Assembly (NCBI GenBank): GCA_021786105.1 | Contig: JAJYNW010000026.1 | Location: forward strand, 3,481-67,480 | Origin: a bacterium | Lineage (GTDB): Bacteria > Patescibacteriota > Microgenomatia > Daviesbacterales > UBA10151 | Length of the DNA: 64,000 bases | Direction of reading: 5' to 3' | Shown here: positions 1-64,000 of the stretch, piece by piece | Numbering within the stretch: the stretch's first letter is position 1 | Layout: each line of letters starts with the position of its first letter | Translations under genes and position numbers: made by a program | The notes under the pieces: model-generated | What the model was told of the DNA's origin: nothing | Databases searched by the model: none | The model's input: only the letters and a program-made list of their open reading frames with translations

Positions 1-1599
1 ATCTGGCAAACCAAACAAGTACCTCAAGTCAATCTGTTTTCATATACCAACCCGACATTCCCGTTTATTAACACCCACTGGCTTTTTGAAGTTATGTCCT
101 ATTTATCCAGCCAAACTGTTGGTTTACAGACATTATTGTTTATCAAAATAATTATTTTCCTGGCGGCTGTTTATCTGATTTTGAGAATAATCCCAAACGA
201 TAATAAAGCATTACTTTTACCAACTGGCTTTATTTTTCTTCACGTACTACGGGAAAGAACTGAGTTAAGACCGGAGATTTTTAGTTTCTTCTTTACAGCC
301 CTAACTCTTTTAATGCTGGAAAAGTTTTTAGCATTCAGACAAATATCCTCCGATTGTGGTACATTTGTCTCGAATATTAAACTGATCTTCCTGCTTCCTT
401 TGATTCAGCTTATCTGGGTTAATACCCATATCTATTTTTTCATAGGCCTAGGTTTACAGGCTATTTTTTTAATCCACTTAACCTACCAATATTTACGCTT
501 CAACCTGAAAGGTTACAAGCTAAAAATTCTGGGGATAATTTTTGTATTATCAGTCCTGATTAGCTTAACCAACCCTAATGGTGTAGGGGGGTTCTTATAC
601 CCTCTCAATGTCACCCAAAATTTCGGCTATACCATCGTGGAAAACCAAACAATGTTTCTTTTGGAAAATATTAATTTTCAGGATCCCAATTTTTTATTTG
701 TGAAGCTATCCCTGGCTATCATCGCCTCAGCGTTAATATTCGCCGCCATTAAAAGAAAGCTATCCATCAAAAACAGCTTACTGGCTTTAGCTGGGGTAGT
801 TTTGGCTCTGATAAACACCAGAAGCTTTCCTTATCTAGTGTTTCTATCATTTCCGGCCATTCTGCAAAGCTTGGGGCAAATTAAACCAAATTCCTCTACC
901 AAGATTCTCACACTTATTTTCAGCTTACTTTTGCTAGTTGAAAGCTTCCTTTATCTAAACGGCGAGTATTACCGACGCAAAAACATGGACGATTCGGTGA
1001 ATTTCAAACTGGTGGAGAGCGGTCAAAAAGCTATGGATTTCGTCATCAGTAATAACCTGCCAAGCCCAATTTTCAATAATTTTGATATCGGCAGTTACAT
1101 TATTTACCGGGGATTTCCTAAATACCAAGTGTTCGTGGACGGCCGGCCGGAAGCTTATCCTAAGGAATTCTTCCAAAATATTTACATTCCTGTTCAATCA
1201 GATACCCAAAAATTTAAGGAGTTAGATCAAAGGATAAACTTCCAAACAATTATCTTTTCCCACACTGACCAGACTCCTTGGGGCAAAGCTTTTCTGACAT
1301 CAATCGTGAAAGATGATAATTGGAAAACAGTTTATTTGGATGATTTTATGATTGTGCTGGTAAAAAATGAAGTAGTTCAGCAAAAGAATCTGAAACCCGT
1401 TGACCTTTCTGCACTAAATCCAGGCAGTTACTCTTTTAATTCTTCTCTTTCATATCTTAAGCTCTCCCTTTTTCTCCTTCAAACCCAAAACCAACAATCT
1501 GCCAAAAAGTTTGCCGAAAAAGGTTTAGCTATTTTTCCGGGTAGTCCGCTGGGTAATGCACTTTTTGGAGTCACAACCACAAACCATATATTCTGGTAG
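1..1599 (+). CDS. Multi-pass membrane protein, 5'-partial (open to the window start); possibly a glycosyltransferase-like envelope protein
   Basis: Frame of ORF 94..1599 has no stop back to position 1; many hydrophobic helices; C-terminal soluble region. Confidence 0.6.
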   Translation: MWQTKQVPQVNLFSYTNPTFPFINTHWLFEVMSYLSSQTVGLQTLLFIKIIIFLAAVYLILRIIPNDNKALLLPTGFIFLHVLRERTELRPEIFSFFFTALTLLMLEKFLAFRQISSDCGTFVSNIKLIFLLPLIQLIWVNTHIYFFIGLGLQAIFLIHLTYQYLRFNLKGYKLKILGIIFVLSVLISLTNPNGVGGFLYPLNVTQNFGYTIVENQTMFLLENINFQDPNFLFVKLSLAIIASALIFAAIKRKLSIKNSLLALAGVVLALINTRSFPYLVFLSFPAILQSLGQIKPNSSTKILTLIFSLLLLVESFLYLNGEYYRRKNMDDSVNFKLVESGQKAMDFVISNNLPSPIFNNFDIGSYIIYRGFPKYQVFVDGRPEAYPKEFFQNIYIPVQSDTQKFKELDQRINFQTIIFSHTDQTPWGKAFLTSIVKDDNWKTVYLDDFMIVLVKNEVVQQKNLKPVDLSALNPGSYSFNSSLSYLKLSLFLLQTQNQQSAKKFAEKGLAIFPGSPLGNALFGVTTTNHIFW

Positions 1600-1619
1600 C
1601 TTAAAGTTAGTGTTATCCA

Positions 1620-2528
1620 TCAAACTAGGGCTTTTCGGGATTTAAAGAAAAAATAACCCACAATCAAAGCCGTGGCAACCGGAGATAACCAGGAAGGAAT
1701 ATGAAACCCAAAGCTATCCAAAAGCATAATGGTTCCCAGAACCAGAATAGAATACATCGCGCCGTTTTTTAAAAAGATATATTTTTTCACCCTTTCAATA
1801 TTTGATACGGTCAATTGTCTGACCACAATCGCCCCAATGCCATTACCGATTAAAATCAGCGGCACCGACAGGGTAAAGGCAAAAGCTCCCACAACCCCAT
1901 CTATGGAAAATGTAGCATCAATTACCTCCAGATAAAGCAGCTTACTGATGACTGAGCTGGTACCGCTCAAAAGTTTTTGCTCATTAGCTTCAGCATTTTC
2001 CCTAAAACCATGAACGATGAAAAAGGCCGTTGAGCCTATGACTGCTCCAAAAGCCATTAACGGATTCCCCTTCAGGGCAAACCAAACTACTACTGATAAT
2101 ATTAACGATACAACCGCATAGAACCACACTCCTTGCCGGTGGAAAAATCGCTCTCCGATTAAACCGTAATGTTTTTGTTCCAAAAACAGCCAGTAAAAAA
2201 ATAAAAAGACTAAGAAGATTCCTCCGCCTGAAAGCAGAATCGGTGCCGATCCTTCCACTGCCTGAGCCACACCAGGATTGCCGCTAAAAGCTGCCGTAAA
2301 AGCCCCAATCGGTCCCAAGGATGGATTGACAGCCCAAACAATGACCCAAGGTAACCCACCCCTCAGCAAAAATACGGCAATTAAGAGCCCCCAGGAAAGA
2401 AACCATTTTCTTGATTTGCTATCCATCCCGGATAATACTTCAGCATTAATAATGGCATTATCAATTGAAGAAATTGTTTCAAAAAGCACTAACCCGAAAA
2501 TTATTAGAACAATGGTCAAAAAGTCCAC
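1620..2528 (-). CDS. DUF475/TerC-like integral membrane protein
   Basis: Motif ETISSIDNAIINAEV and multi-TM profile typical of DUF475 family. Confidence 0.55.
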   Translation of the reverse strand: MDFLTIVLIIFGLVLFETISSIDNAIINAEVLSGMDSKSRKWFLSWGLLIAVFLLRGGLPWVIVWAVNPSLGPIGAFTAAFSGNPGVAQAVEGSAPILLSGGGIFLVFLFFYWLFLEQKHYGLIGERFFHRQGVWFYAVVSLILSVVVWFALKGNPLMAFGAVIGSTAFFIVHGFRENAEANEQKLLSGTSSVISKLLYLEVIDATFSIDGVVGAFAFTLSVPLILIGNGIGAIVVRQLTVSNIERVKKYIFLKNGAMYSILVLGTIMLLDSFGFHIPSWLSPVATALIVGYFFFKSRKALV

Positions 2529-2548
2529 GAATATATTATACTAAAGTG

Positions 2549-3859
2549 ATGAAAATTAAGAATATACCTAAATCACTCAAAAACTTCATTCTGTTTTTGG
2601 TTATTTTTGCCTTGGGAGTGGGTTTTGGGTATAAGTACATAGGAACCACCCAAAACAAACCTTTCATTAACACGGAGAAAAATACTTCAAATGCATTCGT
2701 CTTGGAAATTTATGACAAAATTAAAGAAAACTACTGGGATAATATCTCCGATGCCCAACTTTTGGATCTGTTTAAGTTAGCCATTGACCGAAACGGCGGC
2801 AATGTCACAGTTCCCAAGTTTGAAAATAAGGATAAACTGTTGAGTACCATTAACAGCAGCGTCGCCAGTTTAAATGAGGATCAAAGAAATAAATTTACAG
2901 TTAATGTTGTTTCCCAGGTTTTAGCATCACTCAGCCCTAACGGCCGATCAGGGCTATACAACCAAAAGAACGAAGAACAGTTAAAAAATACCGTTTCCAA
3001 TATTAATCCGGAAAAAGACCTTTATAAAGATTTGGGGGCACAAAAAGGAGCCTCCGAAGCAGCTATTGTTCAAGCTTTCCAGCAAAAAGCTGATGCTTTG
3101 AAAAATGATAACACGCCGCAAGCCCAGGAAAAACTAAAACAGTTGGCTTATGCCAAAGATGTTCTCACAAACAAGGATCAAAAAGTAAAATATGACCAAA
3201 ATAAAGTGGAGCCGACTATATTTACTAAAATTGTAGATTCGGGGATTTTGTATTTGCAGTTTAAAAAATTTGCTCCAACTTCCTTGGAAGAATTCCAAAA
3301 AGCTTTTGATGCCTACAAAGACGACTCATCATTAAACGCCCTGATTTTTGACCTAAGAGGCAATATCGGCGGAGCCATTGACCAGACTGCTTATCTGTTA
3401 GGATTTTTCTTGGGCAAAGGGCAATATGCTTTTGATTTTTACCACAAAGGAGAATATTTACCATTCAAAACCCAGGCAGATAAACTGTTTAGCGTGACCA
3501 AATATAAACAGGTAGTGGTACTGGTGGATCAAAATACCCAATCTTCTGCGGAAATGATGGCAGCCTCTTTGAAAAAATACCATGCCGGAGTGATTGTGGG
3601 AGTTCCTACCAAAGGATGGGGGACAGTGGAGCGGATTTTTCCTTTAGATAACCAAATCAGCAAAAGCGAAAAATACTCCCTTTTCCTGGTTCACTCTATT
3701 ACTTTGCGGGACGACAACCAGCCCATTGAGGGTCGGGGAGTAGAACCGGATGTCAGCACTAAAGATCCCAACTGGACTCAAAAACTGCTTTTATACTTTA
3801 ACAATTTGACGCTGGTAAACAATACAGCCAAAACCCTCATCGGCAGTTTTTCTAACTAA
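2549..3859 (+). CDS. S41 family C-terminal processing peptidase (signal-anchored)
   Basis: FDLRGNIGG motif, TQSSAEMMAASL Ser region; ATG at 2549 avoids overlap with upstream gene. Confidence 0.8.
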   Translation: MKIKNIPKSLKNFILFLVIFALGVGFGYKYIGTTQNKPFINTEKNTSNAFVLEIYDKIKENYWDNISDAQLLDLFKLAIDRNGGNVTVPKFENKDKLLSTINSSVASLNEDQRNKFTVNVVSQVLASLSPNGRSGLYNQKNEEQLKNTVSNINPEKDLYKDLGAQKGASEAAIVQAFQQKADALKNDNTPQAQEKLKQLAYAKDVLTNKDQKVKYDQNKVEPTIFTKIVDSGILYLQFKKFAPTSLEEFQKAFDAYKDDSSLNALIFDLRGNIGGAIDQTAYLLGFFLGKGQYAFDFYHKGEYLPFKTQADKLFSVTKYKQVVVLVDQNTQSSAEMMAASLKKYHAGVIVGVPTKGWGTVERIFPLDNQISKSEKYSLFLVHSITLRDDNQPIEGRGVEPDVSTKDPNWTQKLLLYFNNLTLVNNTAKTLIGSFSN

Positions 3860-3915
3860 TTTGATTTACGAAATTTAGCTTAACTTACTTATACTATTCG
3901 TGGTATATTAATGCA

Positions 3916-5589
3916 GTGAGAAAACACACAATTTTACTGCTTCTCATTATTCTTTCCGCCGTCTTTTTAAGGTTTTATCAAATTGACACAAATCCCAAAT
4001 CAATGTACGGAGACAGTTTAACTTTGGTCTATGACGCTTATTCAATACTTAAAACCGGCCACGACCAAAAAGGAAATTTCCTGCCTTTAGTTTTTTCACT
4101 CGGAGGAGGCAGGCCAGGCGGATATATTTATGCCACCATTCCTTTTGTCGCCTTTTTTGGCCCAACCGCACTTGCTGCCCGAATGGTTTCAGTCTTATCA
4201 GGTCTGGGAATAATTATTCTGCTTTATTTATTGGGTAAGAAATTCTTTTCAAAAAGCGCCGGACTGGCGATTGCCGCAGTTGCTGCCGTAAACCCCTGGG
4301 AACTGAGTTTAAGCCGGGGACCGTTTGAAACCCACTTTGCTTTATTTTTAACCACCTTGGGATTTTATTCATTTTTGAAAGGATTGAAAAACAAATATTG
4401 GCTACTGGGGGCAGCTTTATCATTCGGGTTGGCCACCCAAACTTATTCCACCTACCGGCTCACTGTCCCTCTATTTACGGGGTTACTGCTAATTTGGGGT
4501 ATGTATTCGCAGGGCTTCACTTTACGAAGTTACCTTAAAAAGCCTGCTTTCCTTGTTTTTGTAGCGGTAATTTCTATCTTCACCATTTTGAGTGTTTATC
4601 TGACAGTCAGCCGCGGCAAAGAAGACCGGTTTGATATCATCAATATCTTCAAGGATCCCACTTTAAGGTCCACAATTTCCCAGAAAGTTAAAGCAGAGAT
4701 GACACTTGACAGTCTTTCACCGTCTGTTTCACACACACTGCACAATCCTCGCATCGAACTGGCTGGGGTGCTGGCGGAAAATTACGCGGGCAATTTCCTA
4801 CCACATTTTCTGTTTTTACACGGCGACGGCCAAGTCCGGCATAATCCGGCCGAGATGGGAGAATTTTTCTGGATTGATGCTTTTCTTTTGATCGCCGGAG
4901 TAATTTTTCTATATCAGTCAAATAAAAAACTACTAATGCTGCTTATTGGCTGGATCCTAATTGCTCCGATCCCTACCAGTTTAGTCGGCGGCCCGCACGC
5001 TCTGCGCAGTTCTCTTTTACTTCCCCCCATGCTGATCCTGACCGGCTTAGGCTTTTGGAAGATATGGAGTATCCGGGGTAAGCCTATCAATCTGTTGAAC
5101 CCAGCTATATTTACCATCTTAGCTACGCTTTTTTTCATCCAATTTACTTACTTTGTTGACAGGTTTTACTTTGTTGCCCCGCAAAAAAACACCAAGGCCT
5201 GGTCATATCCGGCCAAGGAAGCGGCGCAACTGGCTTTGGAAAACCGCCGAAAATTTGACTTTGTCATACTGTCTAACGATATTGATAATATGGAATTTGC
5301 TTACCCGGTTTATGCTAAGTTGGATCCCAATTTGGTAATCAAACAAAACCAATCTCCTGCCAAAATCGGAGAGTTTAAGTTTTTTAAGTATGACAATGTT
5401 TATATTGGTTCCTTACCCAACACCAGGGTAATGCAATTTATCAAGGACCTGCCTGGATCTGTTTTGTATGTAGGAGCAGAAAAGGAACAAAAATACTTGG
5501 AAAATTATCGCATGATTAATGGTTTTGATGATCAACCAGATTTAATAATTACCGAAAAAGCCGCAATTAAGGATTCAAATTCCCAATAA
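3916..5589 (+). CDS. GT39/ArnT-PMT-like membrane glycosyltransferase
   Basis: N-terminal DxL...YDAY..KTG...FLPLVFSLGGG and RMVSVLSGL motif region typical of family 39 glycosyltransferases; about 10 TM. Confidence 0.65.
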   Translation: MRKHTILLLLIILSAVFLRFYQIDTNPKSMYGDSLTLVYDAYSILKTGHDQKGNFLPLVFSLGGGRPGGYIYATIPFVAFFGPTALAARMVSVLSGLGIIILLYLLGKKFFSKSAGLAIAAVAAVNPWELSLSRGPFETHFALFLTTLGFYSFLKGLKNKYWLLGAALSFGLATQTYSTYRLTVPLFTGLLLIWGMYSQGFTLRSYLKKPAFLVFVAVISIFTILSVYLTVSRGKEDRFDIINIFKDPTLRSTISQKVKAEMTLDSLSPSVSHTLHNPRIELAGVLAENYAGNFLPHFLFLHGDGQVRHNPAEMGEFFWIDAFLLIAGVIFLYQSNKKLLMLLIGWILIAPIPTSLVGGPHALRSSLLLPPMLILTGLGFWKIWSIRGKPINLLNPAIFTILATLFFIQFTYFVDRFYFVAPQKNTKAWSYPAKEAAQLALENRRKFDFVILSNDIDNMEFAYPVYAKLDPNLVIKQNQSPAKIGEFKFFKYDNVYIGSLPNTRVMQFIKDLPGSVLYVGAEKEQKYLENYRMINGFDDQPDLIITEKAAIKDSNSQ

Positions 5590-6235
5590 TTTTTATTACC
5601 TCTTTTAGATTACTGATTAAAAAATCAGGCTTGGCTTTTTTTAAACGGAGGGTAGAACAGTAACCATGGGTAATCGCCGCTGTATAAAAACCTAATTCTT
5701 TACCAATTTCTATCTCCTCAATAGAGTCACCAATAACCAATACCTCCTTAGCCGATAATTTCTTACTTATAATATAATCTTTAAGCTTTTCTGCCTTGGC
5801 ACGGCCACGGAAAGCCGATTCAGGATGGGTATTGGCTAAAACTCGGTTAAAATACTTGCCGATCTTTAATCTTTTGAGCTGAATTTTAATCGGTTCATGG
5901 AGGTGGTTGCTGAAAATAAGTGCCTCAATTTGATTTTTAGAAAGCCAAATTAATAATTCTTTGGCAAAAGCCCTAGATCTGACTTTACCGGCTCTCTGCT
6001 CATAATTGGTGTGGAAAACATGGGCTACCTCAACTTTTTTGCGGTCAAGCACCTCAGCTGATGCACCCATGGCAATATAGGCATTTCTGGCCGGAATATC
6101 AAAACATGCCTGAAATTTTTTTAAATTAATTGCCTTAACACCAAGGAATTTAAAAACTTCATTTACTGCATCCACTGCGGCCAGAGAATCAGCAAAAATT
6201 GTCCCATTCCAATCAAAAGCCACCAATTTAATCAT
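5567..6235 (-). CDS. HAD-superfamily hydrolase
   Basis: MIKLVAFDWNGT (DxDxT-like motif I) and HAD fold motifs; start chosen at internal Met. Confidence 0.7.
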   Translation of the reverse strand: MIKLVAFDWNGTIFADSLAAVDAVNEVFKFLGVKAINLKKFQACFDIPARNAYIAMGASAEVLDRKKVEVAHVFHTNYEQRAGKVRSRAFAKELLIWLSKNQIEALIFSNHLHEPIKIQLKRLKIGKYFNRVLANTHPESAFRGRAKAEKLKDYIISKKLSAKEVLVIGDSIEEIEIGKELGFYTAAITHGYCSTLRLKKAKPDFLISNLKEVIKIIGNLNP

Positions 6236-6605
6236 GCAGAAATTATACCAAAGAAGAAGTAAAGTTAGGATCTTCCTAAATTCGCTATCACGTCTATCAT
6301 CTGAAGCTCCCAATCGCGTTGCTCAGCTGAATTGCTATATGGAAGCGGAGCTTTTGGATCGACTTCGAGCATTTTTGCTATATCAGCAGGTCCGGAAACA
6401 ATTCTTTCCCATAAAGTTTGCTGTCCTATCGGTTTGGACTCTCTTCGGGTTACCCCTAAATTTCCATCCGGTATTTTATCATTCCTTAATCTCTCTCCAG
6501 GCATTATCAAACACTAGCATACCAAAATTCTGCTGTCAATTCCTGTAAAACTATTATCGAATTCTTACAAAATAATGTTAGTATGGAACAAAAGGGGGTG
6601 AGAAA

Positions 6606-6989
6606 ATGGCAGGTTACATTGTTAATATTGAAGAAAAAACGGAACAGAATGAGAATTTCCGGGAAGTTTTATTTACCAGTCCGCACAGCCAATTAGTAGT
6701 CATGAGCCTTCAGCCCAATGAAGATATTGGTATGGAAACTCATGAAAAGGTGGATCAATTCATTAGAATTGAAGCGGGAGAAGGCAAGGCGGTTTTAAAC
6801 GGCGAGGAGAACTTGATTTCGGACGGTTCGGCCATTGTTATACCAGCCGGCACAGAACATAACGTCATCAATACTTCAAACCAGGAACTAAAACTATACA
6901 CAATCTACTCTCCGCCAAATCACCGGGATAAAACCATTCACAAAACCAAAGCAGAGGCGGAAGCCGATACAGAAGATATCCCGAGTTGA
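6606..6989 (+). CDS. Cupin domain protein
   Basis: IVIPAGTEHNVIN cupin motif; strong SD GGGGGTGA upstream. Confidence 0.7.
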   Translation: MAGYIVNIEEKTEQNENFREVLFTSPHSQLVVMSLQPNEDIGMETHEKVDQFIRIEAGEGKAVLNGEENLISDGSAIVIPAGTEHNVINTSNQELKLYTIYSPPNHRDKTIHKTKAEAEADTEDIPS

Positions 6990-7025
6990 CTGTTTTAAAA
7001 ATTAACAGTAGACTAAATTTGTAGC

Positions 7026-8678
7026 ATGGATAGTGATCTTGTCACCCGACTTAAAGATGTTGTTTCCGGAGATGTGGCAGCCGACGAAGAAACCCTTAAT
7101 ACGTTTAGTCACGATACTTCACTTTTCGAAGTTAAACCGCAGGCAGTAGTTTACCCAAAAACAGAAGAAGATGTACAAAAACTGGTCAAATTTGTGACCG
7201 AAAACAAAAAAACTCTTCCTAATCTGTCTTTAACCGGCCGATCCGCCGGCACCGACATGGGAGGAGGGTCCATCAATGAATCAATCATTGTGGCTTTTGG
7301 CAAATATTTTAATCATGGCCCGAAAATTTCCGGCCAAATTGCCACTGTTGAACCGGGGGTATTTTATCGGGATTTTGAAAAAGAAACCCTGGCTCATAAC
7401 TTAATTTTCCCCAGTTACCCGGCTTCTCGGGAACTGTGCGCCATGGGCGGAATTGTTAACAATAATGCCGGCGGGGAAAAATCTTTGTTTTATGGCAAGA
7501 CCGAAAACTTTGTTAAACTGGTCAAAGTAGTTTTGCGGGATGGTAATACATATGAATTAAAACCGCTAACCGAAGCAGAGCTACAAGAAAAAATGAAATT
7601 AAAAACCTTGGAAGGGGAGATTTATACCAAAATGCATCAGCTGATTTCTGAAAATTATGATGACATTATGAAAGCCAAACCCACAGTTTCCAAAAATTCT
7701 GCCGGTTACAGTTTGTGGGATGTTTGGGACAAGGAAAAGGGTATTTTTGATTTAGCCAAATTATGGGTGGGAGCCCAAGGCACGCTGGGAATGATGCTGA
7801 AAGCTGATATCCAGTTAGTGCCCATTCACCAACATCGGGAAATGATGATCCTTTTCTTATACGATCTATCACACCTTGGTGAAATCATCAATGCTGTTTT
7901 ACCCTTAGAGCCGGAAAGTTTTGAAGCTTATGATGACAATACCTTAAAGCTGGCTTTAAAATTTTTCCCGGAATTTGCCAAACAATTGGGCACCAAAAGC
8001 TTCCTCCAAACCGGTCTGGAATTTATGCCGGAATTTTTTATGGTGTTAACTCACGGTCTGCCAAAAATGGTTTTGCAGATTGATTTTACCGGTGACAACA
8101 TGGAGGAATTAGGAAAAAAGATTAAAGAGCTGGAAGAAAAGGTCAAACCATACCACCCGAAAATTAAAATCGCAATAGAAAGGCAGGAAGAAAAATACTG
8201 GGTCATCAGGAGAGAAAGCTTTAGTTTGCTAAGAAATAAAATCCGCGACAAACACACCGCTCCCTTTGTGGATGATTTTGTGGTAGCTCCACAGTATTTA
8301 CCGGAATTCCTTCCCAAAGTTAATGCTCTATTTAAACAATACCCCAGTCTGATTTATACGGTGGCCGGTCACATCGGCAACGGCAACTTCCATATTATCC
8401 CTTTAATGGATATCACCAAAAAAGACCAGCGGGATATTATCCCGGAATTGGGCAAAAAGGTGTATAATTTGGTACTTTCTTACCACGGTTCAATTACCGG
8501 CGAACACAATGACGGTATTATCAGAACGCCATATCTTGAGCAAATGTTTGGTAAAAAAATGGTGGAGCTGTTTGAAAAAACCAAAGAAATTTTTGATCCG
8601 CAAAATATTTTTAACCCCGGTAAAAAAGTCCACGGCTCTTTAGACTACGCCATGAGCCACATCCGCCAACAGTGGTAA
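7026..8678 (+). CDS. FAD-binding (FAD-linked oxidase, GlcD/D-lactate dehydrogenase-like) oxidoreductase
   Basis: LTGRSAGTDMGGGS FAD-binding PCMH motif; C-terminal GHIGNGNFH...GEHNDG oxidase domain. Confidence 0.8.
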   Translation: MDSDLVTRLKDVVSGDVAADEETLNTFSHDTSLFEVKPQAVVYPKTEEDVQKLVKFVTENKKTLPNLSLTGRSAGTDMGGGSINESIIVAFGKYFNHGPKISGQIATVEPGVFYRDFEKETLAHNLIFPSYPASRELCAMGGIVNNNAGGEKSLFYGKTENFVKLVKVVLRDGNTYELKPLTEAELQEKMKLKTLEGEIYTKMHQLISENYDDIMKAKPTVSKNSAGYSLWDVWDKEKGIFDLAKLWVGAQGTLGMMLKADIQLVPIHQHREMMILFLYDLSHLGEIINAVLPLEPESFEAYDDNTLKLALKFFPEFAKQLGTKSFLQTGLEFMPEFFMVLTHGLPKMVLQIDFTGDNMEELGKKIKELEEKVKPYHPKIKIAIERQEEKYWVIRRESFSLLRNKIRDKHTAPFVDDFVVAPQYLPEFLPKVNALFKQYPSLIYTVAGHIGNGNFHIIPLMDITKKDQRDIIPELGKKVYNLVLSYHGSITGEHNDGIIRTPYLEQMFGKKMVELFEKTKEIFDPQNIFNPGKKVHGSLDYAMSHIRQQW

Positions 8679-8747
8679 TACTTTACATTCACACCCGGAG
8701 GGTGATATAGCTTTACACCTATTCTTAATTGCATTACAGGAATTTGT

Positions 8748-9419
8748 TTAGTCTAAAACGAGATGCTTTATAGCATCCAATTGCCTGGCATAATCTATTT
8801 GGTTGTTAACAAATTCCCGATAAGCTTGGGTTGATTTAAACATACTCAAAACTAAGTCTTTTTGTGATATTTCTTCTGCAGACAAAGACAAGTATTCCGG
8901 ATAGGATGACCAATGATAATTTTCCAGTTCTTCGCTGGGTATTATACTTGAGGTCACCGGATTTAAATGAATATACCTTGAAGCATGTACTAATTGCTCA
9001 TCAGTTTCGATATGAACCGCCTTAAAGACCCCTTCAAACAATGGACCAGCCCTTTTGTACTTAGTATTGAAATATTTGATATAAGCATTTGTTATATTAG
9101 ATATAAAAGAAGAAATTCCTTTATCGGATGTTTGTTTTAAAAGAAAGTGAAAATGATTTGGCATGATGCAATAGCTTAAAATATCAAGTATTCGTTCACT
9201 GCTATGTAATTCTTCTAACATTTTTTCTCTAATATCTATAGGTTGCTGATTAACCTGAGAAAATCTGATGGGGATATTTTTATGCCTGTAAAATTTAATT
9301 AGTTTTTGAATTCTTTCAAACTCTTTTTTATCGTTAAAAGTGCTTCTTCGATCTATGCCTCGATTGAAAACGTGATAAATCTCATTATTTTGAAATACCA
9401 ACTTTCGAAATGTGGCCAT
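8748..9419 (-). CDS. IS200-like / REP-associated tyrosine (Y1, HuH) transposase
   Basis: YHVFNRG... and CIMPNHFHFLL (HuH) motifs of the Transposase_17/RAYT family; no partner tnpB. Confidence 0.7.
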   Translation of the reverse strand: MATFRKLVFQNNEIYHVFNRGIDRRSTFNDKKEFERIQKLIKFYRHKNIPIRFSQVNQQPIDIREKMLEELHSSERILDILSYCIMPNHFHFLLKQTSDKGISSFISNITNAYIKYFNTKYKRAGPLFEGVFKAVHIETDEQLVHASRYIHLNPVTSSIIPSEELENYHWSSYPEYLSLSAEEISQKDLVLSMFKSTQAYREFVNNQIDYARQLDAIKHLVLD

Positions 9420-9516
9420 AGATAAATCTTAATCAAAATAAAGATAGGGTGTTAACCTAAACTACCAGGAGGGTGTAAAACTGACAATACATTAAAATTA
9501 TAGTAATATACGAAGA

Positions 9517-10047
9517 ATGTCAGCAGCAGAAACAGAAAATTTAGTTCCAGTACGAATTTGGTGGGGCGATTCAACTAGCGCTCAATTAGCTAAATATACG
9601 AGGAACGTTTACGAGGAGCGGAAATTAGCAAGTAATGATTTTCGTCAACAAACACGTTTATATCGGAAATATACATATGGGTCTGGAAATCCAGATGACC
9701 TATTATACGATTTAGGACATTCTGGCAGAGGCTTGGATTCCTTTCCTAGAGAAATTGAACTAAGGATACCAAAACCAGCAGAAGTAATTAGTGAATACGG
9801 AGCGTCTGCGAAAGGCTTAGAGGTAGAATTGCAAACTTCCAGCTTAGTTATTCAACTAGCAAATATCGCAGAGAGTTATCTTCAAACGCTGCCCTTAAGA
9901 CAGCAGGATCCGCTGGCTTATTCAGACACAATAAAATTAATGCAGATTCTCGCTGAGAGTTTGGGTGATAAAAAAACTCATATCTCATTAGTCTGTTTTG
10001 GTTATTATGAGCCTGAAGATGCTTATGAAGTTAAGGAAATAGAATAA
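9517..10047 (+). CDS. Hypothetical protein
   Basis: 176-aa ORF, no recognisable motifs; codon flavour differs slightly from neighbours. Confidence 0.45.
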   Translation: MSAAETENLVPVRIWWGDSTSAQLAKYTRNVYEERKLASNDFRQQTRLYRKYTYGSGNPDDLLYDLGHSGRGLDSFPREIELRIPKPAEVISEYGASAKGLEVELQTSSLVIQLANIAESYLQTLPLRQQDPLAYSDTIKLMQILAESLGDKKTHISLVCFGYYEPEDAYEVKEIE

Positions 10048-10075
10048 AATCCGGACATCAAGAAGTCACGCTAAA

Positions 10076-10819
10076 CTACTGAATCTCGTAGCTTAAAGTA
10101 ATATCAACGGTTACTTCAGAAGAACCTGGTTCAACCTGAGTCCGCGTATCTCCGGCAGATTTTTCCAGAGCCCCTACAGCCATCGGCACTGGTCTGGGCT
10201 GACCTTGCAGATTTTCAGAATAATTGATAATCCTGCCTAACCTAAACCCGGCAATTTGGGCAGCTTCTGCGGCTTTTTTCTTAGCCGCTTCCACGGCTTT
10301 TTGCCGAGCTTCATTTTCTAGTTTGGTTTTATCATCAATATCAAAGGAAACGCCGGAAACCTGGTTGGCTCCATTATTAGTCGCTGTATCAATCACGTTA
10401 TTAGCATTATCCAAATTCCGGACTTTTATTAACAAATTAGTGCTGGCAGAATAGCCGGTAATTTTTTGTGATCCGCTACCATAATCATAAGTCGGGAAAA
10501 TGCTGTAGTTGGCGGTTTGGATATCTTTGGCATCTACGCCGGCTTGTTTCAAAGCCTCCGAAACTTTATTAATCACACCGTTGATTTGATCCTGGACTGC
10601 TTTGACGCTTTGAGCTTGAACTTGGATTCCGGCAGTAATTGAAGCTATATCAGGCTTAGCGGTAATTTTGCCTTCACCAGTCACATCAAAAGTGGTGGAT
10701 TTTTGAGTGGTTACGCTGGTAACAGAGAAGGGGAGCGGACCAACTAATCTAGTGTACAGAAACAGCATGACAAAAAAGGCAATTAACCAAACAAACGGAT
10801 ACGCAAATTTAGAATACAT
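10076..10819 (-). CDS. SIMPL (DUF541) domain periplasmic protein
   Basis: Signal anchor plus SIMPL-type sequence (TAKPDIASITAGIQ...). Confidence 0.65.
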   Translation of the reverse strand: MYSKFAYPFVWLIAFFVMLFLYTRLVGPLPFSVTSVTTQKSTTFDVTGEGKITAKPDIASITAGIQVQAQSVKAVQDQINGVINKVSEALKQAGVDAKDIQTANYSIFPTYDYGSGSQKITGYSASTNLLIKVRNLDNANNVIDTATNNGANQVSGVSFDIDDKTKLENEARQKAVEAAKKKAAEAAQIAGFRLGRIINYSENLQGQPRPVPMAVGALEKSAGDTRTQVEPGSSEVTVDITLSYEIQ

Positions 10820-10821
10820 AA

Positions 10822-11196
10822 TTATTTACGTCTTTTAAGTTTTAATTCATGAGCTACAATCGGAATCTGCTCAATATTATTTATCCTGTTCCCATAATCA
10901 ATGTTTTTATCGATAACTTGATCTAATTTTCGATCCATCTGCTCAACCCTGTTTTTTAATCCATCTATATCTTCTTTTACATTCCCCATATCTACAGTTA
11001 GTCGACTTGTCTGATCCCAAAGAATATCCAGCTTCCGGGTATGGCTTTCTAAAACCTGGGTATGGCTTTCTAAAACCTGGGTATGGCTTTCTAAAACCTG
11101 GGTATGGCTTTCTAAAGTTTTCTTTACCGGTTTAAGGGCGATATCAATTTCTTCTTTAACAACAGTTCTTATTCTTTTTATATCTTCGTCAGTCAT
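10822..11196 (-). CDS. Coiled-coil protein with tandem ESHTQVL heptad repeats
   Basis: Four tandem 21-nt DNA repeats encode (ESHTQVL)x4. Confidence 0.6.
   Translation of the reverse strand: MTDEDIKRIRTVVKEEIDIALKPVKKTLESHTQVLESHTQVLESHTQVLESHTRKLDILWDQTSRLTVDMGNVKEDIDGLKNRVEQMDRKLDQVIDKNIDYGNRINNIEQIPIVAHELKLKRRK
11038..11117. repeat. Tandem repeat, 21-nt unit gggtatggctttctaaaacct x about 3.8
   Basis: Directly visible in sequence; in-frame within CDS 10822..11196. Confidence 0.85.
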
Positions 11197-11298
11197 AGTT
11201 AGATATTAAGAAAATTTAGGTAAAAACTCAAGATAGATTATCTGGATCATATCTCATCAACTCACCAAAATTGCGGTTGATATAAGATAAAAAGTGAT

Positions 11299-11517
11299 AT
11301 GATGAGATTAATGAATCAAAAAGGCTTTGCTCCGATACTACTTATTCTTTTAATTGCTTCAGCGGTTGGTGGATATTTACTTTATCAAAAGCAAATTAAA
11401 ATTATATACAAATATTTGACGGCGGTACAATTGATCAGCCTAATCCCAGCCCAAATAAGGATGCGCCTACCCCTAATAGTTTTCCCCGTTATCTTGATCC
11501 AAATATTGAAAAAGTAA
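11299..11517 (+). CDS. Small signal-anchored protein (pilin-like QKGF N-terminus)
   Basis: N-terminus MNQKGFAPILLILLIASAVGG resembles that of the divergent neighbour 11604..12341. Confidence 0.35.
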   Translation: MMRLMNQKGFAPILLILLIASAVGGYLLYQKQIKIIYKYLTAVQLISLIPAQIRMRLPLIVFPVILIQILKK

Positions 11518-11603
11518 TTACTGAATGTAAAATAATTTCTTAAATCTCTGCGATTGGTGAGCTCAAGGGATAAATACCGATTATCTATATCGCTCTGGTC
11601 AGA

Positions 11604-12341
11604 CTAATTTGTAAATTTAAAACTTTGGAGGATGTTTTCTCCGGTTTGATCAGAAGCAGTCAAAACTCTAATTAAAAACATTTTGCCTCCGTGTTCTAAA
11701 TATAAATATTTGGGTGCTCCTGGTTGATAAGAAACAATTTTGTATTTTGCTGTCTGACTGGAAATTGTGGCTTCCTGATCCAAAATCACATGTCCTTTAG
11801 AAGTTTTATCAAACACTCCCCAAAGGAAAGGATAATACCAGTATTTATCAAACCATTGGTCCACCGTCAGCTGATTTGGGTTATCAAAAATCCAGATAGT
11901 AAGAGGTGAATTATCAAAAGAAGAATCCTTATCTAAAACCGCTACCGCAGACAGCAATTTACCCGGAGCATATCCCACATAACTGGTAAAATTTGCCTTG
12001 TTATCTCCGCCAAATCTTTTGGCAAAATCTTCTTCTGAATCAGGCTGGACTGACAAAGTTTTTGGATAAGAAAAGGTAAAAGAATATTCATCATTGGTAT
12101 AAGTTTCCCGCAAATTAATTGGCTTAGAAGTCGGAACAGTGGTTGGGACCAGAGAGGGAACCGGCGATGCAGCAGCTGTTTGTTTCAAAACGGGAGCAGA
12201 AACATCTTGTGCCATCACTGTTTCCTGTGGCTTAAACTGAGGCTTTTTTATTGCAGCAAAGTAGAAAATTTCAACGGCAACTCCAAAAACCGCCGCGATA
12301 AAAAGAATCAATAATATGTGTCCGAAACCTTTTTGCCCCAC
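11604..12341 (-). CDS. Secreted/anchored hypothetical protein (QKGF N-terminus)
   Basis: MGQKGFGHILLILFIAAVFG signal anchor; Pro/Thr-rich linker; C-terminal globular domain. Confidence 0.55.
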   Translation of the reverse strand: MGQKGFGHILLILFIAAVFGVAVEIFYFAAIKKPQFKPQETVMAQDVSAPVLKQTAAASPVPSLVPTTVPTSKPINLRETYTNDEYSFTFSYPKTLSVQPDSEEDFAKRFGGDNKANFTSYVGYAPGKLLSAVAVLDKDSSFDNSPLTIWIFDNPNQLTVDQWFDKYWYYPFLWGVFDKTSKGHVILDQEATISSQTAKYKIVSYQPGAPKYLYLEHGGKMFLIRVLTASDQTGENILQSFKFTN

Positions 12342-12442
12342 AATTTAAATATATACCAATCGTATCTTAAAATACAAAATATACACTACTCTTACCAAGT
12401 TCTTATTCTTCCATTAATCATTACTTTTATACTGGAAGCTCG

Positions 12443-13117
12443 ATGATCCCATTAAGAGATTCCCGGCCTTTATCAAGGTTTCCATTTTGGGTGATATTAA
12501 TCATTTTGGTAAATGCATATATTTTTTATTTGGAGTTAACGTCACCCAATCCAGATCAGTTTATTACCAAGTATTCCTTAATCCCGTCTCAAATCGATTT
12601 TTCCAACTATAAAACCCTTTTCCCCTTTATCAGCAGCCAGTTCATTCACGGCGGATTCTTGCACATAATTTCCAATATGATATTCCTATGGGTATTTGGT
12701 AATAATATCGAAGCAACTTTGGGCTTTCTCCTCTTTCCTATCTTTTACCTGGTCTCAGGCGTTATTGCCGGATTAACTCAATTTTTTTTCACTCCCACCG
12801 CCACCATTCCCATGCTGGGAGCGTCCGGAGCAATTGCCGGTGTATTGGGATCTTATTTTGCTCTTTTTCCCCGCAATAAGATTAAAACATTAATTTTCAT
12901 CTTTGTCTTTATTACCATTATCGATGTACCGGCCTATTTCTTGCTTTTCTTTTGGTTTATTACCCAGTTTTTCAGCGGAGTGTCATCAATTTCCGCCAGC
13001 GCTGACAGCGGCGGGATAGCTTTTCTTCCTCATATGGGTGGATTCCTCTTTGGCTGGTCCATTACCATACCAATGCTCGCCAAACTACGTTACCCTAAAT
13101 TTAAAATTTTCAGCTGA
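12443..13117 (+). CDS. Rhomboid family intramembrane serine protease
   Basis: GASGAIAGVLG (GxSG) and LPHMGGFLFG catalytic His context; 6–7 TM. Confidence 0.8.
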   Translation: MIPLRDSRPLSRFPFWVILIILVNAYIFYLELTSPNPDQFITKYSLIPSQIDFSNYKTLFPFISSQFIHGGFLHIISNMIFLWVFGNNIEATLGFLLFPIFYLVSGVIAGLTQFFFTPTATIPMLGASGAIAGVLGSYFALFPRNKIKTLIFIFVFITIIDVPAYFLLFFWFITQFFSGVSSISASADSGGIAFLPHMGGFLFGWSITIPMLAKLRYPKFKIFS

Positions 13118-13124
13118 GGAAAAA

Positions 13125-13391
13125 CTACTTTCTTTCTACAGTAATTGAGCATTCGGTAACCAATGCGGCGATTGCTCCCACAGCTGCCAACATAGGAGCC
13201 AGTAGCACTCCCACCACGCCAAAGGTTAAAGGAAACTGCACTAAGATTCTCCCCTCCTTATCTTTGATGGTGATTCTTCTAATATTGCCTTCGTGGATAA
13301 GTTCCTTAACTTTTTTCAACAGATCTTCTCCTTTTACTTCATATGTTTCGGATTTGTTTTCTTTTTTAGCCATCTTAAAATCATTATACAC
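13125..13391 (-). CDS. DUF4342 domain protein
   Basis: Family-typical sequence (EVKGEDLLKKVKELIHEGNIRRITIKDKEG). Confidence 0.55.
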   Translation of the reverse strand: MYNDFKMAKKENKSETYEVKGEDLLKKVKELIHEGNIRRITIKDKEGRILVQFPLTFGVVGVLLAPMLAAVGAIAALVTECSITVERK

Positions 13392-13465
13392 TAATTGGAC
13401 TCTCAGGTCATTCTCAGGTAAAATACGTAAACTTGAAAGCCTAAGAGGCTAAGGATAGGAGCTAT

Positions 13466-14140
13466 ATGAGAATACTGGTGGTGGAGGATGAGCATAAAAT
13501 CGCGAACTCTATTAAAAAAGGCTTGGAACAGGAAGGCTATGCGACAGATGTGGCCTATACCGGCACCGAGGGTTTTGATTTAGCCTCCAGCGAGGAATAT
13601 GATCTGATACTTCTGGACATTTTACTCCCGGGGATTAACGGAATCGAAATCTGCAAGGATTTAAGAAAAAAGCAAATTCATACCCCAATTTTAATACTGA
13701 CAGCCAAAGGCCAGGTTTCTGATAAGGTAGAGGGGTTAGACGCCGGAGCAGATGATTATTTAACAAAACCTTTTGCTTTTGAGGAGCTTTTAGCCAGAAT
13801 CAGGAGTTTGTTAAGGCGGCCAAAAGATAATATCGGATCAGTTTTAAAGTGCGAGGATCTAACCTTGGAAACTTTGACTTATCAGGTCAAACGGGGAGAT
13901 AAAAGCATCCAACTTTCTTCCAAAGAGTATGCCTTGCTGGAATATTTATTAAGACACCAAAACCAGGTTTTAACCAAGGAACAAATTATTAATCATATTT
14001 GGGATTATGATGCTGACGTTTTGCCCAATACGGTTGAGGTTTATATCGGGTATTTGAGAAATAAAATAGATAAACCATTCCCTGACAAACCGGCTTTAAT
14101 TCATACAGTCAGAGGTTTTGGTTACAGACTGGGGGCATAA
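13466..14140 (+). CDS. OmpR-family response regulator
   Basis: MRILVVEDE receiver domain plus winged-helix C-terminus. Confidence 0.9.
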   Translation: MRILVVEDEHKIANSIKKGLEQEGYATDVAYTGTEGFDLASSEEYDLILLDILLPGINGIEICKDLRKKQIHTPILILTAKGQVSDKVEGLDAGADDYLTKPFAFEELLARIRSLLRRPKDNIGSVLKCEDLTLETLTYQVKRGDKSIQLSSKEYALLEYLLRHQNQVLTKEQIINHIWDYDADVLPNTVEVYIGYLRNKIDKPFPDKPALIHTVRGFGYRLGA

Positions 14141-15154
14141 ATGTTTACAACAACCCGCTTAAAATTAACCGCTTGGTACCTGTTAATTATTATGCTAATC
14201 AGCGTTTCCTTTAGCTTGGCAATTTATCACGTTTTAACCGATGAGCTAAACAGAGTGGAAAGGGTGCAAAGATTGAGACAAGAAAGAAGAATATTTATTC
14301 TTGCCCCCGGATCACCAAGAACGCCTTCAATTGACCCAGAAGTCATGGAAGAAAGCAAAAACCGCCTTAAATCAATTCTGGTGCTGGTTAATTTAGGGAT
14401 TTTAGGCGCTTCCAGTTTAGCCGGTTATTTCTTGGCCGGCCGGACCCTGCGGCCGATTAGTCAAATGCTGGATGAGCAGAACAGATTTATTACTGACGCA
14501 TCCCACGAACTGCGAACTCCTTTAACCTCCTTAAAAAGCGAAATCGAGGTGAATTTACGAGACAAAGATTTGACTTTAAAAACTACCAAAAATCTTTTAC
14601 AAAGCAATTTGGAAGAGGTTAATAATTTACAATATCTGTCTGATAATTTAATCAAACTGACTCAATACCAAAAAGAAAACGCGGTTAGTTTTGAGGCGGT
14701 TAATTTGAAAGAAGTCAGCGGAATTGCCCAAAGGAAAGTGGCTAACTTAGCAAAGAGAAAAAATATCATCATTAAAAATGAGGTTAACGATGGAGAAATT
14801 TCCGGTGGTTGGCAAAGCCTGATAGAGCTTTTTGTAGTATTTTTGGATAATGCCATCAAGTATTCACCCAAAGGAAAAACCGTAACTTTGACATCCCGAA
14901 AAATAGACAGGTCAATCGAAGTTGAAATCCGAGATCAAGGTATGGGAATTGAGGAAAAAGATATACCGCACCTGTTTGACCGTTTTTTCCGGGCTGATAA
15001 ATCCCGGACTAAAGCCGAAGCAGGCGGATACGGATTGGGTTTATCAATTGCCAAACAAATCGTTGATAAACACCAAGGTTCTATTAGAGTAGAGAGCAAA
15101 TTAGACAAAGGAAGCGTTTTTACTCTCCGCTTTCCGTTAAGGTACTCTTTCTAA
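14141..15154 (+). CDS. Sensor histidine kinase
   Basis: HELRTPLTSL H-box, HATPase motifs, two TM segments; 1-nt overlap with the regulator gene. Confidence 0.85.
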   Translation: MFTTTRLKLTAWYLLIIMLISVSFSLAIYHVLTDELNRVERVQRLRQERRIFILAPGSPRTPSIDPEVMEESKNRLKSILVLVNLGILGASSLAGYFLAGRTLRPISQMLDEQNRFITDASHELRTPLTSLKSEIEVNLRDKDLTLKTTKNLLQSNLEEVNNLQYLSDNLIKLTQYQKENAVSFEAVNLKEVSGIAQRKVANLAKRKNIIIKNEVNDGEISGGWQSLIELFVVFLDNAIKYSPKGKTVTLTSRKIDRSIEVEIRDQGMGIEEKDIPHLFDRFFRADKSRTKAEAGGYGLGLSIAKQIVDKHQGSIRVESKLDKGSVFTLRFPLRYSF

Positions 15155-15205
15155 GCATTTTATCAGGTTAATTTAGTAAATTTCCCTCTCAAAGGGGGTG
15201 AGGAA

Positions 15206-15715
15206 ATGATTAAAAGAAGAATTCTTTCTATAACAGCCCTTTTTATGCTGGGTTCAACCATGGTTTTCAGCGCACTTCCTGCCTATGCACAAGATTCCAA
15301 TACCAACCATCCAAACTTTTTCCAGGGGTTAATTGATGCAATAGCCCAAAAGTTCGGCTTGAAAAAAACTCAGGTGCAAAACGTAATTACTGATTACCAA
15401 AATCAACAGAAACAGTTGAGGCTGACTAATTTACAGCAAAGGCAAAAAAGCCGGCTTGATCAATTAGTTTCCCAAGGTAAAATCACCCAGGATCAGGAAA
15501 ATTTGATTTTGAATAAATTGCAGGAGCTGCAAAATAACCGACAGAACTGGAAAAATTTAACTCCAGATCAGAGGAAAACTGCCATGCAGAAGCAAAGAAC
15601 TGACTTGCAAAATTGGGCCAAGCAAAACAATATTGACCTCAAATACCTATATAGTTTCAGAATGGGTAAAGGAATGATGGGTATGAGAGGCAAGGGCTGG
15701 ACTAAGCCAAATTAG
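15206..15715 (+). CDS. Periplasmic LTxxQ-motif protein (CpxP/Spy-like)
   Basis: Signal peptide; LTNLQQRQ and LTPDQRKTA LTxxQ motifs; strong SD; immediately after the two-component pair. Confidence 0.5.
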   Translation: MIKRRILSITALFMLGSTMVFSALPAYAQDSNTNHPNFFQGLIDAIAQKFGLKKTQVQNVITDYQNQQKQLRLTNLQQRQKSRLDQLVSQGKITQDQENLILNKLQELQNNRQNWKNLTPDQRKTAMQKQRTDLQNWAKQNNIDLKYLYSFRMGKGMMGMRGKGWTKPN

Positions 15716-15804
15716 TCAAAATCGGGTCCACTTTTTAAAAACTCCCGGGTTTAGATACCCGGGAGTTTTTCTGGTTTTAAGCTTATTCTCAGCTTGCTCT
15801 ATTA

Positions 15805-17085
15805 ATGTATACTTACGAAATGAATAAAATTGGTAATTTTCGGAAATGGATTTTGGGAAGTAAAAAAAGAATTGCCATCTTTGTTATCTTACTTTTGACA
15901 GTAGGCTATTTTGGATATAAAGGCCTGACTGCTAAAGCTGCTGCTCCACAATACCAAACTGCACAAGCTGAAAAAGGTACACTGATAAACTCCGTAACTG
16001 CTTCCGGCAACATCACCACTGCCAACAATGTCTCCGTAACTATCCAAGCCGCCGGAGTGGTAAAGGAAGTATTTGTTAAAAACGGGGACCAAGTCGGCCA
16101 GGGGCAAACTTTGGCTACCCTAACTTTAGACCAAGCTTCCCAGCAAAAACAGGCAGCTGCTTATGCCAGTTACCTGACTGCCAAAAACACTTTGGATGCG
16201 GCCAATGCCAAATATAATTCTTTGCAAAATACTTTATTTACAGACAACCAAAAATTTATCAATGACGCCGTAGCTAGAGGCTTGGCCACCAATGACCCCA
16301 CCTATATTGAAGAAAATGCCACTTGGCTACAAGCCGAGGCTGATTATAAAAACCAGGCCTCTGTTATTTCTGCCAACCAATCATCTTTGACTGCTGCATC
16401 TTTAAACTTATCCCAACTTTCTTCCAACATAACTGCTCCTGTTGCCGGGGAAGTTCGCGGCTTAACCATAGCTCCCGGTTCAATAGTTACGGTTACCAGT
16501 TCTTCTTCTAATTCAACTTCGACTTCGCAGGTTTTAGGATCTATTTTCCAGGAAGGACCAACTCAAGCCCAAGTCAGTATTTCCGAAATTGATGCTCCCA
16601 AAGTTACCGAGGGTGATAAAGTTACCATGACTTTAGATGCTTTTCCGGATGCCACTTTTACCGGAAAGGTAGCCAGTATCAATACCAATGGGGTAGTTTC
16701 GTCCGGAGTAACTTCTTACCCGGCGGTTATTTCTTTCGATGCCGGTAATAAACATATCTACCCCAATATGGCTGTTACGGCCAAAATTATCACCAGCGTC
16801 AAAAACGATGTAATACTGGTTCCGTCTGCAGCAGTTCAAGCCGGGCAAAACGGTCAGATAACTGTACGGGTTTTGAAAAACGGCCAGGTTGAAACTGTCC
16901 CGGTAGAAGTTGGTAATACAAATGATACGCAAACTGGAATTACATCAGGCATAAACGAAGGCGATACAGTAATTACCGGTATCACAAATCCCACTGCAAA
17001 AACCGGGTCTTCCGGCGCCACCTCACCGTTTGGCAGCAGAGGATTTGGCGGCGGAGGAGTCATCATGAGGGGTGGTGGCCGTTAG
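15805..17085 (+). CDS. Efflux periplasmic adaptor (membrane fusion protein, MacA/HlyD-like)
   Basis: Signal anchor, coiled-coil hairpin region, beta-barrel motifs; upstream of an ABC ATPase/permease pair. Confidence 0.75.
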   Translation: MYTYEMNKIGNFRKWILGSKKRIAIFVILLLTVGYFGYKGLTAKAAAPQYQTAQAEKGTLINSVTASGNITTANNVSVTIQAAGVVKEVFVKNGDQVGQGQTLATLTLDQASQQKQAAAYASYLTAKNTLDAANAKYNSLQNTLFTDNQKFINDAVARGLATNDPTYIEENATWLQAEADYKNQASVISANQSSLTAASLNLSQLSSNITAPVAGEVRGLTIAPGSIVTVTSSSSNSTSTSQVLGSIFQEGPTQAQVSISEIDAPKVTEGDKVTMTLDAFPDATFTGKVASINTNGVVSSGVTSYPAVISFDAGNKHIYPNMAVTAKIITSVKNDVILVPSAAVQAGQNGQITVRVLKNGQVETVPVEVGNTNDTQTGITSGINEGDTVITGITNPTAKTGSSGATSPFGSRGFGGGGVIMRGGGR

Positions 17086-17090
17086 TAAAA

Positions 17091-17804
17091 ATGGCAGATG
17101 TTATCATCAAGGCTTCCGATTTAAAAAAAATTTACCAGTCCGAGTCAGTTGAAACAACTGCTTTGAGCAGTGTTTCCTTTGAGATAAAAAAAGGCGAGTT
17201 TGTGGCCATCATGGGACCTTCCGGCTCAGGAAAGTCCACTTTGATGCATATCTTGGGCGCCCTCGATACGCCAACTTCCGGCAGTTATATCCTGGACGGA
17301 GAAGAAGTATCCAAACTATCAGATGATCAACTAGCAGATATCCGAAACCGTAAGATCGGTTTTATCTTCCAGGCCTTTAATCTATTACCCCGAACCACTG
17401 CTCTAAAAAATGTCTGCCTGCCCATGGTTTATGCCGGAGTTCCCAAAGAGGAGCGACTGGAAAAAGCCAAAAAATATTTGGAAATGGTGGGATTAGGAGA
17501 CAGGATAGAGCATACTTCAAATCAATTGTCGGGCGGACAGCAGCAGCGGGTGGCTATAGCCAGAGGTTTGGTAATGAATCCGGCCATTTTATTGGCAGAT
17601 GAACCAACCGGCAATATTGCCTCCAGCCAAGCTGCGGAAATTATGTCCATTTTTCAGGAAATCAATGAAAAGGAAGGCCACACCATTGTCATGATTACCC
17701 ACGAACCGGATATTGCCGAACACGCCAAAAGAATTATTCATGTTAAGGACGGGAAAATAGTTAAAGACAGCGACGGACACAGACAAAGGAAGGCAGGTAA
17801 ATAA
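17091..17804 (+). CDS. ABC transporter ATP-binding protein (MacB/LolD type)
   Basis: Walker A GPSGSGKST, LSGGQQQRVAIARGL signature, Walker B LLADEPTG. Confidence 0.9.
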   Translation: MADVIIKASDLKKIYQSESVETTALSSVSFEIKKGEFVAIMGPSGSGKSTLMHILGALDTPTSGSYILDGEEVSKLSDDQLADIRNRKIGFIFQAFNLLPRTTALKNVCLPMVYAGVPKEERLEKAKKYLEMVGLGDRIEHTSNQLSGGQQQRVAIARGLVMNPAILLADEPTGNIASSQAAEIMSIFQEINEKEGHTIVMITHEPDIAEHAKRIIHVKDGKIVKDSDGHRQRKAGK

Positions 17805-19027
17805 TGGAATACGCTGAGATTATTTCAGAGGCTATCGGAACATTAACCGTTAACAAGCTGAGAACAGGTTTAGCGACTTTGGGAATCATGATTGGAATCG
17901 GCAGCGTGATTGCCTTAATTTCTTTAGGCCAGGCCACTCAACAGTCAATCCAATCACAAATCCAATCTTTAGGCGCCAATTTGTTAACCATTAGTCCGGG
18001 CGGCCAAAGGCAAGGTGCAGTCAGAAGCGCAGCAGGCAGTAATACATCTTTGACTTTAGACGATGCCAACACCATCAAAACCTCACCGCAAATCAATACC
18101 ATTCAAAATGTTTCACCTGAGCTTTCCAGAAGGGCTCAAGTTACCACCGGGGGCAATAACACCAACACCCAAATAATCGGCGCTACTGCAGTGTATCCGA
18201 CGGTTCATAAACTTAATATGGATTCCGGCAGTTTTATTACTAACCGCGATGTAACAGGCATGACCAAAGTAGCCGTGATCGGACCGCAGGTGATGAGCGA
18301 TCTCTTCGGAGACGGCGCTGCCCCCATCGGCCAATCAATTAGGATCAACGGCCAAACCTTAACCGTTATTGGTGTCACCCAATCTAAAGGCGGATCAGGT
18401 TTTATGAATCAGGACGATATCATCTTCGTGCCGTTATCCACTGCTCAAAAACAGCTTTTTGGAGTAGATTATCTGTCGTCAATTGCTCTCGAGGCGAAAA
18501 ACTCTGATGTAATGACTGATGCCCAAAACCAGGTGGGATATTTACTGCTGTCCCGGCACCATTTAAACGATCCGGCTCAGGCTGACTTTTCTATTTTTTC
18601 CCAGCAGGATATTTTAAATACTGCCTCCGCCATGACCGGCACCTTTACTTCACTCCTGGCCGGAATTGCCGCTATTTCGCTGCTGGTAGGCGGAATCGGC
18701 ATTATGAATATCATGCTGGTAACTGTTACCGAAAGAATCCGGGAAATCGGTTTACGGAAAGCCCTGGGTGCAAAGAAAAAAATCATCATCACCCAGTTTT
18801 TAATCGAGGCTACGGTACTTTGTTTTATTGGCGGAGTAATTGGTATGATATTAGGCGTACTGACTTCGTATCTTATTTCCAGTTTAGCCGGCGTGCCGTT
18901 TGTTTTATCCTTCTTTGCCATCTTTTTAGCAATTGGAGTTTCAGGTGCAATCGGAATTTTGTTTGGCTGGTATCCAGCCCGACGTGCCGCCAATTTACAA
19001 CCAATCGAAGCATTAAGATACGAATAA
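17804..19027 (+). CDS. ABC transporter permease, FtsX/MacB-like
   Basis: N-terminal TM, large periplasmic domain, C-terminal FtsX 3-TM bundle; start overlaps ATPase stop. Confidence 0.85.
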   Translation: MEYAEIISEAIGTLTVNKLRTGLATLGIMIGIGSVIALISLGQATQQSIQSQIQSLGANLLTISPGGQRQGAVRSAAGSNTSLTLDDANTIKTSPQINTIQNVSPELSRRAQVTTGGNNTNTQIIGATAVYPTVHKLNMDSGSFITNRDVTGMTKVAVIGPQVMSDLFGDGAAPIGQSIRINGQTLTVIGVTQSKGGSGFMNQDDIIFVPLSTAQKQLFGVDYLSSIALEAKNSDVMTDAQNQVGYLLLSRHHLNDPAQADFSIFSQQDILNTASAMTGTFTSLLAGIAAISLLVGGIGIMNIMLVTVTERIREIGLRKALGAKKKIIITQFLIEATVLCFIGGVIGMILGVLTSYLISSLAGVPFVLSFFAIFLAIGVSGAIGILFGWYPARRAANLQPIEALRYE

Positions 19028-19048
19028 TTATAGAAGGAGGTGATCTCA

Positions 19049-19483
19049 ATGAAAAACAATATGATAGCAGTTATCATTATCGCTGCCTTAGTAATGGGCG
19101 TGGGGGGATTTTTTGCCGGCATGAAATATCAGCAGTCAAAAAGCCCGGCGGGCCGTTTTGCCAACTTCCAGGGCGCTAGAAATAGCAATTTCCAACAAAG
19201 GGGCGCAAATATGATAAGCAGGCAAGGATTTAGACCGGTTAACGGAGAAATCATCAGCTCTGATGACAAAAGCATTACCGTCAAATTATCAGACGGCAGC
19301 AGCAAAATAGTTCTCCTGTCTGATCAAACCAGTATTAATAAATCATCAGCAGGGACAAAGTCAGATCTGAAAAATGGCGAAAAAGTGGCGGTTTTTGGTT
19401 CGGATAATTCAGACGGCAGCGTCACTGCCCAAAATATCCAGCTAAATCCCTACCGGCCACAACCAAACGGATCTCCCAGGTAA
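19049..19483 (+). CDS. Small secreted/anchored protein
   Basis: ATG 7 nt after GGAGGTGA; signal anchor; ORF-track start was a GTG inside the SD. Confidence 0.6.
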   Translation: MKNNMIAVIIIAALVMGVGGFFAGMKYQQSKSPAGRFANFQGARNSNFQQRGANMISRQGFRPVNGEIISSDDKSITVKLSDGSSKIVLLSDQTSINKSSAGTKSDLKNGEKVAVFGSDNSDGSVTAQNIQLNPYRPQPNGSPR

Positions 19484-19571
19484 AATTGGGTTAGCCGAAT
19501 ATAATCAATTTCTTACTTCGATCTAACTCTATTCTTATATGCCGTTGATAGTATAGGGACGTGAGGTGTAT

Positions 19572-19742
19572 ATGCCGCATAACAAAAACCTAAAAGGAGT
19601 TGGTTCCAAAGAACAACGGATGTACGAACACATTAAAGGGTCCGCGGAAAAATCCGGCAAATACGGAGGACGAGCCAAGGAAGTAGCGGCCAGAACTGTA
19701 ATGAAACTGCATAAAGAAAAAGGTCATCAAAGAGGCGATTGA
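19572..19742 (+). CDS. Small basic protein (56 aa), unannotated sORF
   Basis: ATG preceded by GTGAGGTG; MPHNKNLKGVGSKEQRMYEHIKGS...; below the ORF-track length cutoff. Confidence 0.4.
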   Translation: MPHNKNLKGVGSKEQRMYEHIKGSAEKSGKYGGRAKEVAARTVMKLHKEKGHQRGD

Positions 19743-19773
19743 TCAATTTTAAAAAAGACGGGAGGTGATAAAA

Positions 19774-20067
19774 ATGGCCGATACAAATGGGAAACAGGTA
19801 AATCCTGTGGCTGCAGGTTTAACGGGCGCACTCATCGGAGCAGGGATAGCCTTGGTTACCACCAAAATTCTGACTGACCAGAAAATGAGAGATAAAATCA
19901 TGGATATGGCATCCGGGGCCCGGGAAAAAGCAAATATGATATTTCAAGGCAAAATGGAAAAACCAATGGAGAGAGTCAGCCACGAAATAAGCCGGATGAG
20001 AGGCAAAAAGAGATCAGCTGGACGCGGACGCAGTCGTTCAATGGGCAAACCCAGTACCAGAACCTAA
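19774..20067 (+). CDS. Small membrane protein
   Basis: ATG after GGGAGGTGAT; one TM (AAGLTGALIGAGIALV); basic Arg-rich C-terminus. Confidence 0.55.
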   Translation: MADTNGKQVNPVAAGLTGALIGAGIALVTTKILTDQKMRDKIMDMASGAREKANMIFQGKMEKPMERVSHEISRMRGKKRSAGRGRSRSMGKPSTRT

Positions 20068-20115
20068 CAAATTCCTGTTTAAAAACAGAGATTTGTTAAA
20101 AGGAGGTGAAAAAAA

Positions 20116-20265
20116 TGGGGCTTTTGGAGTGGATTGCCGTAATTTTAATTATTGCCTGGCTGGGAGGATTCATTTTGCATATTGCCGGCGGACTTATTCA
20201 CATACTTTTAGTTTTAGCAATAATATTATTTTTAGTTAGATTCATCCGAAGACAAACAGTATAGT
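20116..20265 (+). CDS. lmo0937-family small membrane protein (49 aa)
   Basis: MGLLEWIAVILIIAWLGGFILHIAGGLIHILLVLAIILF matches the conserved lmo0937-type pattern; AAAGGAGGTGA SD. Confidence 0.5.
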
Positions 20266-20276
20266 TATCTTAGTAA

Positions 20277-21188
20277 TTAAGGCAAATTAAAATTGATTTG
20301 CATGCTATTTAGAATTTGCGAAATTCTAGCTTGAAGTATTTCAAAAACACTGCGTCTTTTACAAACCTCCTTTAGCTCTAGCAGATCATCATTAGAAATC
20401 GCCAGCTTCTGGCTGGTTTTAGGATACATAATTGCCGCCGGGTTGCTGACATGCTTAATACCTAAGGCATGCCCCAACTCATGAGCAAGGGTGTGAACCA
20501 ACTCCGGTTTATTGTTATTAAAATAAATTTCAATTCTGTTTTCCGGGCCTTTAAAAATTCCCTCTTCCGGCCTCTGTTCCAAGGCATTATTCAAAGAATC
20601 TACCGTTTGGTTCAACTCATCGACTTGGGAATTATAATTATTGGCAGAAATATTCAAATCCCGGGCCATGGCATTGAGTTTGTCTGCCTCAACCTTTAAA
20701 TCCTGCTGCTCTTTAACTAATCTTTGGTACTCATCAGGGGGAGCTCCGCCTTTATTATTCCAATCCTCAACTTCTTTATTAAGATTATCCAGTTTTTGTT
20801 TTAATTCTGCCGAAAGCCGTTGATATTCCTCAAACTTAGGATTCAACGATTGTTTATCAATCTGGACTTTATCCTCCAGCTGATTAACCTGGTTGGTTAA
20901 AGATTGTCTTTCGTCGTATGTTAAATTAATGCTTAAATCGCCCTGCGGATCATAAACAAACAAATTTTTGCCTTCGGCCGTGTTCCAAATCCCGCTAGCC
21001 TGATCAATATCCGACAAAAAAGTTTCCCTTGATAAATCAAACTGGGGATCAACCGTATCTACCCGGTAATGTATCGGTTGATCACAATAAGAAAAAGTAA
21101 ATAGATTATCTAAAGAAGTAAGTTTCAAATCGCTTACTGCAACCAAAACCACTATCAAAAGCAGAATACCGGCAATAACTTTCTTCAT
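20277..21188 (-). CDS. Secreted matrixin-like (M10) zinc metalloprotease with coiled-coil region
   Basis: HELGHALGIKH zincin motif plus Met-turn IMYP; signal peptide. Confidence 0.7.
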   Translation of the reverse strand: MKKVIAGILLLIVVLVAVSDLKLTSLDNLFTFSYCDQPIHYRVDTVDPQFDLSRETFLSDIDQASGIWNTAEGKNLFVYDPQGDLSINLTYDERQSLTNQVNQLEDKVQIDKQSLNPKFEEYQRLSAELKQKLDNLNKEVEDWNNKGGAPPDEYQRLVKEQQDLKVEADKLNAMARDLNISANNYNSQVDELNQTVDSLNNALEQRPEEGIFKGPENRIEIYFNNNKPELVHTLAHELGHALGIKHVSNPAAIMYPKTSQKLAISNDDLLELKEVCKRRSVFEILQARISQILNSMQINFNLP

Positions 21189-21318
21189 ATACGAATCTTA
21201 AAGAAAAATTGGATCATTAGTCAAATCTTAGCTCTTTCTTACTTAGCCTTTACCGTAAATTTACTTAAATTTAGAAATTTCGCAGTAATATTGATCCAAA
21301 CTGGGAGGGGGTGAGAAA

Positions 21319-21969
21319 ATGGCAAGTGTAGTATTAGGAGTTTTTTCCAACAGAACTGATGCAGAGGATGCTATTTCTGAACTTGAGGCCGAAAGGTATA
21401 ACCCAAAAGATATTTCCATCATGATGAGAGATACTTCTGAAGCCGGCAGAGTGGCTGAGGATACGGGTGCAGGAGAAGTAATGAGCAGCACTTTAGGCGG
21501 AGCAGCAGCCGGCGCAGTAATCGGCGGCTTAGCAGGTTTAGTAGCGGCATTTGCAATTCCCGGCTTAGGCACTATCTTTATTGGCGGCCCTATTGCCACT
21601 GCTTTAGGTTTAACCGGAGCAGCAGCCACTACCGCCTCAGGCGTAGCCACCGGCATTTTAGCCGGAGGAATCATCGGAGCCTTAACTTCGGCTTTCGGTC
21701 TTTCCCGGGAAGATGCCAGGATGTATGAAGATAGAATCAAAGAAGGCGGCATCTTAATAGCTGTTCCGACCAGGGAAGGGCACGAAAAAGAAGTCAAAAA
21801 TATCATGAGTGGCTTTGATGCCGATAACATCAAAGTAATTGAATCCTATGGACAACCCGGACGAAGAGAAGAACCGGAGTATGCTCCGGCTTATGCAAGC
21901 GAAATCAGGCATCGGGGCAGAAGAGAGCGTGGCAGTTGGAGACGCCGCAGCAGAAAAGAAAGGGTTTGA
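21319..21969 (+). CDS. YflT/general-stress-protein-17M-like protein with glycine-zipper region
   Basis: N-terminal VLGVFSNRTDAEDAISEL...DISIMMRD YflT-type domain; GxxxG-rich hydrophobic middle. Confidence 0.55.
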   Translation: MASVVLGVFSNRTDAEDAISELEAERYNPKDISIMMRDTSEAGRVAEDTGAGEVMSSTLGGAAAGAVIGGLAGLVAAFAIPGLGTIFIGGPIATALGLTGAAATTASGVATGILAGGIIGALTSAFGLSREDARMYEDRIKEGGILIAVPTREGHEKEVKNIMSGFDADNIKVIESYGQPGRREEPEYAPAYASEIRHRGRRERGSWRRRSRKERV

Positions 21970-22007
21970 AATCAGGCAAATGCCTAAAGAAAGGAGGGTC
22001 AAAATAA

Positions 22008-22172
22008 ATGAAGTTTTACAATGTTAAAACCAGACAATCGGTAGACGTACCAGATGATCAAGTGACTGTTGTCACGATGAAGAACGGCAGAAAAGCAGCC
22101 CAGGCAGAAGTTGGTGGCGTTAAGATGTTTAGAATCTTGAGCAAGGAAGACGCTGACCGCCTTGCCAAGTAA
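22008..22172 (+). CDS. Small hypothetical protein (54 aa)
   Basis: ATG after AAGGAGGGT; below ORF-track cutoff. Confidence 0.35.
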   Translation: MKFYNVKTRQSVDVPDDQVTVVTMKNGRKAAQAEVGGVKMFRILSKEDADRLAK

Positions 22173-22233
22173 CATAAAGTGTTGACATTAAGTATACGGC
22201 CGTAATATTAATGTGAACAATAATAAGCAATGT

Positions 22234-23067
22234 TTAGCTTTCCGCTTGAGGAGGAAGAAAGTACAGATAATTGAGAGATCGAAACCATTCTGAGGCTTGT
22301 CTTCTGTCTCCTGGATATAATGGTGTTCCACCTGGCTCCTCACCTCTTAAACCTCTTTGCACCTCCTCTGCCACAAATGAATCTTTTTTCAGTTCATCCC
22401 CATAAAACTTGGCCCACAAGCGGGCTAGCAATTGTTCCAGTGACTTCGGAGGTTCCGTTAACGAAAGTCTTTTGCATAAAATCCCAAAAAAATCTTGTCT
22501 GCCCGCGCCTAAAATGCGTCCAAATTCTAATAAATGCCTAACTAGTCCATGCCAATAATGAGCCAAATCGCTTTTATTACCTCTTATTGGTTGTTCGTAT
22601 TTTCCATCATATACAAATTTAGGCTGCCCTTGTTCGATTATTAACTTATGATGACCAAACCAGGCGTCTGCCCGCAGTCTGTCCTGTTCAAAACTAGCTA
22701 AGTATTGTTCCGCGCTGTCTGCAAATAAATCTTTTCTTTTCTTAAGGGGCAACGCGGAGAAAAAACCATTATAAGAATTATTTATCGACATCTCCCATCT
22801 GATACTGTTAGGCGATTGTAAAATTAAATTTGCGGCATCTTTGCTGGATTCTGAACGGCTCAAGTTTAGGCCTTGCCAGACTGCTTTTATCCTTTGCTCG
22901 CTCGGGTTCAACTGACGGTCTAAAATCATCTGTTGAAAAAGTGTATAAATATTTGCATTTTCTGCAAAAGAGTCAAAATATCCTTTTACTAACCTCTCTA
23001 AAACTGTTTCTACACCTTCATAAAACATATTTCCTACCACCGTAATTGCTGGTCTGGGTGGAACCAT
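22234..23067 (-). CDS. Hypothetical protein
   Basis: Long ORF; the upstream end of ORF 22234..23235 overlaps the CAP-domain gene, so an internal Met start is assumed. Confidence 0.45.
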   Translation of the reverse strand: MVPPRPAITVVGNMFYEGVETVLERLVKGYFDSFAENANIYTLFQQMILDRQLNPSEQRIKAVWQGLNLSRSESSKDAANLILQSPNSIRWEMSINNSYNGFFSALPLKKRKDLFADSAEQYLASFEQDRLRADAWFGHHKLIIEQGQPKFVYDGKYEQPIRGNKSDLAHYWHGLVRHLLEFGRILGAGRQDFFGILCKRLSLTEPPKSLEQLLARLWAKFYGDELKKDSFVAEEVQRGLRGEEPGGTPLYPGDRRQASEWFRSLNYLYFLPPQAES

Positions 23068-23149
23068 AAAAGCTGCATGATCGCTGTTTAAAAAATTCCC
23101 TTCGAAAAAACTGATATTTTTCAACTTATAGTATAAAATAGTGGTGTGT

Positions 23150-23734
23150 CTAGGGTTTCCAGCCCTCGTAGGCGTAATAATTGCCCGAACTCTCCACACA
23201 GGCATAAGAGGTATCAGCCCGCAGATTGGCCGCATGTTCCGGTGAATTAATCCACTGGTTAACTACATCGGAAGAATTGCTATTCATTTCAATATTTTCC
23301 GTCACATAACTAAACTTTGGATAAGGCAAAGTCTTGCTGTTAATCCGGTTGGTAAAACCATCATGGCTAAAATTTCTGACAATTTCCCCGGCTCTGATTT
23401 TGGCAAAATTACAAGTATAGGGATCTGTTTTGACCGGAGATAAACCCTGAGAACGGCGGTAATTATTGATTTGGTATATATAAGAATTGCCCGTGGTATT
23501 GGAAACCGGCAGGGTAGGGGTAGGGGTCGAAGTTGCGGAAGGCTTTGGGGTTGGCGTTACACTGGGTTTAGCAGTAGGAATCGATGAAGGGGTAGGGAGC
23601 GGTTTTGAAGCTGGTCTGGTGATGAAAAAACTGATCGGATTGGACCAAATTTGAGAGTGATATGACCGGGGCGAAAAATTAAACAACAAATAAAACGGCA
23701 AAGAAAAGGCGATGGCTAGGGCAGAGAAAATCAT
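23150..23734 (-). CDS. Secreted CAP/SCP (PR-1-like) domain protein
   Basis: Signal peptide, Pro/Thr/Ser-rich linker, NFSHDGF and NQWINSPEHAANL CAP motifs. Confidence 0.75.
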   Translation of the reverse strand: MIFSALAIAFSLPFYLLFNFSPRSYHSQIWSNPISFFITRPASKPLPTPSSIPTAKPSVTPTPKPSATSTPTPTLPVSNTTGNSYIYQINNYRRSQGLSPVKTDPYTCNFAKIRAGEIVRNFSHDGFTNRINSKTLPYPKFSYVTENIEMNSNSSDVVNQWINSPEHAANLRADTSYACVESSGNYYAYEGWKP

Positions 23735-23784
23735 CGTGAGGTGTGAAATTTAAACCATCTCTTTCCATTTGTCAAATTTTTTGT

Positions 23785-24228
23785 TTAGGGAATAGTTTCT
23801 TCAGCTTTATCTTCTGCTTCTTTCGGATCAATCGGCTTTCTAAGCCGGAAATACCAAGCCGCCAGAAAAGCCACTACGGCATAAACCACCATGGCAAACA
23901 GTGTTGACCACTCCAGCGCCGCGCTACCGACCGGGCTTAATAAGGGAGAAAATAATCCGGAAAAAATAAAAACTAATGGTGTAGAAAACACATTAATTAA
24001 AACGCTGAAAAAGCTGTTAGGATTGGCGCCAAATAACCTCAGGAGAAATCTAATAGCCAAAATAGCTTCTATCACCATAAGGGCATACCAAACGATTTGC
24101 CTTTCCCTAATAATTTTTCTCTTCTTCTCGTAATCCTCTTGGGGAGGTTCTACCTTAATAACAGGTTTTTCTCCTGTTACCGGTTCAATTATAGTCGGCT
24201 CTTTCGGAACTAGTGGTTCAAAGGCCAT
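23785..24228 (-). CDS. Small membrane protein, YggT-like (tentative)
   Basis: Two or three TM segments, IEAILAIRFLLRLFG... pattern. Confidence 0.35.
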   Translation of the reverse strand: MAFEPLVPKEPTIIEPVTGEKPVIKVEPPQEDYEKKRKIIRERQIVWYALMVIEAILAIRFLLRLFGANPNSFFSVLINVFSTPLVFIFSGLFSPLLSPVGSAALEWSTLFAMVVYAVVAFLAAWYFRLRKPIDPKEAEDKAEETIP

Positions 24229-24361
24229 TTTGGATATTCTATAACCTCAAGGTTAATAGGTTTATTAAGATCCGGTAAGAATATTGCAGGAAATAAATTT
24301 CCCATTACTTTAATCTTACCTTAATCTAACAATCTTCTTACTCAAATATGATTAGATACTG

Positions 24362-25511
24362 GTGAGATTATCTAAGATGAAAAAAATCTCTGTTAGCTTA
24401 ATATTTATCTTCGTTTTATTCTTTTTGCCTTTCACCATCTGGGCCCAAGACAACAACAAAAATGTGATTCTGACAAAAAATGAGATAATTAACAAAGATT
24501 ACTTTGCCGCAGGCAATAGCGTTTCATTAGAAGGAACAGTTAACGGGGACGCATATTTGGCCGGAGGAAATATTGTCGTTGACGGTACAATTAACGGAGA
24601 TTTGATTGCGGCCGGCGGCAATATGGATATCAGGGGAACTGTGACCGGTAATATCCGGGCGGCCGGAGGAAATATTAACCTTAACGGGACGGTGGGCAGG
24701 AACGTATCGCTGGCCGGCGGCAGTCTTAGTCTTGCCTCAAATGCCAATATAACCGGTAGTTTAGCAGCGGCAGGCGGAAACCTGGCTGTTTTCAGCCCCG
24801 TAGGAAAGGAAGCTAATTTAGCCGGAGGACAAATTACCCTGGGCAGTCGGATTGGTGCCGATACCAACGCGGTAGTTGACCAGCTCAGCCTTGCCCCACA
24901 AGCCACAATTAGTGGTAATTTAACTTATTGGAGCAGAAATAAAGCCTCAATTTCCGAAAGTGCCACCGTTTCCGGTAGAATTATTCAAAATATCCCCAAA
25001 GGAGAACAGCCGCAAGAAACTGAAAAAAAAGGAGTGAGCAGTGTAATTAGCTTTTTCAGAATTGTCAATTTTATTGGGGCGGCAATTATTGGTATTCTAC
25101 TGCTAATATTTATGCCAATTTATTTCGACCGGACTACCGAGTACATTATGAAAAGACCGTGGGCTAGCTTGGGAATTGGCTTTTTAACTGCCATAGTTTT
25201 TCCTTTTGCTGCTAATTACCCTAATTGGTATCCCAATCGCCTTTGTCTTAGCCTTTACTTTGGGACTTATCTTATATCTTTCTACAATATTTGTTTCATT
25301 TGTCATCGGGCTGTTAATTTTGCAACGGTTTAATAACCAAACCGGTAAAATCTGGGTCTTTTTGCTGGGTTTAATTTTTTATTCAATACTTACACTAATC
25401 CCCATATTAGGCTGGCTGGTTTCAGCTGTGGCGGCCCTGATTGGCACAGGAGCAATTTTGATGGAGGAAAAAGATTTCTATCTGAATCTTCGCGGGAAAA
25501 AACTTATTTAA
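24362..25511 (+). CDS. Secreted bactofilin-like beta-helical repeat protein with C-terminal TM domain; apparent frameshift near 25206..25333
   Basis: Repeats GxVxGDxxxAGGNxxxxGTVxGN; ORFs 24362..25333 and 25206..25511 overlap in different frames and both encode consecutive TM helices. Confidence 0.55.
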
Positions 25512-26005
25512 CTAAAAACTACTAAAAATAAAGCTATAAAAATAGTCAGCACTTGCCAGATATCACGCAGGCCTAAAAGCAAACCCTCATCACCCTCATT
25601 ATGCCAATGCAAGCCGCCATGGAAATTCATTTCTGCTTTTAATAAACTTCTGGCTTTAATAATCCCGGCAAAAGCTAAACCATCGACTACATCAGGCAAC
25701 TGGGAACTGCCAATACCAAACATAATATAAAACAATTTCTCGCTTAAACCGGTTTTCAAATAAGTTATACCTAATATCAAAGCTATCGGCAAAGACAGAT
25801 CAAAAACAATCACCGGGATGACGTATTTCTTAAATTTATCCATCTTGAAAAAATGCCCATGAGGTACAGCATCCATCAAATAATGAAATGCCACGCCAGT
25901 AGCGCCTGTGACGATTAATCCGGTTGTTAAATCACCATGTCCCAAATAGCTATAGGCAGCACTTCCCACAATCACTCCCACTGCCGTATGTCCGAAGGCT
26001 ATCAT
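25508..26005 (-). CDS. Membrane protein, possibly membrane-bound metal-dependent hydrolase-like (DUF457/YdjM-like)
   Basis: Four TM segments, conserved His/Asp positions; weak. Confidence 0.4.
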   Translation of the reverse strand: MIAFGHTAVGVIVGSAAYSYLGHGDLTTGLIVTGATGVAFHYLMDAVPHGHFFKMDKFKKYVIPVIVFDLSLPIALILGITYLKTGLSEKLFYIMFGIGSSQLPDVVDGLAFAGIIKARSLLKAEMNFHGGLHWHNEGDEGLLLGLRDIWQVLTIFIALFLVVFS

Positions 26006-26039
26006 AAATTAATTATACCCAATAGAGCTGAAAAGCTTC

Positions 26040-26276
26040 CTACAGTTTTAGGAACTCCAGTAGTTTATATACTAAAATGGCGGGCCAGACAAGGGCTTTT
26101 AGCAAACCAAATGCCCCTTGCCAAAACGAAGTGGCATGCTGGATAAAATAAACCGCTGCACCAATAATTCCTAATCCATAGATTGCATCTGGTCCACCTC
26201 CACTAACACCTCTTTTCCAGCGGGATTTCTGCATTGATGAATTTTCGTTATCTGCCATAAATATATTAAAGCACAT
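26040..26276 (-). CDS. Small membrane protein
   Basis: Two TM helices; likely start at an internal Met (about 26234). Confidence 0.4.
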   Translation of the reverse strand: MCFNIFMADNENSSMQKSRWKRGVSGGGPDAIYGLGIIGAAVYFIQHATSFWQGAFGLLKALVWPAILVYKLLEFLKL

Positions 26277-26317
26277 TAGGATAAGTAAAAACAGTAACCT
26301 TTGTCACTTATTTCATA

Positions 26318-26346
26318 TTGACAGATGCAATAGACTTGCATATACT
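26318..26346 (+). promoter_or_regulatory. Promoter TTGACA-17-TATACT with embedded palindrome ATGCAA-N5-TTGCAT (candidate Zur/Fur operator)
   Basis: Read directly from sequence; 22 nt upstream of the fur-family gene start. Confidence 0.5.
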
Positions 26347-26367
26347 AGTCGCAACAATCTTGCATTT

Positions 26368-26805
26368 ATGCCGATACAAATTAAACAACACGATTGTAAA
26401 ACAGAACTGCGGGAAGCCGATTTAAAAGCCACTCCGGCGCGTTTGGCTGCACTAAAAGTACTGGAAGCAAGCAATAAACCGCTTGATGTAGCTACTATCA
26501 GATTAGAACTAAAAAGAAGTGGTATTAATACTGATCCAGCCACGGTTTTTCGGATGATGAATTCTTTTTCTGACAAAGGAATTGTCCGGGGAGTTAACCT
26601 GCAGGAAAGCAAATTGCGGTATGAACACGCTGCAAAGAAAGAGCATCATCACTTACTTTGCCAAAGCTGCAGCGCAATCGAAGATATTTCAGACTGCAAC
26701 ATTAACGCCCTGGAAAAAGGTATTGAAAAGAAAAAAGGCTTTCTGGTAAAAAGCCATGCTTTGGAATTTTATGGTTTATGCCAAAAATGTCAAAAAATAA
26801 ATTAA
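26368..26805 (+). CDS. Fur-family metalloregulator, likely Zur
   Basis: Fur-type HTH, HHHxxCxxC and C-terminal CxxC; immediately followed by a ZIP transporter. Confidence 0.8.
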   Translation: MPIQIKQHDCKTELREADLKATPARLAALKVLEASNKPLDVATIRLELKRSGINTDPATVFRMMNSFSDKGIVRGVNLQESKLRYEHAAKKEHHHLLCQSCSAIEDISDCNINALEKGIEKKKGFLVKSHALEFYGLCQKCQKIN

Positions 26806-26806
26806 T

Positions 26807-27532
26807 ATGGAACCAATTTTATTATCTCTTCTTACCTTTATTTCCACTATCTTAGGGGGAGTTTTTGGAATAAGAAACCGGGATAGATTGCATTATGTAA
26901 TGAGCTTTACCGCCGGCGTCCTTTTAGGAGTAAGTTTTTTTGATATTTTGCCGGAGAGCATTAGTATTATTACTGAGAATAAATTCGATGTTACTCCTTT
27001 TACAATCATGATAGTTTTGGGGTTTTTGATATTCCATGTTTTAGAAAAGTCAGTCGCTATCCACCACGCTCACGAAGAAGAATATGCTGATCATAAACAT
27101 CCAACTGTCGGATTAGTCGGGGCATCCGGTTTATCGTTTCATAGTTTCTTGGACGGAATCGGAATTGGCTTAGGGTTTCAAGTTAGCACCCATGTGGGAT
27201 TATTAATCTCGCTGGCGGTAATTGCTCATGATTTTTCTGACGGTTTAAATACGGTAACCATTATGTTAACCCACAAAAATAAGGCTAGCAAAGTTTATAA
27301 AATGCTGCTTTTGGATGCCATCACTCCCATTTTAGGAGTTTTGTCCACTTTTCTTTTTAAGATTCCTCAAAATATCCTAGTGATGTATTTGGGCTTTTTT
27401 ATCGGATTCCTGTTATATATTGGAGCCAGTGATCTACTGCCGGAAGCTCACAGTAAACACTCTTCTTGGAAGATGCTGGGACTAACTATACTGGGCGCAG
27501 CTTTTATCTTTACTGTTACCAGATTTACCTAA
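26807..27532 (+). CDS. ZIP-family metal transporter (ZupT-like)
   Basis: HHAHEEEYADHKH loop, HDFSDGLN signature, 8 TM. Confidence 0.85.
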   Translation: MEPILLSLLTFISTILGGVFGIRNRDRLHYVMSFTAGVLLGVSFFDILPESISIITENKFDVTPFTIMIVLGFLIFHVLEKSVAIHHAHEEEYADHKHPTVGLVGASGLSFHSFLDGIGIGLGFQVSTHVGLLISLAVIAHDFSDGLNTVTIMLTHKNKASKVYKMLLLDAITPILGVLSTFLFKIPQNILVMYLGFFIGFLLYIGASDLLPEAHSKHSSWKMLGLTILGAAFIFTVTRFT

Positions 27533-27796
27533 TTTGGGTAAATCCAGATTTCCAGCTATTAAAGCTTCTTTTTTGGCTTTGGTTAATTTTTTAAGCTGCC
27601 ATTCTCTTTTTAAAGCTTCAGTCCTGGAAGGGTATCTTTCTAAATAAACAAGTTCAAATGAGGAAAAACACTTCATATACTTGGCTGATCTGCTAGTTTT
27701 GCTTTGATGCTCTTTTAATCTTTTCTCTAAATTATTGGTTTGGCCAATATAAAGAGTATTAGAAGAGGTTCTTAGGATGTAAACAAAATATACCAC
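27482..27796 (-). CDS. GIY-YIG nuclease domain protein (small, stand-alone)
   Basis: VYFVYILRTSSNTLYIGQTNNLEKRLKEH GIY-YIG motif. Confidence 0.7.
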   Translation of the reverse strand: MVYFVYILRTSSNTLYIGQTNNLEKRLKEHQSKTSRSAKYMKCFSSFELVYLERYPSRTEALKREWQLKKLTKAKKEALIAGNLDLPKLGKSGNSKDKSCAQYS

Positions 27797-27807
27797 GAGA
27801 CTATGCC

Positions 27808-28665
27808 TTAAACCTTGTTATCAGGTTCTGAATGAATGGTGATATCTGCCTCAGGAATTAAAGTTTTAATTCTCTTTTCAATTTCATCAGCAATATCATG
27901 CGCTCTGCTGATAGATAATTTCTTGCTGACAGTAATTGTAATATCAATAAAAATAGTAATGCCGGCCGGCCGGACCCGAATCCGCTTAATGGAAATTACG
28001 CCTTCAACCCGGTGAATAATTCCTCTAATTTTCTCCGGCAAACCGGCCGGTACCGTATCAACTAACACATCTACTGTTCTTTTTCCTAAGGAATATCCGG
28101 CATGCAGCACAAATAGTGAAACACCCAGTGCAGCAATCGCATCAGCTTTTGCCACCCCCAACAGCACAAATACCAACCCAACTAACACAGTCAGGGAACT
28201 TAAAATATCTGAACTGAAATGAAGCGCATCTGCTTCTAAAGCCTGGCTTTTGGTGACCTTGGCCACTTTATTCAAAGCCCGGGAGCGGGAGTAATCAACT
28301 ATAATGGAAAATATAATTACGGCAAAAGCATACCAGGTTACTTCTATTTCTGCTTTACCTGCAGTTAGCCGCTTAATTGCTTCATAAATAATCCAAGCGC
28401 TGGTGAGAAAAAGCAACCCTGTTTCTACTAAAGCAGAAACGCTTTCCACCTTTTGGTGACCATAGTGATGCGTTTCATCAGCTTCTTTTTCTCCTACTCT
28501 GACGGCAAAAAAAGTCAGTATCGCTGCTCCTAAATCCAAAAAGGAGTGGGCTGCTTCGGATAAGATTCCCACGCTGCCTGTTGCCAGTCCCACAATAAGC
28601 TTGAGCACGGTAAGAGCCAGGCTGGCAAAAACAGAACTTAAAGCAACTGATTGTTTCTTATTCAT
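27808..28665 (-). CDS. Cation diffusion facilitator (CDF) transporter
   Basis: HSFLDLGA and HFSSDILSS motifs, 6 TM plus C-terminal domain. Confidence 0.85.
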   Translation of the reverse strand: MNKKQSVALSSVFASLALTVLKLIVGLATGSVGILSEAAHSFLDLGAAILTFFAVRVGEKEADETHHYGHQKVESVSALVETGLLFLTSAWIIYEAIKRLTAGKAEIEVTWYAFAVIIFSIIVDYSRSRALNKVAKVTKSQALEADALHFSSDILSSLTVLVGLVFVLLGVAKADAIAALGVSLFVLHAGYSLGKRTVDVLVDTVPAGLPEKIRGIIHRVEGVISIKRIRVRPAGITIFIDITITVSKKLSISRAHDIADEIEKRIKTLIPEADITIHSEPDNKV

Positions 28666-29056
28666 GCAAACATAATATTAGCACGATTTGAGAATAAGGA
28701 GCGGTTTTCGTTCAAAGTTGCAGGACATGGATAAAGGCATGCTTGCATAGAGTAAGCTTAGATTCTAAGTTGAGCATTACGGACTAGAACCTTTAAATCA
28801 CTATAGTTATTGTCTCACATCAAGGCTAAATGAAATAAATGATACAGTATAAAGCAAATATTTAGTCATCTATTGTATCTTTACATGGGCGTTATTGTTT
28901 GGCATGATGATTAAAGAACAGAAAAAGCATGCTACATGTTACTGCCCAAAATATCTTGTCTAAAATCCAAAAGATCTTCAAAGGTTGGTTTTCTATCATT
29001 TACAAAAAATTAACCGGATATGTGTCTATACTTAAATAGGAAGGGGGTGATAAACG

Positions 29057-29245
29057 ATGCAATATCTAGGTGTTTTAGCACTTGTTTTGTTGGTGGTAGG
29101 TGGACTTAATTGGGGTTTAGTAGGTTTACTAAACTTTAATTTAGTGACCACTTTGTTAGGCGAAGGAATGTTGGCAAACCTTGTATATATTTTGGTAGGG
29201 TTGTCAGCAGTATATGTGGCTGCAACTTCTTTAATGAAGAAGTAG
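29057..29245 (+). CDS. DUF378 small membrane protein
   Basis: GGLNWGLVGLLNFNLV motif; GGAAGGGGGTGA SD; preceded by about 390 nt of noncoding leader. Confidence 0.6.
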   Translation: MQYLGVLALVLLVVGGLNWGLVGLLNFNLVTTLLGEGMLANLVYILVGLSAVYVAATSLMKK

Positions 29246-29372
29246 GAAATTATTGTGGAGCAAGAGTTTGCTCATTTGTTCAGTGATACAAGCGTTTTAC
29301 ATGTTTGTATCTCTTTTAGAAATAATTAGGGAAAAACAGTTATTGCAAATGACACAATGCGAACTGTTCATT

Positions 29373-29873
29373 TTATCTATTTAAAATCCAGATACTGTAG
29401 TTTAAGATGGTGGCGAAGCTTACCCAGGCTAGGTATGGAATCAGCAGAATCGACGCTCTTTTATCTAAATTCCAAAACTTACCAATCAAAATCACTATAA
29501 ACACCCAAATAATCAGAATATTTATTAAAGCCAAAAAGATATTGTGTAAGCCAAAAAAAACGATTGACCAGGTGGCATTAAAAAATAGATGGATTAAAAA
29601 AATCATTAAGGACAGCTTTATAAGCTTTGCTTTTTTACTGTATTTATTATCTTTTAGCTTAATCCAAATTAAGTAAAAGGAGATGCCCATGAGGGTATAA
29701 AGCGTTGCCCAAGCAGGACCAAAAAGCCAATTAGGAGGTCTGAAGGCAGGTTGGTTTAGTAAGTTATACCAGTTTGGGATAGAAGAAAAAGTAAAAAAAG
29801 AACCTATTAATCCTGCAGACTGGCAAAGAGCAATAGAAATAACCAGTTTAAAGATACTTTTAGGCAGTTTCAT
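29373..29873 (-). CDS. TspO/MBR family (tryptophan-rich sensory protein)
   Basis: FRPPNWLFGPAWATLYTLMG motif, 5 TM. Confidence 0.8.
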   Translation of the reverse strand: MKLPKSIFKLVISIALCQSAGLIGSFFTFSSIPNWYNLLNQPAFRPPNWLFGPAWATLYTLMGISFYLIWIKLKDNKYSKKAKLIKLSLMIFLIHLFFNATWSIVFFGLHNIFLALINILIIWVFIVILIGKFWNLDKRASILLIPYLAWVSFATILNYSIWILNR

Positions 29874-29992
29874 TCTAAATACATCATGGCAGATTTAATA
29901 TTAGTTGTAAACATCAGGGAAAATCCCAACCTTTTTGTTCAGACTAGTTTTTCAAATAAGTTGATATAGTGTGATACACTCTGGAATATACT

Positions 29993-30434
29993 CTATAAAC
30001 CAAAACTTAAGGTGATACTCCCTCCAGCTTTTGCTCCTTTAAAATCTATATTGGCCATAATTCCTTCCCGCTTTAAGTCTATATATCGAAATTCAGCAAT
30101 ATTTGGCGTTGGATTAATTATTGTTTGATCCGCTAGCACCTGTGTTAAGGCAATCATAAAATCAATCCATTTGTTATCACTTTTGCAAAAACTGTTAGGC
30201 AAACCATACTTTTCTAAATGATTCCTGATAACCATTTTGCCAGGGAGAAGCTTTATCTGAGACTGATATTTTTACTCCCAAGCTTTCCAGATAATCAGTA
30301 CAGACCTTAGCCATAAATTCAGTGCCTTGATCAGAATGGAAGATTAATGGTAATTGCTTAGTGTTTAAATGGCTTCTGGATGGTTTTAAAAACCAACTGA
30401 CTATCATGTTTGATCCCCACATTGAAAGATGCAA
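29993..30434 (-). pseudogene. IS3-family transposase (rve integrase core) remnant, frameshifted/truncated
   Basis: HSDQGTEF...SPWQNGYQESF DDE-integrase motifs split over two short overlapping ORFs; abuts tRNA-Gln. Confidence 0.55.
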
Positions 30435-30460
30435 CCTGTGTCTGGTAAAAATATCCTCAA

Positions 30461-30535
30461 TGGTTGCCGGACTAGGATTCGAACCTAGAATTCACTGCTC
30501 CAAAGGCAGTTGTCCTACCGTTAGACGATCCGGCA
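30461..30535 (-). tRNA. tRNA-Gln (anticodon UUG)
   Basis: Hand-folded cloverleaf: 7-bp acceptor stem, anticodon loop CUUUGGA, GGTTCGAATCC T-arm, CCA encoded. Confidence 0.75.
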
Positions 30536-30670
30536 ATCTTGGCCTATTATACCTTAAATATCACACTACGATCCATACCTACACCAAGCGCATAGAGGTA
30601 TTGACTCTTATAAAAATTTATGCCAACAATGAATATGGATACAAAATAATTCCAAAAGGAGGTGATTAAG

Positions 30671-30868
30671 TTGGATACAAAAAAATTGGTGGCTTGGATT
30701 TTGGTTCTTGGTGCGGTGAATTGGGGATTGGTAGGATTTTTGAATCTTAACGTAGTTGAAGCAGTTTTAGGAGCAGGTTCAATACTCACTAAACTTGTTT
30801 ATATAGTAGTAGGTTTGGCAGGCGTATATAAGCTTTACATCTTAGCTGGTGGAAAAGCTAAAAAATAA
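30671..30868 (+). CDS. DUF378 small membrane protein (paralog of 29057..29245)
   Basis: AVNWGLVGFLNLNVV motif; probable TTG start 6 nt after GGAGGTGA. Confidence 0.5.
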   Translation: MDTKKLVAWILVLGAVNWGLVGFLNLNVVEAVLGAGSILTKLVYIVVGLAGVYKLYILAGGKAKK

Positions 30869-30960
30869 ACCATAGGACTATTCTTCAAAGAAGAACAGTC
30901 TTTCGTAGAAAGTATATTTTCCTTCGGAAAAGAATTTCCTCTAGGAATTGGTAATTATTT

Positions 30961-30990
30961 TATAAAATCCGGCCCTCTTCGGCCGGATTT
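30961..30990 (+). terminator. Rho-independent terminator (TCCGGCC-ctcttc-GGCCGGA + T7)
   Basis: Perfect 7-bp GC stem followed by a U-run. Confidence 0.55.
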
Positions 30991-31220
30991 TTTTGGAGCT
31001 CCTGACGAGGTCTTAGCCAGACTGCCAGGATTCATTCAAGAATTTAACTCAAATCCTATTTTACCAGATTTTTTGTATGAATTACAGCCAGAATTAGCCT
31101 CAAAAATGCCCCAGACCGTAAAATAGACTAGTCGCTCCTATTATTTACTCCCTTTATTTAGTCCTAAAACACTGGTTTTTTCTGTATAATAATGAGCAAT
31201 AACAATTTTTAACTATTTTT

Positions 31221-31427
31221 ATGCAGGGAGAAAAAAGGTCATCAAATCTTCTCAATATTAACCAAGTTGCAAAAATACTAGGAGTTATGCCCCCAACTCT
31301 CAGACGCTGGGATAAAAGTGGAAAACTAAAGGCTATCCGTGTAGGTAATAAAAAAGGAGTTGGAGAAAGAAGATACCGCAGAGAAGATATTATTAACATC
31401 ATGGTTAGCGAATATAATAAAAAGTAA
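31221..31427 (+). CDS. Excisionase-family / MerR-like HTH DNA-binding protein
   Basis: LNINQVAKILGVMPPTLRRWDKSGKLKAIRVG...RRYRREDI pattern typical of mobile-element Xis-type HTH. Confidence 0.55.
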   Translation: MQGEKRSSNLLNINQVAKILGVMPPTLRRWDKSGKLKAIRVGNKKGVGERRYRREDIINIMVSEYNKK

Positions 31428-31664
31428 TTATTCGTTCCATTCAACACCTCTAATCCCTAATTTTTTAAATAATTTTTTAAGTCGTCGCACTTCCTTCGTA
31501 TTTTTTAAGATTTTAATGCTCTTAAAATCGCTTCCTATTTCAATAAAACCCTTACCCCAGCAATATTGTTTGAGTTTGTTAATTTCTGTTAACGCCTCAA
31601 CTTTAGCCTTTCTCTCCTCTGGCGTCATTGAGTCCCAGATAGCCCTAAATCCTGAAATGTCCAT
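31428..31664 (-). CDS. Hypothetical small protein
   Basis: 78-aa ORF, no motifs. Confidence 0.35.
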   Translation of the reverse strand: MDISGFRAIWDSMTPEERKAKVEALTEINKLKQYCWGKGFIEIGSDFKSIKILKNTKEVRRLKKLFKKLGIRGVEWNE

Positions 31665-31669
31665 AAGTC

Positions 31670-32290
31670 TTACTCCTTAGATAAAACAAAAAATCTCCCA
31701 GACCATTTCATTTGTCTTGACTGCTGATGGTTATTAGCAAAGTCTTCCTTGGGAAAGTCGCGCTTTAAGTCCAGTCGGTGAAATAAACTCTCCCACCACC
31801 AGCGCGGCTTCATGGTTATATGTGAGGGGTCGCCTTTACCGCCCCTTGATTCGATATGGTCTGATCCGGCAGTGCAGATAAGTAAGAATACAAAGCGTTT
31901 GACCACTCGGTGCAGTTCTTTAACTGCTTTGAATAAATCATCCTCCTGTATATGTTCTAAAAGTTCAGTGCCAATTACTAAGTCAAAACTATTGTCCTTA
32001 AATCTTGAAAGATCGCGGACATCACCCTCTATAATTTCTTGCGTTACAGCGCGGCTCACCGCGTAAGGGGAATACTCAACACCGGTTGCAGGTATTCCTA
32101 AATCTTGAAATCTTTTAACTACAAACCCATAAGCGCACCCCACATCTAAAACGCTCTCCGGCTTAAATAACTGATTAGTCCAAGTTGCAAAAGTATTTAA
32201 GAGTCCATCGGCTCTAGCGTATGAATCATAAGCAATCTGGTTTTTACCTTCAAAATAATCTTTATTGTAAAAATCCTTAGTTGGTTGCAT
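31670..32290 (-). CDS. Class I SAM-dependent methyltransferase
   Basis: VLDVGCAYGFVVKRF motif I and downstream motifs. Confidence 0.75.
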   Translation of the reverse strand: MQPTKDFYNKDYFEGKNQIAYDSYARADGLLNTFATWTNQLFKPESVLDVGCAYGFVVKRFQDLGIPATGVEYSPYAVSRAVTQEIIEGDVRDLSRFKDNSFDLVIGTELLEHIQEDDLFKAVKELHRVVKRFVFLLICTAGSDHIESRGGKGDPSHITMKPRWWWESLFHRLDLKRDFPKEDFANNHQQSRQMKWSGRFFVLSKE

Positions 32291-33911
32291 AAATAGCTTT
32301 TAATCGTTCAATAATTGGAACAGCGCAGGAATCCCAAGAAAACTTTTGTCTGATAAGTTCAGAAGTTTTTAGTGCTTTCTTTTTCTCCTCTTTGTAGTTT
32401 TCAAAAACAAAGCGCATTTTCGCCTGTAAATCATCAAGTTTTGGCATTGCCCACTTGTTACCCTCTAAATAGATATAAGAGGTTTTGGCTTCACCTTCTT
32501 CCCAATCAACAAAATGGACTCCGGGGAAAGGCTTGTCGTTCTCATCTCTTAAAGTTTCGTTTGGCGCGCCATATCCTGTGGTTATCACTGGAAGCCCGCA
32601 AGCAAGGGCTTCAAAGATAGGTAATCCCCACCCCTCCCCATGAGTAGGTAAAACAAAGCAATTTCCGGCAGTATAAAAACAGCCTAATTGTTCAGTTGGT
32701 AAAATATCCTCTCTAACATAAACTCTGGCACCTGCACTTCTCGCCTTAATCGCTTCAACTTCTTTTTTCACCGGATGAGATAAAGCCGAAGACATGGTCT
32801 TGACAACCAAACAGACGTCCTCATCTCTTGAAAATTCTTGAGTAAAAGCAATTATTAAATCCCGTAAATTTTTGCGAGGTTCCCAAGTGGCGTTGGTAAT
32901 AAACTTAAATTTTTCCTTTGCATCTGTTTTTATCGGCGCCATGTTTGGATGAAAGTAGTTTGAATCAATACCTTGCGGAATTACATAAATTGGAACTTTA
33001 ACGCCCGCTTTTTCAAATTTTTCTTTGTCCCACTTTGTAGGCACCCAAAGTTCATCCATCATGTTGCAATAAGCAATCCAAGACGAAGGAGCGATAGTAC
33101 CCTCAAATTCACAATGGCCGATTTTATATTTTCCGGAGTTTTTGAAAAATAAGGGGGCTTGCGCCCAGACAATCTGTGGTAAATCCATAGATGGGGAAAG
33201 TTCTCTTGTATCGTTGACAAGTCCGTCATCAGAAAGCGGTTCTGCTTCTGGTATGCCAAAAAGGTTTGAGTAATGGACTTTTACTTTCGATCGAAGAAGC
33301 GCTGAAATATAATTTTTAGCGGCAATAGCAAACCCTGTAGGCGCTTCAACGCCAGTATGATACATAATTGGATACTTATATTGTTCGAGGTATTTTTTAC
33401 CCCACATTTCCTTAAAGAAGTTGTGGTTAAGGGTAAACTGCCGGACGAATTCCTCTTTGCTCTTTAGGGCGTATCCCTTACCGCGATACTGAACAATAAG
33501 TTTATCAGTTGCATAAACCTTAAAGCCTAATTCTTGCGCTTTTAGGCAATACTCGGCATCTTTGAAAATACAATCTCCGGCACATTCAATGATCGGAATT
33601 TTTTTTATTAGTTCTTTTTTGACAAGACATAAAAGCAAAGGTACCATTTCAACTTCTCTTGTGCCCGGATACTGTCCGTAATACTCCTCGTTAAGGGCAT
33701 AGGAAACAGGCATCATTAAATTAGGAGCAATAAAACCGCCATGAAAATAGATTTTATTTTGGTGGTTGAGGATGAGTGCAGATAAAATCCCGCAGTCTTT
33801 TAATTTCTGGGACTCTTGAAAGAGAGTGTCAATCCAGCCGGCTAAATGGCCGACAATATCCCAAGAGGCGATAATTGTATCGCCACTTTCTAATTTTACC
33901 AACTTAAACAT
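32277..33911 (-). CDS. Glycosyltransferase (GT4-like C-terminal domain, additional N-terminal domain)
   Basis: EALACGLPVITTGYGAPNE GT-B motif; overlaps the methyltransferase gene by 14 nt (operon). Confidence 0.7.
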   Translation of the reverse strand: MFKLVKLESGDTIIASWDIVGHLAGWIDTLFQESQKLKDCGILSALILNHQNKIYFHGGFIAPNLMMPVSYALNEEYYGQYPGTREVEMVPLLLCLVKKELIKKIPIIECAGDCIFKDAEYCLKAQELGFKVYATDKLIVQYRGKGYALKSKEEFVRQFTLNHNFFKEMWGKKYLEQYKYPIMYHTGVEAPTGFAIAAKNYISALLRSKVKVHYSNLFGIPEAEPLSDDGLVNDTRELSPSMDLPQIVWAQAPLFFKNSGKYKIGHCEFEGTIAPSSWIAYCNMMDELWVPTKWDKEKFEKAGVKVPIYVIPQGIDSNYFHPNMAPIKTDAKEKFKFITNATWEPRKNLRDLIIAFTQEFSRDEDVCLVVKTMSSALSHPVKKEVEAIKARSAGARVYVREDILPTEQLGCFYTAGNCFVLPTHGEGWGLPIFEALACGLPVITTGYGAPNETLRDENDKPFPGVHFVDWEEGEAKTSYIYLEGNKWAMPKLDDLQAKMRFVFENYKEEKKKALKTSELIRQKFSWDSCAVPIIERLKAIYATN

Positions 33912-33963
33912 AGGCGCTTCGCGCCAAGCACTGCATAAAGACAGGCCAATCTAAAAAGTTAGA

Positions 33964-34305
33964 TTATTTAGGCGCAGGAATACCGACGAAGACGAAATCT
34001 TGAGTTACTTCATCATAGTTATCCTGAATGAAGTACCGCATATAGCGGTTAAACCCGGACTCGTTCAAACCGGCAGCATAAGTATTCCACGAAGTCTTAT
34101 CGCCTGCGGAAACCGTGCCGTCTCGCCAGTATTGCACACCGTATGTAAGAGACGTTCTTACTCCCTGTTGAGCTGCGCTCTTAGGATTGTACGGAATAAC
34201 TCTTAACCTTGCGTAGTTAAGACCTTTCCAAGCAGAATAAACGATAGTTTTCGCTAACGTTTGTCTTGCGTCCAAAGAGAACAATGGACCTGTCAGTCTT
34301 GGCAT
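33964..34305 (-). CDS. Hypothetical protein ('MPR' family; paralog of the N-terminus of 53011..53805)
   Basis: Strong SD GAAAGGAGGTGA; N-terminus MPRLTG and GLNESGFNRYMRYF resemble MPRIMG / GMNGYNLFVQDQAY of the paralog. Confidence 0.5.
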   Translation of the reverse strand: MPRLTGPLFSLDARQTLAKTIVYSAWKGLNYARLRVIPYNPKSAAQQGVRTSLTYGVQYWRDGTVSAGDKTSWNTYAAGLNESGFNRYMRYFIQDNYDEVTQDFVFVGIPAPK

Positions 34306-34601
34306 ACTTTTTTGTCACCTCCTTTCATAAGATTTGTTAGCCACTAAAAAACGCCGCATACCTGCACAACTTTTTAGAGCGTGCATTAACGGCGTTAGCT
34401 AACTATAGTGAAATTACCAGATATTTAAGTTACCTGCAAGTAAGTTTCTGTTAATTAAAAGAAAAAGACCCCATTGCTGAGGTCTTATCCCAAGAGATTC
34501 TATTGCTAGAATTCCTCTAACCCTACAGCTTGCGCCATAGAGCTATTTTTAATATATGCTAATTTTATTTGCTTGTCAATGTCTGACGACAACCGCCAAT
34601 T

Positions 34602-35276
34602 TTATACTAAATCCTTTTTCTTTTCTTCAAATTCTTTTTTATCAATTTCACCCTTAGCGTATCGTTCCTTAAGAATTTCCAATGGGGTTTTACTTTTATC
34701 TATATTACTATGTCCAGTTCCACCTAGGTAGCGGATTAAAGCCACTACTCCTAAAATAATAAGAACCCAAAAGATAATCATAAATATCCAACCTATGATT
34801 CCGAAACCTCCCCAGCCGTTCATTATACCACCCCAACCACCATAACCCATCATAGGATTACCACCTCCTCCCATCATCCACATCATCGGCATGATACCTA
34901 TTCCAGAAGTAGAGGTATCACACCCGCTTAACCGTTTCCCCATAGCAATATGCATCTGCGACTCACCGTTTTCTCCCATCATAGATTTCATCATATTGTT
35001 CATTGCTATATGTCTTGAAGTATCTCCAATTGCCTGACCCATAAAATACTCGCCGGCTTTTTCAAAATTATCATCTGTTAATTTTTCGCATGTAGTTGTT
35101 TTATTCTTTAGCTGATCCAATAGTTTTTTACCTTCTTGTTCTTCCGCTTGTTGTTGCTGTATGGCGGTTTGATCAACAGGGGAACTGGATGAACCCATCA
35201 TTTGTGCATTTACATGTTGTGCGGTAAGCGTAAAAACAAGGACACCAAGAATGGTGGCAAAGATATATTTTTTCAT
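34602..35276 (-). CDS. Secreted Met/Gly-rich protein with C-terminal TM and SHOCT domain
   Basis: Signal peptide; MxxM/MMGGGG clusters; C-terminal LKERYAKGEIDKKEFEEKKKDL SHOCT motif. Confidence 0.6.
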   Translation of the reverse strand: MKKYIFATILGVLVFTLTAQHVNAQMMGSSSSPVDQTAIQQQQAEEQEGKKLLDQLKNKTTTCEKLTDDNFEKAGEYFMGQAIGDTSRHIAMNNMMKSMMGENGESQMHIAMGKRLSGCDTSTSGIGIMPMMWMMGGGGNPMMGYGGWGGIMNGWGGFGIIGWIFMIIFWVLIILGVVALIRYLGGTGHSNIDKSKTPLEILKERYAKGEIDKKEFEEKKKDLV

Positions 35277-35279
35277 AGA

Positions 35280-35681
35280 TTATTTACTTTTATCAATAAT
35301 TCCCCTGATAGCCTCGTCAACATCTTTTGGCAAGTCGCCAAGGTTTGCTTGTGGAAAAAACTGAGAAAGAATAATCGGGCGCATGCCTGAAATATATGTC
35401 TTTCCGTTCTTTTGATACACGTTTATTTTGCAGGGCAACATGAGTCCAATCTTTATATCTGCCTGAAGGACGGTATAAGCGCTTTTGGCATTACAAATCT
35501 CAATAATCTTAAATGGCTTAATAATAAAGCCTTTCTCTGCCAAAGTCTTCATCACATCATGAACATAAAGCACCCGAAATCCTGCCTTTTTGGTTTCTTC
35601 CGCAATCGACTTTACTGCGTCCTCGAATGATTTTTTAGTCGTAACTGTATAATCAAAATCCATATAGTTATCACCTCCCAT
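35280..35681 (-). CDS. DUF302 domain protein
   Basis: Family-typical sequence; 4-nt gap to upstream gene. Confidence 0.6.
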   Translation of the reverse strand: MGGDNYMDFDYTVTTKKSFEDAVKSIAEETKKAGFRVLYVHDVMKTLAEKGFIIKPFKIIEICNAKSAYTVLQADIKIGLMLPCKINVYQKNGKTYISGMRPIILSQFFPQANLGDLPKDVDEAIRGIIDKSK

Positions 35682-35733
35682 CTTAAATGGTGAAACAAAT
35701 TATTCCCTTAAGAAATACTTAAGGGAGAAGGGG

Positions 35734-35916
35734 CTACTTTACCTCCCCCAATTCTTTTTCTGCCTCTTGAACGGCTTTCATCTCCTTTTCTAATTCTTCC
35801 TTATATCCTTGAAGGGATTTTTTTTGCTCTTCTTTTGAAAGGAATCGCGATCCGCCCCAACAAGAACAGTTGCACCCGTACATTCTATTTTTTATCATCA
35901 TAGGCATATCCATCAT
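35734..35916 (-). CDS. DUF5320-like small Cys-cluster / coiled-coil protein
   Basis: GCNCSCWGG followed by KEE-rich coiled coil; overlaps the PadR stop by 4 nt. Confidence 0.5.
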   Translation of the reverse strand: MMDMPMMIKNRMYGCNCSCWGGSRFLSKEEQKKSLQGYKEELEKEMKAVQEAEKELGEVK

Positions 35917-36308
35917 ATTGTTTCACCTCCTCTCTTGGTTTTGTTTTGAGAACTCCTTTGATATCCTTCTAAAAACTTGTGAATAAGTTTGTCAGTTTCT
36001 ATAAGAGAAAAGGCTGCTTCTTTGAGGAACTCTTGACCATTTGGGGTGATAGTATAAACTCTTCTATCGGGACGAGTCTCGTTTTTATCCCATTCGGACT
36101 CTACCCACCCCATTGCTTCCATCCGTCTTAGAGTTCGATAGAGATTACCAATATCAACCTTTTCTCCGCAGTGTTTCTCTAAACCTTCCATTAAACCATA
36201 CCCGTGAGATGAGCCTTTGGAGAGGAGGAGGAGAATGCATGGTTCTACAAATCGCTCAATTGTGCCAAAATCCCTTGATCGGAAAGAACAACCGCAAGTT
36301 CTGCACAT
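35913..36308 (-). CDS. PadR-family transcriptional regulator (predicted near-leaderless start at MCRTCGC)
   Basis: VEPCILLLLSKGSSHGYGL...GWVESEW...RRVYTITPNG PadR winged helix; promoter TTGACA-17-TATGAT placed so the transcript starts a few nt before the ATG at 36308. Confidence 0.7.
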   Translation of the reverse strand: MCRTCGCSFRSRDFGTIERFVEPCILLLLSKGSSHGYGLMEGLEKHCGEKVDIGNLYRTLRRMEAMGWVESEWDKNETRPDRRVYTITPNGQEFLKEAAFSLIETDKLIHKFLEGYQRSSQNKTKRGGETI

Positions 36309-36318
36309 ATATGTAAAT

Positions 36319-36347
36319 ATCATATATGATGCTGTAGTTTTTGTCAA
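36319..36347 (-). promoter_or_regulatory. Sigma70-like promoter TTGACA-17-TATGAT for the PadR operon
   Basis: Read on minus strand: tgtcaa 36342-36347, atcata 36319-36324; the self-palindromic CATATATG appears twice at the transcript start. Confidence 0.4.
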
Positions 36348-36516
36348 CGGAAAATGAGGAACAAGATTACACCAATACCAATAATTAAAATCACACTTAT
36401 AACCCAAGCAAAATAATTAGTTTCGCTTCTGCGTTCTTCGATAGCACTGTAACTAAATGGCAGTTTTTCTTCTTTCTTGAAAAACTTTCTCATCTTTAAA
36501 CTATTTTAGCAAAAAC

Positions 36517-38250
36517 CTACAAAGGTGGGTAATTGGCATCTAAATACTGCGAAAGATAATAATTAAATCCCGTCATTGTTAAATTTTTTGCTTTTTCGTT
36601 GTACATATTTTTGATTGACTGATTAAAGCCATGCCAATTGCTTACTCCTTGAGCAAACACTGTGCGCCATGACTGTTGATGATAAGTCTTTGGATTATAA
36701 GGATAAAAAGGTGGTGAGACTTGGCGTCCCCACCATTGCTCCTGAAAAGTGGCAACGTTGCCAAGTTTGCCTCTTACTTTCAAAGCTAGGAAGTCATACA
36801 TTCCATGAGGCCTTGTCCACGGAGGGATTGGATTTTCTATTTCATAGATTAGGCTTTTTGTTATTAACCCAGCTGTTAATACAGTGTATTGAAGTGATTT
36901 TGTATCGCTCAACGATTTTATAAGGGCATACTTGAGGCTTCTTGTTATAGCGTCCGGTGTAACTTTGACGCTGTATTTCAAGGGCTTAGTTTTGGCAGCA
37001 GGCGTTATCTTAATCGCGTATTTAAGTAATTTAGTGCTGATTATATTAACTATCACGGCGTACCTGAGAAGTTTTGTTTTTGTCGATGGAATAGTTTTTA
37101 CAGCATATTGCAAAGATTTATTTTTTGCGGTAGGTGTTGTTTTAACTGCATATTTAAGATTTTTTTGAATATCTGTTGGCGTTGTTACAACTGGTTTATA
37201 GTCAACAATTACCCATACATCCTCAATAGTCATTAGCACTGACCCAGAAGTGGTTTGTTTTCCGCCTACTTCCATGCTATTTAAGAGGGCAAGAGTTAAT
37301 GCTGAATTTATATGGCTGTAGTAATAATCATCAGATGTTGTAAGTATGACTGAATTTTCGGTTAAAACAGAGTTATAAATAAAATTCATGGCATAAGTTG
37401 CAGCTGTACCGGTGCCTCGTTTAGCAACATAATAAATCCCTGCGGCATTGATAGTGTCGTTTGCGCCAATGGTCTGATTTCCATGACCGGTTTGAGTTGT
37501 ATTAAAAGCGGAAATTAGTTTAGTTTGTCTGCTTGGGATACCGGAATTAACAGAAGTGGCTTTGTTGGTAGTGCTAAAAGGTGTATCTGCCCAATAAGGG
37601 TCTGTTCCAACTTTAGTCCACGCGTTATATGTTGGCGTTCCTATTTTTGGCTGTCTGGCAATAACTCGCCCAGCTCCACAATAAGCGCTGTCATCTTCTG
37701 ATATGTCATCAAAGTCAATTTGTTGCGCTGCGGTCCTAAAACCATAACCTGCACCTGTTATAGCGGCCGCAGCCATTGTCAGAGAAGTAAAAGTCAATGT
37801 TTCAATAACTGTGTCATTTGCATCTGTAAATCTTACCTCGATTGTGCCATTACTAGCTGTTCCACAAATTATCTTTACCTCAACCCGAAACCAGCCATTA
37901 AGAGGTATAGAATTGGTAGATGCTCCTAAGAGTGTACCCGCAGAGCTTCCATTTCTTATTTTAATTTTACCTGTTGAAGATAATTGAAGCGTGACTATTC
38001 CTGTGTTGCCGTTTATTGTCTGCCAGAAGACATTATCTGCGCTGGGATTAGCAAGAATATAGGCATAGAACCTATAAAACATTGTGGCTTTGGAATAAAT
38101 GATAAAATCAAAGAAAGCATTAGTTGAAGTGCACCTATAAGCATATCCGCCGGTTCTTACATTGGCGCTCTGAACGCTACAACCACCACCCGGAGTTGCT
38201 GTTTCGCTTATGCTGCCTGTTTCCGCACCACCTAACCAAATACTTGCCAT
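36517..38250 (-). CDS. Large protein with concanavalin/LamG-like N-terminal region and about 8 tandem 13-aa repeats (LKYAVKTTPxAKTK); possible receptor-binding/fibre-like protein
   Basis: GWFRVEVKI...GTIEVRFTD jellyroll-like pattern; repeats visible in the translation. Confidence 0.5.
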   Translation of the reverse strand: MASIWLGGAETGSISETATPGGGCSVQSANVRTGGYAYRCTSTNAFFDFIIYSKATMFYRFYAYILANPSADNVFWQTINGNTGIVTLQLSSTGKIKIRNGSSAGTLLGASTNSIPLNGWFRVEVKIICGTASNGTIEVRFTDANDTVIETLTFTSLTMAAAAITGAGYGFRTAAQQIDFDDISEDDSAYCGAGRVIARQPKIGTPTYNAWTKVGTDPYWADTPFSTTNKATSVNSGIPSRQTKLISAFNTTQTGHGNQTIGANDTINAAGIYYVAKRGTGTAATYAMNFIYNSVLTENSVILTTSDDYYYSHINSALTLALLNSMEVGGKQTTSGSVLMTIEDVWVIVDYKPVVTTPTDIQKNLKYAVKTTPTAKNKSLQYAVKTIPSTKTKLLRYAVIVNIISTKLLKYAIKITPAAKTKPLKYSVKVTPDAITRSLKYALIKSLSDTKSLQYTVLTAGLITKSLIYEIENPIPPWTRPHGMYDFLALKVRGKLGNVATFQEQWWGRQVSPPFYPYNPKTYHQQSWRTVFAQGVSNWHGFNQSIKNMYNEKAKNLTMTGFNYYLSQYLDANYPPL

Positions 38251-38253
38251 TTT

Positions 38254-38670
38254 TTAGCTCACCTCCAAATTGTCTAAATTATCAGTTGTTATCAGTTCAT
38301 CGTTTGGCATAATAGCCATTAAAGATTTTTGCGTTCTGCCAAAAAACTTTTTCTCAAAGCCGAAACAATAGATTTTTATTTTTTTCTCCTCACTGGTTCC
38401 AACATTTAAGACAATGTTTCTATAAAAATGAATTAGTTTCATGGTCTTGGGATTAAAAATTAAAGTAAAAGCAGGTAGGCTTTCGGGGTTGACCATTTTG
38501 AAGGATAGAAGTTTCGACTGGTCTATTTCTCTAAACTGATGGAAAATTCCGTTATCATCAAATTGTTTTAAGAGACTACCATCAATGTAGTGAGCTTCCC
38601 AACACCAACGCTCTTTTATAACATTTTCAACTTGTCCTGTTTCTGGCCTTTGGAAAATATAGTTTTGCAT
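38254..38670 (-). CDS. Hypothetical protein
   Basis: 138-aa ORF tightly packed between neighbours. Confidence 0.45.
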   Translation of the reverse strand: MQNYIFQRPETGQVENVIKERWCWEAHYIDGSLLKQFDDNGIFHQFREIDQSKLLSFKMVNPESLPAFTLIFNPKTMKLIHFYRNIVLNVGTSEEKKIKIYCFGFEKKFFGRTQKSLMAIMPNDELITTDNLDNLEVS

Positions 38671-38701
38671 AGTATTGCATTGGAAAGCATGGTATTACTT
38701 C

Positions 38702-39202
38702 TCACGCTGTCTCATCATATTGGTAATTCATGGTACTGGTTGATCCAGCAGTATCACCGGCGTTTGATTGAATCTGGTGTACCAGATAATCAGATGATCC
38801 GGCGGCAAGGAGCGATCCTCCGAGTGATCCGGAAATTCCTAAGTTTGCAGAAGCTGGGGCGGAAGTTGGCATGGTTTGTGTAGCGACACTTGACGCAGAA
38901 GCAATCGGTGTCGCGTAAGTTGCTTGTGCATACGATGAAGTTCTGGCATTAGTTTTATGAACTGCTGATCCGCCAAGTGCGCTTGTTCTCCATATTTTAA
39001 GATTGTCAATCTTTGAAGAACCACCCATTGCGGTTACATGGATTTTTTGCCACTTCTCAAAGGTATTATTCCCCGGAGTAAGCGGATTAGCGACCGGATC
39101 AAGATTAACCGCGTCAGTTGAACCCATATTGGTATTTGTTATATTGTGGGTTAGAGTTTCCCCTACGCCGTTTGCTTCGTCTATTTCTACTGTTGCTGCC
39201 AT
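38702..39202 (-). CDS. Hypothetical protein (Ser/Thr/Ala-rich)
   Basis: 166-aa ORF. Confidence 0.45.
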   Translation of the reverse strand: MAATVEIDEANGVGETLTHNITNTNMGSTDAVNLDPVANPLTPGNNTFEKWQKIHVTAMGGSSKIDNLKIWRTSALGGSAVHKTNARTSSYAQATYATPIASASSVATQTMPTSAPASANLGISGSLGGSLLAAGSSDYLVHQIQSNAGDTAGSTSTMNYQYDETA

Positions 39203-39284
39203 AAGATACTTTATGATTGTAGCTGTAAATGGTAGTTAACTTCGATAAGTTTCCTGTCAGCTTCTGTTAGTTACCGTAATTTCC

Positions 39285-39641
39285 TTGTACGAAATATCAA
39301 TAAATAATGATATACTGATTTTATCTATGAATTCTACCCAGCTACAACTTGAGGCAAAATTATTTAAAGGCTTTGGCGATCCGTCTCGTCTTGCGATATT
39401 GGAAGTTATTGCAGAGAAACCAATCACTGTTTCAGAAATTGTAGAGCAAACGGAATTTTCTCAACCAAATGTCTCAATGCACTTAGCCTGTCTTTTGGAT
39501 TGCGGGTTAGTCCAAAAAAGGAAAGAAGGTAGAAATATCTATTACCAACTTTCAGGAGACGAAGTAAAAGAAGTAATAAATACTGCCAGAAAAATTATCA
39601 GCGCTCATTCAAAAGAGTTGTTTGAGTGCACCAGATATTAA
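39285..39641 (+). CDS. ArsR/SmtB-family metalloregulator
   Basis: LAILEVIAEKPITVSEIVEQ...QPNVSMHLACLLDCGLV HTH with Cys pair. Confidence 0.8.
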   Translation: MYEISINNDILILSMNSTQLQLEAKLFKGFGDPSRLAILEVIAEKPITVSEIVEQTEFSQPNVSMHLACLLDCGLVQKRKEGRNIYYQLSGDEVKEVINTARKIISAHSKELFECTRY

Positions 39642-39653
39642 GATAATAAGAAT

Positions 39654-41549
39654 TTGACTCATACTATCGCAATGGGAAAAATAATTGCTTATTTGCATAA
39701 TCGGAAAGTTGCTACTTCAGCCGCAAGCTGGCTTGTGCTTATTCTTACAATTTTTCTCGGATACCTCGGGGTTGAATTAAAATATCTGATTCCGGTTTAT
39801 CTTACCGGCATAATTGTTGGCGGATTTTTCTTTGGCAGAGAAGCGGTTGAAAAGCTCTTCAAGGGAAAAGTTGGCATTGAACTTTTGATGTCAGTGGGTA
39901 TTGTTGGTGCTGCTGCATTAGGAGAATGGCGGGAGTCTCTCCTTCTGGTCGGTCTTTACTCTATCTCAGAAGCTATCGAAAGTTTCATTTCTGATAAAAC
40001 CAGAAATGCTATTCGGTCTCTCATGGATTTAGTGCCTAAGAAGGCGTTAGTAAAGCAAAACGGAAAAACAGAGTATATTTTGGCAGAAAGGCTTCAAGTT
40101 GGCGATATTTTTATTGTCAAAGCCGGTGAGTCAATTGCTACCGATGGTTTTATTTATATAGGTGGTGCTTCTATCAATCAAGCTGCAGTAACTGGTGAGT
40201 CCATCCCTATATTTAAAAAGGAGGGTGAGCCGGTGTTTGCTGGGACTTTGAACGAAGATGGTTATATCGAAGTCAAAGCCACTAAGAAGTTTTCGGAAAA
40301 TACTATCTCCAAGATTATTCGTCTGGTTGAAGAGGCGCAGGAGAGTAAAGGCAAGAGACAGCAGATGGTGGAAAAGTTCGCTTATACATTTTCTCCAATA
40401 GTCTTGGGAGTTTCTATTATTATGCCTTTCGGTCTCCTTCTCTTAGGTTTCCCCTTACCTGATGCTTTGGTGAGAGCAGTCACCTTTGTAGTTGCCGCCT
40501 CTCCTTGTGCCTTTGCGGTATCCGTACCAGTGGCGTTTGCAGCAGCGATAGGAACTTCTGCGAAAAATGGAGTTTTGGTAAAAGGCGGGGTCTATTTAGA
40601 GGAGTTGGCCGATACTAAGATGGTTGCTTTTGACAAAACCGGCACTCTCACGACAGGCAAACCAGTAGTAACAGATACCCTTCCTCTTAATAAGCTAACC
40701 CATAAAAGGTTTTTGCAAATTGCTGGTGGACTGGCTGCCAATTCATCGCATCCTTTGAGCCGAGCGGTTCAAGCAGCACTGCAACAAGAAGAGATAAAAC
40801 CATTAACTGCCACCAATTATCATACAATGGCCGGTGAAGGCGTCAGAGGAGATATAGACGGAAAGACAATTTATCTTGGCAGTCCTAATTTATTCGAAAG
40901 ATTAGGACATACTATAGCGGAGATAAAAGAACTTGAGCAATTCTCTTCTGAAGGTAAAACTGTTGTATTTGCAGGCACAAAAGCAAAACTGCTAGGGTTA
41001 GTTGCTATTGCGGATTCTCCTAGAATTGAAGCAAAAGAAACAATTGGAAAACTTAAAGAGTTAGAAGTTCAAAATGTCATGCTCACGGGTGATCATGAAT
41101 TAGTAGGAAAAAGCATTGGAAAAGAATTGGGAGTGGATAAGATTATTGCCGAGCTGAAACCAGACCAAAAGGTAGAGAAAATTAAAGAATTAAAAAATAA
41201 ATACCAGCATATAGCTATGATTGGTGATGGGATCAACGATGCACCAGCACTAGCCGAATCATCAGTTGGTCTTGCTATGGGAACTGCCGGAACAGATGCC
41301 GCACTTGAGGCTGCGGATGTAGCGATTATGGGCGATGACTTGACTAAAATCCCTTATGCCATTCGGCTCTCCCGATATGCCAAAAAGATAGTTTTCCAAA
41401 ACCTAATTTTTTCAACAGTTCTTCAAGGGGTTGCAATGGTGTTAGCAATCTTCATGCTTTTATCAGTAAGTCAGATATTATTTATTGATGAGTTCGGCGA
41501 AGTGTTAGTTGTCTTAAACGGACTTCGCCTACTCAATGGGAAAGTATAA
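39654..41549 (+). CDS. P1B-type heavy-metal ATPase, SPC motif (P1B-4-like, Co/Zn/Cd class), no HMA domain
   Basis: ASPCAFAVSVP, DKTGTLT, MIGDGINDAPAL motifs. Confidence 0.85.
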   Translation: MTHTIAMGKIIAYLHNRKVATSAASWLVLILTIFLGYLGVELKYLIPVYLTGIIVGGFFFGREAVEKLFKGKVGIELLMSVGIVGAAALGEWRESLLLVGLYSISEAIESFISDKTRNAIRSLMDLVPKKALVKQNGKTEYILAERLQVGDIFIVKAGESIATDGFIYIGGASINQAAVTGESIPIFKKEGEPVFAGTLNEDGYIEVKATKKFSENTISKIIRLVEEAQESKGKRQQMVEKFAYTFSPIVLGVSIIMPFGLLLLGFPLPDALVRAVTFVVAASPCAFAVSVPVAFAAAIGTSAKNGVLVKGGVYLEELADTKMVAFDKTGTLTTGKPVVTDTLPLNKLTHKRFLQIAGGLAANSSHPLSRAVQAALQQEEIKPLTATNYHTMAGEGVRGDIDGKTIYLGSPNLFERLGHTIAEIKELEQFSSEGKTVVFAGTKAKLLGLVAIADSPRIEAKETIGKLKELEVQNVMLTGDHELVGKSIGKELGVDKIIAELKPDQKVEKIKELKNKYQHIAMIGDGINDAPALAESSVGLAMGTAGTDAALEAADVAIMGDDLTKIPYAIRLSRYAKKIVFQNLIFSTVLQGVAMVLAIFMLLSVSQILFIDEFGEVLVVLNGLRLLNGKV

Positions 41550-41571
41550 ATTTGGATGGGAGGTGATAAAC

Positions 41572-41775
41572 ATGATTAAACAAGCGATTAAATATTGGTC
41601 AGAGCATGTTATTTTATCGAGCCTCTCTCACGCTCTGGGAGGATTTGGGGCAGCACTATTGTTGCAACATTATCTAGTTGGCAATGCCTTTTTACCAACG
41701 ATCGTTGGGTGGGTAGCTCTTGGTTTTACGGCAGTTACTCACTTCTTTGCTTATACGAGTAGCAACGGCCGTTAA
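41572..41775 (+). CDS. Small membrane protein
   Basis: ATG after GGGAGGTGATAAAC; two TM segments. Confidence 0.4.
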   Translation: MIKQAIKYWSEHVILSSLSHALGGFGAALLLQHYLVGNAFLPTIVGWVALGFTAVTHFFAYTSSNGR

Positions 41776-41827
41776 GTGAAAGATTTATAATTTTATTTAG
41801 ATCTGCTTACAAAGCAGGAAGAAGTTT

Positions 41828-42766
41828 ATGGCGCTAATGGATGAATTAAAAATAAACCCTCAAGTCGAGGTTGAGAAGATAGAAAAATTTATCTCAACAC
41901 AGCTTGAAGATTTAGGGAAAGATGGAGTTGTTCTAGGGTTAAGTGGAGGATTGGATTCTTCTGTCTGTGCCTATCTATGCACACGGGTATTGAGCAAAGA
42001 TAAAATCTTTACCCTTATTTTACCCGAGAAGGACAACAACCCGCTCAACATGGAGCACGCCGAACTCATCTCAAAAACCTTGCGGTTGACAACAAAAACT
42101 ATAAATCTTACATCCTTCCTTGAACAAATCGGGGTTTACCAGCTTTTTACAGACGAAGAAAGAGGCAATAGAGAAAAAGTGGAAAAGTTGATAAAAGGCC
42201 TGACGAAAGTGCTCAAAACGCCCTCTCTCTACACCACTGGTATGTCTTTTCAGTACGGCGGAAGATTTGGGTTAAAAGAAAAAATAGAAAGAAAGTTTTT
42301 ACTACCCTACTCGAAGAAATTTTTAGCCCTTACTTATGCTAAGGTACGCTTAAGGATGCTGCTTTTATATTATTACGCAGCCCTCAATAACTACTTAGTC
42401 ATAGGAACAACCGACAAGACTGAGTGGACAGTCGGGTTTTATGATAAATACGGAGATGGGGCGAATGATATTACCCTCCTTCGCCATCTTTACAAGACTC
42501 AGATCAGACAGCTTGCCTCTTACTTAGGCGTTCCCAAAGAAATTATCCAAAAACCGTCTTCTGGCGATTTGATAGCGAAGTTACCTAACGAAGTTATCAT
42601 GGGATTTTCTTATGAACAACTTGATCAAATTCTTTACGGCCTAGAAAGGGGTATGCAAGATAAAAATATAGCCAAGGAGGTGGGTGTCGATATACGGTCA
42701 ATCCAAGCTATTAAAACAGCAATTATCATGGAGCAAATTAAACGAAAGATGCCCAGACATCTCTAA
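41828..42766 (+). CDS. PP-loop ATPase, NAD+ synthetase (NadE)-like
   Basis: VLGLSGGLDSSV PP-loop with NadE-like context. Confidence 0.6.
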   Translation: MALMDELKINPQVEVEKIEKFISTQLEDLGKDGVVLGLSGGLDSSVCAYLCTRVLSKDKIFTLILPEKDNNPLNMEHAELISKTLRLTTKTINLTSFLEQIGVYQLFTDEERGNREKVEKLIKGLTKVLKTPSLYTTGMSFQYGGRFGLKEKIERKFLLPYSKKFLALTYAKVRLRMLLLYYYAALNNYLVIGTTDKTEWTVGFYDKYGDGANDITLLRHLYKTQIRQLASYLGVPKEIIQKPSSGDLIAKLPNEVIMGFSYEQLDQILYGLERGMQDKNIAKEVGVDIRSIQAIKTAIIMEQIKRKMPRHL

Positions 42767-42786
42767 CATTTTGGGGAACAAAAACT

Positions 42787-43065
42787 ATGTCAAATAAAAT
42801 ACAGGTCAAAAAGCGTGACGGATCACTTGAAGATTTTGATCAAACAAAAATAGCAAGGGTGGTAACTGTTGCTGGATTAACGCACGAACAAGGACAGAAG
42901 CTTGCGGCAGAAATAACTAATTGGGCACAAACCAATTCAAACTCATTTATAACTTCGTTCCAGATTAGAGATAAGGTGATCGAAGAATTACGCAAACTTA
43001 ACCCAAACGCTGCTAATCTTTATGCATGGTACGAAAAAACTAAGGGGGAAAAGTTACATGAGTGA
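42787..43065 (+). CDS. ATP-cone domain protein
   Basis: VKKRDGSLEDFDQTKI ATP-cone start pattern. Confidence 0.45.
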   Translation: MSNKIQVKKRDGSLEDFDQTKIARVVTVAGLTHEQGQKLAAEITNWAQTNSNSFITSFQIRDKVIEELRKLNPNAANLYAWYEKTKGEKLHE

Positions 43066-43339
43066 CTTACAGCTCAAAGACCCTAAAAAACCGTCTGGAC
43101 CTGTTATAGTGCGTGGCTATAAAGTCTATGTAGACAGGAACATCTGCATAGGAGCAGCTACCTGTATTGCCGTTGCCCCCAAAACCTTTGCTCTCGACGA
43201 TGAGGCAAAAGCAGTCATTTTAGATACTGCCGATCAAGAAACTATAGAAACGATAATTATGGCTGCGCAATCTTGCCCTGTAAAAGCAATAATCATCGAA
43301 GATGAGAAGGGACAAAGGGTTTTTCCCGAAATTAAGTAG
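43058..43339 (+). CDS. Ferredoxin (4Fe-4S)
   Basis: CIGAATCIAVAP...CP cluster-binding cysteines; ATG after TAAGGGGGAA. Confidence 0.6.
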   Translation: MSDLQLKDPKKPSGPVIVRGYKVYVDRNICIGAATCIAVAPKTFALDDEAKAVILDTADQETIETIIMAAQSCPVKAIIIEDEKGQRVFPEIK

Positions 43340-43479
43340 TATTACCGATCAATTGTTGGCAGTAAAACGTTTTCTGCTCTTTTGCTTGTACCTATAATCG
43401 GCAGTTAACTTCGATAAACTTTCTGTTGATATTCTATATTCTGCTTACACATAACGTCATTTTTTGATAAAATGAAATT

Positions 43480-44379
43480 ATGAGCGGATCGCATGAGCCA
43501 CCTACCAATTTAGACAATAAATTTAAGATTGGCCTTGTTTTAAATACTAGCTTTACTATTTTTGAATTCATCATGGGGTTTGTATCAGGAAGTTTAGCAC
43601 TAGTATCTGATGCTTCTCATAATTTGACTGATTCACTCTCATTGGTAATTGCCTTTTTGGCAAATAAAGTTTCCCGGCGTTCGGCAAACATTGACAAAAC
43701 CTACGGTTATGGCAGGGTAACTATTTTGGCAGCGCTTATCAATGCATTAATCCTTTTTGCTCTTGCCTTTTATATTTTTTATGAGGCGTACCAGCGGATT
43801 CTAAAACCTGAGCCGGTTGAGGGAGGGATTGTAATGATTGTAGCTTTTGTAGGAACTATCATCAATGGAGCAATTGCCTTTACTTTCTTCAAAAATAGGG
43901 ATGAGTTAAATACTAGAGCAGCTTTTTTAAGCATGGCCTTTGATACTTTGGCTTCAGTTGGCGCACTTCTGGCAGGGTTTATTATTGTTTTGACCGGCAA
44001 GACATTTGTTGATCCATTCATTAGTATTCTGATTGGTATCATGTTGGTCTTTAGCGCCTGGGGTGTAGTCAAAGATGGATTGCATGTCCTACTAGACGGA
44101 GTCCCTGAAGGTATTGATACTGGAAAAGTCAAACAGGCAATTTTAAATATCCCAAACGTTAAAGATCTTGATGATTTACATATTTGGGCAATTTCTTCAA
44201 CTTCTGCCGCCTTGAGTTGCCATTTGGTGATAAAAGAGTGTTCTCTTGCCGAAAGTCTGAGGATAAAGGAAGAGGTTAAAGAAATGTTATCTAGGCAGTT
44301 TCATATAGACCACGCAACGATTGAGATTGAACTAATAGAAGGCCCGCATCACAACGAAAGAACTGATGAGGGTATGTAG
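43480..44379 (+). CDS. Cation diffusion facilitator transporter (CzcD-like)
   Basis: SDASHNLTDSLS motif, 6 TM, C-terminal cytoplasmic domain with His. Confidence 0.85.
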   Translation: MSGSHEPPTNLDNKFKIGLVLNTSFTIFEFIMGFVSGSLALVSDASHNLTDSLSLVIAFLANKVSRRSANIDKTYGYGRVTILAALINALILFALAFYIFYEAYQRILKPEPVEGGIVMIVAFVGTIINGAIAFTFFKNRDELNTRAAFLSMAFDTLASVGALLAGFIIVLTGKTFVDPFISILIGIMLVFSAWGVVKDGLHVLLDGVPEGIDTGKVKQAILNIPNVKDLDDLHIWAISSTSAALSCHLVIKECSLAESLRIKEEVKEMLSRQFHIDHATIEIELIEGPHHNERTDEGM

Positions 44380-44381
44380 AT

Positions 44382-45164
44382 ATGAAAAATTTATTTTCTG
44401 GAAAATGGTTTATTGCTATAAAGGTGCTTCCATGGGTTGTAGGGATTATTCTCCTCAAGCTAGTACTTGATAAATTTGGTTTGGAGCCGTTATCTTTAAG
44501 CCCGCTTTTTAATAGTATCATTGCAGCTAATGTATTTTTGTTAGGATTTCTGCTTGCCGGAACACTGGCTGATTACAAAGAGAGCGAGCGTTTACCAGGA
44601 GAATTGGCAGCCAGTATTGAAACACTGTATGACGAATTTGAAATTACCTACAAGAATAAAAAATCACCTGTTGCTAAAAACGCCATCGCTCTTTTGGGTG
44701 ATTTTAATACCTTGCTTATCAACTGGTTTTATAAAAAAGAACGGACAAAAACGCTGATGGATAAAATATGCCGCTTTAATGATCTTTTTCTTGACCTTGA
44801 ACGCCTCACCCAGCCGAACTTTATTGCCAGACTCAAACAGGAGCAACACAACATTCGTCGCAATCTAATCCGCATACATACAATCAGAGAGACATCATTT
44901 GTTGCGGCTGGTTATGCAGTTGCCGAAATTACGACGGGGCTTCTTATTCTTGGATTTCTTTTTGCCAAAATTGAACCATTCTATGAATCACTTTTCTTTG
45001 TTGGGGCGACAACTTTTTTGATGATTTATATGATTGCGCTTATTAAAGATTTGGATAATCCGTTCGATCACTATACAGACGGAAAAGAGACAACCGTTGT
45101 TTCATTGAAACCCTTGAAAGATGTAGAAGAAAGAATAAAAGAGGAGTTAAAAAGGATAAAATAA
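44382..45164 (+). CDS. Hypothetical membrane protein
   Basis: 4 TM helices; tightly coupled to the CDF gene. Confidence 0.5.
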   Translation: MKNLFSGKWFIAIKVLPWVVGIILLKLVLDKFGLEPLSLSPLFNSIIAANVFLLGFLLAGTLADYKESERLPGELAASIETLYDEFEITYKNKKSPVAKNAIALLGDFNTLLINWFYKKERTKTLMDKICRFNDLFLDLERLTQPNFIARLKQEQHNIRRNLIRIHTIRETSFVAAGYAVAEITTGLLILGFLFAKIEPFYESLFFVGATTFLMIYMIALIKDLDNPFDHYTDGKETTVVSLKPLKDVEERIKEELKRIK

Positions 45165-45174
45165 AGGTGTTCTT

Positions 45175-45552
45175 ATGAAACCTGTAGTCCACGGTGAACT
45201 GGAAATACAAATCCTAAAAATCATCTGGGAGAAAAAAGACTGTTCTCCAAGAGAAGTGTTGGATGAAATTCAGAAAGAAAGGGATATAGCGCTCACCACA
45301 ATATCAACGGTCTTAGGGCGTCTTCATACCAAAAGAGTTTTAATTCGTAAAAAAACCAAGGGGCGAGTGCGTTACTCACCTAAACTTTCCAAAGAAGCCT
45401 ATGGTGCCAATACCGTAAAAGAATTTGTGGGTAGCCTGGTAGATTCTTTTGGAAACACAGCGATTACCTCTTTTGCTAAGGGAGTGAAAGGACTACCAGA
45501 TGACCAATTGAAAAAGTTAATTTATTTACTCAGAAAGTATGAAAATAAATAA
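45175..45552 (+). CDS. BlaI/MecI/CopY-family transcriptional repressor
   Basis: ELEIQILKIIWEK...TISTVLGRLHTKRVL winged helix of penicillinase-repressor family. Confidence 0.8.
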   Translation: MKPVVHGELEIQILKIIWEKKDCSPREVLDEIQKERDIALTTISTVLGRLHTKRVLIRKKTKGRVRYSPKLSKEAYGANTVKEFVGSLVDSFGNTAITSFAKGVKGLPDDQLKKLIYLLRKYENK

Positions 45553-46420
45553 AAACAGTATTGTCTTGAGTTCTTTATTTGTTGGGTTACTTTTCTATTT
45601 TTTGTTCCAAGCAACCCAAATCGCCTCTTTGATTTTAGGAAAGAATGTCTTGATATGTAACTCCTGTCTCCAAACAATCCCCACAATTCTTTTATATTCA
45701 GTCACATCTCTGTTAGGGTTATCCTTAGTTTGTTTTTTATTCGGTCTGGCAAAGACAGTTCATTTTAGGAAAAAACTCTACTTGATTAGCGCTCATTCTC
45801 GCTCTCTTAAGATGATAGAAAAGGAGCATTTACTGGACAGGAAAATAATCGTTTTTTCGCACAAAGACCCGTTAGCTTTTTGCTTGGGAATACTCAAGCC
45901 AAAGATTTATCTTTCTACCAAACTACTTAAAATAATGAACTCATCGGAGCTGGAGGCGGTAATTCTTCACGAAAAACAACATCTACAGGGAAATGACAAC
46001 TTGTTTCTAGTCCTGCCGACTCTACTCAAGACCACCTTCTTTTTCCTGCCGATATTTAGTGACATAGCCCAGAGATTTGAAGTTCAAAAGGAAATTAGAG
46101 CCGATCAAAATGCGATTAAAGAAATTGGTGACAAAAGTGTCCTTATTTCTGCTTTACAAAAAATTCTTTTTACATCTCAGCCCAACTTGGCTTTTGCCAA
46201 TTATTTTTCCAAATTTACTAGCCTTGAGGTAAGAATAAACAGTTTGTTGGGAGAAAGAACAAACCGCCGCCTCATCAGCCTAAATAATCTGGTTATCAGT
46301 TTTGGAATGCTACTTCTGATTGCGACCGTTATCCTTAATAGGGTCGAAATCCACTCCCAGCTTGCCAACTCAGCGCTTCTTTGTCTGGACAAAGGAAATT
46401 GCCAAGGCGCCTGCTACTAA
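45539..46420 (+). CDS. BlaR1/MecR1-like M56 peptidase-family membrane sensor with Cys-rich C-terminus
   Basis: HEKQHLQGND HExxH in M56 context, 4 TM, C-terminal CLDKGNCQGACY. Confidence 0.7.
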   Translation: MKINKNSIVLSSLFVGLLFYFLFQATQIASLILGKNVLICNSCLQTIPTILLYSVTSLLGLSLVCFLFGLAKTVHFRKKLYLISAHSRSLKMIEKEHLLDRKIIVFSHKDPLAFCLGILKPKIYLSTKLLKIMNSSELEAVILHEKQHLQGNDNLFLVLPTLLKTTFFFLPIFSDIAQRFEVQKEIRADQNAIKEIGDKSVLISALQKILFTSQPNLAFANYFSKFTSLEVRINSLLGERTNRRLISLNNLVISFGMLLLIATVILNRVEIHSQLANSALLCLDKGNCQGACY

Positions 46421-46509
46421 ATTCTGCCTACAAAAACCTATTGACTTTTTATCCACTAATTTTCTACAATATGTAGAAGACATTAAAATTTAGAGGTTTA
46501 ATTAATCTT

Positions 46510-47238
46510 ATGAAAAACACCAATAATCTCCTTGTCGCTTTACTTATAATAGTCATTGCATTCTCAGGCTATTTATTTTGGAAGGTTCAGAAACTTGAGC
46601 AAAAGGTCGGCTCTGACAACCAGGCAGCCCAAGTTAAAAGAGAACAGCAGGCAAAAGAAGCTCCGCCACAACCTACACAAAACCTTGACGCTGTACCACC
46701 AGTAACAGATAAAGACCATATCTTAGGAAGTAAAAATGCCGATGTGGTTTTAGTGGAGTATTCTGACTTTGAATGCCCCTTTTGCAAGCGCTTCCATCCC
46801 ACCATGCAACAGGTGGTAAAAGAATACGGCAGTAAAGTCGCCTGGGTATACCGCCAGTATCCTTTAGGCTTCCACGCCAATGCCCAAAAAGAGGCTGAGG
46901 CTTCTGAATGTGCCGCCGAACAAGGTGGTAATGAGGCTTTCTGGAAGTATTCCGACAAAATCATGGAGAGGACTACTTCAAACGGCACAGGTTTTGCTCT
47001 TGATAAGCTTGCGCCACTGGCTACTGAAATTGGACTAGATGCCAATAAATTTAAACAGTGTCTTGATAGTGGCAAGTATACCCAACATATTAAAGACGAT
47101 ATGGCTGGCGGTCAAAAAGCTGGCATTCAGGGAACTCCAGGCACGGTTATCATAGGCAAGAATGGTAAGAAAGAATTTATTGGCGGAGCGCTCCCCTTTG
47201 AACAAATTAAGCCATTGATAGATAAAGTACTGGAGTAA
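46510..47238 (+). CDS. DsbA-like thiol:disulfide oxidoreductase (signal-anchored)
   Basis: EYSDFECPFCKRFHP CxxC in thioredoxin fold. Confidence 0.75.
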   Translation: MKNTNNLLVALLIIVIAFSGYLFWKVQKLEQKVGSDNQAAQVKREQQAKEAPPQPTQNLDAVPPVTDKDHILGSKNADVVLVEYSDFECPFCKRFHPTMQQVVKEYGSKVAWVYRQYPLGFHANAQKEAEASECAAEQGGNEAFWKYSDKIMERTTSNGTGFALDKLAPLATEIGLDANKFKQCLDSGKYTQHIKDDMAGGQKAGIQGTPGTVIIGKNGKKEFIGGALPFEQIKPLIDKVLE

Positions 47239-47261
47239 GTTGAGACATATGACTAATAAAT

Positions 47262-48473
47262 ATGAACATAAACAAACTTCGTCAAGATTTCCCCTTTTTC
47301 CAAAAGACTCTTAACAGGAAACCCATAATTTACTTTGACAATGCCTGCCAGAGCCTTCGACCCCAATCTGTCATAGACGCTGTTGTTAATTACTACCAGG
47401 ATTATCCTGCTTGTGGCGGGAGGAGCATGCACCGTTTAGCTGCCAAAGTTACTCAGAAGTGCGATGAGGCAAGAAGTATTATTGCCAGGTTTGTCGGCGC
47501 TAAGCGTAAAGAGGAGATTATTTTTACCCGCAATACTACGGAAGGGATAAATCTTGTTGCTCATTCGCTAGGACTTCAAAAAGGCGATATTGTGGTTACC
47601 TCTGATAAGGAACATAATTCTAATCTCATCCCCTGGCAAATCTTAGCTAAAAAAATCGGCATTATTCACAAAATAATTCCTTCACGAGAAGAGAACATCT
47701 TTGGCCTTGAAGGATTTAAAAAAGTGATGAATGAAGAGGTAAAACTTGTATCCTTGGGCTTTACTTCCAACTTAGACGGAGTAACCATTCCTGCTTCCGA
47801 AATAATAAAAATTGCCCATCAGTTCGGTGTTTTGGTTCTTCTTGATGTTGCCCAAACCGCTCCACATCATAAGATTGATGTCACTGCACTTGATGTTGAC
47901 TTCCTCGCTTTTTCTGGACATAAAATGCTTGGACCTTCTGGAACTGGTGTTCTTTATGGCAAATATCATCTTTTGGAGAAACTTGAGCCATTTTTGGTAG
48001 GAGGAGATACGGTGGTGTCTTCTACCTATGATTCTCATAAACTACTCCCTCCTCCTGAAAAATTTGAGGCAGGGTTACAAGATTACGCTGGGATTATCGG
48101 GTTGGGAGAGGCGGTTAGATATTTGGAAAAGGTCGGGTTTGAGAATATTACCGAGCAAGAACACACGCTCAATAAGTTTATTAGTAATGAAATTGTAAAT
48201 ATTCCTCATCTTCATATTATTGGACCCGAAGACCCAAGTAAACGAGGTGGTATTGTCTCCTTTTATATCGAGGGAGTAGACTCTCATCAGGTTGCCCTAA
48301 TGCTTGATGAGTCTGCTAATATTATGGTTCGTTCTGGTCAGCACTGCGTTCATTCCTGGTTTGCTAGTAAGAAAATTGCTGGTTCTGTCCGTGCGTCGCT
48401 GTATTTTTATAACACCCAAGAGGAGGCGGAAATCTTTGTTAATCAGTTGAAGAAAGTTATACGGGTATTGTAG
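47262..48473 (+). CDS. Cysteine desulfurase (SufS/class V aminotransferase-like)
   Basis: FSGHKMLGPSGTGVLYG PLP-lysine motif and C-terminal catalytic Cys region (SGQHCV). Confidence 0.85.
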   Translation: MNINKLRQDFPFFQKTLNRKPIIYFDNACQSLRPQSVIDAVVNYYQDYPACGGRSMHRLAAKVTQKCDEARSIIARFVGAKRKEEIIFTRNTTEGINLVAHSLGLQKGDIVVTSDKEHNSNLIPWQILAKKIGIIHKIIPSREENIFGLEGFKKVMNEEVKLVSLGFTSNLDGVTIPASEIIKIAHQFGVLVLLDVAQTAPHHKIDVTALDVDFLAFSGHKMLGPSGTGVLYGKYHLLEKLEPFLVGGDTVVSSTYDSHKLLPPPEKFEAGLQDYAGIIGLGEAVRYLEKVGFENITEQEHTLNKFISNEIVNIPHLHIIGPEDPSKRGGIVSFYIEGVDSHQVALMLDESANIMVRSGQHCVHSWFASKKIAGSVRASLYFYNTQEEAEIFVNQLKKVIRVL

Positions 48474-48476
48474 CTT

Positions 48477-49409
48477 ATGTTTTGTTTATTAGCTCTTATC
48501 GTTTTATCAATTTTAGGCATATTTAGTGCTACCCATAGACAGCTTGCCAAAGAAGCCTTCGACTGTGTATTTCGACGGATTACTTTCCGCCCTTGTACGA
48601 CGGGATTTAAAGAGAAGATGAAGGCAAAACTTACAGGAAAGATTCTCAATCGTTCACCTTTTGTAGCCCGTTTTCTGAACAGACACTTTGAACTTGTCTC
48701 CTGGGTATTTTTTATCCTCATGGTTGCAAGTACCTTTTGGACAGTTAAGGGTGCTTATAACTTTTATCTTTATGGAAGCTGTAATGGTTTAAATGAAACT
48801 GGTTTTTGTGCTTTTGATCCATCGGGTGAGAATAATAAGGTGTCACAGATTGCCACATCGTGTAGCTTAGAAAAACCCTCTGAAAAAGATTTGACATTAA
48901 ACGGTGTTGATCTTAGCATTTTCCCTATTAGGAATCCTGATGCCAAAGATAAAATTATTTTTATTGGCTGTTACGGCTGTGACTATACCCGCAAGGCTTA
49001 CCCTTTGATACAGAAACTTATTGCTAACAATGAAGTTAGTTTCATCTTTGCCCATTTCCCTGTAAAGGACGAGACTAACTTCCTCTCTGAATATGGCTAT
49101 TGTGCCTATAAGCAGGATCAGGAGAGATTCTGGCAGTTCAATGATGCTTTGTTTGCCTCGGATAAGCAAAATTTAGGAAATAAAAATTATGTGGACGGTT
49201 TAGCTTCAAAGATCGGTTATAACTTGACTACGATCGATAGATGTATAGATAGCCAGGAAACTAAAGAGGCCGTGGAAAGACAGTTTCAGGAGATAAGCAA
49301 AACCCATGTTTATGGAACTCCAACCGTGTTTATAAATGGTAAAGTGCTGGTCGGACCGAAGCCCTACCGAGTTTATGAAAGAGCCTTAAAGGGTTGGCGG
49401 TTTTGGTGA
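48477..49409 (+). CDS. Membrane-anchored thioredoxin-fold (DsbA-like) protein
   Basis: N-terminal TM pair with Cys residues; FIGCYGCDY CxxC thioredoxin-like domain. Confidence 0.55.
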   Translation: MFCLLALIVLSILGIFSATHRQLAKEAFDCVFRRITFRPCTTGFKEKMKAKLTGKILNRSPFVARFLNRHFELVSWVFFILMVASTFWTVKGAYNFYLYGSCNGLNETGFCAFDPSGENNKVSQIATSCSLEKPSEKDLTLNGVDLSIFPIRNPDAKDKIIFIGCYGCDYTRKAYPLIQKLIANNEVSFIFAHFPVKDETNFLSEYGYCAYKQDQERFWQFNDALFASDKQNLGNKNYVDGLASKIGYNLTTIDRCIDSQETKEAVERQFQEISKTHVYGTPTVFINGKVLVGPKPYRVYERALKGWRFW

Positions 49410-49521
49410 TTTTAGCAGATGACAATTTTTGACATGATTTTTAGATTTTAGAGAACCGGTAAATATAAAAACTACCATAAACCATAGATTCCTCAATGTT
49501 TTTTAGGTAAAATGTAAACAT

Positions 49522-51429
49522 ATGGAGATAGAAAATGGATTTACAAAAGTAACTAATCTTTTTAAGAACTGTAAAGTTAGTTTAACTGTTCTTTCAGGAA
49601 TAGCTTTAGTTTTTGGTCTTTTCTTAAGTTGGTTTAAAATTGCGCCTCAGCTCTCGCCCTTTTTGTATCTACTATCTTTGGCAAGCGGAGGATTTTATGT
49701 ATATAGAGAGGCGTTTGAAGGTTTCAAAAACAAAGCTTTCTTCAATATTAATCTTTTAGTAACAATAGCATCAATTGGAGCTGTTTTTATTAACCAGTGG
49801 GCAGAAGCAGCCTCAGTTGTTTTCTTCTTTTCACTGGCTGAAATGTTTGAGGAATTCGGTATTAAGCGCTCACAGCAAGCCATAACCAATCTTATTAAGG
49901 AATCACCCCAAAAGGCGAATAAAAAAGAGGTTAATAATATCGTCTCTATCTCTATCGAGGAAGTAAATATTGGTGATATCGTGGTGGTTAAACCAGGAGA
50001 CAAAATCCCATTAGACGGAAAAGTTGTTAAGGGAAATTCTGCAGTTGATGAAGCGGCAATTACTGGGGAATCACTTCCAAAAGAAAAGCTTGTAGGTGAC
50101 TTAGTTTTTGCAGGAACCATGAATATGTCCGGCTACTTGGAGATTAAAATTACAAAAAGGTCGAAAGACAGCGTGTTATCAAAGGTGATTGCAACAATTG
50201 AGGAAGCGCAGGAGAAAAAAGCCCCATCGCAGGAGTTTATTGATAAATTTGCAGCTTATTACACACCTACAGTTGTCATTGGTGCTGTTCTTTTAACCAT
50301 AGTTCCGGTTTTGTTGGGAGGAACATTTACACAGTGGCTGTACCGCTCCTTAACCCTTCTTGTTATTGCCTGTCCTTGCGCGCTTGTTATTTCAACCCCT
50401 GTTTCTGTTGCCTCGGCTATTGGTAGAGCTTCGCAAAAGGGATCACTCATAAAGGGCGGAAAATTTTTAGAAGCAATAGGAAAAGTGAAGGCTATCGCCT
50501 TTGATAAAACAAGAACATTGACAGAAGGTAAACCTATCGTTTCTGACATTCTTACATTTAATGGCTTTTCTAAAGAAGAAGTCCTCGCAGATGCTTGCGG
50601 TATTAGTAAATTTGACACACATCCATTATCTTTTGCCATTAAAGTTAAGGCGGAAGAAGAAAGCATAAACCCTCATATTATGGAGAAGTTTAAGAATACC
50701 CCCGGAAAAGGCTCTAAGGCTAACTGTACTGTATGTGATGATTTAACACACTGTGTTGGTAATCTAAAACTCTTAAACAGTGAAGAAGTAAATACCAAAG
50801 AAGTAGAGCATGTAGTTGAAAATTTGGCCAAGGAAGGCAAGACCACGATTTTAGTAAGTGAGGGTAAAGTAATGATGGGTGTACTAGGCATAACTGACTC
50901 TATCCGTCCAGAAGCCATTGAGACGATTGGACAACTAAAACGGCTTGGTATTTCAAACTTTTCGATTATAAGCGGTGATAATGCTTATGCTGTTGATTAT
51001 GTTGCACAAAAGCTAGGAGTTAATAATACCTTTGCTCAACTTTTGCCTGGGCAGAAATTAGAAACAATCGAAAAACTTAAACAGGAGTATGGAACTGTAT
51101 CGATGGTAGGTGATGGCATCAACGATTCTCCATCCCTTGCCGCCTCTGATGTTGGAATTGCTCTTGGCTCTGCGGGGTCGGACGTTGCCATTGAAACCGC
51201 TGATATTGCCCTTATGGGTGATGATTTAAGAAGGATTCCCTATCTTATTAAGCTGGGAAGACAAACAACTCAAGTAATCAAACAAAATATCTATGCTTCC
51301 CTTGGGATTAAGGCCATCTTTTTAACATTGGGAGTATTTGGGTTAACTCATCTAGGATGGGCAATAGCCGCAGATTCAGGGGTAGCACTCTTGGTAACGC
51401 TAAATGGATTAAGGCTTTTTAGAGCTTAA
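49522..51429 (+). CDS. P1B-type heavy-metal ATPase, CPC motif, no HMA domain; atypical DKTRT phosphorylation motif
   Basis: ACPCALVISTP, MVGDGINDSPSL, but AFDKTRTLTEG (codon aga where gga is expected). Confidence 0.8.
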   Translation: MEIENGFTKVTNLFKNCKVSLTVLSGIALVFGLFLSWFKIAPQLSPFLYLLSLASGGFYVYREAFEGFKNKAFFNINLLVTIASIGAVFINQWAEAASVVFFFSLAEMFEEFGIKRSQQAITNLIKESPQKANKKEVNNIVSISIEEVNIGDIVVVKPGDKIPLDGKVVKGNSAVDEAAITGESLPKEKLVGDLVFAGTMNMSGYLEIKITKRSKDSVLSKVIATIEEAQEKKAPSQEFIDKFAAYYTPTVVIGAVLLTIVPVLLGGTFTQWLYRSLTLLVIACPCALVISTPVSVASAIGRASQKGSLIKGGKFLEAIGKVKAIAFDKTRTLTEGKPIVSDILTFNGFSKEEVLADACGISKFDTHPLSFAIKVKAEEESINPHIMEKFKNTPGKGSKANCTVCDDLTHCVGNLKLLNSEEVNTKEVEHVVENLAKEGKTTILVSEGKVMMGVLGITDSIRPEAIETIGQLKRLGISNFSIISGDNAYAVDYVAQKLGVNNTFAQLLPGQKLETIEKLKQEYGTVSMVGDGINDSPSLAASDVGIALGSAGSDVAIETADIALMGDDLRRIPYLIKLGRQTTQVIKQNIYASLGIKAIFLTLGVFGLTHLGWAIAADSGVALLVTLNGLRLFRA

Positions 51430-51437
51430 TATGATCT

Positions 51438-51677
51438 TTACCTGCTAATCGTTGGTAATAAAACGTTTTCTGCTGGCTTTACGGCTTTTGTAGGCCTCTT
51501 TATAATCTTACCGGCAGAAACTAGATTATCTTTAGGACTTTTCTTTATTTCTTCGGCTTGCGCTTCTGTTACCTCAATAAAACGGCTTTTATTTTCGTCA
51601 GCTATCACAGCGTCAAATTCTGCTTTGACAACAAATTGAATTTCGCCGTTTTCATCAAATTGTATAAAGTGTTTCAT
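51438..51677 (-). CDS. Hypothetical small acidic protein
   Basis: 79-aa ORF ending 4 nt before the next gene. Confidence 0.4.
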   Translation of the reverse strand: MKHFIQFDENGEIQFVVKAEFDAVIADENKSRFIEVTEAQAEEIKKSPKDNLVSAGKIIKRPTKAVKPAENVLLPTISR

Positions 51678-51680
51678 TGT

Positions 51681-52856
51681 TTAGCTCCTCATAAATAAGG
51701 CGTATACATCAAGCGAGATGGCCGCGTTAGAATCGCCGTCATAAAGATAAACTGTGTCTCGGTTGATGGTAATTTTTGGTATTCTGGTTTGCTTCCAATA
51801 GCCATTGATCCGAAAAACAATATCTGCCGCAATCTCCGATATTATTTGAATAATCCGATTGCTATCGAGTTTAACAGTCATGGTATAGCCGTTTCTGCCA
51901 TCTGCGCCCGGACTTGAAATATCAAAGTACCTATTGGCGCTTGAGCCGTTGGCTCTTGCTCCGGCAATTCTTGCGGCTGTTGTGTTAGAACTTTCAATAT
52001 AAACTTCCACACTATCTGCACCGATAGGGATAAAAGAGGATAAATCTAAGTTTTGCCATGCAGAGTTTGTGGAATTTTGGGCGGAGGCGAGTGTTTCTGT
52101 AAAGTGCATACCAAGACCAGCCTGATCGAGTGTTGGAGTATTAAGATAAGCGCCCATGATAGAGATAAACTCATGGTCTGAAAAAACCGGAAAAGTTGCC
52201 GCAGAATAACCATTGGCATTTAAATTGCCGGTGAAATTAGCTCCTGCTTGGACTAAATAAAGATTAGTTCCCTTTACTAAGGCTCCAATTTTGAAAGCAT
52301 CAAAATAAAAATTATAACCGGTGGACGCCGCGTTTTTATCGCTTCTTAAAACTATTTTAATCGTATGGCTTCCTGCAGAAAGCCCTGTTTTTTCATAAAC
52401 CAAAAAGCGGGTTAAAAGCAATGCGGAGTAAAGATCAACTGTTGAATCAAGTACGTTGTCAATATAAATATCAATCTTGCCCATATACGGCCCTTTGGCC
52501 GAGAAAATGCCTATTCTGGTACCTGTAAACGAATAGATTAAATAATCAGCAGGCGTTAGGGTGGTGTGATAAGAGCGGTTGTAAAACTGCATGGAAGAAG
52601 TGGAATAACTCCAACTTCCCACATAAGAAATAGCAGCGTCTAAATCATCAACAATTACTCTTAGTTTATCGGCATCAACAGAATTATTAGGATGGTCTAG
52701 CTCACTTTGTGTCCGGTGAGATTCTAAAACCTCGCCTGTTTCAGAATGGGCGGACGGGTCTTGGTCGTGAGCCAGAATTTTATTATCTATCTCCTGTCCT
52801 ATGGTTGTTGTATCTGTGGCGCTTTTTGCCAAAGCTCCCCAGCATATTGCAGGCAT
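51681..52856 (-). CDS. Large hypothetical protein with CBM/jellyroll-like region; possible receptor-binding/structural protein
   Basis: GPYMGKIDIYIDN...GSHTIKIVLRSDKN...YNFYFDAF beta-sandwich-like pattern. Confidence 0.45.
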   Translation of the reverse strand: MPAICWGALAKSATDTTTIGQEIDNKILAHDQDPSAHSETGEVLESHRTQSELDHPNNSVDADKLRVIVDDLDAAISYVGSWSYSTSSMQFYNRSYHTTLTPADYLIYSFTGTRIGIFSAKGPYMGKIDIYIDNVLDSTVDLYSALLLTRFLVYEKTGLSAGSHTIKIVLRSDKNAASTGYNFYFDAFKIGALVKGTNLYLVQAGANFTGNLNANGYSAATFPVFSDHEFISIMGAYLNTPTLDQAGLGMHFTETLASAQNSTNSAWQNLDLSSFIPIGADSVEVYIESSNTTAARIAGARANGSSANRYFDISSPGADGRNGYTMTVKLDSNRIIQIISEIAADIVFRINGYWKQTRIPKITINRDTVYLYDGDSNAAISLDVYALFMRS

Positions 52857-53010
52857 TAAAAAACTCCTTTCGAAATTTCAACTTCATTTGAACGTGACCG
52901 CACTATGGCCTTACCCCGTCCATACTCACTCCATAATGTCACCAAACCGGCTTTCAGTCGGTATAAAGTCTGCTCAAGATTTAGTATGTTTTGTGTTTCT
53001 CTCATACAAT

Positions 53011-53805
53011 TTACAATGCCGTACCCACTGGATACACACTTTCAACTAAAGCTCCGGCCGGAACCAAAACCTGCTCCCACGAAAGATTAACTTGGTCGCA
53101 GTCCGGATCGGTATTATTAAGAACGCCGTTATAAGTAACCCACACATTATCAAACCAAAGATCGCCTGAAACATCGTTTAACTCCAAGGAAAGCTCCCAA
53201 TTAGCAGGAACACCCAAAGGAAGCGGAACTGATAAACTTTGCGTTGCCCATCCACTTGCAAGAGGAATTGAAATAACATTTTCATCTGTAATATTTTGCC
53301 CGCCATAATACCTGTTTGTTCGAAGGATTAGTTTTGCGTAAGGATTGCCGCCAGCAGAAGTTAAGTTTGATTTTCTGGAAAGTTGAAAGGTTAAAGGAAA
53401 AGTTGGTTTTTGATTTTTCGTTTGCCGGATTATAAGCGCAGTTGCACTCCCAGCTAAATTGATATGTCCTACCAAATACTGATGAAATAAAGATGGTGTT
53501 GCAAAACCACCAAGCAGATTTTTAATTCGATATGCTTGATCCTGAACAAAAAGGTTATAACCATTCATTCCCGGGACATTTCCGGCGTCAAGCCAGGACT
53601 GTCTCTGTGGAGCGCTAAATTCCGACCAGCTTTTGGAAACTGTAAATAAATAAGAAATCTCACGAAGACTGTAATAGCGGGAACGAGTCATAAAACGGGG
53701 ATTCTTGCCAATAGAACAGAAGAACGAAAAATCGTACATCTTCAAGGTCTTGTTATAATAAATCTCAAGACCGGCTGGTATAGTAATTCCCATTATTCTT
53801 GGCAT
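53011..53805 (-). CDS. Hypothetical protein ('MPR' family; N-terminus paralogous to 33964..34305)
   Basis: MPRIMG... and GMNGYNLFVQDQAY shared with the paralog. Confidence 0.5.
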   Translation of the reverse strand: MPRIMGITIPAGLEIYYNKTLKMYDFSFFCSIGKNPRFMTRSRYYSLREISYLFTVSKSWSEFSAPQRQSWLDAGNVPGMNGYNLFVQDQAYRIKNLLGGFATPSLFHQYLVGHINLAGSATALIIRQTKNQKPTFPLTFQLSRKSNLTSAGGNPYAKLILRTNRYYGGQNITDENVISIPLASGWATQSLSVPLPLGVPANWELSLELNDVSGDLWFDNVWVTYNGVLNNTDPDCDQVNLSWEQVLVPAGALVESVYPVGTAL

Positions 53806-53815
53806 AGTATTTCCT

Positions 53816-54004
53816 TTACCCTACTGGCGGCGTACTTTTGACGCCAAAGTAAAAAGCCACAACTGCCAGAAGTACAGAGCTGACAACTCCATCGTGTCCT
53901 AATCCGATTAAAACAAACGAGCCGATAACCACAATCATTGCCAAAATATCAGTTGGTTTCATTCTATCCAGAAAATTATAAAATTCTTTCATATTCTGTT
54001 CCAT
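53816..54004 (-). CDS. Small membrane protein (holin-like size, 1–2 TM)
   Basis: 62 aa, ILAMIVVIGSFVLIGL / VLLAVVAFYFGV helices; overlaps the PLD gene by 16 nt. Confidence 0.4.
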   Translation of the reverse strand: MEQNMKEFYNFLDRMKPTDILAMIVVIGSFVLIGLGHDGVVSSVLLAVVAFYFGVKSTPPVG

Positions 54005-54498
54005 AAAGTTTCGAAGTATCTAGTGAACTCTACTGCTACTTCTCTTGAAACTATTTTTATCGAAGCCTCATCATTAACTGTTACTGCACGCCTTGACATG
54101 TTATGCGATCCTAAAACTGTAATTTCTTGATCTATAATCCAAAGTTTGGCATGAGTAATAGGGGATGATGGCCCAAACTTTGCTAAAGCTCCGGCTTCTT
54201 GTAAATTTAAGATAGTGTTTTTGTTGACCGAATTTAGTGGATGTCTTGGATGTTCTTTGTTTAACAGAACTCGAACAGCAACTTTGCGCCTTGCGGCTTG
54301 CAAGACTTCATAGGAAAGTTGTTGAATACTTGAATCGTGGTCGTGATGATACCATTTCCACTCAAACTGAATAATATCTATACTCGCCTTGGCTTGCCGA
54401 ACACAATCTGTGATCGTTCCAATGAAAGCTCTCCCCGGCAAAGGGGTAACTATAGCATTGATATTCTCAACCATTATTTTTGTTTGTAAGTCTTGCAT
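53989..54498 (-). CDS. Phospholipase D-family (single HKD) Nuc-like nuclease
   Basis: HAKLWIIDQEITVLGSHNMS = HxK(x4)D(x6)GSxN motif in a 169-aa protein. Confidence 0.75.
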   Translation of the reverse strand: MQDLQTKIMVENINAIVTPLPGRAFIGTITDCVRQAKASIDIIQFEWKWYHHDHDSSIQQLSYEVLQAARRKVAVRVLLNKEHPRHPLNSVNKNTILNLQEAGALAKFGPSSPITHAKLWIIDQEITVLGSHNMSRRAVTVNDEASIKIVSREVAVEFTRYFETLWNRI

Positions 54499-54504
54499 AC
54501 TTAA

Positions 54505-56140
54505 ATTTTTACGCTTCCAAACCTAATCGCAACTCCCAAGCGATGTACTACTAACGAAAGTTTGTCTGCGACACCATCGCTCGTGCCTCGCCTTATCGCT
54601 CGCCCTGCTTCGCAGGTCTCGCTTTGGCTTCGGCACTCGCTACCTTATGGGAAACTCCAACCTTTGTACTTTTCCCAAACCTTGGGTCGCTATCGCGCAA
54701 CCCAAACCGCCAACCTTAAACCCAATTGCGATTCGAAACTCCATCGCCCCCGACAATGCGCGCCGCCCGCCTACGGCGAACATATTTATAAGAAAAACTT
54801 GTAAGGAAAGGCGGCGCTAGGCGGGGGCTTGGGATTACCAAACATAACTCGCACCATTGCCTCTCTCGCCAAGCAAAGCTTGGCTCGTTCGGCTCCACAA
54901 CTGCCCTTTGCTCGCAGTGCCTGGCCTCGCTTCGGGCAGCAGAAAAGGGTCGCTCGGTTCCCCCCGCCGCTTCTTCCCCCTAAAACCCCCTTCTTAGGCA
55001 ACCCCCCTTAATCAAATGTATTGCCATATTAGGGGGAAGAACGCTCTTGGGGGGATTCTCGCTTAAAAAAGCAGGCAATAATCTATAGTTGCTTTTTTTA
55101 CCCTTTCTCTGACGCTACGCAGCGGGAACCCTGTACATCCCGCTGCTTCGCTTATTCGGCGACTCGTCGGAGCCTCAATTTCTCCAACTCGTCGCCTCCA
55201 ATTCCCATCGTTTACTGTTCATGTTGCTCTTGCAGGCGCGCTCGCTCCATCTCTTGCGGTCTTCGCTCGCTTGCCGTACCTGCTTTTTTATCCCTTTCTG
55301 AACGCCGCTTTTTAAAAAGAGTTATCTTTTTGTATAAATCAAAACTTCTCCCGAAGTTTTTCAAGCGGTATTAAGCGGCGTTGAAGTGGAATCCGCCAAT
55401 AGCGGATATGGTGCGAGTAAAACCTATCATCGCCATATTCGGCGGCTGTGACCCCCGCTTATCGCTCACTCGCTTTTATTATATTTTTTAAGGTGCTCGT
55501 TCGCTGGGCGAGAGGGCGCCCTAGGGGGCGCCTCGCCCATGTCATTGCTTTCTAATAACGCTGTACAGTCTCTACCTCGCCGCCCGAAGTAGCGTTTTCT
55601 GAACCCAATCTCATCGGCGGGACGGCTACCTTTTAGGGTGGTTTAGTATCGCCTGCCTACGCGGGGGTGTGCCTTTTCCCCTCTCCTCCGCGTCGCTTCG
55701 CTCCTTGTCGGTGTCCCCCCTTCTGCGCAGGGGCGCTCCCTCTGGTCGCTTACCTGCTTGCGGGGGGAGCCCCCCTCGCCGTCGTATGGCTTGTGGAAAC
55801 TCAACCGCTGTACCCGTGCGCCGAACCGCAATCTAAGCCTGTGGGCGCTCGCGCTTATCTTTTAATACTAAGGTCAACTTCGCGCTCGCTTGGGTTATCG
55901 GGGGCGCGGCGCCAAACCTCATATAAGTCGTGAAGTTTTGTGTTGGCGCGCCCCCTCTTTTTGGCTCGTGCGCTTCGCTCGGGGGGCAGGCAACAGCCGC
56001 CGAAAAGAAAAACAAAAGCGTCTGTTTTTCCCTGCTTTCGAGCTAGCGCTTAGCTTTCGTTAGGTTTTCAAAGTGCTTGTTCCCATTGGCTTCCGATGTT
56101 GCGCGGGACAAACTTTTGTCTGTTATCAAGGGCATACTGC
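54505..56140. ncRNA. Candidate large structured non-coding RNA region (GC-rich, ORF-poor, hairpin/tetraloop-dense); class unknown, strand uncertain (tetraloops favour +)
   Basis: Abrupt rise in GC relative to the AT-rich flanks; only short overlapping ORFs in six frames; nested GC stems (GCCCCCG/CGGGGGC enclosing GCGCCGCC/GGCGGCGC), UUCG and UACG tetraloop hairpins, GGGGGG-AG-CCCCCC. Confidence 0.35.
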
Positions 56141-56499
56141 CCGCGCTGAAAATTCTTATCGTCGCCGATTATAAAAATACTAATCATAAATAATCATCAA
56201 ATAAATCAATCATTTCTATTTTTTATTTAACCTAACATTTGGTTTAACGTTAAGTTTTTTTATTTTCTATCCCGGAGGGTAGATTTTTTGCAAACGGTCC
56301 CCCTAACCCCATTAACGCCGAAATGAGGCTAGGAGACCATCTGCGAGGAAAGTTTTATCTTTCCTATCCCGTCTGGGCTAGTTCCTCGCTGAACGGCTGG
56401 TGAGACTTAAAGAGTTTTTTTAGGACCCCCGGAGGGAATTGCACCACTCTCTTTTGGTCGCTCCCACCATGCAAACCCCAAGCGACCTGCCAGAAGTGT

Positions 56500-56928
56500 C
56501 TATGTTTTCTTCTTGGCGCTCTTATCAATTTCTTCCATGTCCTCGTCTGAAATTTCAGGATTACCTTTATTCCATACCGGATTATCGCCGTCTATTTTTT
56601 GCACTTCATAGTGGACACTTTCGCCCTGCTTAACTTTAGTAATTTTGATGACTTCTCCCTCTTTTATTTCAGAAAAAAATAAAGCGATCCGAGATGCAGA
56701 GGATGTAAATAGTTTTTTCTCTCCGTCAACTTCGATAGAGTAGCGGGGATTTTCTTTGGTTGGGTCCCGAAAACTTGGCACCATTTTATAACCGCAATAG
56801 ATACCCACCGCGGATTCTCCGGGCTTTAACATTAAATAAGGACTATTCGCTTTGGCGTATTCTTCAAGCTCTCCCATAGTTTTATTAATTTTGGTGCCCG
56901 CCAGCTCCTGCCCTGAACCAGCGGGCAT
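56500..56928 (-). CDS. Hypothetical protein
   Basis: 142-aa ORF ending 5 nt before the M23 gene. Confidence 0.5.
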   Translation of the reverse strand: MPAGSGQELAGTKINKTMGELEEYAKANSPYLMLKPGESAVGIYCGYKMVPSFRDPTKENPRYSIEVDGEKKLFTSSASRIALFFSEIKEGEVIKITKVKQGESVHYEVQKIDGDNPVWNKGNPEISDEDMEEIDKSAKKKT

Positions 56929-56932
56929 ATCC

Positions 56933-57544
56933 TTACGGAATAACCAGAGTCTGATCCGGGTAAATTAAATCCGGATTTTGAATCTGGTCTTTGTTAGCGT
57001 TAAAAATGTCCTGCCAGCGATTACCATTTCCGTAAAACTTCTCGCTTATTTTCCAGAGAGAGTCTCCTGGTTGCACTCGGTAGTGGTGAACAAGTTTGGC
57101 TTCATCAATGGCACTTCCTGTTGGTTCTTTGAGATATTTCATCGGGTCTGTCCAACCGCGCATACCCTCCGGTGTATCACCTTGAACTTTCATCCCGAAG
57201 TGAAGATGGGGACCGGTCACAAATCCAGTGGCTCCACTTTCTCCGATCTGTTGACCTTTCGTAACATGATCTCCGATCTTCACAATAATTTTTGAAAGAT
57301 GCCAATACAAAGATTGACCCCAAGAGTGTTTGATAATTACTCCCATTCCGTCTGAATCTGCTACATCATCATCGAAAATAATTTCTCCATCATCTACTGC
57401 AAAAACTGGTGTACCTACAGAGGCTTTAAGATCAATTCCGTTATGCGGATAGCCAAACTGTTTCAAATACCAGTCAGTAGCCGCGCCGAATGGCCAAGTA
57501 ATAATCAATTCTCCTTCTAGTGGCTTTCCTATTTTTATTTCCAT
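56933..57544 (-). CDS. M23 peptidase with C-terminal LysM domain (cell-wall hydrolase / endolysin-like)
   Basis: HNGIDL and GPHLHFG M23 motifs; LysM YRVQPGDSLWKISEKFYG... Confidence 0.8.
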   Translation of the reverse strand: MEIKIGKPLEGELIITWPFGAATDWYLKQFGYPHNGIDLKASVGTPVFAVDDGEIIFDDDVADSDGMGVIIKHSWGQSLYWHLSKIIVKIGDHVTKGQQIGESGATGFVTGPHLHFGMKVQGDTPEGMRGWTDPMKYLKEPTGSAIDEAKLVHHYRVQPGDSLWKISEKFYGNGNRWQDIFNANKDQIQNPDLIYPDQTLVIP

Positions 57545-57683
57545 ACTATCCTTGCCATTTATCGCCGTAAAAGTGCTGCATTACTGCACAGGCCAATAAA
57601 TAAACGACTTCCTGAATATCCCGCAGTTCCTCTTCTGACGAATTCGGATAAAACTTTTTAATCGCTTCTATCGGCAACATAGC

Positions 57684-57932
57684 TTATTTGCCTTTCTCTG
57701 CTGCACTGATGTACCAGTCTTGAGCAGATATACCCAAAGCCTCACCGACTTTTTTAACATTTGATGGACGAGTGGGTTTTCCTTGTAGTAATCTGTTGAC
57801 TGTTTGTGGTGCAACTTCTGCTTCTAGTGCCAACCCCATTCTGGAAAGACCTTTTTGAAGACGCGCCTTGTCAAAAAGGCTGAAGTTTATTTTAAGCTCG
57901 TTATTGTTTAACTTATTTACATTATCATTCAT
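57684..57932 (-). CDS. XRE/Cro-type HTH regulator
   Basis: LSRMGLALEAEVAPQTVNRLLQGK HTH_3 pattern; divergent from 58063..58524. Confidence 0.7.
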   Translation of the reverse strand: MNDNVNKLNNNELKINFSLFDKARLQKGLSRMGLALEAEVAPQTVNRLLQGKPTRPSNVKKVGEALGISAQDWYISAAEKGK

Positions 57933-58062
57933 AAATGTTAGGAAGATTTAACAGAATAGAAACAGTTTATAAATTTATTCACTTTCAGTCAATAAACTTT
58001 CTTTTAATTATTGTTGACAATTTTTAACTAATTTGCTACGGTATTATAAGAAGGTTATTTTT

Positions 58063-58524
58063 ATGAGCAAGAAGATAAAAGAAATGAAAAAATCTCCACT
58101 AAGAAGTCCAGAAGAATTTAGAGATTTGGCAGACTACCTTTACTATTTGCGAACACACCGAAAGTTAAGTATGCGGGATGTCGAGCTTGCGGCTAAAGAG
58201 CTTCTCCGAAGAAAAATTATAAAAAAAGAAGGTCTTATTTCCTATGCGTATATCTCCAATATAGAAAGCCGCAGGGTAAGCAATCCCTCTCCGATTATTT
58301 TAAGAACCCTAGCTCTTATCTTTGGTGTAGATCAAGAAATGATGTTTGAAAAAGCTGGTTACCTTGATAAAAAAAGACCTAAAATAGAAGATGACGTGGC
58401 TTTTACTTTAATGTTAAAAGAAGTTCCCAGAATGACAGATGATGAGAAACAATCGCTTTTAGACTATATAGATTTTGTTAAGTCTAGGCGGAGAAAATAT
58501 GAGAAAGGCCCTAAAAAGGGCTAG
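58063..58524 (+). CDS. XRE-family HTH regulator (CI-like)
   Basis: LSMRDVELAA...ISYAYISNIESRR...PSPIILRTLALIFGV HTH_3. Confidence 0.7.
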   Translation: MSKKIKEMKKSPLRSPEEFRDLADYLYYLRTHRKLSMRDVELAAKELLRRKIIKKEGLISYAYISNIESRRVSNPSPIILRTLALIFGVDQEMMFEKAGYLDKKRPKIEDDVAFTLMLKEVPRMTDDEKQSLLDYIDFVKSRRRKYEKGPKKG

Positions 58525-58942
58525 GGAAATTTTACAGCAATGTAATCTATCCTCTGCCCCAATAAATTTAGATAAAATTATAGAGCGTGAAGGCATAAAC
58601 CTTGATGACTGGCGTTTTGCCGGAAGAATCAAAGAGGCTTACCTTGGCGATAGCATTGGCATAAAAAATTCAGTTAATCCAAAGAGGAGGCGCGAGTTAA
58701 TAGCTCATGCACTAGGACATCATTTTCTTCATACGGGAAACCATTTATATTTTGAAGAACACGACCAGTTTGTTACTTTCAAACAAGAATACGAAGCTCA
58801 ATGCTTCGCGGCAGAACTTCTTATACCTACCTTAATACTCAAGCCGCTAAAAACTTGGCCAGTCCACGAATTAGCCGAGCATTTTTCCGTAACCGAAGAA
58901 TTAGTAAAATTTCGCTTAAAAGTTTTAGAGGGGGAATCATAA
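58499..58942 (+). CDS. ImmA/IrrE-family metallopeptidase-like protein with HAxxH variant motif
   Basis: ELIAHALGHHFLH where HExxH is expected (gca for gaa); paired with the XRE gene. Confidence 0.55.
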   Translation: MRKALKRAREILQQCNLSSAPINLDKIIEREGINLDDWRFAGRIKEAYLGDSIGIKNSVNPKRRRELIAHALGHHFLHTGNHLYFEEHDQFVTFKQEYEAQCFAAELLIPTLILKPLKTWPVHELAEHFSVTEELVKFRLKVLEGES

Positions 58943-59571
58943 TGGCTATCGCAATGCTTATTTTTATGGATGAATCCGGTGACACTGGATTTAAGTTTGG
59001 TAAAACTTCCAGTAAGTTTTTCGTTTTAGTTATCGTGATTTTTGATAGTTTGAGTGTTGCCGAAGAAGCAAACGAAGCCGTAAAGAAAGTCAGAAAAGAG
59101 TTAAAACTGCCAGAGAATTTTGAGTTTAAGTTTAGCACCGGTACATCAGATAAGGTGAAACGTGCTTTCTTACAAAAATTATCTAAATACAATTTTCGTT
59201 ATAGAACAGTGATTGTTGATAAAACCATCCTTGCCAAGCGTGAACCTTTACACCCCAAAGACAGTTTATACATGCTGGTTGCAGATCATCTCTTTTTAAG
59301 AGCGGAGGAGCGAATGAAAAACGCTTCTATTTTTATAGATCGTATTTCTAAATCCTTTGTGGATGATTTTGATGGTTATTTAAGAAAACGACTAAACACT
59401 AATATTGAAAAGATTATCGGGAGAGTAAAACATCAGGACTCAAGAAGTAATAATTTACTCCAACTTGCCGATATGGTTTGCGGGGCAATTTATCGAAAAT
59501 ACAATCGTAGTGATGATAAGTTCTACAAGATTATCAAAAAAAGAGAGGAAGATTTATGGAAACCTTATTGA
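58942..59571 (+). CDS. DUF3800 domain protein
   Basis: IFMDESGDTGF N-terminal DUF3800 signature; TAATG start/stop overlap with upstream gene. Confidence 0.6.
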   Translation: MAIAMLIFMDESGDTGFKFGKTSSKFFVLVIVIFDSLSVAEEANEAVKKVRKELKLPENFEFKFSTGTSDKVKRAFLQKLSKYNFRYRTVIVDKTILAKREPLHPKDSLYMLVADHLFLRAEERMKNASIFIDRISKSFVDDFDGYLRKRLNTNIEKIIGRVKHQDSRSNNLLQLADMVCGAIYRKYNRSDDKFYKIIKKREEDLWKPY

Positions 59572-59716
59572 GTAGGAAAAAGTCGATCTCTGTGGCCAAG
59601 ACGGATCACTTTTTATGGTGCCGACATTCGCTCCCTAACAGTAAGGTACTTTCACCACTGAGATCATTCGGTAACTGTAATATAGCAAATATTGGGTCAA
59701 AAATCAAGGGGAAATT

Positions 59717-61234
59717 ATGAGAGCTTTAATCTATGTTAGGGTTTCAACAGACGAACAGGCCGATAAAGGCTTATCGTTACCTGCCCAGCAGGAAGCCTGT
59801 TTAGAATACATAAAAATTAAGCATTGGACTATTGACCCTAAAAAAGACATCTTTGTTGACGCCGGAGAATCAGCACGAACCGCTAATCGCCCAGCCCTCC
59901 AAGAAATGCTATCCCGCTGTAAGAAAGATAAAGAAGTCAATGTAGTTTTGGTCCATAAACTCGACAGGTTAGCCCGCAATGTAGCCGACCACGCGGCTAT
60001 AAGGGGAATCCTGCGAAAATATGATATACAGCTTTGTTCTGTTGTTGAGCCTGTTGATGACAGCCCCACGGGAGCGCTTCTTGAAAATATTATGGCTTCC
60101 GTTGCAGAGTTCTATTCTGCTAATCTAGGACAGGAGGTAAAAAAAGGAATGAAGCAGGTACTTAAACAGGGGAGGTATCCGGGACGTGCGCCTGTCGGTT
60201 ATCTTAATAAGGATATATTTGAGTCGGACGGCACTGTTACCAAAACAATAATTATGGATGCGATCAAAGCCCCTGCAATCCAGCAGGCTTTCAGAGTATT
60301 TGCCACTAACCAATGGACTCAAGAACAGTTATGCGATGAGCTTAATAAAAACGGCTTTAAGACGTTTTTTAATAATGGAGTAAGACCATGGAAATTGCAC
60401 GGTATCCTCACAAACAAATTTTATATGGGTATTGTTGTGTGGGGCGGAGAAGAAGTGCAGGGAACCCATGAACCCTTGGTGTCTCCCGAACTATTTTACC
60501 GAGTGCAAGACGTCTTGAGAATAAGGACTAAGAATACAACTCGCCAAAGAGCGGCAATGTTTTCTCTAAGGAGAATTCTTTATTGCCCCAAGTGTGGCAA
60601 TAGATATGTTGCAGAAACCCACAAAGGCGGGCGGTTCAGCTATTATCGCTGTAGCTCCGCTTCCCGCTATGGTATGCACTGTGACCAAAAAATGGCGGCG
60701 GAAAAAGATTTATTAGCACAGATTCTTGAAATCTTCAAACAAGTGGAGCTCCCCGAAGAACTTGTTACCCTTGCAAAAATGAACGTTAAAAAACTAGAGG
60801 AAGATCGAGTAAGCGGAGTAACAAATGAACGCAGGCACTTGCGGGAAAGAATAAGTAAACTTGAAGAAAAACAGCAGAAACTTCTTGATGACCGGCTGGA
60901 AGGTCTTATTGATAAAGAACTATGCTACCAAAAGCTAGCCCTAATCAAAAGAGATATTGACCTTGCCAACGTAAGGCTTAATGAAATCCAACAGGAGAAC
61001 GACGCAAGCTTTGTCGCTCTTAATAAAACAATTGATGTTTTAGGAAATATCTACGAGATATACAAAATGTCCGACCCGCCAAGGCGTACTCTTTATAACC
61101 AATCTTTCTTCGAAAAGATCATGGTTGACCAAAAACGAATTACCGAGATAAAATGGCGTGCACCGTTTAGCTCGTTATATCGGGATAAACGTGATTCTGG
61201 TTTACCCCCCTATGGAGCGGGAGAGGGGATTTGA
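59717..61234 (+). CDS. Large serine recombinase (site-specific integrase)
   Basis: ALIYVRVSTDEQ catalytic Ser, recombinase domain, CPKCGN...YYRC zinc ribbon, C-terminal coiled coil; 3' end overlaps tRNA-Gly. Confidence 0.85.
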   Translation: MRALIYVRVSTDEQADKGLSLPAQQEACLEYIKIKHWTIDPKKDIFVDAGESARTANRPALQEMLSRCKKDKEVNVVLVHKLDRLARNVADHAAIRGILRKYDIQLCSVVEPVDDSPTGALLENIMASVAEFYSANLGQEVKKGMKQVLKQGRYPGRAPVGYLNKDIFESDGTVTKTIIMDAIKAPAIQQAFRVFATNQWTQEQLCDELNKNGFKTFFNNGVRPWKLHGILTNKFYMGIVVWGGEEVQGTHEPLVSPELFYRVQDVLRIRTKNTTRQRAAMFSLRRILYCPKCGNRYVAETHKGGRFSYYRCSSASRYGMHCDQKMAAEKDLLAQILEIFKQVELPEELVTLAKMNVKKLEEDRVSGVTNERRHLRERISKLEEKQQKLLDDRLEGLIDKELCYQKLALIKRDIDLANVRLNEIQQENDASFVALNKTIDVLGNIYEIYKMSDPPRRTLYNQSFFEKIMVDQKRITEIKWRAPFSSLYRDKRDSGLPPYGAGEGI

Positions 61235-61287
61235 ACCCCCGACATCCTCGTTGGCAACGAGGCACTCTACCACTGAGTTACTCCCGC
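61213..61287 (-). tRNA. tRNA-Gly (anticodon GCC)
   Basis: Hand-folded: GCGGGAG acceptor, anticodon loop UUGCCAA, GGTTCAAATCC T-arm, CCA encoded. Confidence 0.75.
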
Positions 61288-61351
61288 AAACATATAAACA
61301 CTCAACTCTAAATTGTATCTCAAACCGCTATTTCTGCTATGCAGAAACGAG

Positions 61352-61425
61352 GCACTCTTCCTGGGCGTCATTTAGACTCCCGTCCGCACTTCGTGCATGA
61401 CCCACTGAGTTACTCCCGCAAAAAG
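61352..61425 (-). repeat. Duplicate of the 5' 34 nt of tRNA-Gly interrupted by a roughly 43-nt hairpin-forming insertion
   Basis: ccactgagttactcccgcaaa and aacgaggcactct segments repeat those in the intact tRNA, separated by an insert containing GUCAU...GCAC-GAA-GUGC...AUGAC. Confidence 0.5.
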
Positions 61426-61488
61426 TGCCGCAGACTTGAGTTGCACAAGTATAAAACGCTCTTCAGGCGCTCGCCGTGACTACCTTGG

Positions 61489-62010
61489 CTACTGCGGCAA
61501 TTTACAATAGTTCTCTGTTTGAGAATGACAATTAGGACACAAGAAACAAAGATTTTCAGGTCGATTATCTAATGGATTACTATTAATATGCTCTACTTCT
61601 AATCGTATCAGCTTATCTCTCCACTTTGATAATTGACATTCACTACATTTATATTCTCTGCCTATCTCCAGAAGTGCCCTTCTTAATAATTTTCCTCTTG
61701 CCCTAATGCCACTATTTTGAACGACCAGTATTTGTTGGGGTGTTTTTTTAGCCGATCCACCAACATGATTTTTACCTTGATTCCAGGCCTGCCCTAAAAA
61801 GTGCGAGTTATCTATTTTATAATATTTAATTCTACCAATTAAATATGTTCTGAGAGCACCCGATGTCAAAGAAGCCCCTAATGTCCGCATCACTCCTAGC
61901 ATTGAGACATTATTTTTCACTGCTTTCTCTAAAATCTCTCGGGTATATTTCAGCTTTGACACCTTACTATTATAACATTTGTTAGGTGCCTTGCCCATAA
62001 TGAAAATCAT
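61489..62010 (-). CDS. HNH endonuclease
   Basis: EVEHINSNPLDNRPENLCFLCPNCH HNH/CxxC motif. Confidence 0.7.
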   Translation of the reverse strand: MIFIMGKAPNKCYNSKVSKLKYTREILEKAVKNNVSMLGVMRTLGASLTSGALRTYLIGRIKYYKIDNSHFLGQAWNQGKNHVGGSAKKTPQQILVVQNSGIRARGKLLRRALLEIGREYKCSECQLSKWRDKLIRLEVEHINSNPLDNRPENLCFLCPNCHSQTENYCKLPQ

Positions 62011-62084
62011 GCCTAGTTATATTTTAATGTGCCACCAGATTCTACATCATTTCCTGAAAAAATTGAAGAGAAAGAAAAGAATAA

Positions 62085-63884
62085 CTATTTCACCGTTACA
62101 CTTTTGGCAATATTACGCGGCTTGTCGACATTATGCCCTAATTCCACCGCCATGTAATAAGCCAACAGCTGCAAGGGGATTATATTCATAATTGCCGAAG
62201 TTTCACCGGTATCAGGAACCGGGATATGGTAATCAAATCCGGCATAAGGAGCAGGGGAAATTCCAATCACCGTTGCCCCCCGCGCCTTTACTTGATTAAC
62301 TGCATTCAACACATCATCCTTGGCCAAATCTTCTGAAACCACCACAATTACCGGCACCCCTTTTTCCATGAGAGTTATAGCATAATGTTTTAAGTCTCCA
62401 GCCGGAATACCGTGGGCATGAATGTATGAACCTTCAATCATCTTGATCATTCCTTCTTTAACAATATTAAAGTTTTGATATTTACCCAGTAAAAATACGT
62501 CTTTTTTCTTTGCCAGCTCCTTGGCCAAATTTCTGATTTGTTCATGGTTAGAACCGGAGTCCAAATATTTTTGCATTACCTGGACCAAGTCCTGCAAATT
62601 CTTCATACCTTCTTCAGTTTTACCAGCGGCTGCTTTGGCCACCAAATATCCCCAGGCAATTTGCGAAGTAAAAACCTTAGTAGACATTACACAAATTTCC
62701 GGCCCGGCATTGGCCATAAATTTATAATCCGAAACCCGGGTCATGGTAGAGCCGGGCATATTAACATAAGAAGCGATCTTAACTTTTTTCTTTTTGGCTA
62801 TTTCCAGAACCTCCAAAACATCAGCTGTTTCACCTGACTGCGAAGGAGTAATAATCATGTCCTCGTCACTGAACAAATCAGAATAATCCAGAGCTTCCGC
62901 GGCAATCAAACCTACTGCATTAATTTTGGCAAAAACTCTCAGATAAAAGGCAATCTGTGAAGCCGCAACGCCGGCTGTTCCCATACTGAGCGTATAAACT
63001 CTTTCAACCCTCTTCACTGATTTAATAAAATCATTTAAGGAACTTTTATTCTGATAAATAACTTGATTTACTACATAAGGGCTTTCGTGAATTTCCTTGA
63101 GCATAAAGTGATCGTAACCTTCCTTATCCACCTTGCTGCTTTGGAAATTAATTTTTTCAGGATGATAGGGGAGAGTTTTATTGGATTTAATATCCACCAG
63201 ATCCAGCTTACCATTCCAAGTAACCATCTGGCCGTTTTCTACCACCACCACATCACTAACATGCGGCGCAAAAGATAAAGTATCAGACGAGAAAAATACC
63301 TCCTTTTCTCCTAAACCCACCACCAGCGGAGAGCCGTTCCTGGCAGCAATAATTTGACTGTCTTTAGTTAAAACAATAATGGTATTTCTGCCTTCCAAAT
63401 CCAAGAAAGCAGACCGGATAGCCTCATATAAATCATGAGATTCTTCGCTTCGCTCAGAATGACGGAGGGGGAGAAGCTTATCTTCTATCAGCCTGACTAT
63501 AACTTCTGTATCTGTTTCTGTTTCAAATTTATAATCTTTCTTTTCCAAATCTTTCTTTAAATTTTGATAATTCTCCACAATACCATTCTGGGCTAACACA
63601 AAACTTTTATCGGTAGAGTAGTGAGGGTGGGCATTGGTTTTCGAAATTCCACCGTGAGTAGCCCAGCGGGTGTGACCAATTCCAATATTCGAGTTAATAG
63701 TTGAGAGTTCAGAGTTAAGAGTGTCTAAGTCGCCAATAGCGCCGGTTTGCTTATTGACCTTAATTTGATCAACCAGGACTGCGATTCCCCAGGAATCATA
63801 ACCGCGGTATTCCAACCTTTTTAAACCCTCCAAAATTACCTCTGAAGCATTTTTGGAGCCACAATAACCGAATATTCCACACAT
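62085..63884 (-). CDS. glmS: Glutamine--fructose-6-phosphate aminotransferase
   Basis: N-terminal MCGIFGY nucleophile start, SIS domains, C-terminal ...KSVTVK; the ORF-track extension upstream runs into the tRNA. Confidence 0.9.
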   Translation of the reverse strand: MCGIFGYCGSKNASEVILEGLKRLEYRGYDSWGIAVLVDQIKVNKQTGAIGDLDTLNSELSTINSNIGIGHTRWATHGGISKTNAHPHYSTDKSFVLAQNGIVENYQNLKKDLEKKDYKFETETDTEVIVRLIEDKLLPLRHSERSEESHDLYEAIRSAFLDLEGRNTIIVLTKDSQIIAARNGSPLVVGLGEKEVFFSSDTLSFAPHVSDVVVVENGQMVTWNGKLDLVDIKSNKTLPYHPEKINFQSSKVDKEGYDHFMLKEIHESPYVVNQVIYQNKSSLNDFIKSVKRVERVYTLSMGTAGVAASQIAFYLRVFAKINAVGLIAAEALDYSDLFSDEDMIITPSQSGETADVLEVLEIAKKKKVKIASYVNMPGSTMTRVSDYKFMANAGPEICVMSTKVFTSQIAWGYLVAKAAAGKTEEGMKNLQDLVQVMQKYLDSGSNHEQIRNLAKELAKKKDVFLLGKYQNFNIVKEGMIKMIEGSYIHAHGIPAGDLKHYAITLMEKGVPVIVVVSEDLAKDDVLNAVNQVKARGATVIGISPAPYAGFDYHIPVPDTGETSAIMNIIPLQLLAYYMAVELGHNVDKPRNIAKSVTVK

Positions 63885-63929
63885 TCTCAAACGATTATAG
63901 CGCAAAGCGATACCAGAAGTGAAGCGGGT

Positions 63930-64000
63930 GGGCAGTGAGGGATTCGAACCCCCGACATCTACAGTGTAAATGTAGCGCTCTACCAACTGAGCTAACTGCC
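63930..64000 (-). tRNA. tRNA-Val (anticodon UAC), 5' end cut by the window edge
   Basis: AGCTCAGTTGGTAGAGC D-arm, anticodon loop UUUACAC, GGTTCGAATCC T-arm on the reverse complement. Confidence 0.65.

What the first reader, a model, noticed from the sequence alone, without database searches (positions are those of the whole stretch)
39285..51429. Twelve-kb + strand metal/redox cargo island with an unusual gene mix
The island reads ArsR, an SPC-type P1B ATPase, a small TM protein, a NadE-like PP-loop ATPase, an ATP-cone protein, ferredoxin, CDF, a 4-TM protein, a CopY/BlaI-like repressor, an M56 BlaR1-like sensor with a Cys-rich CLDKGNCQGACY tail, DsbA, SufS-like cysteine desulfurase, a membrane thioredoxin-like protein and a CPC-type P1B ATPase. 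Neither ATPase has an HMA metal-binding domain. A CopY/BlaR1 pair with a Cys-rich sensor C-terminus suggests metal-triggered proteolytic derepression. Oxidative folding and Fe-S/cysteine mobilisation genes embedded in a metal-efflux locus are not a textbook arrangement.
Basis: partly seen in the sequence, partly recalled or inferred. Interest (0 to 1): 0.55.

Follow-up and report, generated by a model that had tools for sequence, protein, structure and literature searches.

The report
CPR metal-efflux and thiol-redox gene block
A 12-kb run of genes in an uncultured candidate-phyla-radiation bacterium joins metal export pumps to disulfide-bond enzymes, and part of it is switched by a stripped-down relative of the penicillin sensor BlaR1 whose sensing part is only a 25-residue cysteine-rich tail, which gives a testable idea of what such orphan sensors detect.

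Summary
All 14 plus-strand genes are real and mostly named correctly. Three corrections apply:
- The repressor is BlaI-type, not CopY, because it has no C-terminal Cys motif.
- ArsR starts at 39327, not 39285.
- The missing HMA domains are normal for these two pump clades.

The host is a Microgenomates (CPR) chromosome with no GC anomaly. The block is a composite of conserved modules:
1. A CmtR-like ArsR with a conserved operator (ATATCA-N8-TGATAT, 39294-39313) and an SPC-type pump.
2. CDF-4TM-BlaI-M56.
3. A promoter carrying a perfect BlaI box (TCTACAATATGTAGA, 46463-46477) that heads dsbA-sufS-memTrx-ZntA-like pump.

The box recurs 47 times in related loci (1.35 expected). It sits either before blaI or after M56, in front of thiol-redox genes.

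The M56 HExxH motif is invariant. The tail motif C-x5-C-x3-C is present in 100 of 147 family representatives.

The modules are linked but shuffled in relatives. SufS-memTrx is paired in 9 of 9 CPR genomes checked.

My reading is a non-canonical BlaIR system that senses extracytoplasmic thiol state, with thiophilic metals as the likely trigger, and controls a DsbA-led operon. The sensed signal is inferred, not shown. I rate it a new variant of a known kind, of moderate interest.

The parts
39211..39257 (+). D1a: 47-nt promoter-like segment, repeated upstream of the CDF gene
   Evidence: Direct repeat family D1, 79% identity with an identical 15-nt core AGTTAACTTCGATAA. Its regulator is unknown.
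39294..39313 (+). ArsR-type operator ATATCA-N8-TGATAT
   Evidence: It is the only perfect site in the window. The same palindrome abuts the arsR start codon in L168, L169/L170 and L171/L018.
39327..39641 (+).
   Evidence: HTH_5, 60 bits. The helix alpha4 Cys pair aligns with CmtR 2jsc: hlaCllDCglv against hlsClrgCglv. There is a C-terminal Cys in ...ELFECTRY.
39654..41549 (+). HMA-less P1B ATPase with SPC in M4 and DEFGE in M6 (P1B-4-like)
   Evidence: Pfam and NCBIfam: passes TIGR01525 and TIGR01512, fails the Cu family cut-off. The best solved relative is sCoaT 7qbz. It belongs to a CPR clade of about 45 clusters with (S/A)PC and (D/H)E(F/G)GE.
41536..41775 (+). Small two-TM protein of 67-79 aa with no family
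   Evidence: ORF, no Pfam hit. A small ORF sits at the equivalent place in L167 and L168.
41828..42766 (+). NAD+ synthetase-like PP-loop ATPase
   Evidence: PF02540, 201 bits; TIGR00552 passed. It is 91% identical and in the same order in L167.
42787..43065 (+). Stand-alone ATP-cone protein
   Evidence: PF03477, 47 bits. 84% identical in L167.
43022..43339 (+). Single-cluster 4Fe-4S ferredoxin
   Evidence: Fer4_13 and Fer4_15. 90% identical in L167, where sufS follows it directly.
43342..43378 (+). D3-left: 37-nt relic resembling the 3' end of the 79-aa minus-strand ORF
   Evidence: Direct repeat of 51438-51474, 81% identity with a 16-nt exact core. The core alone is not beyond chance.
43380..43426 (+). 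D1b: second copy of the promoter-like segment, with TATAAT
43480..44379 (+). CDF metal exporter, ZitB/CzcD-like
   Evidence: Cation_efflux plus ZT_dimer; TIGR01297, 261 bits.
44382..45164 (+). Four-TM protein of unknown family
   Evidence: ORF. Only a sub-threshold Bestrophin-like hit. Not found next to M56 in relatives.
45175..45552 (+). BlaI/MecI-type repressor without a CopY Cys motif
   Evidence: Penicillinase_R, 79.6 bits. A conserved ...TSFAKG... segment lies at the place of the BlaI cleavage site, and there is no CxC tail. The gap to the upstream gene is 10 nt.
45539..46420 (+). Non-canonical BlaR1-like M56 protease/sensor with a Cys loop (C40, C43) and a C-x5-C-x3-C tail (C282, C288, C292)
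   Evidence: PF05569, 58.8 bits. HExxH and C40 are invariant, and the three tail Cys are invariant among the 10 closest homologues. AF2 pLDDT is 80 and the best PDB match is S. aureus BlaR1 8exq. The tail motif occurs in 100 of 147 family representatives.
46441..46477 (+). Promoter-like site (TTGACT-18-TACAAT) overlapped by the BlaI box TCTACAATATGTAGA (46463-46477)
   Evidence: It is among the four highest-scoring promoter-like sites in the region, 10 of 12. It is the only box in the window, scoring 23 bits on a PWM. The same box is stereotyped in relatives.
46510..47238 (+). Membrane-anchored DsbA-like oxidoreductase (CPFC)
   Evidence: Thioredoxin_4 and DSBA. It is the first gene after the box here and in 8 relatives.
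47262..48473 (+). SufS-like group II cysteine desulfurase
   Evidence: Aminotran_5, 392 bits. TIGR01979 scores 443, just under its cut-off of 475. It is paired with memTrx in 9 of 9 genomes.
48477..49409 (+). memTrx: two-TM protein with a cytoplasmic Cys pair and an external DsbA-like domain (CYGC)
   Evidence: Thioredoxin_4 and DSBA. More than 1100 homologues at 58-86% identity in several CPR phyla, and all 10 Cys are invariant in 121 sequences.
49522..51429 (+). HMA-less P1B-2 (ZntA-like) ATPase: CPC, M5 Lys, M6 Asp
   Evidence: Pfam and NCBIfam. M5-M6 aligns with ZntA 4umv, keeping the K693 and D714 equivalents. Orthologues sit next to SufS-memTrx in WWE3 and Falkowbacteria.
51438..51474 (+). 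D3-right: 3' end of the 79-aa minus-strand ORF, repeated after the ferredoxin gene
51483..51496 (+). Terminator-like hairpin, the only plus-strand one after the M56 gene
   Evidence: This is a consensus match only.

Best explanation
The block is a composite metal and thiol-stress locus of a Microgenomates (CPR) bacterium. It is built from modules that recur in relatives.

Shown:
- Unit 1 is an autoregulated CmtR-like ArsR plus an HMA-less SPC-type P1B pump. A small TM protein, NadE, an ATP-cone protein and a ferredoxin follow in the same string.
- Unit 2 starts at a second copy of the same promoter-like segment and encodes CDF, a 4-TM protein, BlaI and M56.
- Unit 3 starts at a promoter overlapped by a perfect BlaI-family palindrome. 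It runs dsbA-sufS-memTrx-ZntA-like pump.
- BlaI/M56 is a non-canonical BlaIR pair. It has the BlaR1 membrane and zinc-protease body, but no penicillin-binding domain.

Inferred:
- By homology with BlaR1 topology, the 25-residue C-terminal tail (C282, C288, C292) and the TM1-TM2 loop (C40) face outward and form a small cysteine-held sensor.
- When these cysteines are not correctly disulfide-bonded, the cytoplasmic protease cleaves BlaI at its conserved Ser-Phe. That lifts repression of the DsbA-led operon, and restored oxidation shuts the system off.
- The cysteines could be left unpaired because oxidising capacity is short, or because thiophilic metals (Cu, Zn, Cd) cap or mis-pair them.
- Metals are the likely natural trigger. 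This would explain why the pair travels with P1B pumps of different specificity.
For: Gene identities.

BlaR1 relationship:
- PF05569 scores above its cut-off.
- HExxH is invariant in 20 of 20 and in 150 of 150 sequences.
- The AF2 model's best PDB match is BlaR1 8exq/8exp.

Operator:
- TCTACA-ATA-TGTAGA overlaps the -10 of one of the four highest-scoring promoter-like sites in the region.
- CTACAN3TGTAG occurs 47 times in 1.32 Mb of window plus relatives, against 1.35 in shuffles. Almost all sites lie just before blaI or just after M56.
- Among 21 Cys-tail loci, 14 have the downstream box, against 5 of 61 loci whose M56 lacks the tail (Fisher p = 4e-7).

Output genes in Cys-tail loci where a gene could be read after the box:
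- DsbA-like in 8.
- In the Roizmanbacteria loci the box precedes an unclassified CxxC membrane protein.
- Two further loci whose box falls outside the counted 250-nt span have a DsbD_2/cupredoxin protein (L026) or a DsbA followed by CcdA (L040) after it.
- In L171 the string after the box continues DsbA-DsbD_2/cupredoxin-CopZ-CopA-DsbA-CDF-ZntA-like.

Sensor:
- C40 is invariant in the 20-sequence alignment, and the three tail Cys are invariant among the 10 closest homologues.
- The tail motif occurs in 100 of 147 representatives.
- AF2 predicts a strand at 36-39, a hairpin at 270-282 and a helix at 287-291 that carries C-x3-C.
- In BlaR1 an outer loop docks on the outer sensor and relays to the protease (PMC9834060).

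Other support:
- BlaI orthologues keep ...S-F-A... at the cleavage position.
- P1B pumps lie within 10 kb of 12 of 21 Cys-tail M56 genes, against 10 of 61 others (p = 0.001).
- ArsR unit.
- Pump types.
Against: - No experiment or transcript data exist. Operon limits rest on gene spacing and consensus scans whose totals are not above chance.
- Tail pLDDT is only 57-72.
- In this window blaI has no box of its own, unlike many relatives.
- The pumps next to the pair differ in type (ZntA-like, CopA, CopB), so no single metal is implied.
- About a third of family representatives lack the tail motif.
- Loci are phylogenetically related, so the counts are not independent.
- NadE, ATP-cone and ferredoxin have no evident role and are conserved in position only in one close relative, L167.
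Confidence: 0.45

Rival explanations
1. The Cys-rich tail, with the E-x-H before it, is a direct extracytoplasmic metal-binding site. Metal binding itself activates the protease, and the purpose of the circuit is to induce metal efflux.
For: - P1B pumps are enriched near Cys-tail M56 genes.
- The ZntA-like pump lies in the same string as the box-controlled dsbA here. CopZ-CopA-CDF-ZntA-like genes do so in L171.
- E-x-H precedes the motif in 39 of 100 representatives.
- Three or four clustered thiols make typical Cu(I), Zn or Cd sites. This is established coordination chemistry.
- DsbA-like ScsC binds Cu(I) tightly (PMC8900818).
Against: - The first gene after the box is a thiol-redox or CxxC protein, never a pump.
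- The CDF and the SPC pump have no box.
- The neighbouring pumps have different specificities.
- With a DsbA next door, four clustered external cysteines are expected to be disulfide-bonded.
- The repressor lacks the CopY metal site.
Confidence: 0.3
2. The cysteines only staple a small structural cap. The real signal is something else in the envelope, such as a peptide, a lipid or a cell-wall fragment, as is presumed for other non-canonical BlaIR systems.
For: [quoted passage not shown]
- About a third of close family representatives lack the motif.
- In BlaR1 the protease autocleaves spontaneously.
Against: - A 25-residue tail leaves little room for a ligand pocket.
- The regulon is dominated by thiol-disulfide proteins.
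- The downstream box is strongly tied to the Cys-tail subfamily, 14 of 21 against 5 of 61.
Confidence: 0.15
3. There is no functional unit. The genes are merely packed co-directionally in a small streamlined genome, or were swept together on a mobile element, and each works independently.
For: - Gene order differs in every relative.
- NadE, ATP-cone and ferredoxin are linked only in L167.
- Serine recombinases and tRNA genes lie near the module in the window, L007, L171 and L173-L175.
- Direct repeats D1 and D3 bracket the two halves.
Against: The sub-modules are conserved far beyond close relatives:
- BlaI-M56-box-DsbA across Microgenomates.
- SufS-memTrx in 9 of 9 genomes.
- SufS-memTrx with the ZntA-like pump in 6 of 9 genomes, spanning WWE3, Falkowbacteria and Microgenomates.
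- ArsR plus operator plus SPC pump in 5 genomes.
Confidence: 0.1

Closest known systems
BlaR1/BlaI and MecR1/MecI of Staphylococcus aureus
   Same: - The membrane M56 zinc protease has HExxH and the same fold.
- The repressor gene lies immediately upstream.
- The operator is a palindrome of TACA/TGTA type that overlaps a promoter.
- A Phe is conserved at the repressor's cleavage position. That the staphylococcal site is N|F is from memory.
   Different: - There is no penicillin-binding (transpeptidase) sensor domain. A 25-residue Cys-rich tail stands in its place.
- The controlled genes are dsbA and other thiol-redox genes, not a beta-lactamase or PBP.
- The spacer between half-sites is 3 nt.
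Non-canonical BlaIR systems: CenIR of C. difficile, BlaIR of M. tuberculosis and M. abscessus, PvmSR of P. aeruginosa
   Same: The M56 protein lacks the beta-lactam domain and is paired with a BlaI-like repressor. The signal is unknown (PMC13492132; preprint).
   Different: - A defined, conserved Cys motif in the outer tail and loop.
- A conserved operator.
- A thiol-oxidoreductase regulon.
- Linkage to P1B pumps.
- The host is CPR.
CopY-CopA/CopZ copper operons of Firmicutes
   Same: The repressor family and operator type are the same (PMC11672702), and both are associated with P1B pumps.
   Different: - CopY is defined by a C-terminal CxCx4CxC (or CxC) metal site. That site is absent here and in 33 CPR orthologues.
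- CopY needs no protease.
- No TACAnnTGTA cop box is present.
CmtR-CmtA (Rv1994c operon) of M. tuberculosis
   Same: - It is an ArsR-family repressor with two cysteines in DNA-binding helix alpha4 and a C-terminal Cys.
- It is autoregulated and is followed by a P1B pump.
   Different: - Overall identity is low.
- The metal specificity is untested.
- The operator ATATCA-N8-TGATAT was defined here only by conservation.
P1B-4 (sCoaT, CzcP) and P1B-2 (ZntA) ATPases
   Same: - Pump 1: SPC in M4, no HMBD, and sCoaT is the best solved relative.
- Pump 2: CPC plus the ZntA Lys693 and Asp714 equivalents.
   Different: - Pump 1 has DEFGE where P1B-4 has HEGxT. The His proposed as a built-in counter-ion is replaced by Asp throughout the nearest CPR clade.
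- Pump 2 lacks the N-terminal metal-binding domain.
Scs (suppressor of copper sensitivity) proteins and DsbA-DsbB/VKOR oxidative folding
   Same: - DsbA-like and DsbD-like proteins are genetically tied to metal stress (ScsC, PMC8900818).
- The DsbA carries a CxxC site.
   Different: - No DsbB or VKOR homologue is in the block.
- The conserved partner is a cysteine desulfurase plus a two-TM DsbA-like protein with ten invariant cysteines.

Membership tests
BlaI/MecI/CopY repressors (Penicillinase_R) | Winged-helix Penicillinase_R domain scoring above the Pfam cut-off | tested here: met
   PF03965 scores 79.6 bits against a cut-off of 22.6.
BlaI/MecI/CopY repressors (Penicillinase_R) | Palindromic TACA...TGTA operator at a regulated promoter | tested here: met
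   TCTACA-ATA-TGTAGA at 46463-46477 overlaps the -10. 47 conserved sites occur in relatives against 1.35 expected. Binding was not tested.
CopY subfamily | C-terminal CxCx4CxC (or CxC) metal-binding motif (PMC11672702) | tested here: not met
   The protein ends ...LIYLLRKYENK, with no Cys in the C-terminal half. None of 33 CPR orthologues has CxC.
BlaR1/MecR1 (canonical) | M56 domain with HExxH and the BlaR1 fold | tested here: met
   PF05569 scores 58.8 against a cut-off of 31. HEKQH is invariant. Foldseek's best hits are 8exq and 8exp at probability 1.0.
BlaR1/MecR1 (canonical) | Extracellular penicillin-binding (transpeptidase-like) sensor domain | tested here: not met
   The protein ends 25 residues after the last TM helix. 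The NCBIfam blaR1_generic score is 28 against a cut-off of 400.
BlaR1/MecR1 (canonical) | Cleaves the cognate repressor on signal | not testable with these tools
   Only a conserved S-F-A segment in BlaI orthologues was seen.
P1B-4 ATPase (pump 1) | SPC in M4 | tested here: met
   VAASPCAFAVS.
P1B-4 ATPase (pump 1) | HEGxT in M6 (PMC8880997) | tested here: not met
   DEFGE stands at that place. The next clades have HEFGE, HEGGE or HExSE.
P1B-4 ATPase (pump 1) | No classical N-terminal HMBD | tested here: met
   No HMA hit and no GMxCxxC motif.
P1B-2 ATPase (pump 2, ZntA-like) | CPC in M4, Lys in M5 and Asp in M6 | tested here: met
   IACPCAL. The alignment to ZntA 4umv keeps the K693 and D714 equivalents.
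P1B-2 ATPase (pump 2, ZntA-like) | N-terminal HMA metal-binding domain (usual, not essential) | tested here: not met
   No HMA hit. Its CPR orthologues lack it as well.
ArsR/SmtB, CmtR type | HTH_5 domain, two Cys in helix alpha4, and a C-terminal Cys | tested here: met
   HTH_5 scores 60 bits. The Cys pair aligns with that of CmtR. A C-terminal Cys is present. The metal response was not tested.
DsbA-type oxidoreductase | Thioredoxin fold with CxxC, and exported or membrane-anchored | tested here: met
   Thioredoxin_4 at 90 bits and DSBA at 64 bits. A CPFC site and an N-terminal hydrophobic anchor are visible in the sequence.
SufS cysteine desulfurase | Class V aminotransferase scoring above the SufS model cut-off, with PLP Lys and catalytic Cys | tested here: inconclusive
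   Aminotran_5 scores 392 bits. TIGR01979 scores 443 against a cut-off of 475. SGHK and GQHC motifs are present. No SufBCD, SufE or SufU gene is in the block.
Genomic island / integrative element | Deviant composition | tested here: not met
   GC is 0.38-0.41 inside and outside the block.
Genomic island / integrative element | Integrase or recombinase next to a tRNA gene at one end, with the element absent from relatives | tested here: inconclusive
   - A large serine recombinase at 59717-61234 abuts tRNA-Gly, 8 kb from the block.
- Recombinases follow the module in L007 and L171 (49% identical to each other; tRNA genes follow both) and lie near it in L173-L175.
- The window's flanking genes (PadR, SHOCT, DUF302, PLD) also accompany the module in L167 and L169.
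- No empty site was found.

The most novel reading that the evidence does not exclude
SufS and memTrx together may form a quinone-independent generator of disulfide bonds. memTrx is the two-TM protein with ten invariant cysteines: C3, C30 and C40 on the cytoplasmic side, and a CxxC DsbA-like domain outside.

The proposed chain is:
- The SufS persulfide reacts with a thiol of memTrx to give a disulfide plus H2S. This step is established thiol chemistry.
- The disulfide is relayed outward to DsbA.
- The Cys-tail BlaR1-like protein acts as the feedback sensor that tunes this pathway.

This would explain how CPR bacteria, which lack electron-transport chains, can oxidise exported proteins. It would also explain why sufS is always next to memTrx.
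Probability: 0.1. Interest if true: 0.85.

Novelty: new variant of a known kind. Interest (0 to 1): 0.58.

Why it matters
- Most BlaR-like proteins have no beta-lactam domain, and nobody knows what they sense (PMC13492132). This subfamily has a minimal and strongly conserved sensor of four outer cysteines, a conserved operator and a readable regulon of DsbA and other thiol-redox proteins, often with metal pumps. The signal can therefore be tested directly with simple reporter and peptide experiments.
- The locus also exposes a CPR-wide SufS-memTrx(-ZntA-like pump) module with invariant cysteines and no assigned role. It sits in organisms whose route to disulfide bonds is unclear.
- The modules often lie next to serine recombinases. 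They may therefore move between CPR lineages, which bears on how these tiny genomes acquire stress tolerance.

Tried and rejected
- **Cop box.** TACAnnTGTA has no match in the window. The operator has a 3-nt spacer instead.
- **D1 as the ArsR operator.** I first took the shared 47-nt repeat D1 for the ArsR operator controlling both the arsR and CDF units. I dropped this when the conserved ATATCA-N8-TGATAT palindrome turned up only upstream of arsR, here and in four relatives. D1 is now called a duplicated promoter-like segment with an unknown regulator.
- **NadE, ATP-cone and ferredoxin as passengers.** I treated them as pure passengers after the first synteny scan. L167 keeps them in the same string at 84-91% identity, so their status is open.
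- **Window as a phage genome.** The left-flank genes have 80 relatives in IMG/VR. I rejected the idea because the rest of the window is cellular: TerC, a histidine kinase, MacB, ZIP and GlmS. Only three genes are shared with the phage contigs.
- **Viral relatives of the 391-aa right-flank protein.** None found.
- **Composition.** The GC profile shows no island signal.
- **RNA families.** Rfam found only tRNAs.
- **The first alignment** was too divergent for the locus scan.
- **Literature.** Searches for a DsbA-linked BlaIR system, for CPR disulfide machinery, or for a SufS-DsbA pairing found nothing relevant.
- **The D3 repeat.** Its 16-nt exact core is not beyond chance on its own.

Full report
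**1. Observation**

The interval 39285-51429 holds 14 consecutive plus-strand ORFs. It is bounded on both sides by minus-strand genes.
- ArsR (HTH_5).
- Two P1B ATPases without any HMA hit.
- NAD synthase.
- ATP-cone.
- A single-cluster ferredoxin.
- A CDF (Cation_efflux plus ZT_dimer).
- A Penicillinase_R repressor.
- A Peptidase_M56/M48 protein ending in CLDKGNCQGACY.
- A DsbA-like protein with CPFC.
- A class V aminotransferase close to SufS.
- A membrane DsbA-like protein with CYGC.

The 79-aa and 260-aa membrane proteins have no family.

The same block, with identical M56 protein, is on contigs from at least six other public samples, so it is not an assembly artefact. GC content is 0.38-0.41 inside and outside the block.

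**2. Host and surroundings**

The nearest relatives of the M56 gene lie in Collier-, Roizman-, Levy-, Woese-, Davies- and Chisholmbacteria MAGs. The host is therefore a Microgenomates-group CPR bacterium.

The rest of the window is cellular. It encodes TerC, an S41 peptidase, a histidine kinase, a MacB-type ABC system, GlmS, and also a ZIP transporter (26807-27532) and a second CDF (27808-28665).

The three minus-strand genes just left of the block (36517-39202) are phage-derived:
- The 166-aa protein has 80 relatives at 60-85% identity on IMG/VR contigs.
- On the 66.8-kb contig behind L140, its homologue sits right after the terminase, portal, protease and major head genes.
- Those contigs carry none of the block's genes and share nothing else with the window.

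At 56.9-61.3 kb there are:
- An M23/LysM hydrolase.
- HTH regulators.
- A protein with an HxxGHH segment that I read by eye as an ImmA-type metalloprotease motif; no family search was run on it.
- DUF3800.
- A large serine recombinase whose 3' end overlaps tRNA-Gly.

**3. The BlaI/M56 pair**

*Relationship to BlaR1.*
- The M56 protein scores above the Pfam cut-off.
- HExxH is invariant in 20 homologues and in all 150 best representatives of a full HMMER search.
- An AlphaFold model (pLDDT 80) finds S. aureus BlaR1 as its best solved match.
- The protein stops 25 residues after its last TM helix, so it has no penicillin-binding domain.

*The cysteine motif.*
- The tail carries C282-x5-C288-x3-C292. 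This motif is present in 100 of 147 representatives that have a C-terminal region and in 21 related genomic loci.
- C40, in the TM1-TM2 loop, is invariant.
- In BlaR1 the region after the last TM is outside the cell, and an outer loop docks onto the sensor domain to relay the signal (PMC9834060). By homology, loop and tail here are both outside. This is an inference.
- AF2 predicts a strand at 36-39, a hairpin at 270-282 and a short helix carrying C-x3-C. That pattern is compatible with a small cysteine-held cap.

*The repressor.*
- It is BlaI-type. It has no CopY CxCx4CxC motif (definition from PMC11672702), and neither do any of 33 CPR orthologues.
- The orthologues conserve ...S-F-A... where BlaI and MecI are cut. 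The staphylococcal site itself is from memory.

**4. The operator and the regulon**

*In the window.*
- In the 89-nt gap between M56 and dsbA lies TTGACT-18-TACAAT, one of the four highest-scoring promoter-like sites in the region (10 of 12).
- Its -10 is overlapped by the perfect palindrome TCTACA-ATA-TGTAGA at 46463-46477.
- A position weight matrix finds no second site in the window at 12 bits or more.
- Here blaI-M56 have no box of their own and follow the 4-TM gene after 10 nt.

*In relatives.*
- CTACAN3TGTAG occurs 47 times in 1.32 Mb of window plus 80 related loci, against 1.35 in shuffles.
- The consensus is TACTACA-N3-TGTAGTA.
- The sites fall in two places: a few bases before blaI, and just after M56.
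- Among 21 Cys-tail loci, 14 have the downstream box. Only 5 of 61 loci whose M56 lacks the tail do (p = 4e-7). These loci are related, so the test is generous.

*Genes after the downstream box*:
- A DsbA-like protein in 8 loci.
- An unclassified CxxC membrane protein in the Roizmanbacteria loci.
- L026 (DsbD_2/cupredoxin) and L040 (DsbA then CcdA), whose box falls outside the counted 250-nt span, also have thiol-redox genes after it.

*What follows.*
- In this window the string continues dsbA-sufS-memTrx, then a 113-nt gap, then the ZntA-like pump.
- The only plus-strand terminator-like hairpin after the M56 gene is at 51483-51496.
- In L171 the string after the box is DsbA-DsbD_2/cupredoxin-CopZ-CopA-DsbA-CDF-ZntA-like.

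The direct, conserved output of the pair is therefore extracytoplasmic thiol-redox machinery, and metal pumps ride behind it in some genomes.

**5. The metal units**

*ArsR.*
- It aligns with CmtR (2jsc) so that both alpha4 cysteines coincide, and it has a C-terminal Cys. CmtR uses exactly such a site for Cd (PMC11672702).
- A perfect ATATCA-N8-TGATAT palindrome occurs once in the window, at 39294-39313.
- The same palindrome abuts the arsR start codon in L168, L169/L170 and L171.
- This is the likely ArsR operator. It also places the start at ATG 39327.

*Pump 1.*
- It has SPC in M4, and its best solved relative is the P1B-4 pump sCoaT.
- Its M6 reads DEFGE instead of HEGxT.
- About 45 CPR clusters share (S/A)PC plus (D/H)E(F/G)GE and lack HMA. 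The next relatives are APC/HExSE pumps with HMA.
- P1B-4 pumps lack classical HMBDs anyway (PMC8880997).

*Pump 2.*
- It has CPC and the ZntA Lys693 and Asp714 equivalents.
- Its CPR orthologues also lack HMA.

Both pumps pass the Cd/Zn-family model and fail the copper model.

**6. Is the block a unit?**

Relatives show linked but shuffled modules:
- L167 (pump 1 at 84%): ArsR-pump-DsbA-small-NadE-ATPcone-Fdx-SufS-memTrx-CDF-DUF302-SHOCT, without BlaI/M56.
- L168: ArsR-pump-CDF-small-SufS-memTrx.
- L007: ZntA-like pump-BlaI-M56-DsbA-SufS-memTrx-serine recombinase-tRNA-Gln.
- L171: the long string given in section 4, then ArsR-pump 1 and a serine recombinase 49% identical to that of L007, followed by tRNAs.

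Within the window two repeats divide the block:
- A 47-nt repeat (D1: 39211-39257 and 43380-43426).
- A 37-nt repeat (D3: 43342-43378 and 51438-51474). One D3 copy is the 3' end of the 79-aa minus-strand ORF.

Together they bracket two halves, ArsR...Fdx and CDF...pump 2. This suggests stepwise assembly at one junction. The D3 exact core alone is within chance.

**7. SufS-memTrx**

- memTrx has more than 1100 homologues at 58-86% identity in several CPR phyla.
- All ten cysteines are invariant in 121 sequences.
- A SufS-like gene (59-83% identical) stands directly upstream, or one gene away, in 9 of 9 genomes examined.
- The HMA-less ZntA-like pump is adjacent in 6 of those 9, including WWE3 and Falkowbacteria.
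- In two genomes the pair sits in housekeeping surroundings without a pump.

The 'Fe-S gene in a metal locus' is thus half of a conserved CPR pair of unknown role. I found no paper on it.

**8. Mechanism and what is known**

*Shown:* the gene identities, the conserved operators, the stereotyped box positions, the conserved cysteines and the synteny.

*Inferred:* the topology, proteolytic derepression, the operon limits and the signal.

I commit to thiol-state sensing. The outer cysteines are normally disulfide-bonded by DsbA. When they are left free, capped or mis-paired, most plausibly by thiophilic metals, the protease removes BlaI and the DsbA-led operon rises. This gives negative feedback. 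I put about 0.45 on this.

The rivals are:
- Direct metal binding as the activating event: 0.3.
- An unrelated envelope signal: 0.15.
- Mere juxtaposition of independent genes: 0.1.

Non-canonical BlaIR systems are already recognised as the majority of the family, with unknown signals (PMC13492132). This is therefore a new variant of a known kind, not a new kind.

**9. Verdict**

- Interest is moderate (0.58). The locus offers a directly testable signal hypothesis for an orphan sensor class, and it exposes a CPR-wide SufS-memTrx module.
- The most novel reading not excluded is a desulfurase-driven, quinone-independent disulfide generator. I give it about 0.1.

Noticed in passing
window 54500-56500: A 2-kb stretch with GC about 0.50 against 0.39 elsewhere, with no ORF of 90 aa or more. 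The minus strand is purine-rich, with recurring GCGAGCGA-like motifs. Folded as RNA it is far more stable than shuffles (z = -7.1 and -4.4). There is no Rfam match even at E <= 1 and no DNA match in phage genomes. It may be a large structured RNA.
   Followed up: partly
window 36517-39202 (minus strand): A three-gene cassette (166, 138 and 577 aa) of phage origin. The 166-aa protein has 80 relatives at 60-85% identity on IMG/VR contigs. In L140 its homologue follows the terminase, portal, protease and major head genes. The window has none of those head genes, so this is a remnant or a domesticated piece.
   Followed up: yes
window 56933-61498: A lysogeny-like module: an M23/LysM hydrolase, divergent HTH regulators, DUF3800, and a protein with an HxxGHH segment that I read by eye as ImmA-like (not scanned against any family). 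A 505-aa large serine recombinase follows, and its 3' end overlaps tRNA-Gly (61213-61287). tRNA-Phe follows. It may mark the end of an integrated element that could include the metal block.
   Followed up: partly
window 61340-61422: A second copy of the 5' part of tRNA-Gly. The 21-nt CCACTGAGTTACTCCCGCAAA is repeated exactly, and ACGAGGCACTCT is also repeated. About 43 nt interrupt it, and ARAGORN does not call it. It could be a tRNA fragment left by integration or an interrupted tRNA.
   Followed up: no
window 26807-28665 and 34602-36407: More metal-related genes lie outside the finding: a ZIP importer, a second CDF on the minus strand, and SHOCT, DUF302 and PadR genes. Homologues of the last three accompany the module in L167, L169 and L017.
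   Followed up: partly
L016:11867-12403, L020:3854-4390, L022:11797-12372, L030:11563-12132, L015:11871-13016: Small membrane proteins (178-191 aa, or fused to a Cys-rich domain) with a conserved G-x-G-C-x-x-C ... P-x-x-G-x-E motif and no Pfam family. They lie directly after the box-controlled DsbA gene in Levy- and Woesebacteria-type loci. They are candidates for an unrecognised DsbA partner.
   Followed up: partly
L012:3998-5491, L011:13739-15199, L014:1073-2527, L021:2947-4434: In Roizmanbacteria the gene after the BlaI box is a 485-497-aa protein. It has the same CxxC membrane domain plus a C-terminal domain with RPCCGNSTAFPDCNHG, and it ends GGGCG(V/A). It has no Pfam family.
   Followed up: partly
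window 47262-49409 and L172-L177: The SufS-like gene and the 310-aa membrane DsbA-like gene are neighbours in 9 of 9 CPR genomes checked. All ten cysteines of the latter are invariant in 121 sequences. One exact memTrx protein (P0327) is indexed in 127 blocks of the public collection, which hints at wide spread or mobility.
   Followed up: yes
window 43342-43426, 39211-39257, 51438-51474: Two direct repeats (D1 of 47 nt, D3 of 37 nt) bracket the two halves of the block. D3 is a relic of the 3' end of the 79-aa ORF. The pattern suggests that cassette B (CDF to pump 2) was added at the same junction as cassette A. Statistical support is modest.
   Followed up: partly
L010:2517-8845: One Collierbacteria contig carries two BlaI-M56 pairs. 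The first has no C-x5-C-x3-C tail, and its box precedes BlaI-M56, then a 505-aa protein, then a 1132-aa CopA-type pump.
   Followed up: no

What the first reader, a model, noticed from the sequence alone, without database searches (positions are those of the whole stretch)
53816..56928. Single-HKD PLD nuclease plus tiny membrane protein flanking the candidate RNA: possible uncharacterised nuclease–RNA module
A 169-aa single-HKD phospholipase D-family (Nuc-like) nuclease overlaps by 16 nt with a 62-aa 1–2 TM protein. It lies directly next to the GC-rich structured region, within an element that also carries DUF3800 and immunity regulators. Nuc-type PLD nucleases occur in defence and anti-defence contexts and in plasmid/phage biology. 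The tight juxtaposition with a large putative RNA is unusual and could represent an RNA-associated nuclease system, or alternatively a lysis cassette (small TM protein as holin, with the M23-LysM lysin nearby).
Basis: inference. Interest (0 to 1): 0.55.

Follow-up and report, generated by a model that had tools for sequence, protein, structure and literature searches.

The report
Nuclease gene beside novel giant structured RNA
A small DNA/RNA-cutting enzyme gene and a tiny membrane-protein gene sit beside a previously undescribed, roughly 2,000-base folded non-coding element inside a small mobile element of an ultra-small (CPR) bacterium. The trio always travels together, but nothing shows that the enzyme actually uses the RNA.

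Summary
A 169-aa single-HKD PLD nuclease (Pfam 1e-21) is translationally coupled to a small 2-TM protein. It lies directly downstream of a 2.0-kb ORF-free, GC-rich segment.

That segment is a real conserved structure:
- 56 base pairs show compensatory changes, against 9-16 in controls.
- Its nucleotide identity to relatives is higher (87-96%) than that of the flanking genes (72-85%).
- It has no codon periodicity and no Rfam match.

The locus is the middle of the rightward operon of a ~10-kb serine-recombinase element next to tRNA-Gly in a Patescibacteria genome. Relatives include 15.9-kb circular episomes with all genes on one strand and no Rep, polymerase or P-loop ATPase.

The order M23-LysM, small protein, GC-rich structured region, (0-2 genes), PLD, small TM protein, jelly-roll protein, spike-like proteins is kept down to 41% PLD identity.

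No evidence supports an RNA-guided or RNA-bound nuclease. The PLD is a bare catalytic domain, adjacency is not strict, the most distant PLD homologues lack the region, and PADLOC finds no system. A lysis cassette is not supported either, although the TM protein could be a holin.

Whether the structure acts as RNA or as single-stranded DNA is unresolved. GNA-triloop hairpins are strongly enriched, which is a DNA-hairpin hallmark.

The parts
56933..57544 (-). M23 peptidase with a C-terminal LysM domain (203 aa). It is the first large gene of the rightward operon and is a conserved upstream neighbour in the whole family.
   Evidence: Pfam Peptidase_M23 3.6e-26 and LysM 1.7e-13. PHROG matches to endopeptidase, endolysin and tape-measure domains. 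Synteny.
56500..56928 (-). Small conserved protein directly upstream of the structured region. The ORF is 142 aa, but most homologues are 125 aa, starting at the Met at 56877. Its C-terminal tail is rich in charged residues, both acidic and basic (sequence). Function unknown.
   Evidence: 36% identical to the 131-aa protein in the same position in the 16-kb episome (E 1e-19). The family has 183 clusters. No Pfam or PDB match. The AF2 model is low-confidence (pLDDT 52) with a b1-b2-b3-helix-b4-b5 order reminiscent of an OB fold. The fold search was not significant.
56262..56499 (-). 5' structured domain, starting right after the stop codon of the upstream gene. It includes a 23-bp hairpin (about 56279-56333) with seven G.U positions. 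It is found only in close relatives.
   Evidence: A2 columns 1-250, helices 2-10. 88-95% nucleotide identity to relatives. Covariance model R2 finds it in no distant locus.
56166..56261 (-). AT-rich variable spacer ending in a conserved TATAAT (56168-56173). It may be an internal promoter or an unwinding element. The whole spacer end is deleted in two relatives (L024, L025).
   Evidence: Alignment A2 columns 250-390. No scan-level promoter was called here.
54499..56165 (-). Main body of the conserved non-coding structured element, about 1.67 kb here and up to about 2.0 kb in relatives. It contains an invariant core, a closed multi-helix domain, a window-specific replaced segment (about 54702-54840) and a conserved 3' hairpin cluster (about 54525-54644) that ends 30 nt before the PLD start codon.
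   Evidence: 547 predicted pairs, 96.5% of cells paired. 56 pairs have changes on both sides, against 33.5+-2.9 in shuffles and 9-16 in slid controls. No Rfam hit even at E<=10. No conserved ORF. No 3-nt periodicity.
55429..55818 (-). Most conserved core, including the invariant hairpin GGGCGAGGCGCCCCCUAGGGCGCCCUCUCGCCC at 55505-55537.
   Evidence: 90-95% nucleotide identity to four relatives whose PLD genes are 77-85% identical. nhmmer and blastn find it upstream of PLD in distant loci L009, L049/53/57, L055, L056 and L094.
54949..55065 (-). Long C-rich/G-rich three-helix hairpin module (model R1). It carries a conserved unpaired AAGGGGGUU, a UAUGG/CCUAAG pair resembling an 11-nt tetraloop receptor, and conserved U.G pairs.
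   Evidence: The covariance model finds it in L082 (51.5 bits, E 6e-13), L042 and L039. 16 of 34 pairs have changes on both sides, against 4.7+-1.4 in shuffles and 3-7 in slid controls; 98.1% of cells are paired. The antisense strand scores 25.8 against 149 bits.
53989..54498 (-). Single-HKD phospholipase-D-family nuclease, 169 aa, with no signal peptide evident by eye and no extra domain.
   Evidence: Pfam PLDc_2 1e-21. The profile against the PDB hits poxvirus nicking-joining enzyme 6e-14, MitoPLD/Zucchini 2e-12, NucT 1.5e-11, Nuc 6e-11 and the PLD3/4 exonucleases. Catalytic residues are invariant.
53816..54004 (-). Small two-TM membrane protein, translationally coupled to PLD. The ORF is 62 aa; the probable real start is at 53992, giving 58 aa and an ATGA overlap.
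   Evidence: Hydropathy. Relatives called as 58 aa with a 4-nt overlap. No Pfam, PHROG or PADLOC family. The 81-aa TM protein in the same position in distant relatives is not detectably homologous.
53011..53805 (-). The best-conserved protein of the family (264 aa): N-terminal helices plus a C-terminal jelly-roll / CBM-like beta-sandwich.
   Evidence: AF2 pLDDT 80. Foldseek hits phage minor tail and tailspike accessory domains, CBM16 and, weakly, the CPMV capsid. 50% identical to the episome's 264-aa protein.
51681..52856 (-). Spike/fibre-like protein (391 aa). Only its N-terminal 55 aa are shared with the beta-helix proteins that occupy this position in distant relatives.
   Evidence: tblastn. 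PHROG matches to unknown and tail-protein families. Beta_helix/NosD Pfam hits on the counterparts in L004.

Best explanation
What it is (shown). The PLD gene and the small membrane-protein gene are real, coupled genes in the middle of the single rightward (lytic-type) operon of a ~10-kb element. The element is serine-recombinase-integrated and phage-like, and lies beside tRNA-Gly in a Patescibacteria genome. It belongs to an undescribed family that also exists as ~16-kb circular episomes.

The PLD (inferred from family). It is a bare single-HKD catalytic domain of the Nuc / NucT / Zucchini / poxvirus nicking-joining clade. It must therefore dimerise to build one active site, and it most likely cuts nucleic acid through a phosphohistidine intermediate. 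What it cuts is unknown. Candidates are host DNA or the element's own DNA or transcript.

The 2.0-kb segment (shown). The stretch between the upstream small-protein gene and PLD is a conserved, non-coding, heavily base-paired element read from the gene-sense strand. Its conserved domains are kept better than the neighbouring genes.

How the segment works (inferred). It is most likely RNA made by read-through of the operon, because no terminator separates it from the genes on either side. It is modular: a conserved core and several hairpin domains that are gained, lost or replaced between lineages.

Relation between PLD and the segment. They are conserved neighbours in the core of this element family. 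The evidence supports shared inheritance, and possibly a shared nucleic-acid-handling block. It does not support an RNA-guided or RNA-bound nuclease.
For: - PLD identity and intact motif.
- Coupling of the small TM gene to PLD.
- Operon layout: all genes from the Cro-like HTH (57684-57932) to the 79-aa gene (51438-51677) are on the minus strand, opposite a divergent HTH+M78+DUF3800+recombinase block.
- Element family and hosts.
- 15,929-bp circle rebuilt from two independent assemblies.
- Structure: 56 double-sided covarying pairs against 33.5+-2.9 in shuffles (0/500) and 9-16 in slid controls. In the R1 module, 16 of 34 pairs covary across four lineages.
- Constraint: conserved domains are 87-96% identical in nucleotides, against 72-85% for flanking genes, in four relatives. 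Variable columns show no mod-3 periodicity (229/251/231).
- Non-coding: no conserved ORF in either genetic code.
- Sense strand: unpaired bases are 45% A and 10% C. In helices predicted on both strands, G.U occurs in 29 pairs and A.C in 13. Consensus energy is -979 against -921 kcal/mol. R1 scores 149 bits on the sense strand and 25.8 on the antisense.
- Conserved neighbourhood.
- Sequence homology of modules in loci with 41-51% PLD identity, colinear where two modules are found.
- No terminator-like site on the minus strand in 53500-58200.
Against: - No expression data. Transcription of the region, its ends and its abundance are all inferred.
- RNA is not proven over single-stranded DNA. Folding z-scores are similar for sense RNA (-6.2), sense DNA (-8.0) and antisense RNA (-6.1).
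- The dominant enriched hairpin cap is the C(GNA)G triloop: 91 on the sense strand, 23 on the antisense, 40.9+-5.8 in shuffles. GNRA tetraloops run 38/10/25.2. From my own knowledge, C(GNA)G is the hallmark of unusually stable DNA mini-hairpins, whereas large RNAs usually favour GNRA.
- The covariation comes mostly from relatives 81-94% identical, so many changes are shared by descent.
- The CM-derived alignment is fitted to its own model (caveat).
- The episomes have no recognisable replication or packaging proteins. The only large non-coding region is therefore also the obvious place for an origin, which the 'plain RNA' reading does not explain.
Confidence: 0.55

Rival explanations
1. Replication block of a protein-minimal replicon. 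The structured region would be, or would contain, the origin. It could be an RNA-primed origin of the ColE1 type, in which a G-rich folded transcript forms a persistent hybrid. Or it could be a set of single-strand DNA hairpin origins and packaging signals like the intergenic region of filamentous phages. PLD would be the nicking-joining or primer-processing enzyme, and the upstream small protein a single-strand-binding factor.
For: - The 15.9-kb episome has no Rep, polymerase or helicase family hit and no Walker-A protein.
- The structured region is its only large non-coding stretch.
- All 20 genes are on one strand, and GC skew is +0.19 on that strand in 30 of 31 windows with no sign switch.
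- The best solved relative of the PLD profile is the poxvirus nicking-joining enzyme (6e-14).
- PLD enzymes act through a covalent phosphohistidine intermediate (established for Nuc and BfiI; my own knowledge). That chemistry is what a nick-and-rejoin initiator needs.
- C(GNA)G mini-hairpins are enriched 2.2-fold over shuffles and 4-fold over the antisense strand.
- The region contains an AT-rich stretch.
Against: - Known origins are 0.2-1 kb, not 2-3.5 kb.
- No PLD-family replication initiator is known.
- The upstream protein is not shown to be an OB fold (pLDDT 52; Foldseek E>0.29).
- Iteron-like repeats are seen only in some lineages (L010, L005). A GGTTTGG motif is enriched in the window (6 against 0.8 expected) but not consistently elsewhere.
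- Uniform skew can come from co-oriented transcription alone.
- Helices with many G.U pairs are poor DNA hairpins: 7 of 23 pairs in the 5' hairpin, and three conserved U.G pairs in R1.
Confidence: 0.17
2. The conserved structure works as single-stranded DNA rather than RNA. The element would pass through, or be packaged as, a single-stranded form of the sense strand, and the hairpins would act at that stage.
For: - GNA triloops outnumber GNRA tetraloops 91 to 38 and are strongly strand-specific.
- DNA-parameter folding gives z -8.0.
- Genes are co-oriented and skew is uniform.
- No packaging ATPase or polymerase is present.
- The conserved 264-aa protein has a single jelly-roll.
Against: - 16 kb is large for known ssDNA phages.
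- Beta-helix spikes, M23-LysM, a CI/Cro-like switch and a serine integrase are typical of dsDNA temperate elements.
- Helices rich in G.U pairs are better explained by RNA.
- Unpaired bases at 45% A and 10% C match the usual make-up of structured RNA.
- No HUH Rep family was detected.
Confidence: 0.2
3. RNA-dependent nuclease system. The large RNA would guide, scaffold, activate or neutralise the PLD nuclease, by analogy with omega/HEARO RNA and IscB, or with type III toxin-antitoxin RNA.
For: - Same strand, immediate adjacency in the window (the conserved structure ends 30 nt before the PLD start), and neighbourhood kept down to 41% PLD identity.
- Relatives of the PLD include nucleases specific for single-stranded RNA or DNA, namely Zucchini and NucT.
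Against: - The PLD is a bare 169-aa catalytic domain with no RNA-binding module.
- Intervening genes occur in several lineages.
- The most distant PLD homologues (27-36% identity) lack any GC island.
- The RNA is 5-10 times larger than known guide RNAs and turns over module by module.
- The window's region has no tandem repeats of the type III antitoxin kind.
- No PADLOC system was found.
Confidence: 0.05
4. Lysis cassette. The small TM protein would be the holin. PLD (acting as a lipid hydrolase or nuclease) and/or M23-LysM would be the lytic enzymes.
For: - The small TM protein has two TM segments and sits at a fixed position, but the window-type and episome-type versions are not detectably homologous. 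Holins typically evolve this way.
- M23-LysM matches endolysin PHROGs.
- The second-best solved relatives of the PLD are annotated as cardiolipin hydrolase.
Against: - M23-LysM is 2.9 kb upstream, separated by another gene and the structured region.
- M23 domains are equally common in virion-associated penetration proteins (tape-measure and minor-head PHROGs).
- The TM protein matches no holin family.
- The closest small single-HKD relatives of the PLD are nucleases (Nuc, NucT).
Confidence: 0.1
5. Defence or anti-defence cargo. PLD would be a DrmC-like defence nuclease carried with DUF3800 and the ImmA/HTH pair, and the RNA would be unrelated.
For: - Weak DrmC hits: PADLOC 4.7e-8 at 31 bits; NCBIfam DISARM_DrmC_I 39 bits against a cut-off of 133.
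- DUF3800 matches the candidate family PDC-M04A (8e-13).
Against: - No DrmA, DrmB or methyltransferase partner is present.
- The NCBIfam score is far below its cut-off.
- PLD sits in the conserved core between the structured region and the structural-type genes in both integrated and episomal forms, not in a variable cargo slot.
- DUF3800 is absent from the episomes and from L024/L025.
Confidence: 0.04

Closest known systems
Nuc (plasmid pKM101) and NucT (Helicobacter): small single-HKD PLD-family nucleases
   Same: Similar size (155-170 aa), one HKD motif and the same fold family. The profile matches NucT at 1.5e-11 and Nuc at 6e-11. By implication it is a homodimer with one shared active site.
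   Different: No signal peptide is evident by eye, whereas Nuc is periplasmic. Sequence identity is low and it falls far below the NCBIfam NucT cut-offs (24 against 225 bits). It is encoded in the core operon of a CPR mobile element beside a large structured region. Its activity is untested.
Poxvirus K4-type virion nicking-joining enzyme, the PLD3/PLD4 exonucleases, and MitoPLD/Zucchini
   Same: These are the best solved relatives by profile (6e-14, 2e-9 and 2e-12). All are nucleic-acid-cleaving PLD enzymes, and several prefer single strands.
   Different: K4 and PLD3/4 are two-domain proteins of about 420-490 aa. The window protein corresponds to a single half-domain. There is no evidence here for joining activity or for substrate preference.
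GOLLD and ROOL: large ornate RNAs carried by phages and prophages (Rfam; cryo-EM in PMC12286853)
   Same: A large, intricately folded non-coding element in a phage-like element, with no known function. The neighbourhood is conserved rather than any obvious regulatory target.
   Different: There is no sequence or structure match to any Rfam family, even at E<=10. It is 2-3 times longer (1.7-2.2 kb against 0.6-0.8 kb). Content turns over quickly module by module. GNA triloops predominate over GNRA. It is not shown to be a discrete RNA.
HEARO/omega RNA with IscB (a structured RNA encoded beside the nuclease it guides)
   Same: A conserved structured non-coding region immediately next to a nuclease gene on the same strand.
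   Different: A different nuclease fold with no RNA-binding domain. The RNA is many times larger. Adjacency is broken by inserted genes in some lineages. No guide-like variable segment was identified.
ColE1 RNA II origin and the structured intergenic region of filamentous (Ff) phages
   Same: A Rep-poor small replicon whose single large non-coding region is highly folded on the sense strand. The transcript would be G-rich, and all genes are co-oriented.
   Different: The size is 2-3.5 kb against 0.5-0.6 kb. No antisense regulator, RNase H site or HUH Rep was identified. The origin function is entirely inferred.
Class II (two-TM) phage holins
   Same: Size of about 58-62 aa, two TM helices, a position-conserved but sequence-diverse gene, and location in a phage-like operon.
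   Different: No holin family match. It is coupled to a nuclease gene rather than an endolysin gene. The C-terminus is not strongly charged.

Membership tests
PLD superfamily, Nuc-like single-HKD nucleases | PLD fold with one HxK(x)4D(x)6GSxN motif in a protein of about 150-180 aa | tested here: met
   PLDc_2 1e-21 over residues 31-166. H116, K118, D123, G130, S131 and N133 are invariant in 28 homologues.
PLD superfamily, Nuc-like single-HKD nucleases | Closest characterised relatives are nucleases rather than lipid synthases or hydrolases | tested here: met
   Most of the strongest profile-to-PDB hits are nucleases: nicking-joining enzyme, NucT, Nuc and PLD3/4. MitoPLD/Zucchini is annotated as cardiolipin hydrolase but is known as a nuclease. 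Classical lipid phospholipases D also match, at weaker E-values of 3e-9 and above. Cardiolipin synthase models score about 27 bits against cut-offs of 281-290.
PLD superfamily, Nuc-like single-HKD nucleases | Homodimer forming one active site; nucleic-acid cleavage | not testable with these tools
   No dimer prediction or assay was possible.
Known large structured RNA families (GOLLD, ROOL, OLE, HEARO, group I/II introns, RNase P, tmRNA, DUF3800 motifs) | Match to the family covariance model | tested here: not met
   Rfam 15 at gathering threshold over the whole window finds only tRNAs. Permissive filters at E<=10 on 54300-56700 give only two chance miRNA hits.
Structured functional RNA (generic) | Conserved base-pairing with compensatory changes beyond controls | tested here: met
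   56 pairs against 33.5+-2.9 in shuffles and 9-16 in slid controls; 16 of 34 pairs, with 0/500 shuffles reaching that.
Structured functional RNA (generic) | Evidence that the folded molecule is RNA (transcript ends, RNA-specific motifs) | tested here: inconclusive
   For RNA: A-rich and C-poor loops, an excess of G.U over A.C, and a possible 11-nt receptor in 9 of 14 sequences. Against: GNA triloops exceed GNRA, and DNA parameters fold it equally well. No expression data.
RNA-guided nuclease systems (IscB/TnpB-omega RNA type) | Nuclease with an RNA-binding domain, plus an adjacent RNA with a scaffold and a variable guide | tested here: not met
   The PLD has no domain beyond the catalytic one. 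No guide-like segment was found. Adjacency is not strict.
Type III toxin-antitoxin (ToxIN-like) | Tandem array of short RNA repeats upstream of an endoribonuclease toxin, separated by a terminator | tested here: not met
   No direct-repeat family lies within 54499-56499. No minus-strand terminator. PADLOC found nothing of this type.
DISARM (DrmC) | DrmC together with DrmA, DrmB and a methyltransferase, scoring above the model cut-off | tested here: not met
   39 bits against a cut-off of 133. No partner genes in the element.
Phage lysis cassette | Holin gene adjacent to an endolysin gene; holin family match | tested here: not met
   The TM gene is 2.9 kb from M23-LysM, with PLD, the structured region and another gene between them. 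No holin family hit.
Rolling-circle or Rep-dependent replicon | Recognisable initiator (HUH Rep, Rep_trans, RepA/iteron type) next to the origin | tested here: not met
   No Rep, polymerase or helicase Pfam family, and no Walker-A motif, in any of 37 element proteins.
Tailed phage (Caudoviricetes) | Terminase ATPase, portal and HK97-fold capsid protein | tested here: not met
   None detected by Pfam or PHROGs, and there is no P-loop protein. The 264-aa and PLD proteins have no relatives in 50,697 GenBank phage records, apart from one 32% partial PLD hit. Only spike-like and CBM-like proteins are present.

The most novel reading that the evidence does not exclude
The 2-kb folded segment, the PLD enzyme of the nicking-joining type and the small upstream protein together form a new kind of protein-minimal replication system. 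It would be an RNA-primed or hairpin-origin replicon whose initiator or primer-processing nuclease belongs to the PLD family. It would serve a family of CPR episomes that carry no Rep, polymerase, helicase or ATPase of their own. A weaker version is also open: the segment is simply the largest ornate non-ribosomal RNA yet seen in a bacterial mobile element, and PLD trims it.
Probability: 0.12. Interest if true: 0.85.

Novelty: new variant of a known kind. Interest (0 to 1): 0.6.

Why it matters
The PLD nuclease and the TM protein are ordinary on their own. What matters is what they flank.

- The flanked element is 1.7-2.2 kb of conserved, covarying, non-coding structure with no Rfam family. 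Its conserved domains are kept better than the neighbouring genes.
- It takes up 13-20% of tiny mobile elements of Candidate Phyla Radiation bacteria.
- Those elements appear to lack every standard replication and packaging protein.

If the structure is RNA, it would be among the largest non-ribosomal structured RNAs in bacteria or their mobile elements, and a candidate for the ornate-RNA class whose functions are still unknown. If it is an origin or priming element working with a PLD nickase, it would define a new replication strategy.

Either way, it gives a concrete and testable handle on how mobile elements of uncultured CPR bacteria propagate.

Tried and rejected
- Rfam at gathering threshold and at E<=10: no family.
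- blastn of the region against 50,697 phage records: nothing.
- The invariant 23-nt core motif in IMG/VR: nothing. PLD in IMG/VR: one distant locus only.
- Coding explanation, rejected. The longest sense-strand frames are at most 109 codons. Antisense frames move and vanish between relatives. TGA recoding does not help. There is no codon periodicity.
- Strand test with a no-GU consensus: too few informative cells (10 G.U against 6 A.C). The shared-helix test gave 29 against 13 pairs.
- RNA against DNA energy parameters, and sense against antisense z-scores: not discriminating.
- GGTTTGG iteron idea: enriched in the window and in L005 but not consistently elsewhere.
- 5' domain model R2: no hit in any distant locus.
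- L010's region: no nucleotide similarity to any other locus, despite the same composition and position.
- Upstream 125/142-aa protein as an SSB: the AF2 model is low-confidence, the Foldseek search was not significant, and no PDB or Pfam match emerged even with a 50-sequence profile.
- 264-aa protein as a capsid protein: jelly-roll/CBM-like, with best matches to tail-associated domains and only weak capsid hits. Undecided.
- A second copy of the tRNA-Gly 3' half, sought as the far attachment site: none in the window.

Full report
**1. Observation**

The ORFs are as described: PLD at 53989-54498(-), 169 aa; a small ORF at 53816-54004(-), 62 aa, overlapping PLD by 16 nt; and a 142-aa ORF at 56500-56928(-).

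Between 54499 and 56499 no ORF exceeds 88 aa. GC rises to 0.47-0.63 against 0.35-0.44 around it.

PLD matches Pfam PLDc_2 at 1e-21 and has a single HKD motif. H116, K118, D123, G130, S131 and N133 are invariant in 28 homologues.

The small protein has two hydrophobic segments. Relatives were called as 58 aa with a 4-nt overlap. The second ATG, at 53992, gives the same ATGA overlap, so the 16-nt overlap is probably an over-extension.

**2. What the element is**

PLD homologues are plentiful: 42 clusters and at least 193 confirmed metagenomic loci. They occur on contigs assigned to Patescibacteria and Daviesbacteria. Small contigs are binned inconsistently, as expected for episomes.

Gene order is conserved: M23-LysM, a 125-142-aa protein, a gene-poor stretch of 2.3-3.5 kb, sometimes one or two extra genes, PLD, a small TM protein, a 264-aa protein, then spike-like proteins that share only their N-terminal 55 aa.

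Integrated forms add a serine recombinase and a divergent HTH/M78 module, with or without DUF3800.

Episomal forms are about 14-16 kb. Two independent assemblies (L004, L005) overlap at both ends into a 15,929-bp circle. All 20 genes are on one strand, and GC skew is +0.19 on that strand in 30 of 31 windows.

None of 37 element proteins has a Walker-A motif. None matches a Rep, polymerase, helicase, terminase, portal or HK97 capsid family.

The 264-aa protein is predicted at pLDDT 80. It has a C-terminal jelly-roll most like CBM16 and phage tail accessory domains, with weak capsid hits.

GenBank phages contain no relative of the 264-aa protein or of the region. PLD has only one partial 32% hit there. 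The family is therefore undescribed, and its nature is open: virus, satellite or plasmid-like element.

**3. The GC-rich region is a conserved structure**

Fourteen relatives, 81-94% identical, align over 2.4 kb.

The consensus fold has 547 pairs, and 96.5% of cells are paired. 56 pairs change on both sides, against 33.5+-2.9 in column shuffles (0/500) and 9-16 when partners are slid. That is 160 cells, against 13-26 in the slid controls.

Its conserved domains are 87-96% identical to four relatives, while the flanking genes are 72-85% identical. Variable columns show no codon periodicity. There is no conserved ORF in code 11 or with TGA read as sense.

nhmmer finds separate modules of the region, on the same strand and upstream of PLD, in lineages with only 41-51% PLD identity. 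Where two modules are found they are colinear.

A covariance model of a 117-nt module (window 54949-55065) recovers it in three further loci from two further lineages (L082; L042 and L039). In that alignment 16 of 34 pairs covary and 98.1% of cells are paired.

Other lineages, such as L010, keep a region of the same composition and position with no detectable sequence similarity. In 44 of 54 loci of at least 3 kb, the only GC island lies just upstream of PLD. Several of these loci are duplicates of one another.

No Rfam family matches. Literature searches found no description of it.

**4. Strand and chemistry**

The sense (window minus) strand is favoured:
- Unpaired bases are 45% A and 10% C.
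- GNRA loops appear only on this strand.
- In helices predicted on both strands, G.U occurs in 29 pairs and A.C in 13.
- The consensus energy is better, -979 against -921 kcal/mol.
- The module model scores 149 bits on the sense strand and 25.8 on the antisense.
- A 23-bp hairpin in the 5' domain has seven G.U positions, and the R1 module has three conserved U.G pairs. Both suit RNA better than DNA.

RNA against single-stranded DNA is still not settled:
- Folding z-scores are alike.
- Across 19 GC islands the most enriched hairpin cap is the C(GNA)G triloop: 91 on the sense strand, 23 on the antisense, 40.9+-5.8 in shuffles. GNRA runs 38/10/25.2. From my own knowledge, d(GCGAAGC)-type GNA triloops are exceptionally stable DNA mini-hairpins found at phage origins, whereas large RNAs favour GNRA.

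I rate RNA at about 0.6-0.65, ssDNA at about 0.2, and other or both for the remainder.

**5. PLD, the TM protein and their relation to the region**

The PLD profile matches poxvirus nicking-joining enzyme (6e-14), MitoPLD/Zucchini (2e-12), NucT (1.5e-11), Nuc (6e-11) and PLD3/4. This places it in the nuclease clade.

DrmC and NucT models are hit far below their cut-offs, and no defence system is present.

The region's conserved structure ends 30 nt before the PLD start codon. No minus-strand terminator is found anywhere between the Cro-like gene and the structural-type genes. PLD is therefore probably translated from a transcript that contains the region.

Against a dedicated nuclease-RNA system:
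- The PLD is a bare catalytic domain.
- Extra genes intervene in L004/5/30 and L067.
- L011, L013 and L014 have PLD homologues without any GC island.
- All positive cases belong to one syntenic family.

The window-type TM protein (62 aa) and the episome-type one (81 aa, weak DUF4257) are not detectably homologous. This fits a holin-like role, but M23-LysM is not adjacent.

**6. Mechanism, with likelihoods**

- Shown: the genes, the conserved structure, the synteny, and the absence of standard replication and packaging genes.
- Inferred: the PLD dimerises and cleaves nucleic acid, and the region is transcribed with the operon.
- Most likely (0.55): PLD and the structured element are independent core components that are inherited together.
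- Rivals: a replication block with PLD as nicking or processing enzyme (0.17); an RNA-dependent nuclease (0.05); a lysis cassette (0.10); defence cargo (0.04). The ssDNA-versus-RNA question cuts across all of these.

**7. Novelty**

The PLD is a new member of a known kind. The structured element is a new family resembling the phage-borne ornate RNAs (GOLLD, ROOL) in kind but not in sequence, size or loop usage. Its host element family is undescribed.

Noticed in passing
window 61346-61422 (-), next to tRNA-Gly 61213-61287 (-): There is a partial copy of the 5' half of tRNA-Gly(GCC). Its 21 nt at 61402-61422 are identical to 61270-61290. It is interrupted by a 41-nt insert in the D-loop and diverges exactly after the anticodon stem. 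The intact tRNA-Gly overlaps the recombinase stop codon. No second copy of the tRNA 3' half exists in the window, so the far attachment site was not found.
   Followed up: partly
window 61425-61498 (-): ARAGORN calls a tRNA-Phe(GAA) here, but Rfam's tRNA model does not reach its threshold. The sequence looks atypical and may be a degenerate or tRNA-like element at the integration site.
   Followed up: no
window 31437-38250 (-): Genes that directly follow the 79-aa gene in related elements lie about 13 kb away here: a 91-aa-like ORF, methyltransferase 31670-32290, GT4 glycosyltransferase 32277-33911, and a 113-aa protein 33964-34305. A region similar to the C-terminal 110 aa of the 475-aa protein also lies inside ORF 36517-38250. 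Other genes sit between, including a P-type ATPase at 49522-51429. This suggests rearrangement, a cargo insertion, or a second related element.
   Followed up: partly
L004 + L005 (also L030): A 15,929-bp circular relative was rebuilt from two independent assemblies. It has 20 co-oriented genes, uniform positive GC skew, three glycosyltransferases, a methyltransferase, two beta-helix proteins, an HNH and an Hjc-like 98-aa protein. It has no ATPase, Rep or polymerase.
   Followed up: partly
L010 7745-7890: Three copies of GTCGGGGGGYTTGGGGGGCGGAGCCCCCC, spaced about 55 nt apart, lie just upstream of the PLD start. They form an iteron- or mini-array-like arrangement not seen in the window. L005 8372-8460 has three copies of a different ~22-nt repeat (TTGCGGCTTCnGAGrTTTGG).
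   Followed up: no
window 54949-55065 (-): Mirror-image purine tracts AAGAAGGGGG-UUUUA-GGGGGAAGAA occur together with the complementary UUCUUCCCCC. One position of the unpaired tract changes together with the corresponding base pair in five sequences. This hints at a triplex or at alternative helices. A UAUGG/CCUAAG pair resembling the 11-nt GAAA-tetraloop receptor is present in 9 of 14 sequences.
   Followed up: no
window 54523-54715 (-): Five GGTT(T)GG motifs are clustered in the last 220 nt before PLD. The whole region has 6, against 0.8 expected and none on the other strand. The motif is also frequent in L005 but not in most other relatives.
   Followed up: partly
L002 1-2632: A gene of more than 1,055 aa combining PLDc_2, SNF2 and helicase_C domains lies next to the recombinase of a related integrated element. 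It looks like a defence-type gene and is unrelated to the small PLD.
   Followed up: no
window 56500-56928 (-) and relatives: The small protein upstream of the region belongs to a broad family (183 clusters at 50% identity) of 95-140-aa proteins with no Pfam or PDB relative. It was not tested whether members outside this element family also precede structured regions.
   Followed up: partly

What the first reader, a model, noticed from the sequence alone, without database searches (positions are those of the whole stretch)
54505..56460. About 1.6–1.9 kb GC-rich, ORF-free, hairpin-dense region: candidate giant structured ncRNA inside a mobile element
Between the PLD nuclease gene and the next minus-strand gene the composition changes abruptly from the AT-rich background to GC-rich. 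No frame sustains an ORF beyond about 90 codons, and the sequence is full of strong local and nested helices. Examples are GCCCCCG...GCGCGCCGCC[CGCC-UACG-GGCG]...GGCGGCGC-UAG-GCGGGGGC, CCUGC-UUCG-GCAGG, GCCAAGC-AAA-GCUUGGC, CAGCGGGA...UCCCGCUG and GGGGGG-AG-CCCCCC. Short motifs also recur, such as CTTATCGCTC, GCTGCTTCGC and GCGCTCGC. A GC-rich structured island in an AT-rich genome is the classic signature of a functional RNA. Its size and mobile-element context (lysin, structural-like genes, nuclease, serine integrase, tRNA nearby) resemble the phage-associated ornate large RNAs (GOLLD/ROOL class). I cannot assign it to a known family from sequence. It lacks the 16S/23S, RNase P, tmRNA and group II domain V hallmarks I looked for. 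It could be a new large RNA, or the RNA component of a system involving the adjacent PLD nuclease.
Basis: partly seen in the sequence, partly recalled or inferred. Interest (0 to 1): 0.85.

Follow-up and report, generated by a model that had tools for sequence, protein, structure and literature searches.

The report
Giant structured RNA in mobile element
A 2-kb gene-free, GC-rich stretch inside a small mobile element of a Patescibacteria genome is a conserved, intricately folded nucleic acid, most likely a new RNA about twice the size of the largest known phage-borne "ornate" RNAs; its job is unknown.

Summary
Window 54499-56499 has no gene, is 50-64% GC against about 40% around it, and folds far better than shuffled controls (z = -9.3).

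It is real and under selection. Homologous regions occur in at least 20 independent assemblies and are more conserved than the flanking protein genes. An RNAalifold consensus has 55 base pairs with compensatory changes, against 10-16 in slid controls. A 200-nt core, found with nhmmer and a covariation model, persists in relatives whose neighbouring PLD protein is only 41-51% identical (15 of 28 pairs covary).

It matches no Rfam family. I found no description in the searchable literature and no match in the IMG/VR, INPHARED or PLSDB collections.

It lies in a roughly 15.5-kb integrase-bearing element. One relative closes into a 15.9-kb circle in which the equivalent region takes up about 17% of the genome. 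It always sits between an OB-fold-like protein gene and a PLD nuclease gene.

Best reading: a new class of very large structured non-coding RNA on the minus strand. This is GOLLD/ROOL-like in kind, not in family.

Not shown: transcription, transcript ends or function. A single-stranded-DNA origin-type structure remains a serious rival.

The parts
54499..56499 (-). The whole non-coding, GC-rich, structured region between the PLD gene and the 142-aa ORF
   Evidence: No ORF over 88 aa. Stops in all frames. GC profile. Homologous in at least 20 assemblies.
56266..56491 (-). 5' unit (about 225 nt). It has three or four hairpins, including a 23-bp helix at 56290-56344 rich in G.U pairs, and two CGGGAUAG boxes.
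   Evidence: A3 columns 13-249. Helices 2-9 are 92-100% paired. Helix 3 has 2 covarying pairs. All 5 variable pairs of helix 8 switch between Watson-Crick and G.U. The CGGGATAG boxes are also present in L006.
56174..56265 (-). AT-rich, poorly conserved spacer; a conserved TATAAT hexamer lies just 3' of it at 56168-56173 on the minus strand (candidate promoter of the main unit, or a DNA-unwinding segment)
   Evidence: GC 0.33. Variable in alignments A1 and A3 while TATAAT-CGGCGACGAUAA is kept in 10 of 12 full copies. The promoter scan did not call it.
54510..56160 (-). Main unit, about 1.65 kb: a multi-domain fold with nested long-range helices
   Evidence: RNAalifold consensus and pair counts. 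z = -9.3 for 54840-55800. Unpaired bases are A 43%, C 12% on this strand.
55491..55690 (-). Deeply conserved core domain. It includes the invariant hairpin GGCGCCC-CCUA-GGGCGCC (within 55505-55539) and the helix ACCCCCGC / GCGGGGGU (55661-55668 with 55451-55458).
   Evidence: Covariation model R1 scores 154 bits here and finds the domain in relatives with 41-51% identical PLD. 15 of 28 pairs covary, against 0-4 in slid controls.
55119..55146 (-). Hairpin GCAGCGGGA-loop-UCCCGCUGC (helix 59), with an invariant GUAC in the loop
   Evidence: 4 of 9 pairs covary and four different sequence variants are all paired (A3 columns 1413-1440).
55158..55196 (-). Hairpin GGCGAC...GUCGCC (helix 57) with the conserved loop GAAAUUG
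   Evidence: 3 covarying pairs. In L069 it is rewritten as GGCGGGGG...CCCCCGCC.
54969..55044 (-). Long hairpin (helices 63-64), UUCUUCCCCCUAA...UUAGGGGGAAGAA, containing UAUGG/CCUAAG, which looks like an 11-nt tetraloop receptor
   Evidence: 3 consecutive pairs covary (UCU/AGA to CUC/GAG). Inverted repeat I5. The receptor-like motif is not kept in all members.
55064..55290 (-). Domain closed by long-range helix 51 (55277-55290 pairs with 55064-55077)
   Evidence: At one pair the window has A-U, L001 has G.U and the others G-C. In L069 the helix is kept with several compensatory changes. Inverted repeat I6.
54845..55420 (-). Span closed by long-range helix 43 (55409-55420 pairs with 54845-54856; 12 bp, about 550 nt apart)
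   Evidence: Inverted repeat I2. 93% of cells are paired, with one covarying terminal pair. It is also in the single-sequence MFE fold.
54744..54828 (-). Copy-specific GC-rich hairpin (GCCCCCG...CGGGGGC) in the variable region
   Evidence: Absent from L001. Other members carry a different, covariation-rich domain of about 350 nt here (helices 69-80).
54510..54640 (-). Conserved 3' unit, rich in GCGAG/AGCGA motifs, ending about 30 nt before the PLD start codon
   Evidence: Helices 84-88 are 94-100% paired. 81-96% identical in L001, L008, L010, L015 and L020, but 71-72% in L088/L089 and only partly matched in L019.
56500..56928 (-). Upstream neighbour: a 125-142 aa protein with a predicted OB-fold-like beta-barrel and an acidic C-terminal tail. 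It lies upstream of the region in every relative examined, directly adjacent in L001, L006, L007 and L008.
   Evidence: 31-36% identical homologues in the same position in L006 and L047. AF2 topology is b1-b2-b3-alpha-b4-b5, with pLDDT 64 overall and 70-82 in the core. The best Foldseek hits are OB-fold proteins (uS12-type ribosomal protein, PrgE, RPA, LEF-3) at weak E of about 0.02.
53989..54498 (-). Downstream neighbour: a single-HKD PLD-family nuclease with no signal peptide
   Evidence: PF13091 at 1e-21. Sequence. It served as the anchor for all related loci.

Best explanation
The region is the gene for a previously undescribed, very large structured non-coding RNA. In this window the main unit is about 1.65 kb and a separate 5' unit is about 225 nt. 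The equivalent non-coding, GC-rich regions in relatives are about 1.3 to 2.6 kb long. It is read from the minus strand, the same direction as the neighbouring genes. It sits in a roughly 15.5-kb integrative element of a Patescibacteria (CPR) host.

Shown:
- It does not code for protein.
- It is kept under stronger purifying selection than the adjacent genes.
- It folds into many helices, including nested long-range ones that are maintained by compensatory substitutions.
- It has a deeply conserved core plus lineage-specific inserted domains.

Inferred:
- The molecule is RNA rather than single-stranded DNA.
- It works as a folded scaffold, probably bound by the OB-fold-like protein encoded upstream. 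Together with the PLD nuclease encoded downstream, it forms a three-part module needed to propagate the element.

My preferred specific role is replication or maintenance of the replicon. I give this about one chance in three. The reason is that this module is the only nucleic-acid machinery shared by the integrase-bearing and the integrase-less circular relatives, and none of them has a recognisable replication protein. A GOLLD/ROOL-like self-assembling particle used in a lytic or transfer cycle is about equally likely.
For: Non-coding.

Thermodynamic structure: z = -9.3. The analogous region of the distant relative L006 gives z = -9.1.

Conservation: the RNA modules are 94-97% identical to L001, L008, L010 and L015, where the M23, 142-aa, PLD, 264-aa and 391-aa genes are mostly 80-92% (PLD reaches 97.8% against L001). 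Against L019 and L020 the figures are 82-86% versus 72-83%.

Covariation, close family (15 sequences): 96.4% of cells are paired against 41-44% when partners are slid. 55 pairs (150 cells) change on both sides against 10-16 pairs (14-28 cells). 0 of 500 shuffles reach this.

Covariation, deep family: the core model R1 finds the domain in L026, L051, L047, L091, L032-34, L074/75 and L048. There 15 of 28 pairs covary, against 0-4 slid. L069 preserves long-range helix 51 and helix 57 with multiple compensatory changes.

Strand and RNA-like character:
- Unpaired bases on the minus strand are A 41-43% and C 10-12%, the composition typical of structured RNAs. The element's coding strand as a whole is T-rich rather than A-rich.
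- Purine motifs are strictly strand-specific.
- The 23-bp helix in the 5' unit has 6-7 G.U pairs, and its 5 variable pairs all toggle between Watson-Crick and G.U.
- Consensus energy and covariation are slightly better on the minus strand: -965 against -908 kcal/mol, and 55 against 43 pairs.
- A conserved TATAAT lies upstream.
- Expansion-segment-like insertions occur.

Not an assembly artefact: it is present in JGI, ENA, Logan and NCBI MAG assemblies.

Module: OB-fold-like protein gene, region and PLD gene keep the same order across the family, with extra ORFs between them in some relatives.

Replicon context: a 15,929-bp circle, closed from two independent samples, has no recognisable Rep, polymerase, terminase or integrase. 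The non-coding region takes 2.65 kb of it.
Against: - No transcript evidence of any kind was available.
- Tests for strand-specific tolerance of G.U pairs that avoid prediction bias are inconclusive: 30-33 against 22-25 cells in helices predicted on both strands.
- No sigma-70 promoter or intrinsic terminator passes the scan on the minus strand, so the transcript ends are guesses.
- Only 3 of 10 tetraloops are of the GNRA or UNCG type. The over-represented GCGAAGC is, to my knowledge, better known as an unusually stable DNA mini-hairpin. In the window it mostly sits on 2-bp stems.
- Some relatives have very long, near-perfect helices, which is unusual for bacterial RNAs.
- The OB-fold assignment rests on a low-confidence model (pLDDT 64) and weak Foldseek E-values.
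- The proposed function is inference from gene content only.
Confidence: 0.6

Rival explanations
1. The structure acts in single-stranded DNA. The region would be a giant origin or packaging region, comparable to the single-strand origins of rolling-circle plasmids or the hairpin-filled intergenic region of filamentous phages. The OB-fold-like protein would act as a single-stranded-DNA-binding protein. The PLD nuclease, whose family works through a covalent phospho-histidine intermediate, would act as the nicking initiator.
For: - It is the only large non-coding region in a 15.9-kb circle. In that circle all genes face one way and the GC skew is uniformly positive with no inflection.
- No Rep, polymerase or terminase was recognised.
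- It is flanked by an OB-fold-like protein with an acidic tail and by a nuclease.
- GCGAAGC is enriched on one strand only: 16 observed, 1.9 expected, 0 on the other strand. To my knowledge it forms an exceptionally stable DNA mini-hairpin found at phage origins.
- Wobble-pair tests show no RNA-specific signal.
- An AT-rich stretch with repeated CGGGATAG boxes lies inside the region.
Against: - Known single-strand origins and phage intergenic regions are about 150-500 nt of local hairpins. This region is 1.3-2.6 kb with about 80 helices and long-range helices closing multi-helix domains.
- Sequence conservation is above that of the proteins over more than 1 kb.
- The A-rich unpaired composition is typical of RNA.
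- A helix with about 30% G.T would be weak as DNA (helix 8).
- No HUH Rep was found by Pfam or PHROGs.
- The window copy is an integrated double-stranded prophage-like element with a CI/Cro-type switch.
Confidence: 0.2
2. It is a long cis-acting leader of the downstream operon (the PLD gene and the genes after it). It would control their expression by antitermination or by structure-dependent translation or stability, rather than acting as a free-standing RNA.
For: - It has the same orientation as the downstream genes.
- No intrinsic terminator was called on the minus strand between the region and the PLD start codon.
- The conserved 3' unit ends about 30 nt before the start codon.
Against: - At 1.3-2.6 kb with a deeply conserved multi-domain core, it is far beyond any known leader.
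- In L006 a 216-aa gene lies between the region and PLD.
- In L091 and L051, promoter-like hexamers (TTGACA...TAAAAT, TATAAT) lie between the region and PLD. In L047 a GC hairpin plus U-run precedes PLD (read by eye; not confirmed by the scans).
Confidence: 0.08
3. It is not one molecule. It would be a cluster of independent small structured elements (small RNAs, terminator or REP-like hairpins, protein-binding sites) that happen to be adjacent.
For: - The region is visibly modular: a 5' unit, a spacer, the core, a variable region and a 3' unit.
- Peripheral domains come and go between lineages.
- Many helices are local hairpins.
Against: - Long-range helices spanning about 200-590 nt are conserved. 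Helices 27, 51 and 62 are supported by compensatory changes, and helix 43 has one covarying terminal pair, including in distant relatives.
- The module order is fixed across the family.
- There are no internal terminators on the minus strand.
Confidence: 0.08
4. It is a decayed or foreign GC-rich gene remnant, or an assembly chimera.
For: An abrupt GC shift can mark horizontally acquired DNA.
Against: - It is present and collinear in at least 20 independent assemblies from four sources.
- It is more conserved than the neighbouring genes.
- It has no codon periodicity, no significant Pfam signal, and stops in all frames.
- It shows compensatory changes.
Confidence: 0.01

Closest known systems
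GOLLD RNA (Rfam RF01998)
   Same: - Very large, multi-domain non-coding RNA carried by prophages and phages, often next to tRNA genes, with unknown function (PMC12286853).
- It has a universally conserved part plus a variable part.
- This region likewise sits in an integrase-bearing element beside tRNA-Gly, with a conserved core and variable domains.
   Different: - No sequence or structure match to the Rfam model even at E <= 10.
- About twice as long (1.65 kb against about 800 nt).
- The host clade is Patescibacteria.
- It has fixed protein neighbours (an OB-fold-like protein and a PLD nuclease).
- Multimeric cage formation is untested here.
ROOL RNA (Rfam RF03087)
   Same: A large ornate RNA of phages, prophages and plasmids. 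No protein partner or function is known, and it is highly structured.
   Different: - No model match.
- ROOL is about 580-660 nt.
- ROOL is found in Firmicutes and rumen samples.
- This region takes up 12-17% of a 15-16-kb replicon.
OLE RNA (Rfam RF01071)
   Same: A large (about 600 nt) structured RNA that works as a ribonucleoprotein with dedicated partner proteins encoded nearby.
   Different: - No model match.
- OLE is chromosomal, in extremophilic Firmicutes, with OapA/B/C partners.
- None of those partners is present here.
ColE1-type primer RNA II and other origin transcripts
   Same: - A replicon with no replication initiator protein of its own.
- A structured, G-rich transcript arising in the only large non-coding region.
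- Unidirectional replication would fit the uniform strand skew.
   Different: - RNA II is about 550 nt with a handful of stem-loops.
- No antisense RNA I-like element was found, and Rfam RNAI gives no hit.
- No evidence here for an R-loop or an RNase H site.
- This comparison rests on my own knowledge of ColE1, not on a test.
Single-strand origins of rolling-circle plasmids and the intergenic region of Ff filamentous phages
   Same: Strand- and orientation-specific hairpin clusters in the single intergenic region of a small circular genome whose genes all face one way. They lie next to a DNA-binding OB-fold protein gene and a nicking enzyme gene.
   Different: - Those elements are 150-500 nt of local hairpins and need a HUH-type Rep, which was not found here.
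- This region has long-range nested helices and a 200-nt core conserved across deep divergence.
DUF3800-associated RNA motifs (DUF3800-I to -XI, drum, skipping-rope)
   Same: A DUF3800 gene (58801-59571) lies 2.3 kb away in the same element. DUF3800 genes are known to sit near at least 11 unrelated structured RNA motifs (PMC5737381).
   Different: - No hit to any Rfam DUF3800 motif.
- Those motifs are small.
- The integrase-less 15.9-kb relative has the structured region but no DUF3800 gene.

Membership tests
GOLLD (RF01998) | Match to the family covariance model (conserved 3' domain) | tested here: not met
   cmscan against all of Rfam 15: no hit at gathering score, none at E <= 10 on 54300-56700, and none at E <= 1 in six homologous loci.
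GOLLD (RF01998) | Encoded in a phage or prophage, often near tRNA genes | tested here: met
   The serine integrase (59717-61234) abuts tRNA-Gly (61213-61287). A CI/Cro-ImmA-type switch and an M23/LysM peptidase are present. A virus identity for the element is not proven.
ROOL (RF03087) | Match to the family covariance model | tested here: not met
   no hit.
OLE (RF01071) | Match to the model, and neighbouring oapA/B/C genes | tested here: not met
   No model hit. The neighbours are an OB-fold-like protein and a PLD nuclease.
Group II intron | Domain V / D1-D4 models; usually a reverse-transcriptase ORF | tested here: not met
   No Rfam hit at E <= 10. No ORF over 88 aa in the region. No RT domain among the element's proteins.
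Group I intron, RNase P, tmRNA, 6S, rRNA, HEARO/omega RNA, raiA | Match to the respective Rfam models | tested here: not met
   ARAGORN finds no tRNA or tmRNA in the region.
Large ornate ncRNA (descriptive kind, not a homology family) | Over 500 nt, non-coding, with many helices supported by covariation and conserved unpaired nucleotides | tested here: met
Large ornate ncRNA (descriptive kind, not a homology family) | Exists as a discrete, abundant transcript | not testable with these tools
   No expression data were available. Promoter and terminator scans are inconclusive.
Large ornate ncRNA (descriptive kind, not a homology family) | Homo-oligomeric assembly through palindromic kissing loops | tested here: inconclusive
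   An invariant GUAC sits in the loop of helix 59, and a GCGC loop has flanks that covary AGCGCU to UGCGCA. These are equally explained by intramolecular pairing, and the helix-59 hairpin is missing in L069.
ColE1-type primer RNA | Replicon lacks an initiator protein; the structured transcript ends at the origin; an antisense RNA I regulator is present | tested here: inconclusive
   No Rep-like protein was recognised. There is no RNAI hit. The origin position and any R-loop cannot be tested with these tools.
Single-strand origin / Ff intergenic region | 150-500 nt of local hairpins acting in ssDNA, with a HUH Rep gene in the replicon | tested here: not met
   The size is 1.3-2.6 kb with long-range helices. 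No HUH Rep domain was found. Action at the ssDNA level itself cannot be tested here.
DUF3800-associated RNA motifs | Match to an Rfam DUF3800 motif and constant linkage to a DUF3800 gene | tested here: not met
   No Rfam hit. The L005/L006 circle has the region but no DUF3800 gene.

The most novel reading that the evidence does not exclude
This would be the largest structured non-ribosomal RNA yet found in bacteria or their mobile elements (1.3-2.6 kb). It would not be an accessory. It would be the core machine of a minimal 15-16-kb replicon that has no recognisable replication or packaging proteins. Together with one OB-fold-like protein and one PLD nuclease, the RNA would carry out replication priming, origin function or genome packaging. 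In other words, an RNA would do a job that other mobile elements give to proteins.
Probability: 0.2. Interest if true: 0.95.

Novelty: new variant of a known kind. Interest (0 to 1): 0.8.

Why it matters
Only a handful of bacterial or phage RNAs longer than 500 nt are known (GOLLD, ROOL, OLE), and each has become a structural-biology landmark. A covariation-supported fold of about 1.65 kb would roughly double that size range.

It comes from Patescibacteria (CPR), a huge and barely studied group of bacteria.

It also has two fixed protein neighbours, an OB-fold-like protein and a PLD nuclease. GOLLD and ROOL offer no such handle for experiments.

The region takes up 12-17% of a 15-16-kb replicon that lacks recognisable replication genes. 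Working out what it does could show how these elements propagate. It may also reveal an RNA-based, or single-stranded-DNA-based, solution to replication or packaging.

Tried and rejected
- **Known RNA families:** searched at the gathering score and at E <= 10, in the window and in six homologous loci. Only chance microRNA and sRNA-level hits appeared.
- **Protein coding, including recoded stop codons or frameshifts:** rejected.
- **Tandem or CRISPR-like repeats:** none found apart from a short AT-rich repeat in the spacer.
- **Public annotated collections:** no match for the DNA in INPHARED phages or PLSDB plasmids. The 264-aa protein has no match in phages. The PLD protein and a conserved 20-mer are absent from IMG/VR.
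- **Wobble-pair strand test:** the first result (527 G.U against 78 A.C cells) turned out to be an artefact of predicting the structure on that strand. Symmetric versions are inconclusive, so I do not use it.
- **Promoter and terminator scans:** they do not define the transcript ends.
- **The conserved 264-aa neighbour as a capsid protein:** the AF2 model is a jelly-roll sandwich. Its best matches are carbohydrate-binding modules of tail-fibre and tailspike proteins, not capsids. Whether the element is a virus remains open.
- **The 577-aa and 391-aa proteins:** no PDB sequence match.
- **mafft-qinsi structural alignment:** unavailable.
- **All-against-all nhmmer:** timed out. The blastn clustering that replaced it (50 of 63 upstream regions linked) may be inflated by coding sequence, so I do not rely on it.
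- **att-site repeats:** none of 11 nt or more were shared between the regions around the two presumed element ends.
Full report
**1. The observation**

Window 54499-56499 is the gap between a PLD-family nuclease gene (53989-54498, minus; PF13091, 1e-21) and a 142-aa ORF (56500-56928, minus). GC in 200-nt windows is 0.51-0.64 across most of the gap, against 0.33-0.46 in the flanks (1-kb profile).

Nothing in it codes for protein:
- The longest ORF is 88 aa.
- All three stop codons interrupt all six frames, so no alternative genetic code opens a frame.
- The ten longest ORF fragments have no significant Pfam match; the one hit listed, E = 0.015, is below its curated cutoff.
- Substitutions among homologues show no 3-base periodicity: 110/103/124 variable sites per phase.

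The quoted hairpins are present. There are no tandem or CRISPR-like repeats. A 961-nt piece (54840-55800) folds with z = -9.3 on the minus strand and -7.2 on the plus strand, relative to dinucleotide shuffles.

**2. It is real and conserved**

I looked up contigs that encode the exact flanking proteins, then PLD homologues, then PLD-related loci in metagenomes and GTDB genomes. This recovered the same region in many independent assemblies from Logan, ENA, JGI and NCBI MAGs.

The nearest named hosts are Patescibacteria and Candidatus Daviesbacteria MAGs. Full or partial copies align over the whole 2 kb.

At the nucleotide level the structured modules are more conserved than the surrounding genes. 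Against L008, for example, they are 94-95% identical where the M23, 142-aa, PLD, 264-aa and 391-aa genes are 80-88%. Against L019 and L020 they are 82-86% against 72-83%. An assembly artefact or a decaying gene is excluded.

**3. Anatomy**

Read on the minus strand, the region has four parts:
- A roughly 225-nt 5' unit (56266-56491).
- An AT-rich, poorly conserved spacer (about 56174-56265). A conserved TATAAT follows at 56168-56173.
- A roughly 1.65-kb main unit (about 56160-54510).
- Within the main unit, a variable segment. The window has a copy-specific hairpin there (54744-54828), where other members carry a different domain of about 350 nt.

**4. Structure is maintained by selection**

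I computed an RNAalifold consensus on the 15-sequence alignment A3 and scored it with the pair-counting tool. It has 555 pairs in 88 helices.
- 96.4% of cells are paired, against 41-44% when the partners are slid by 1-3 columns.
- 55 pairs (150 cells) have changes on both sides, against 10-16 pairs (14-28 cells) in the slid controls.
- 0 of 500 column shuffles reach the observed values.

The clearest helices are:
- **55119-55146:** four different sequence variants, all paired.
- **54969-55044:** UCU/AGA changes to CUC/GAG.
- **55158-55196:** GGCGAC / GGCGCC / GGUGCC, each with a matching partner.
- **55277-55290 with 55064-55077 (long range):** A-U in the window, G.U in L001, G-C elsewhere.

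Other long-range helices close domains of 350-590 nt: 55774-55790 with 55432-55450, 55409-55420 with 54845-54856, and 55292-55300 with 54940-54949.

**5. The family is deep**

Iterated nhmmer found the central part (roughly window 55210-55780) in relatives whose PLD protein is only 45-51% identical (L026, L044/47/52, L049, L051, L079, L091). It found a second domain in L067 and L069.

A covariation model of the 191-position core (window 55491-55690) also detects L032-34, L074/75 and L048 at E of 1e-5 to 1e-6. On the resulting 22-sequence alignment, 15 of 28 pairs covary, against 0-4 in slid controls and 2.2 in shuffles. That alignment is fitted to the model, so it leans toward the model's structure.

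In L069 the long-range helix and the GGCGAC hairpin are rewritten with several compensatory changes while the loop GAAAUUG is kept.

The most distant type (L005/L006) has a 2.65-kb gene-free region in the same place. It shares motifs (CGCCGUAGGCGGG, CCGAGCGAAGCG, CUGCGAAGCAG and the CGGGAUAG boxes) and folds with z = -9.1. The models do not detect it.

**6. Not a known family**

Rfam 15 gives nothing at the gathering score, nothing meaningful at E <= 10 in the window, and nothing in six homologous loci. Five full-text literature searches found no description of such an RNA. The DNA and its marker proteins are absent from the INPHARED, PLSDB and IMG/VR collections.

**7. Which strand, and RNA or DNA?**

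Evidence for the minus strand and for RNA:
- The neighbouring genes have the same orientation.
- Unpaired positions on this strand are A 41-43% and C 10-12%, the composition typical of structured RNAs. The element's coding strand as a whole is T-rich rather than A-rich.
- Purine motifs occur on this strand only: CGAGCGA 13:0, GCGAAGC 16:0, AAGCGAG 13:0. Part of this reflects helices with tandem A.G/G.A mismatches (GCGAGCG paired with CGAGCGC).
- The 23-bp helix of the 5' unit has 6-7 G.U pairs, and its five variable pairs all toggle between Watson-Crick and G.U.
- Consensus energy and covariation are slightly better on this strand.

Evidence that leaves the question open:
- My first wobble count was biased because the structure had been predicted on that strand. 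Symmetric versions show no significant asymmetry.
- There is no expression evidence, and the promoter and terminator scans are uninformative.
- GCGAAGC is, to my knowledge, a famously stable DNA mini-hairpin, and here it often sits on 2-bp stems.

I therefore put RNA at about 0.6-0.7 and a single-stranded-DNA structure at about 0.2.

**8. Context**

The window copy lies in an element bounded on the right by a serine integrase (59717-61234) that abuts tRNA-Gly. Next to it are a DUF3800 gene, an ImmA-like peptidase with HTH regulators, and an M23/LysM peptidase.

In L001 the same element is contiguous, about 15.5 kb, and sits in a different neighbourhood. The window copy carries an extra 12.2 kb (39203-51450) of metal-resistance and redox genes.

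Two contigs from independent samples (L005, L006) overlap at 100% identity and close into a 15,929-bp circle. All of its genes lie on one strand, the GC skew is uniformly positive, and there is no integrase. It has no recognisable replication, packaging or capsid gene.

Proteins shared across the family are mostly adhesin- or enzyme-like: beta-helix proteins, a FimH-like lectin, glycosyl- and methyltransferases, and the always-264-aa protein. The AF2 model of that protein is a jelly-roll sandwich, closest to the carbohydrate-binding modules of tail fibres.

The only nucleic-acid-related genes common to all versions flank the structured region:
- **Downstream:** the PLD nuclease, cytoplasmic, with a single HKD motif.
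- **Upstream:** a 125-aa protein conserved at 31-36% identity in the distant types. Its model has the b1-b2-b3-alpha-b4-b5 topology of an OB fold plus an acidic tail. The best, though weak, structural neighbours are OB-fold RNA- and ssDNA-binding proteins.

**9. How it most likely works**

Shown: a conserved, selected, multi-domain single-stranded fold with fixed neighbours.

Inferred: it is an RNA that acts as a folded scaffold, probably bound by the OB-fold-like protein, in a module with the PLD nuclease.

The integrase-less circle has no other candidate replication machinery, and this is its only large non-coding region. I therefore favour a role in replication or maintenance, as a primer or origin RNA, at about one chance in three. 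A GOLLD/ROOL-like self-assembling particle used in a lytic or transfer cycle is about equally likely. A pure leader function is unlikely. The rival readings are listed with what would refute each.

**10. Comparison, novelty and verdict**

The region belongs to the descriptive kind "large ornate RNAs of mobile elements" (GOLLD, ROOL; PMC12286853). It fails every homology test for those families.

It differs from them in three ways:
- It is about twice as large.
- Its host clade is CPR bacteria.
- It has a fixed pair of protein partners and takes up a large share of a minimal replicon.

I rate it a new variant of a known kind, with interest 0.8.

Noticed in passing
window 39203-51450: A 12.2-kb block is absent from the otherwise collinear element in L001. 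It carries a P-type ATPase, DsbA/thioredoxin proteins, a BlaR/BlaI-like pair, a cation efflux protein and an aminotransferase. It looks like cargo inserted into the element, or a rearrangement within it.
   Followed up: partly
window 58801-59571 (+): The element carries a DUF3800 gene (PF12686, 4e-18; PADLOC candidate PDC-M04A, 8e-13). DUF3800 genes are known to sit beside at least 11 unrelated structured RNA motifs (PMC5737381). No Rfam DUF3800 motif was found in the window.
   Followed up: partly
L005 + L006 (contigs ERZ27247713 k141_794078 and SRR9651403_110688): Two contigs from independent samples overlap at 100% identity and close into a 15,929-bp circle. All genes are on one strand, the GC skew is uniformly positive, and there is no integrase, Rep, polymerase, terminase or recognisable capsid gene. 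It does carry an Hjc-like resolvase, an HNH endonuclease and beta-helix proteins.
   Followed up: partly
loci L090, L091, L092: Related contigs of 13.9-14.5 kb are binned into Omnitrophota and Bacteroidales MAGs, and a 44.6-kb one into a Gammaproteobacteria MAG. Closer relatives are in Patescibacteria and Daviesbacteria MAGs. This suggests mis-binned episomes rather than a broad host range.
   Followed up: no
window 56290-56344 and 56266-56491 (minus): The 5' unit may be a separate small structured RNA or a regulatory or origin element. It has two CGGGAUAG boxes, each after a small C-rich/G-rich hairpin, and the second abuts the AT-rich spacer. The same arrangement occurs in L006 (4680-4845).
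   Followed up: partly
L006 4906-5013: A 35-codon ORF encoding a strongly hydrophobic peptide lies in the AT-rich spacer of the distant relative. I saw no counterpart when reading the shorter spacer of the window, though no scan for ORFs under 50 aa was run.
   Followed up: no
window 53011-53805 (minus): A protein of exactly 264 aa in nearly all of 45 homologue clusters, down to 43% identity. AF2 (pLDDT 78) gives a disordered N-terminus, three helices and a jelly-roll sandwich closest to CBM16 and tail-fibre carbohydrate-binding domains.
   Followed up: yes
window 54969-55044 (minus): UAUGG...CCUAAG flanking a GGCAA/UUGCC helix looks like the classic 11-nt GAAA-tetraloop receptor. Several family members have CCUAGU or CCGAGU instead, so it is not conserved as such.
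   Followed up: partly
L069 5100-5950; L067 130-650: In this lineage the 3' part of the non-coding region carries repeated modules (CUGAGCCCGCCAACGGCGGGCGAAGCCCG twice; several GGUGACCCCUUUUUCAAACGGU-like units) and becomes T-rich. This differs from the window type.
   Followed up: no
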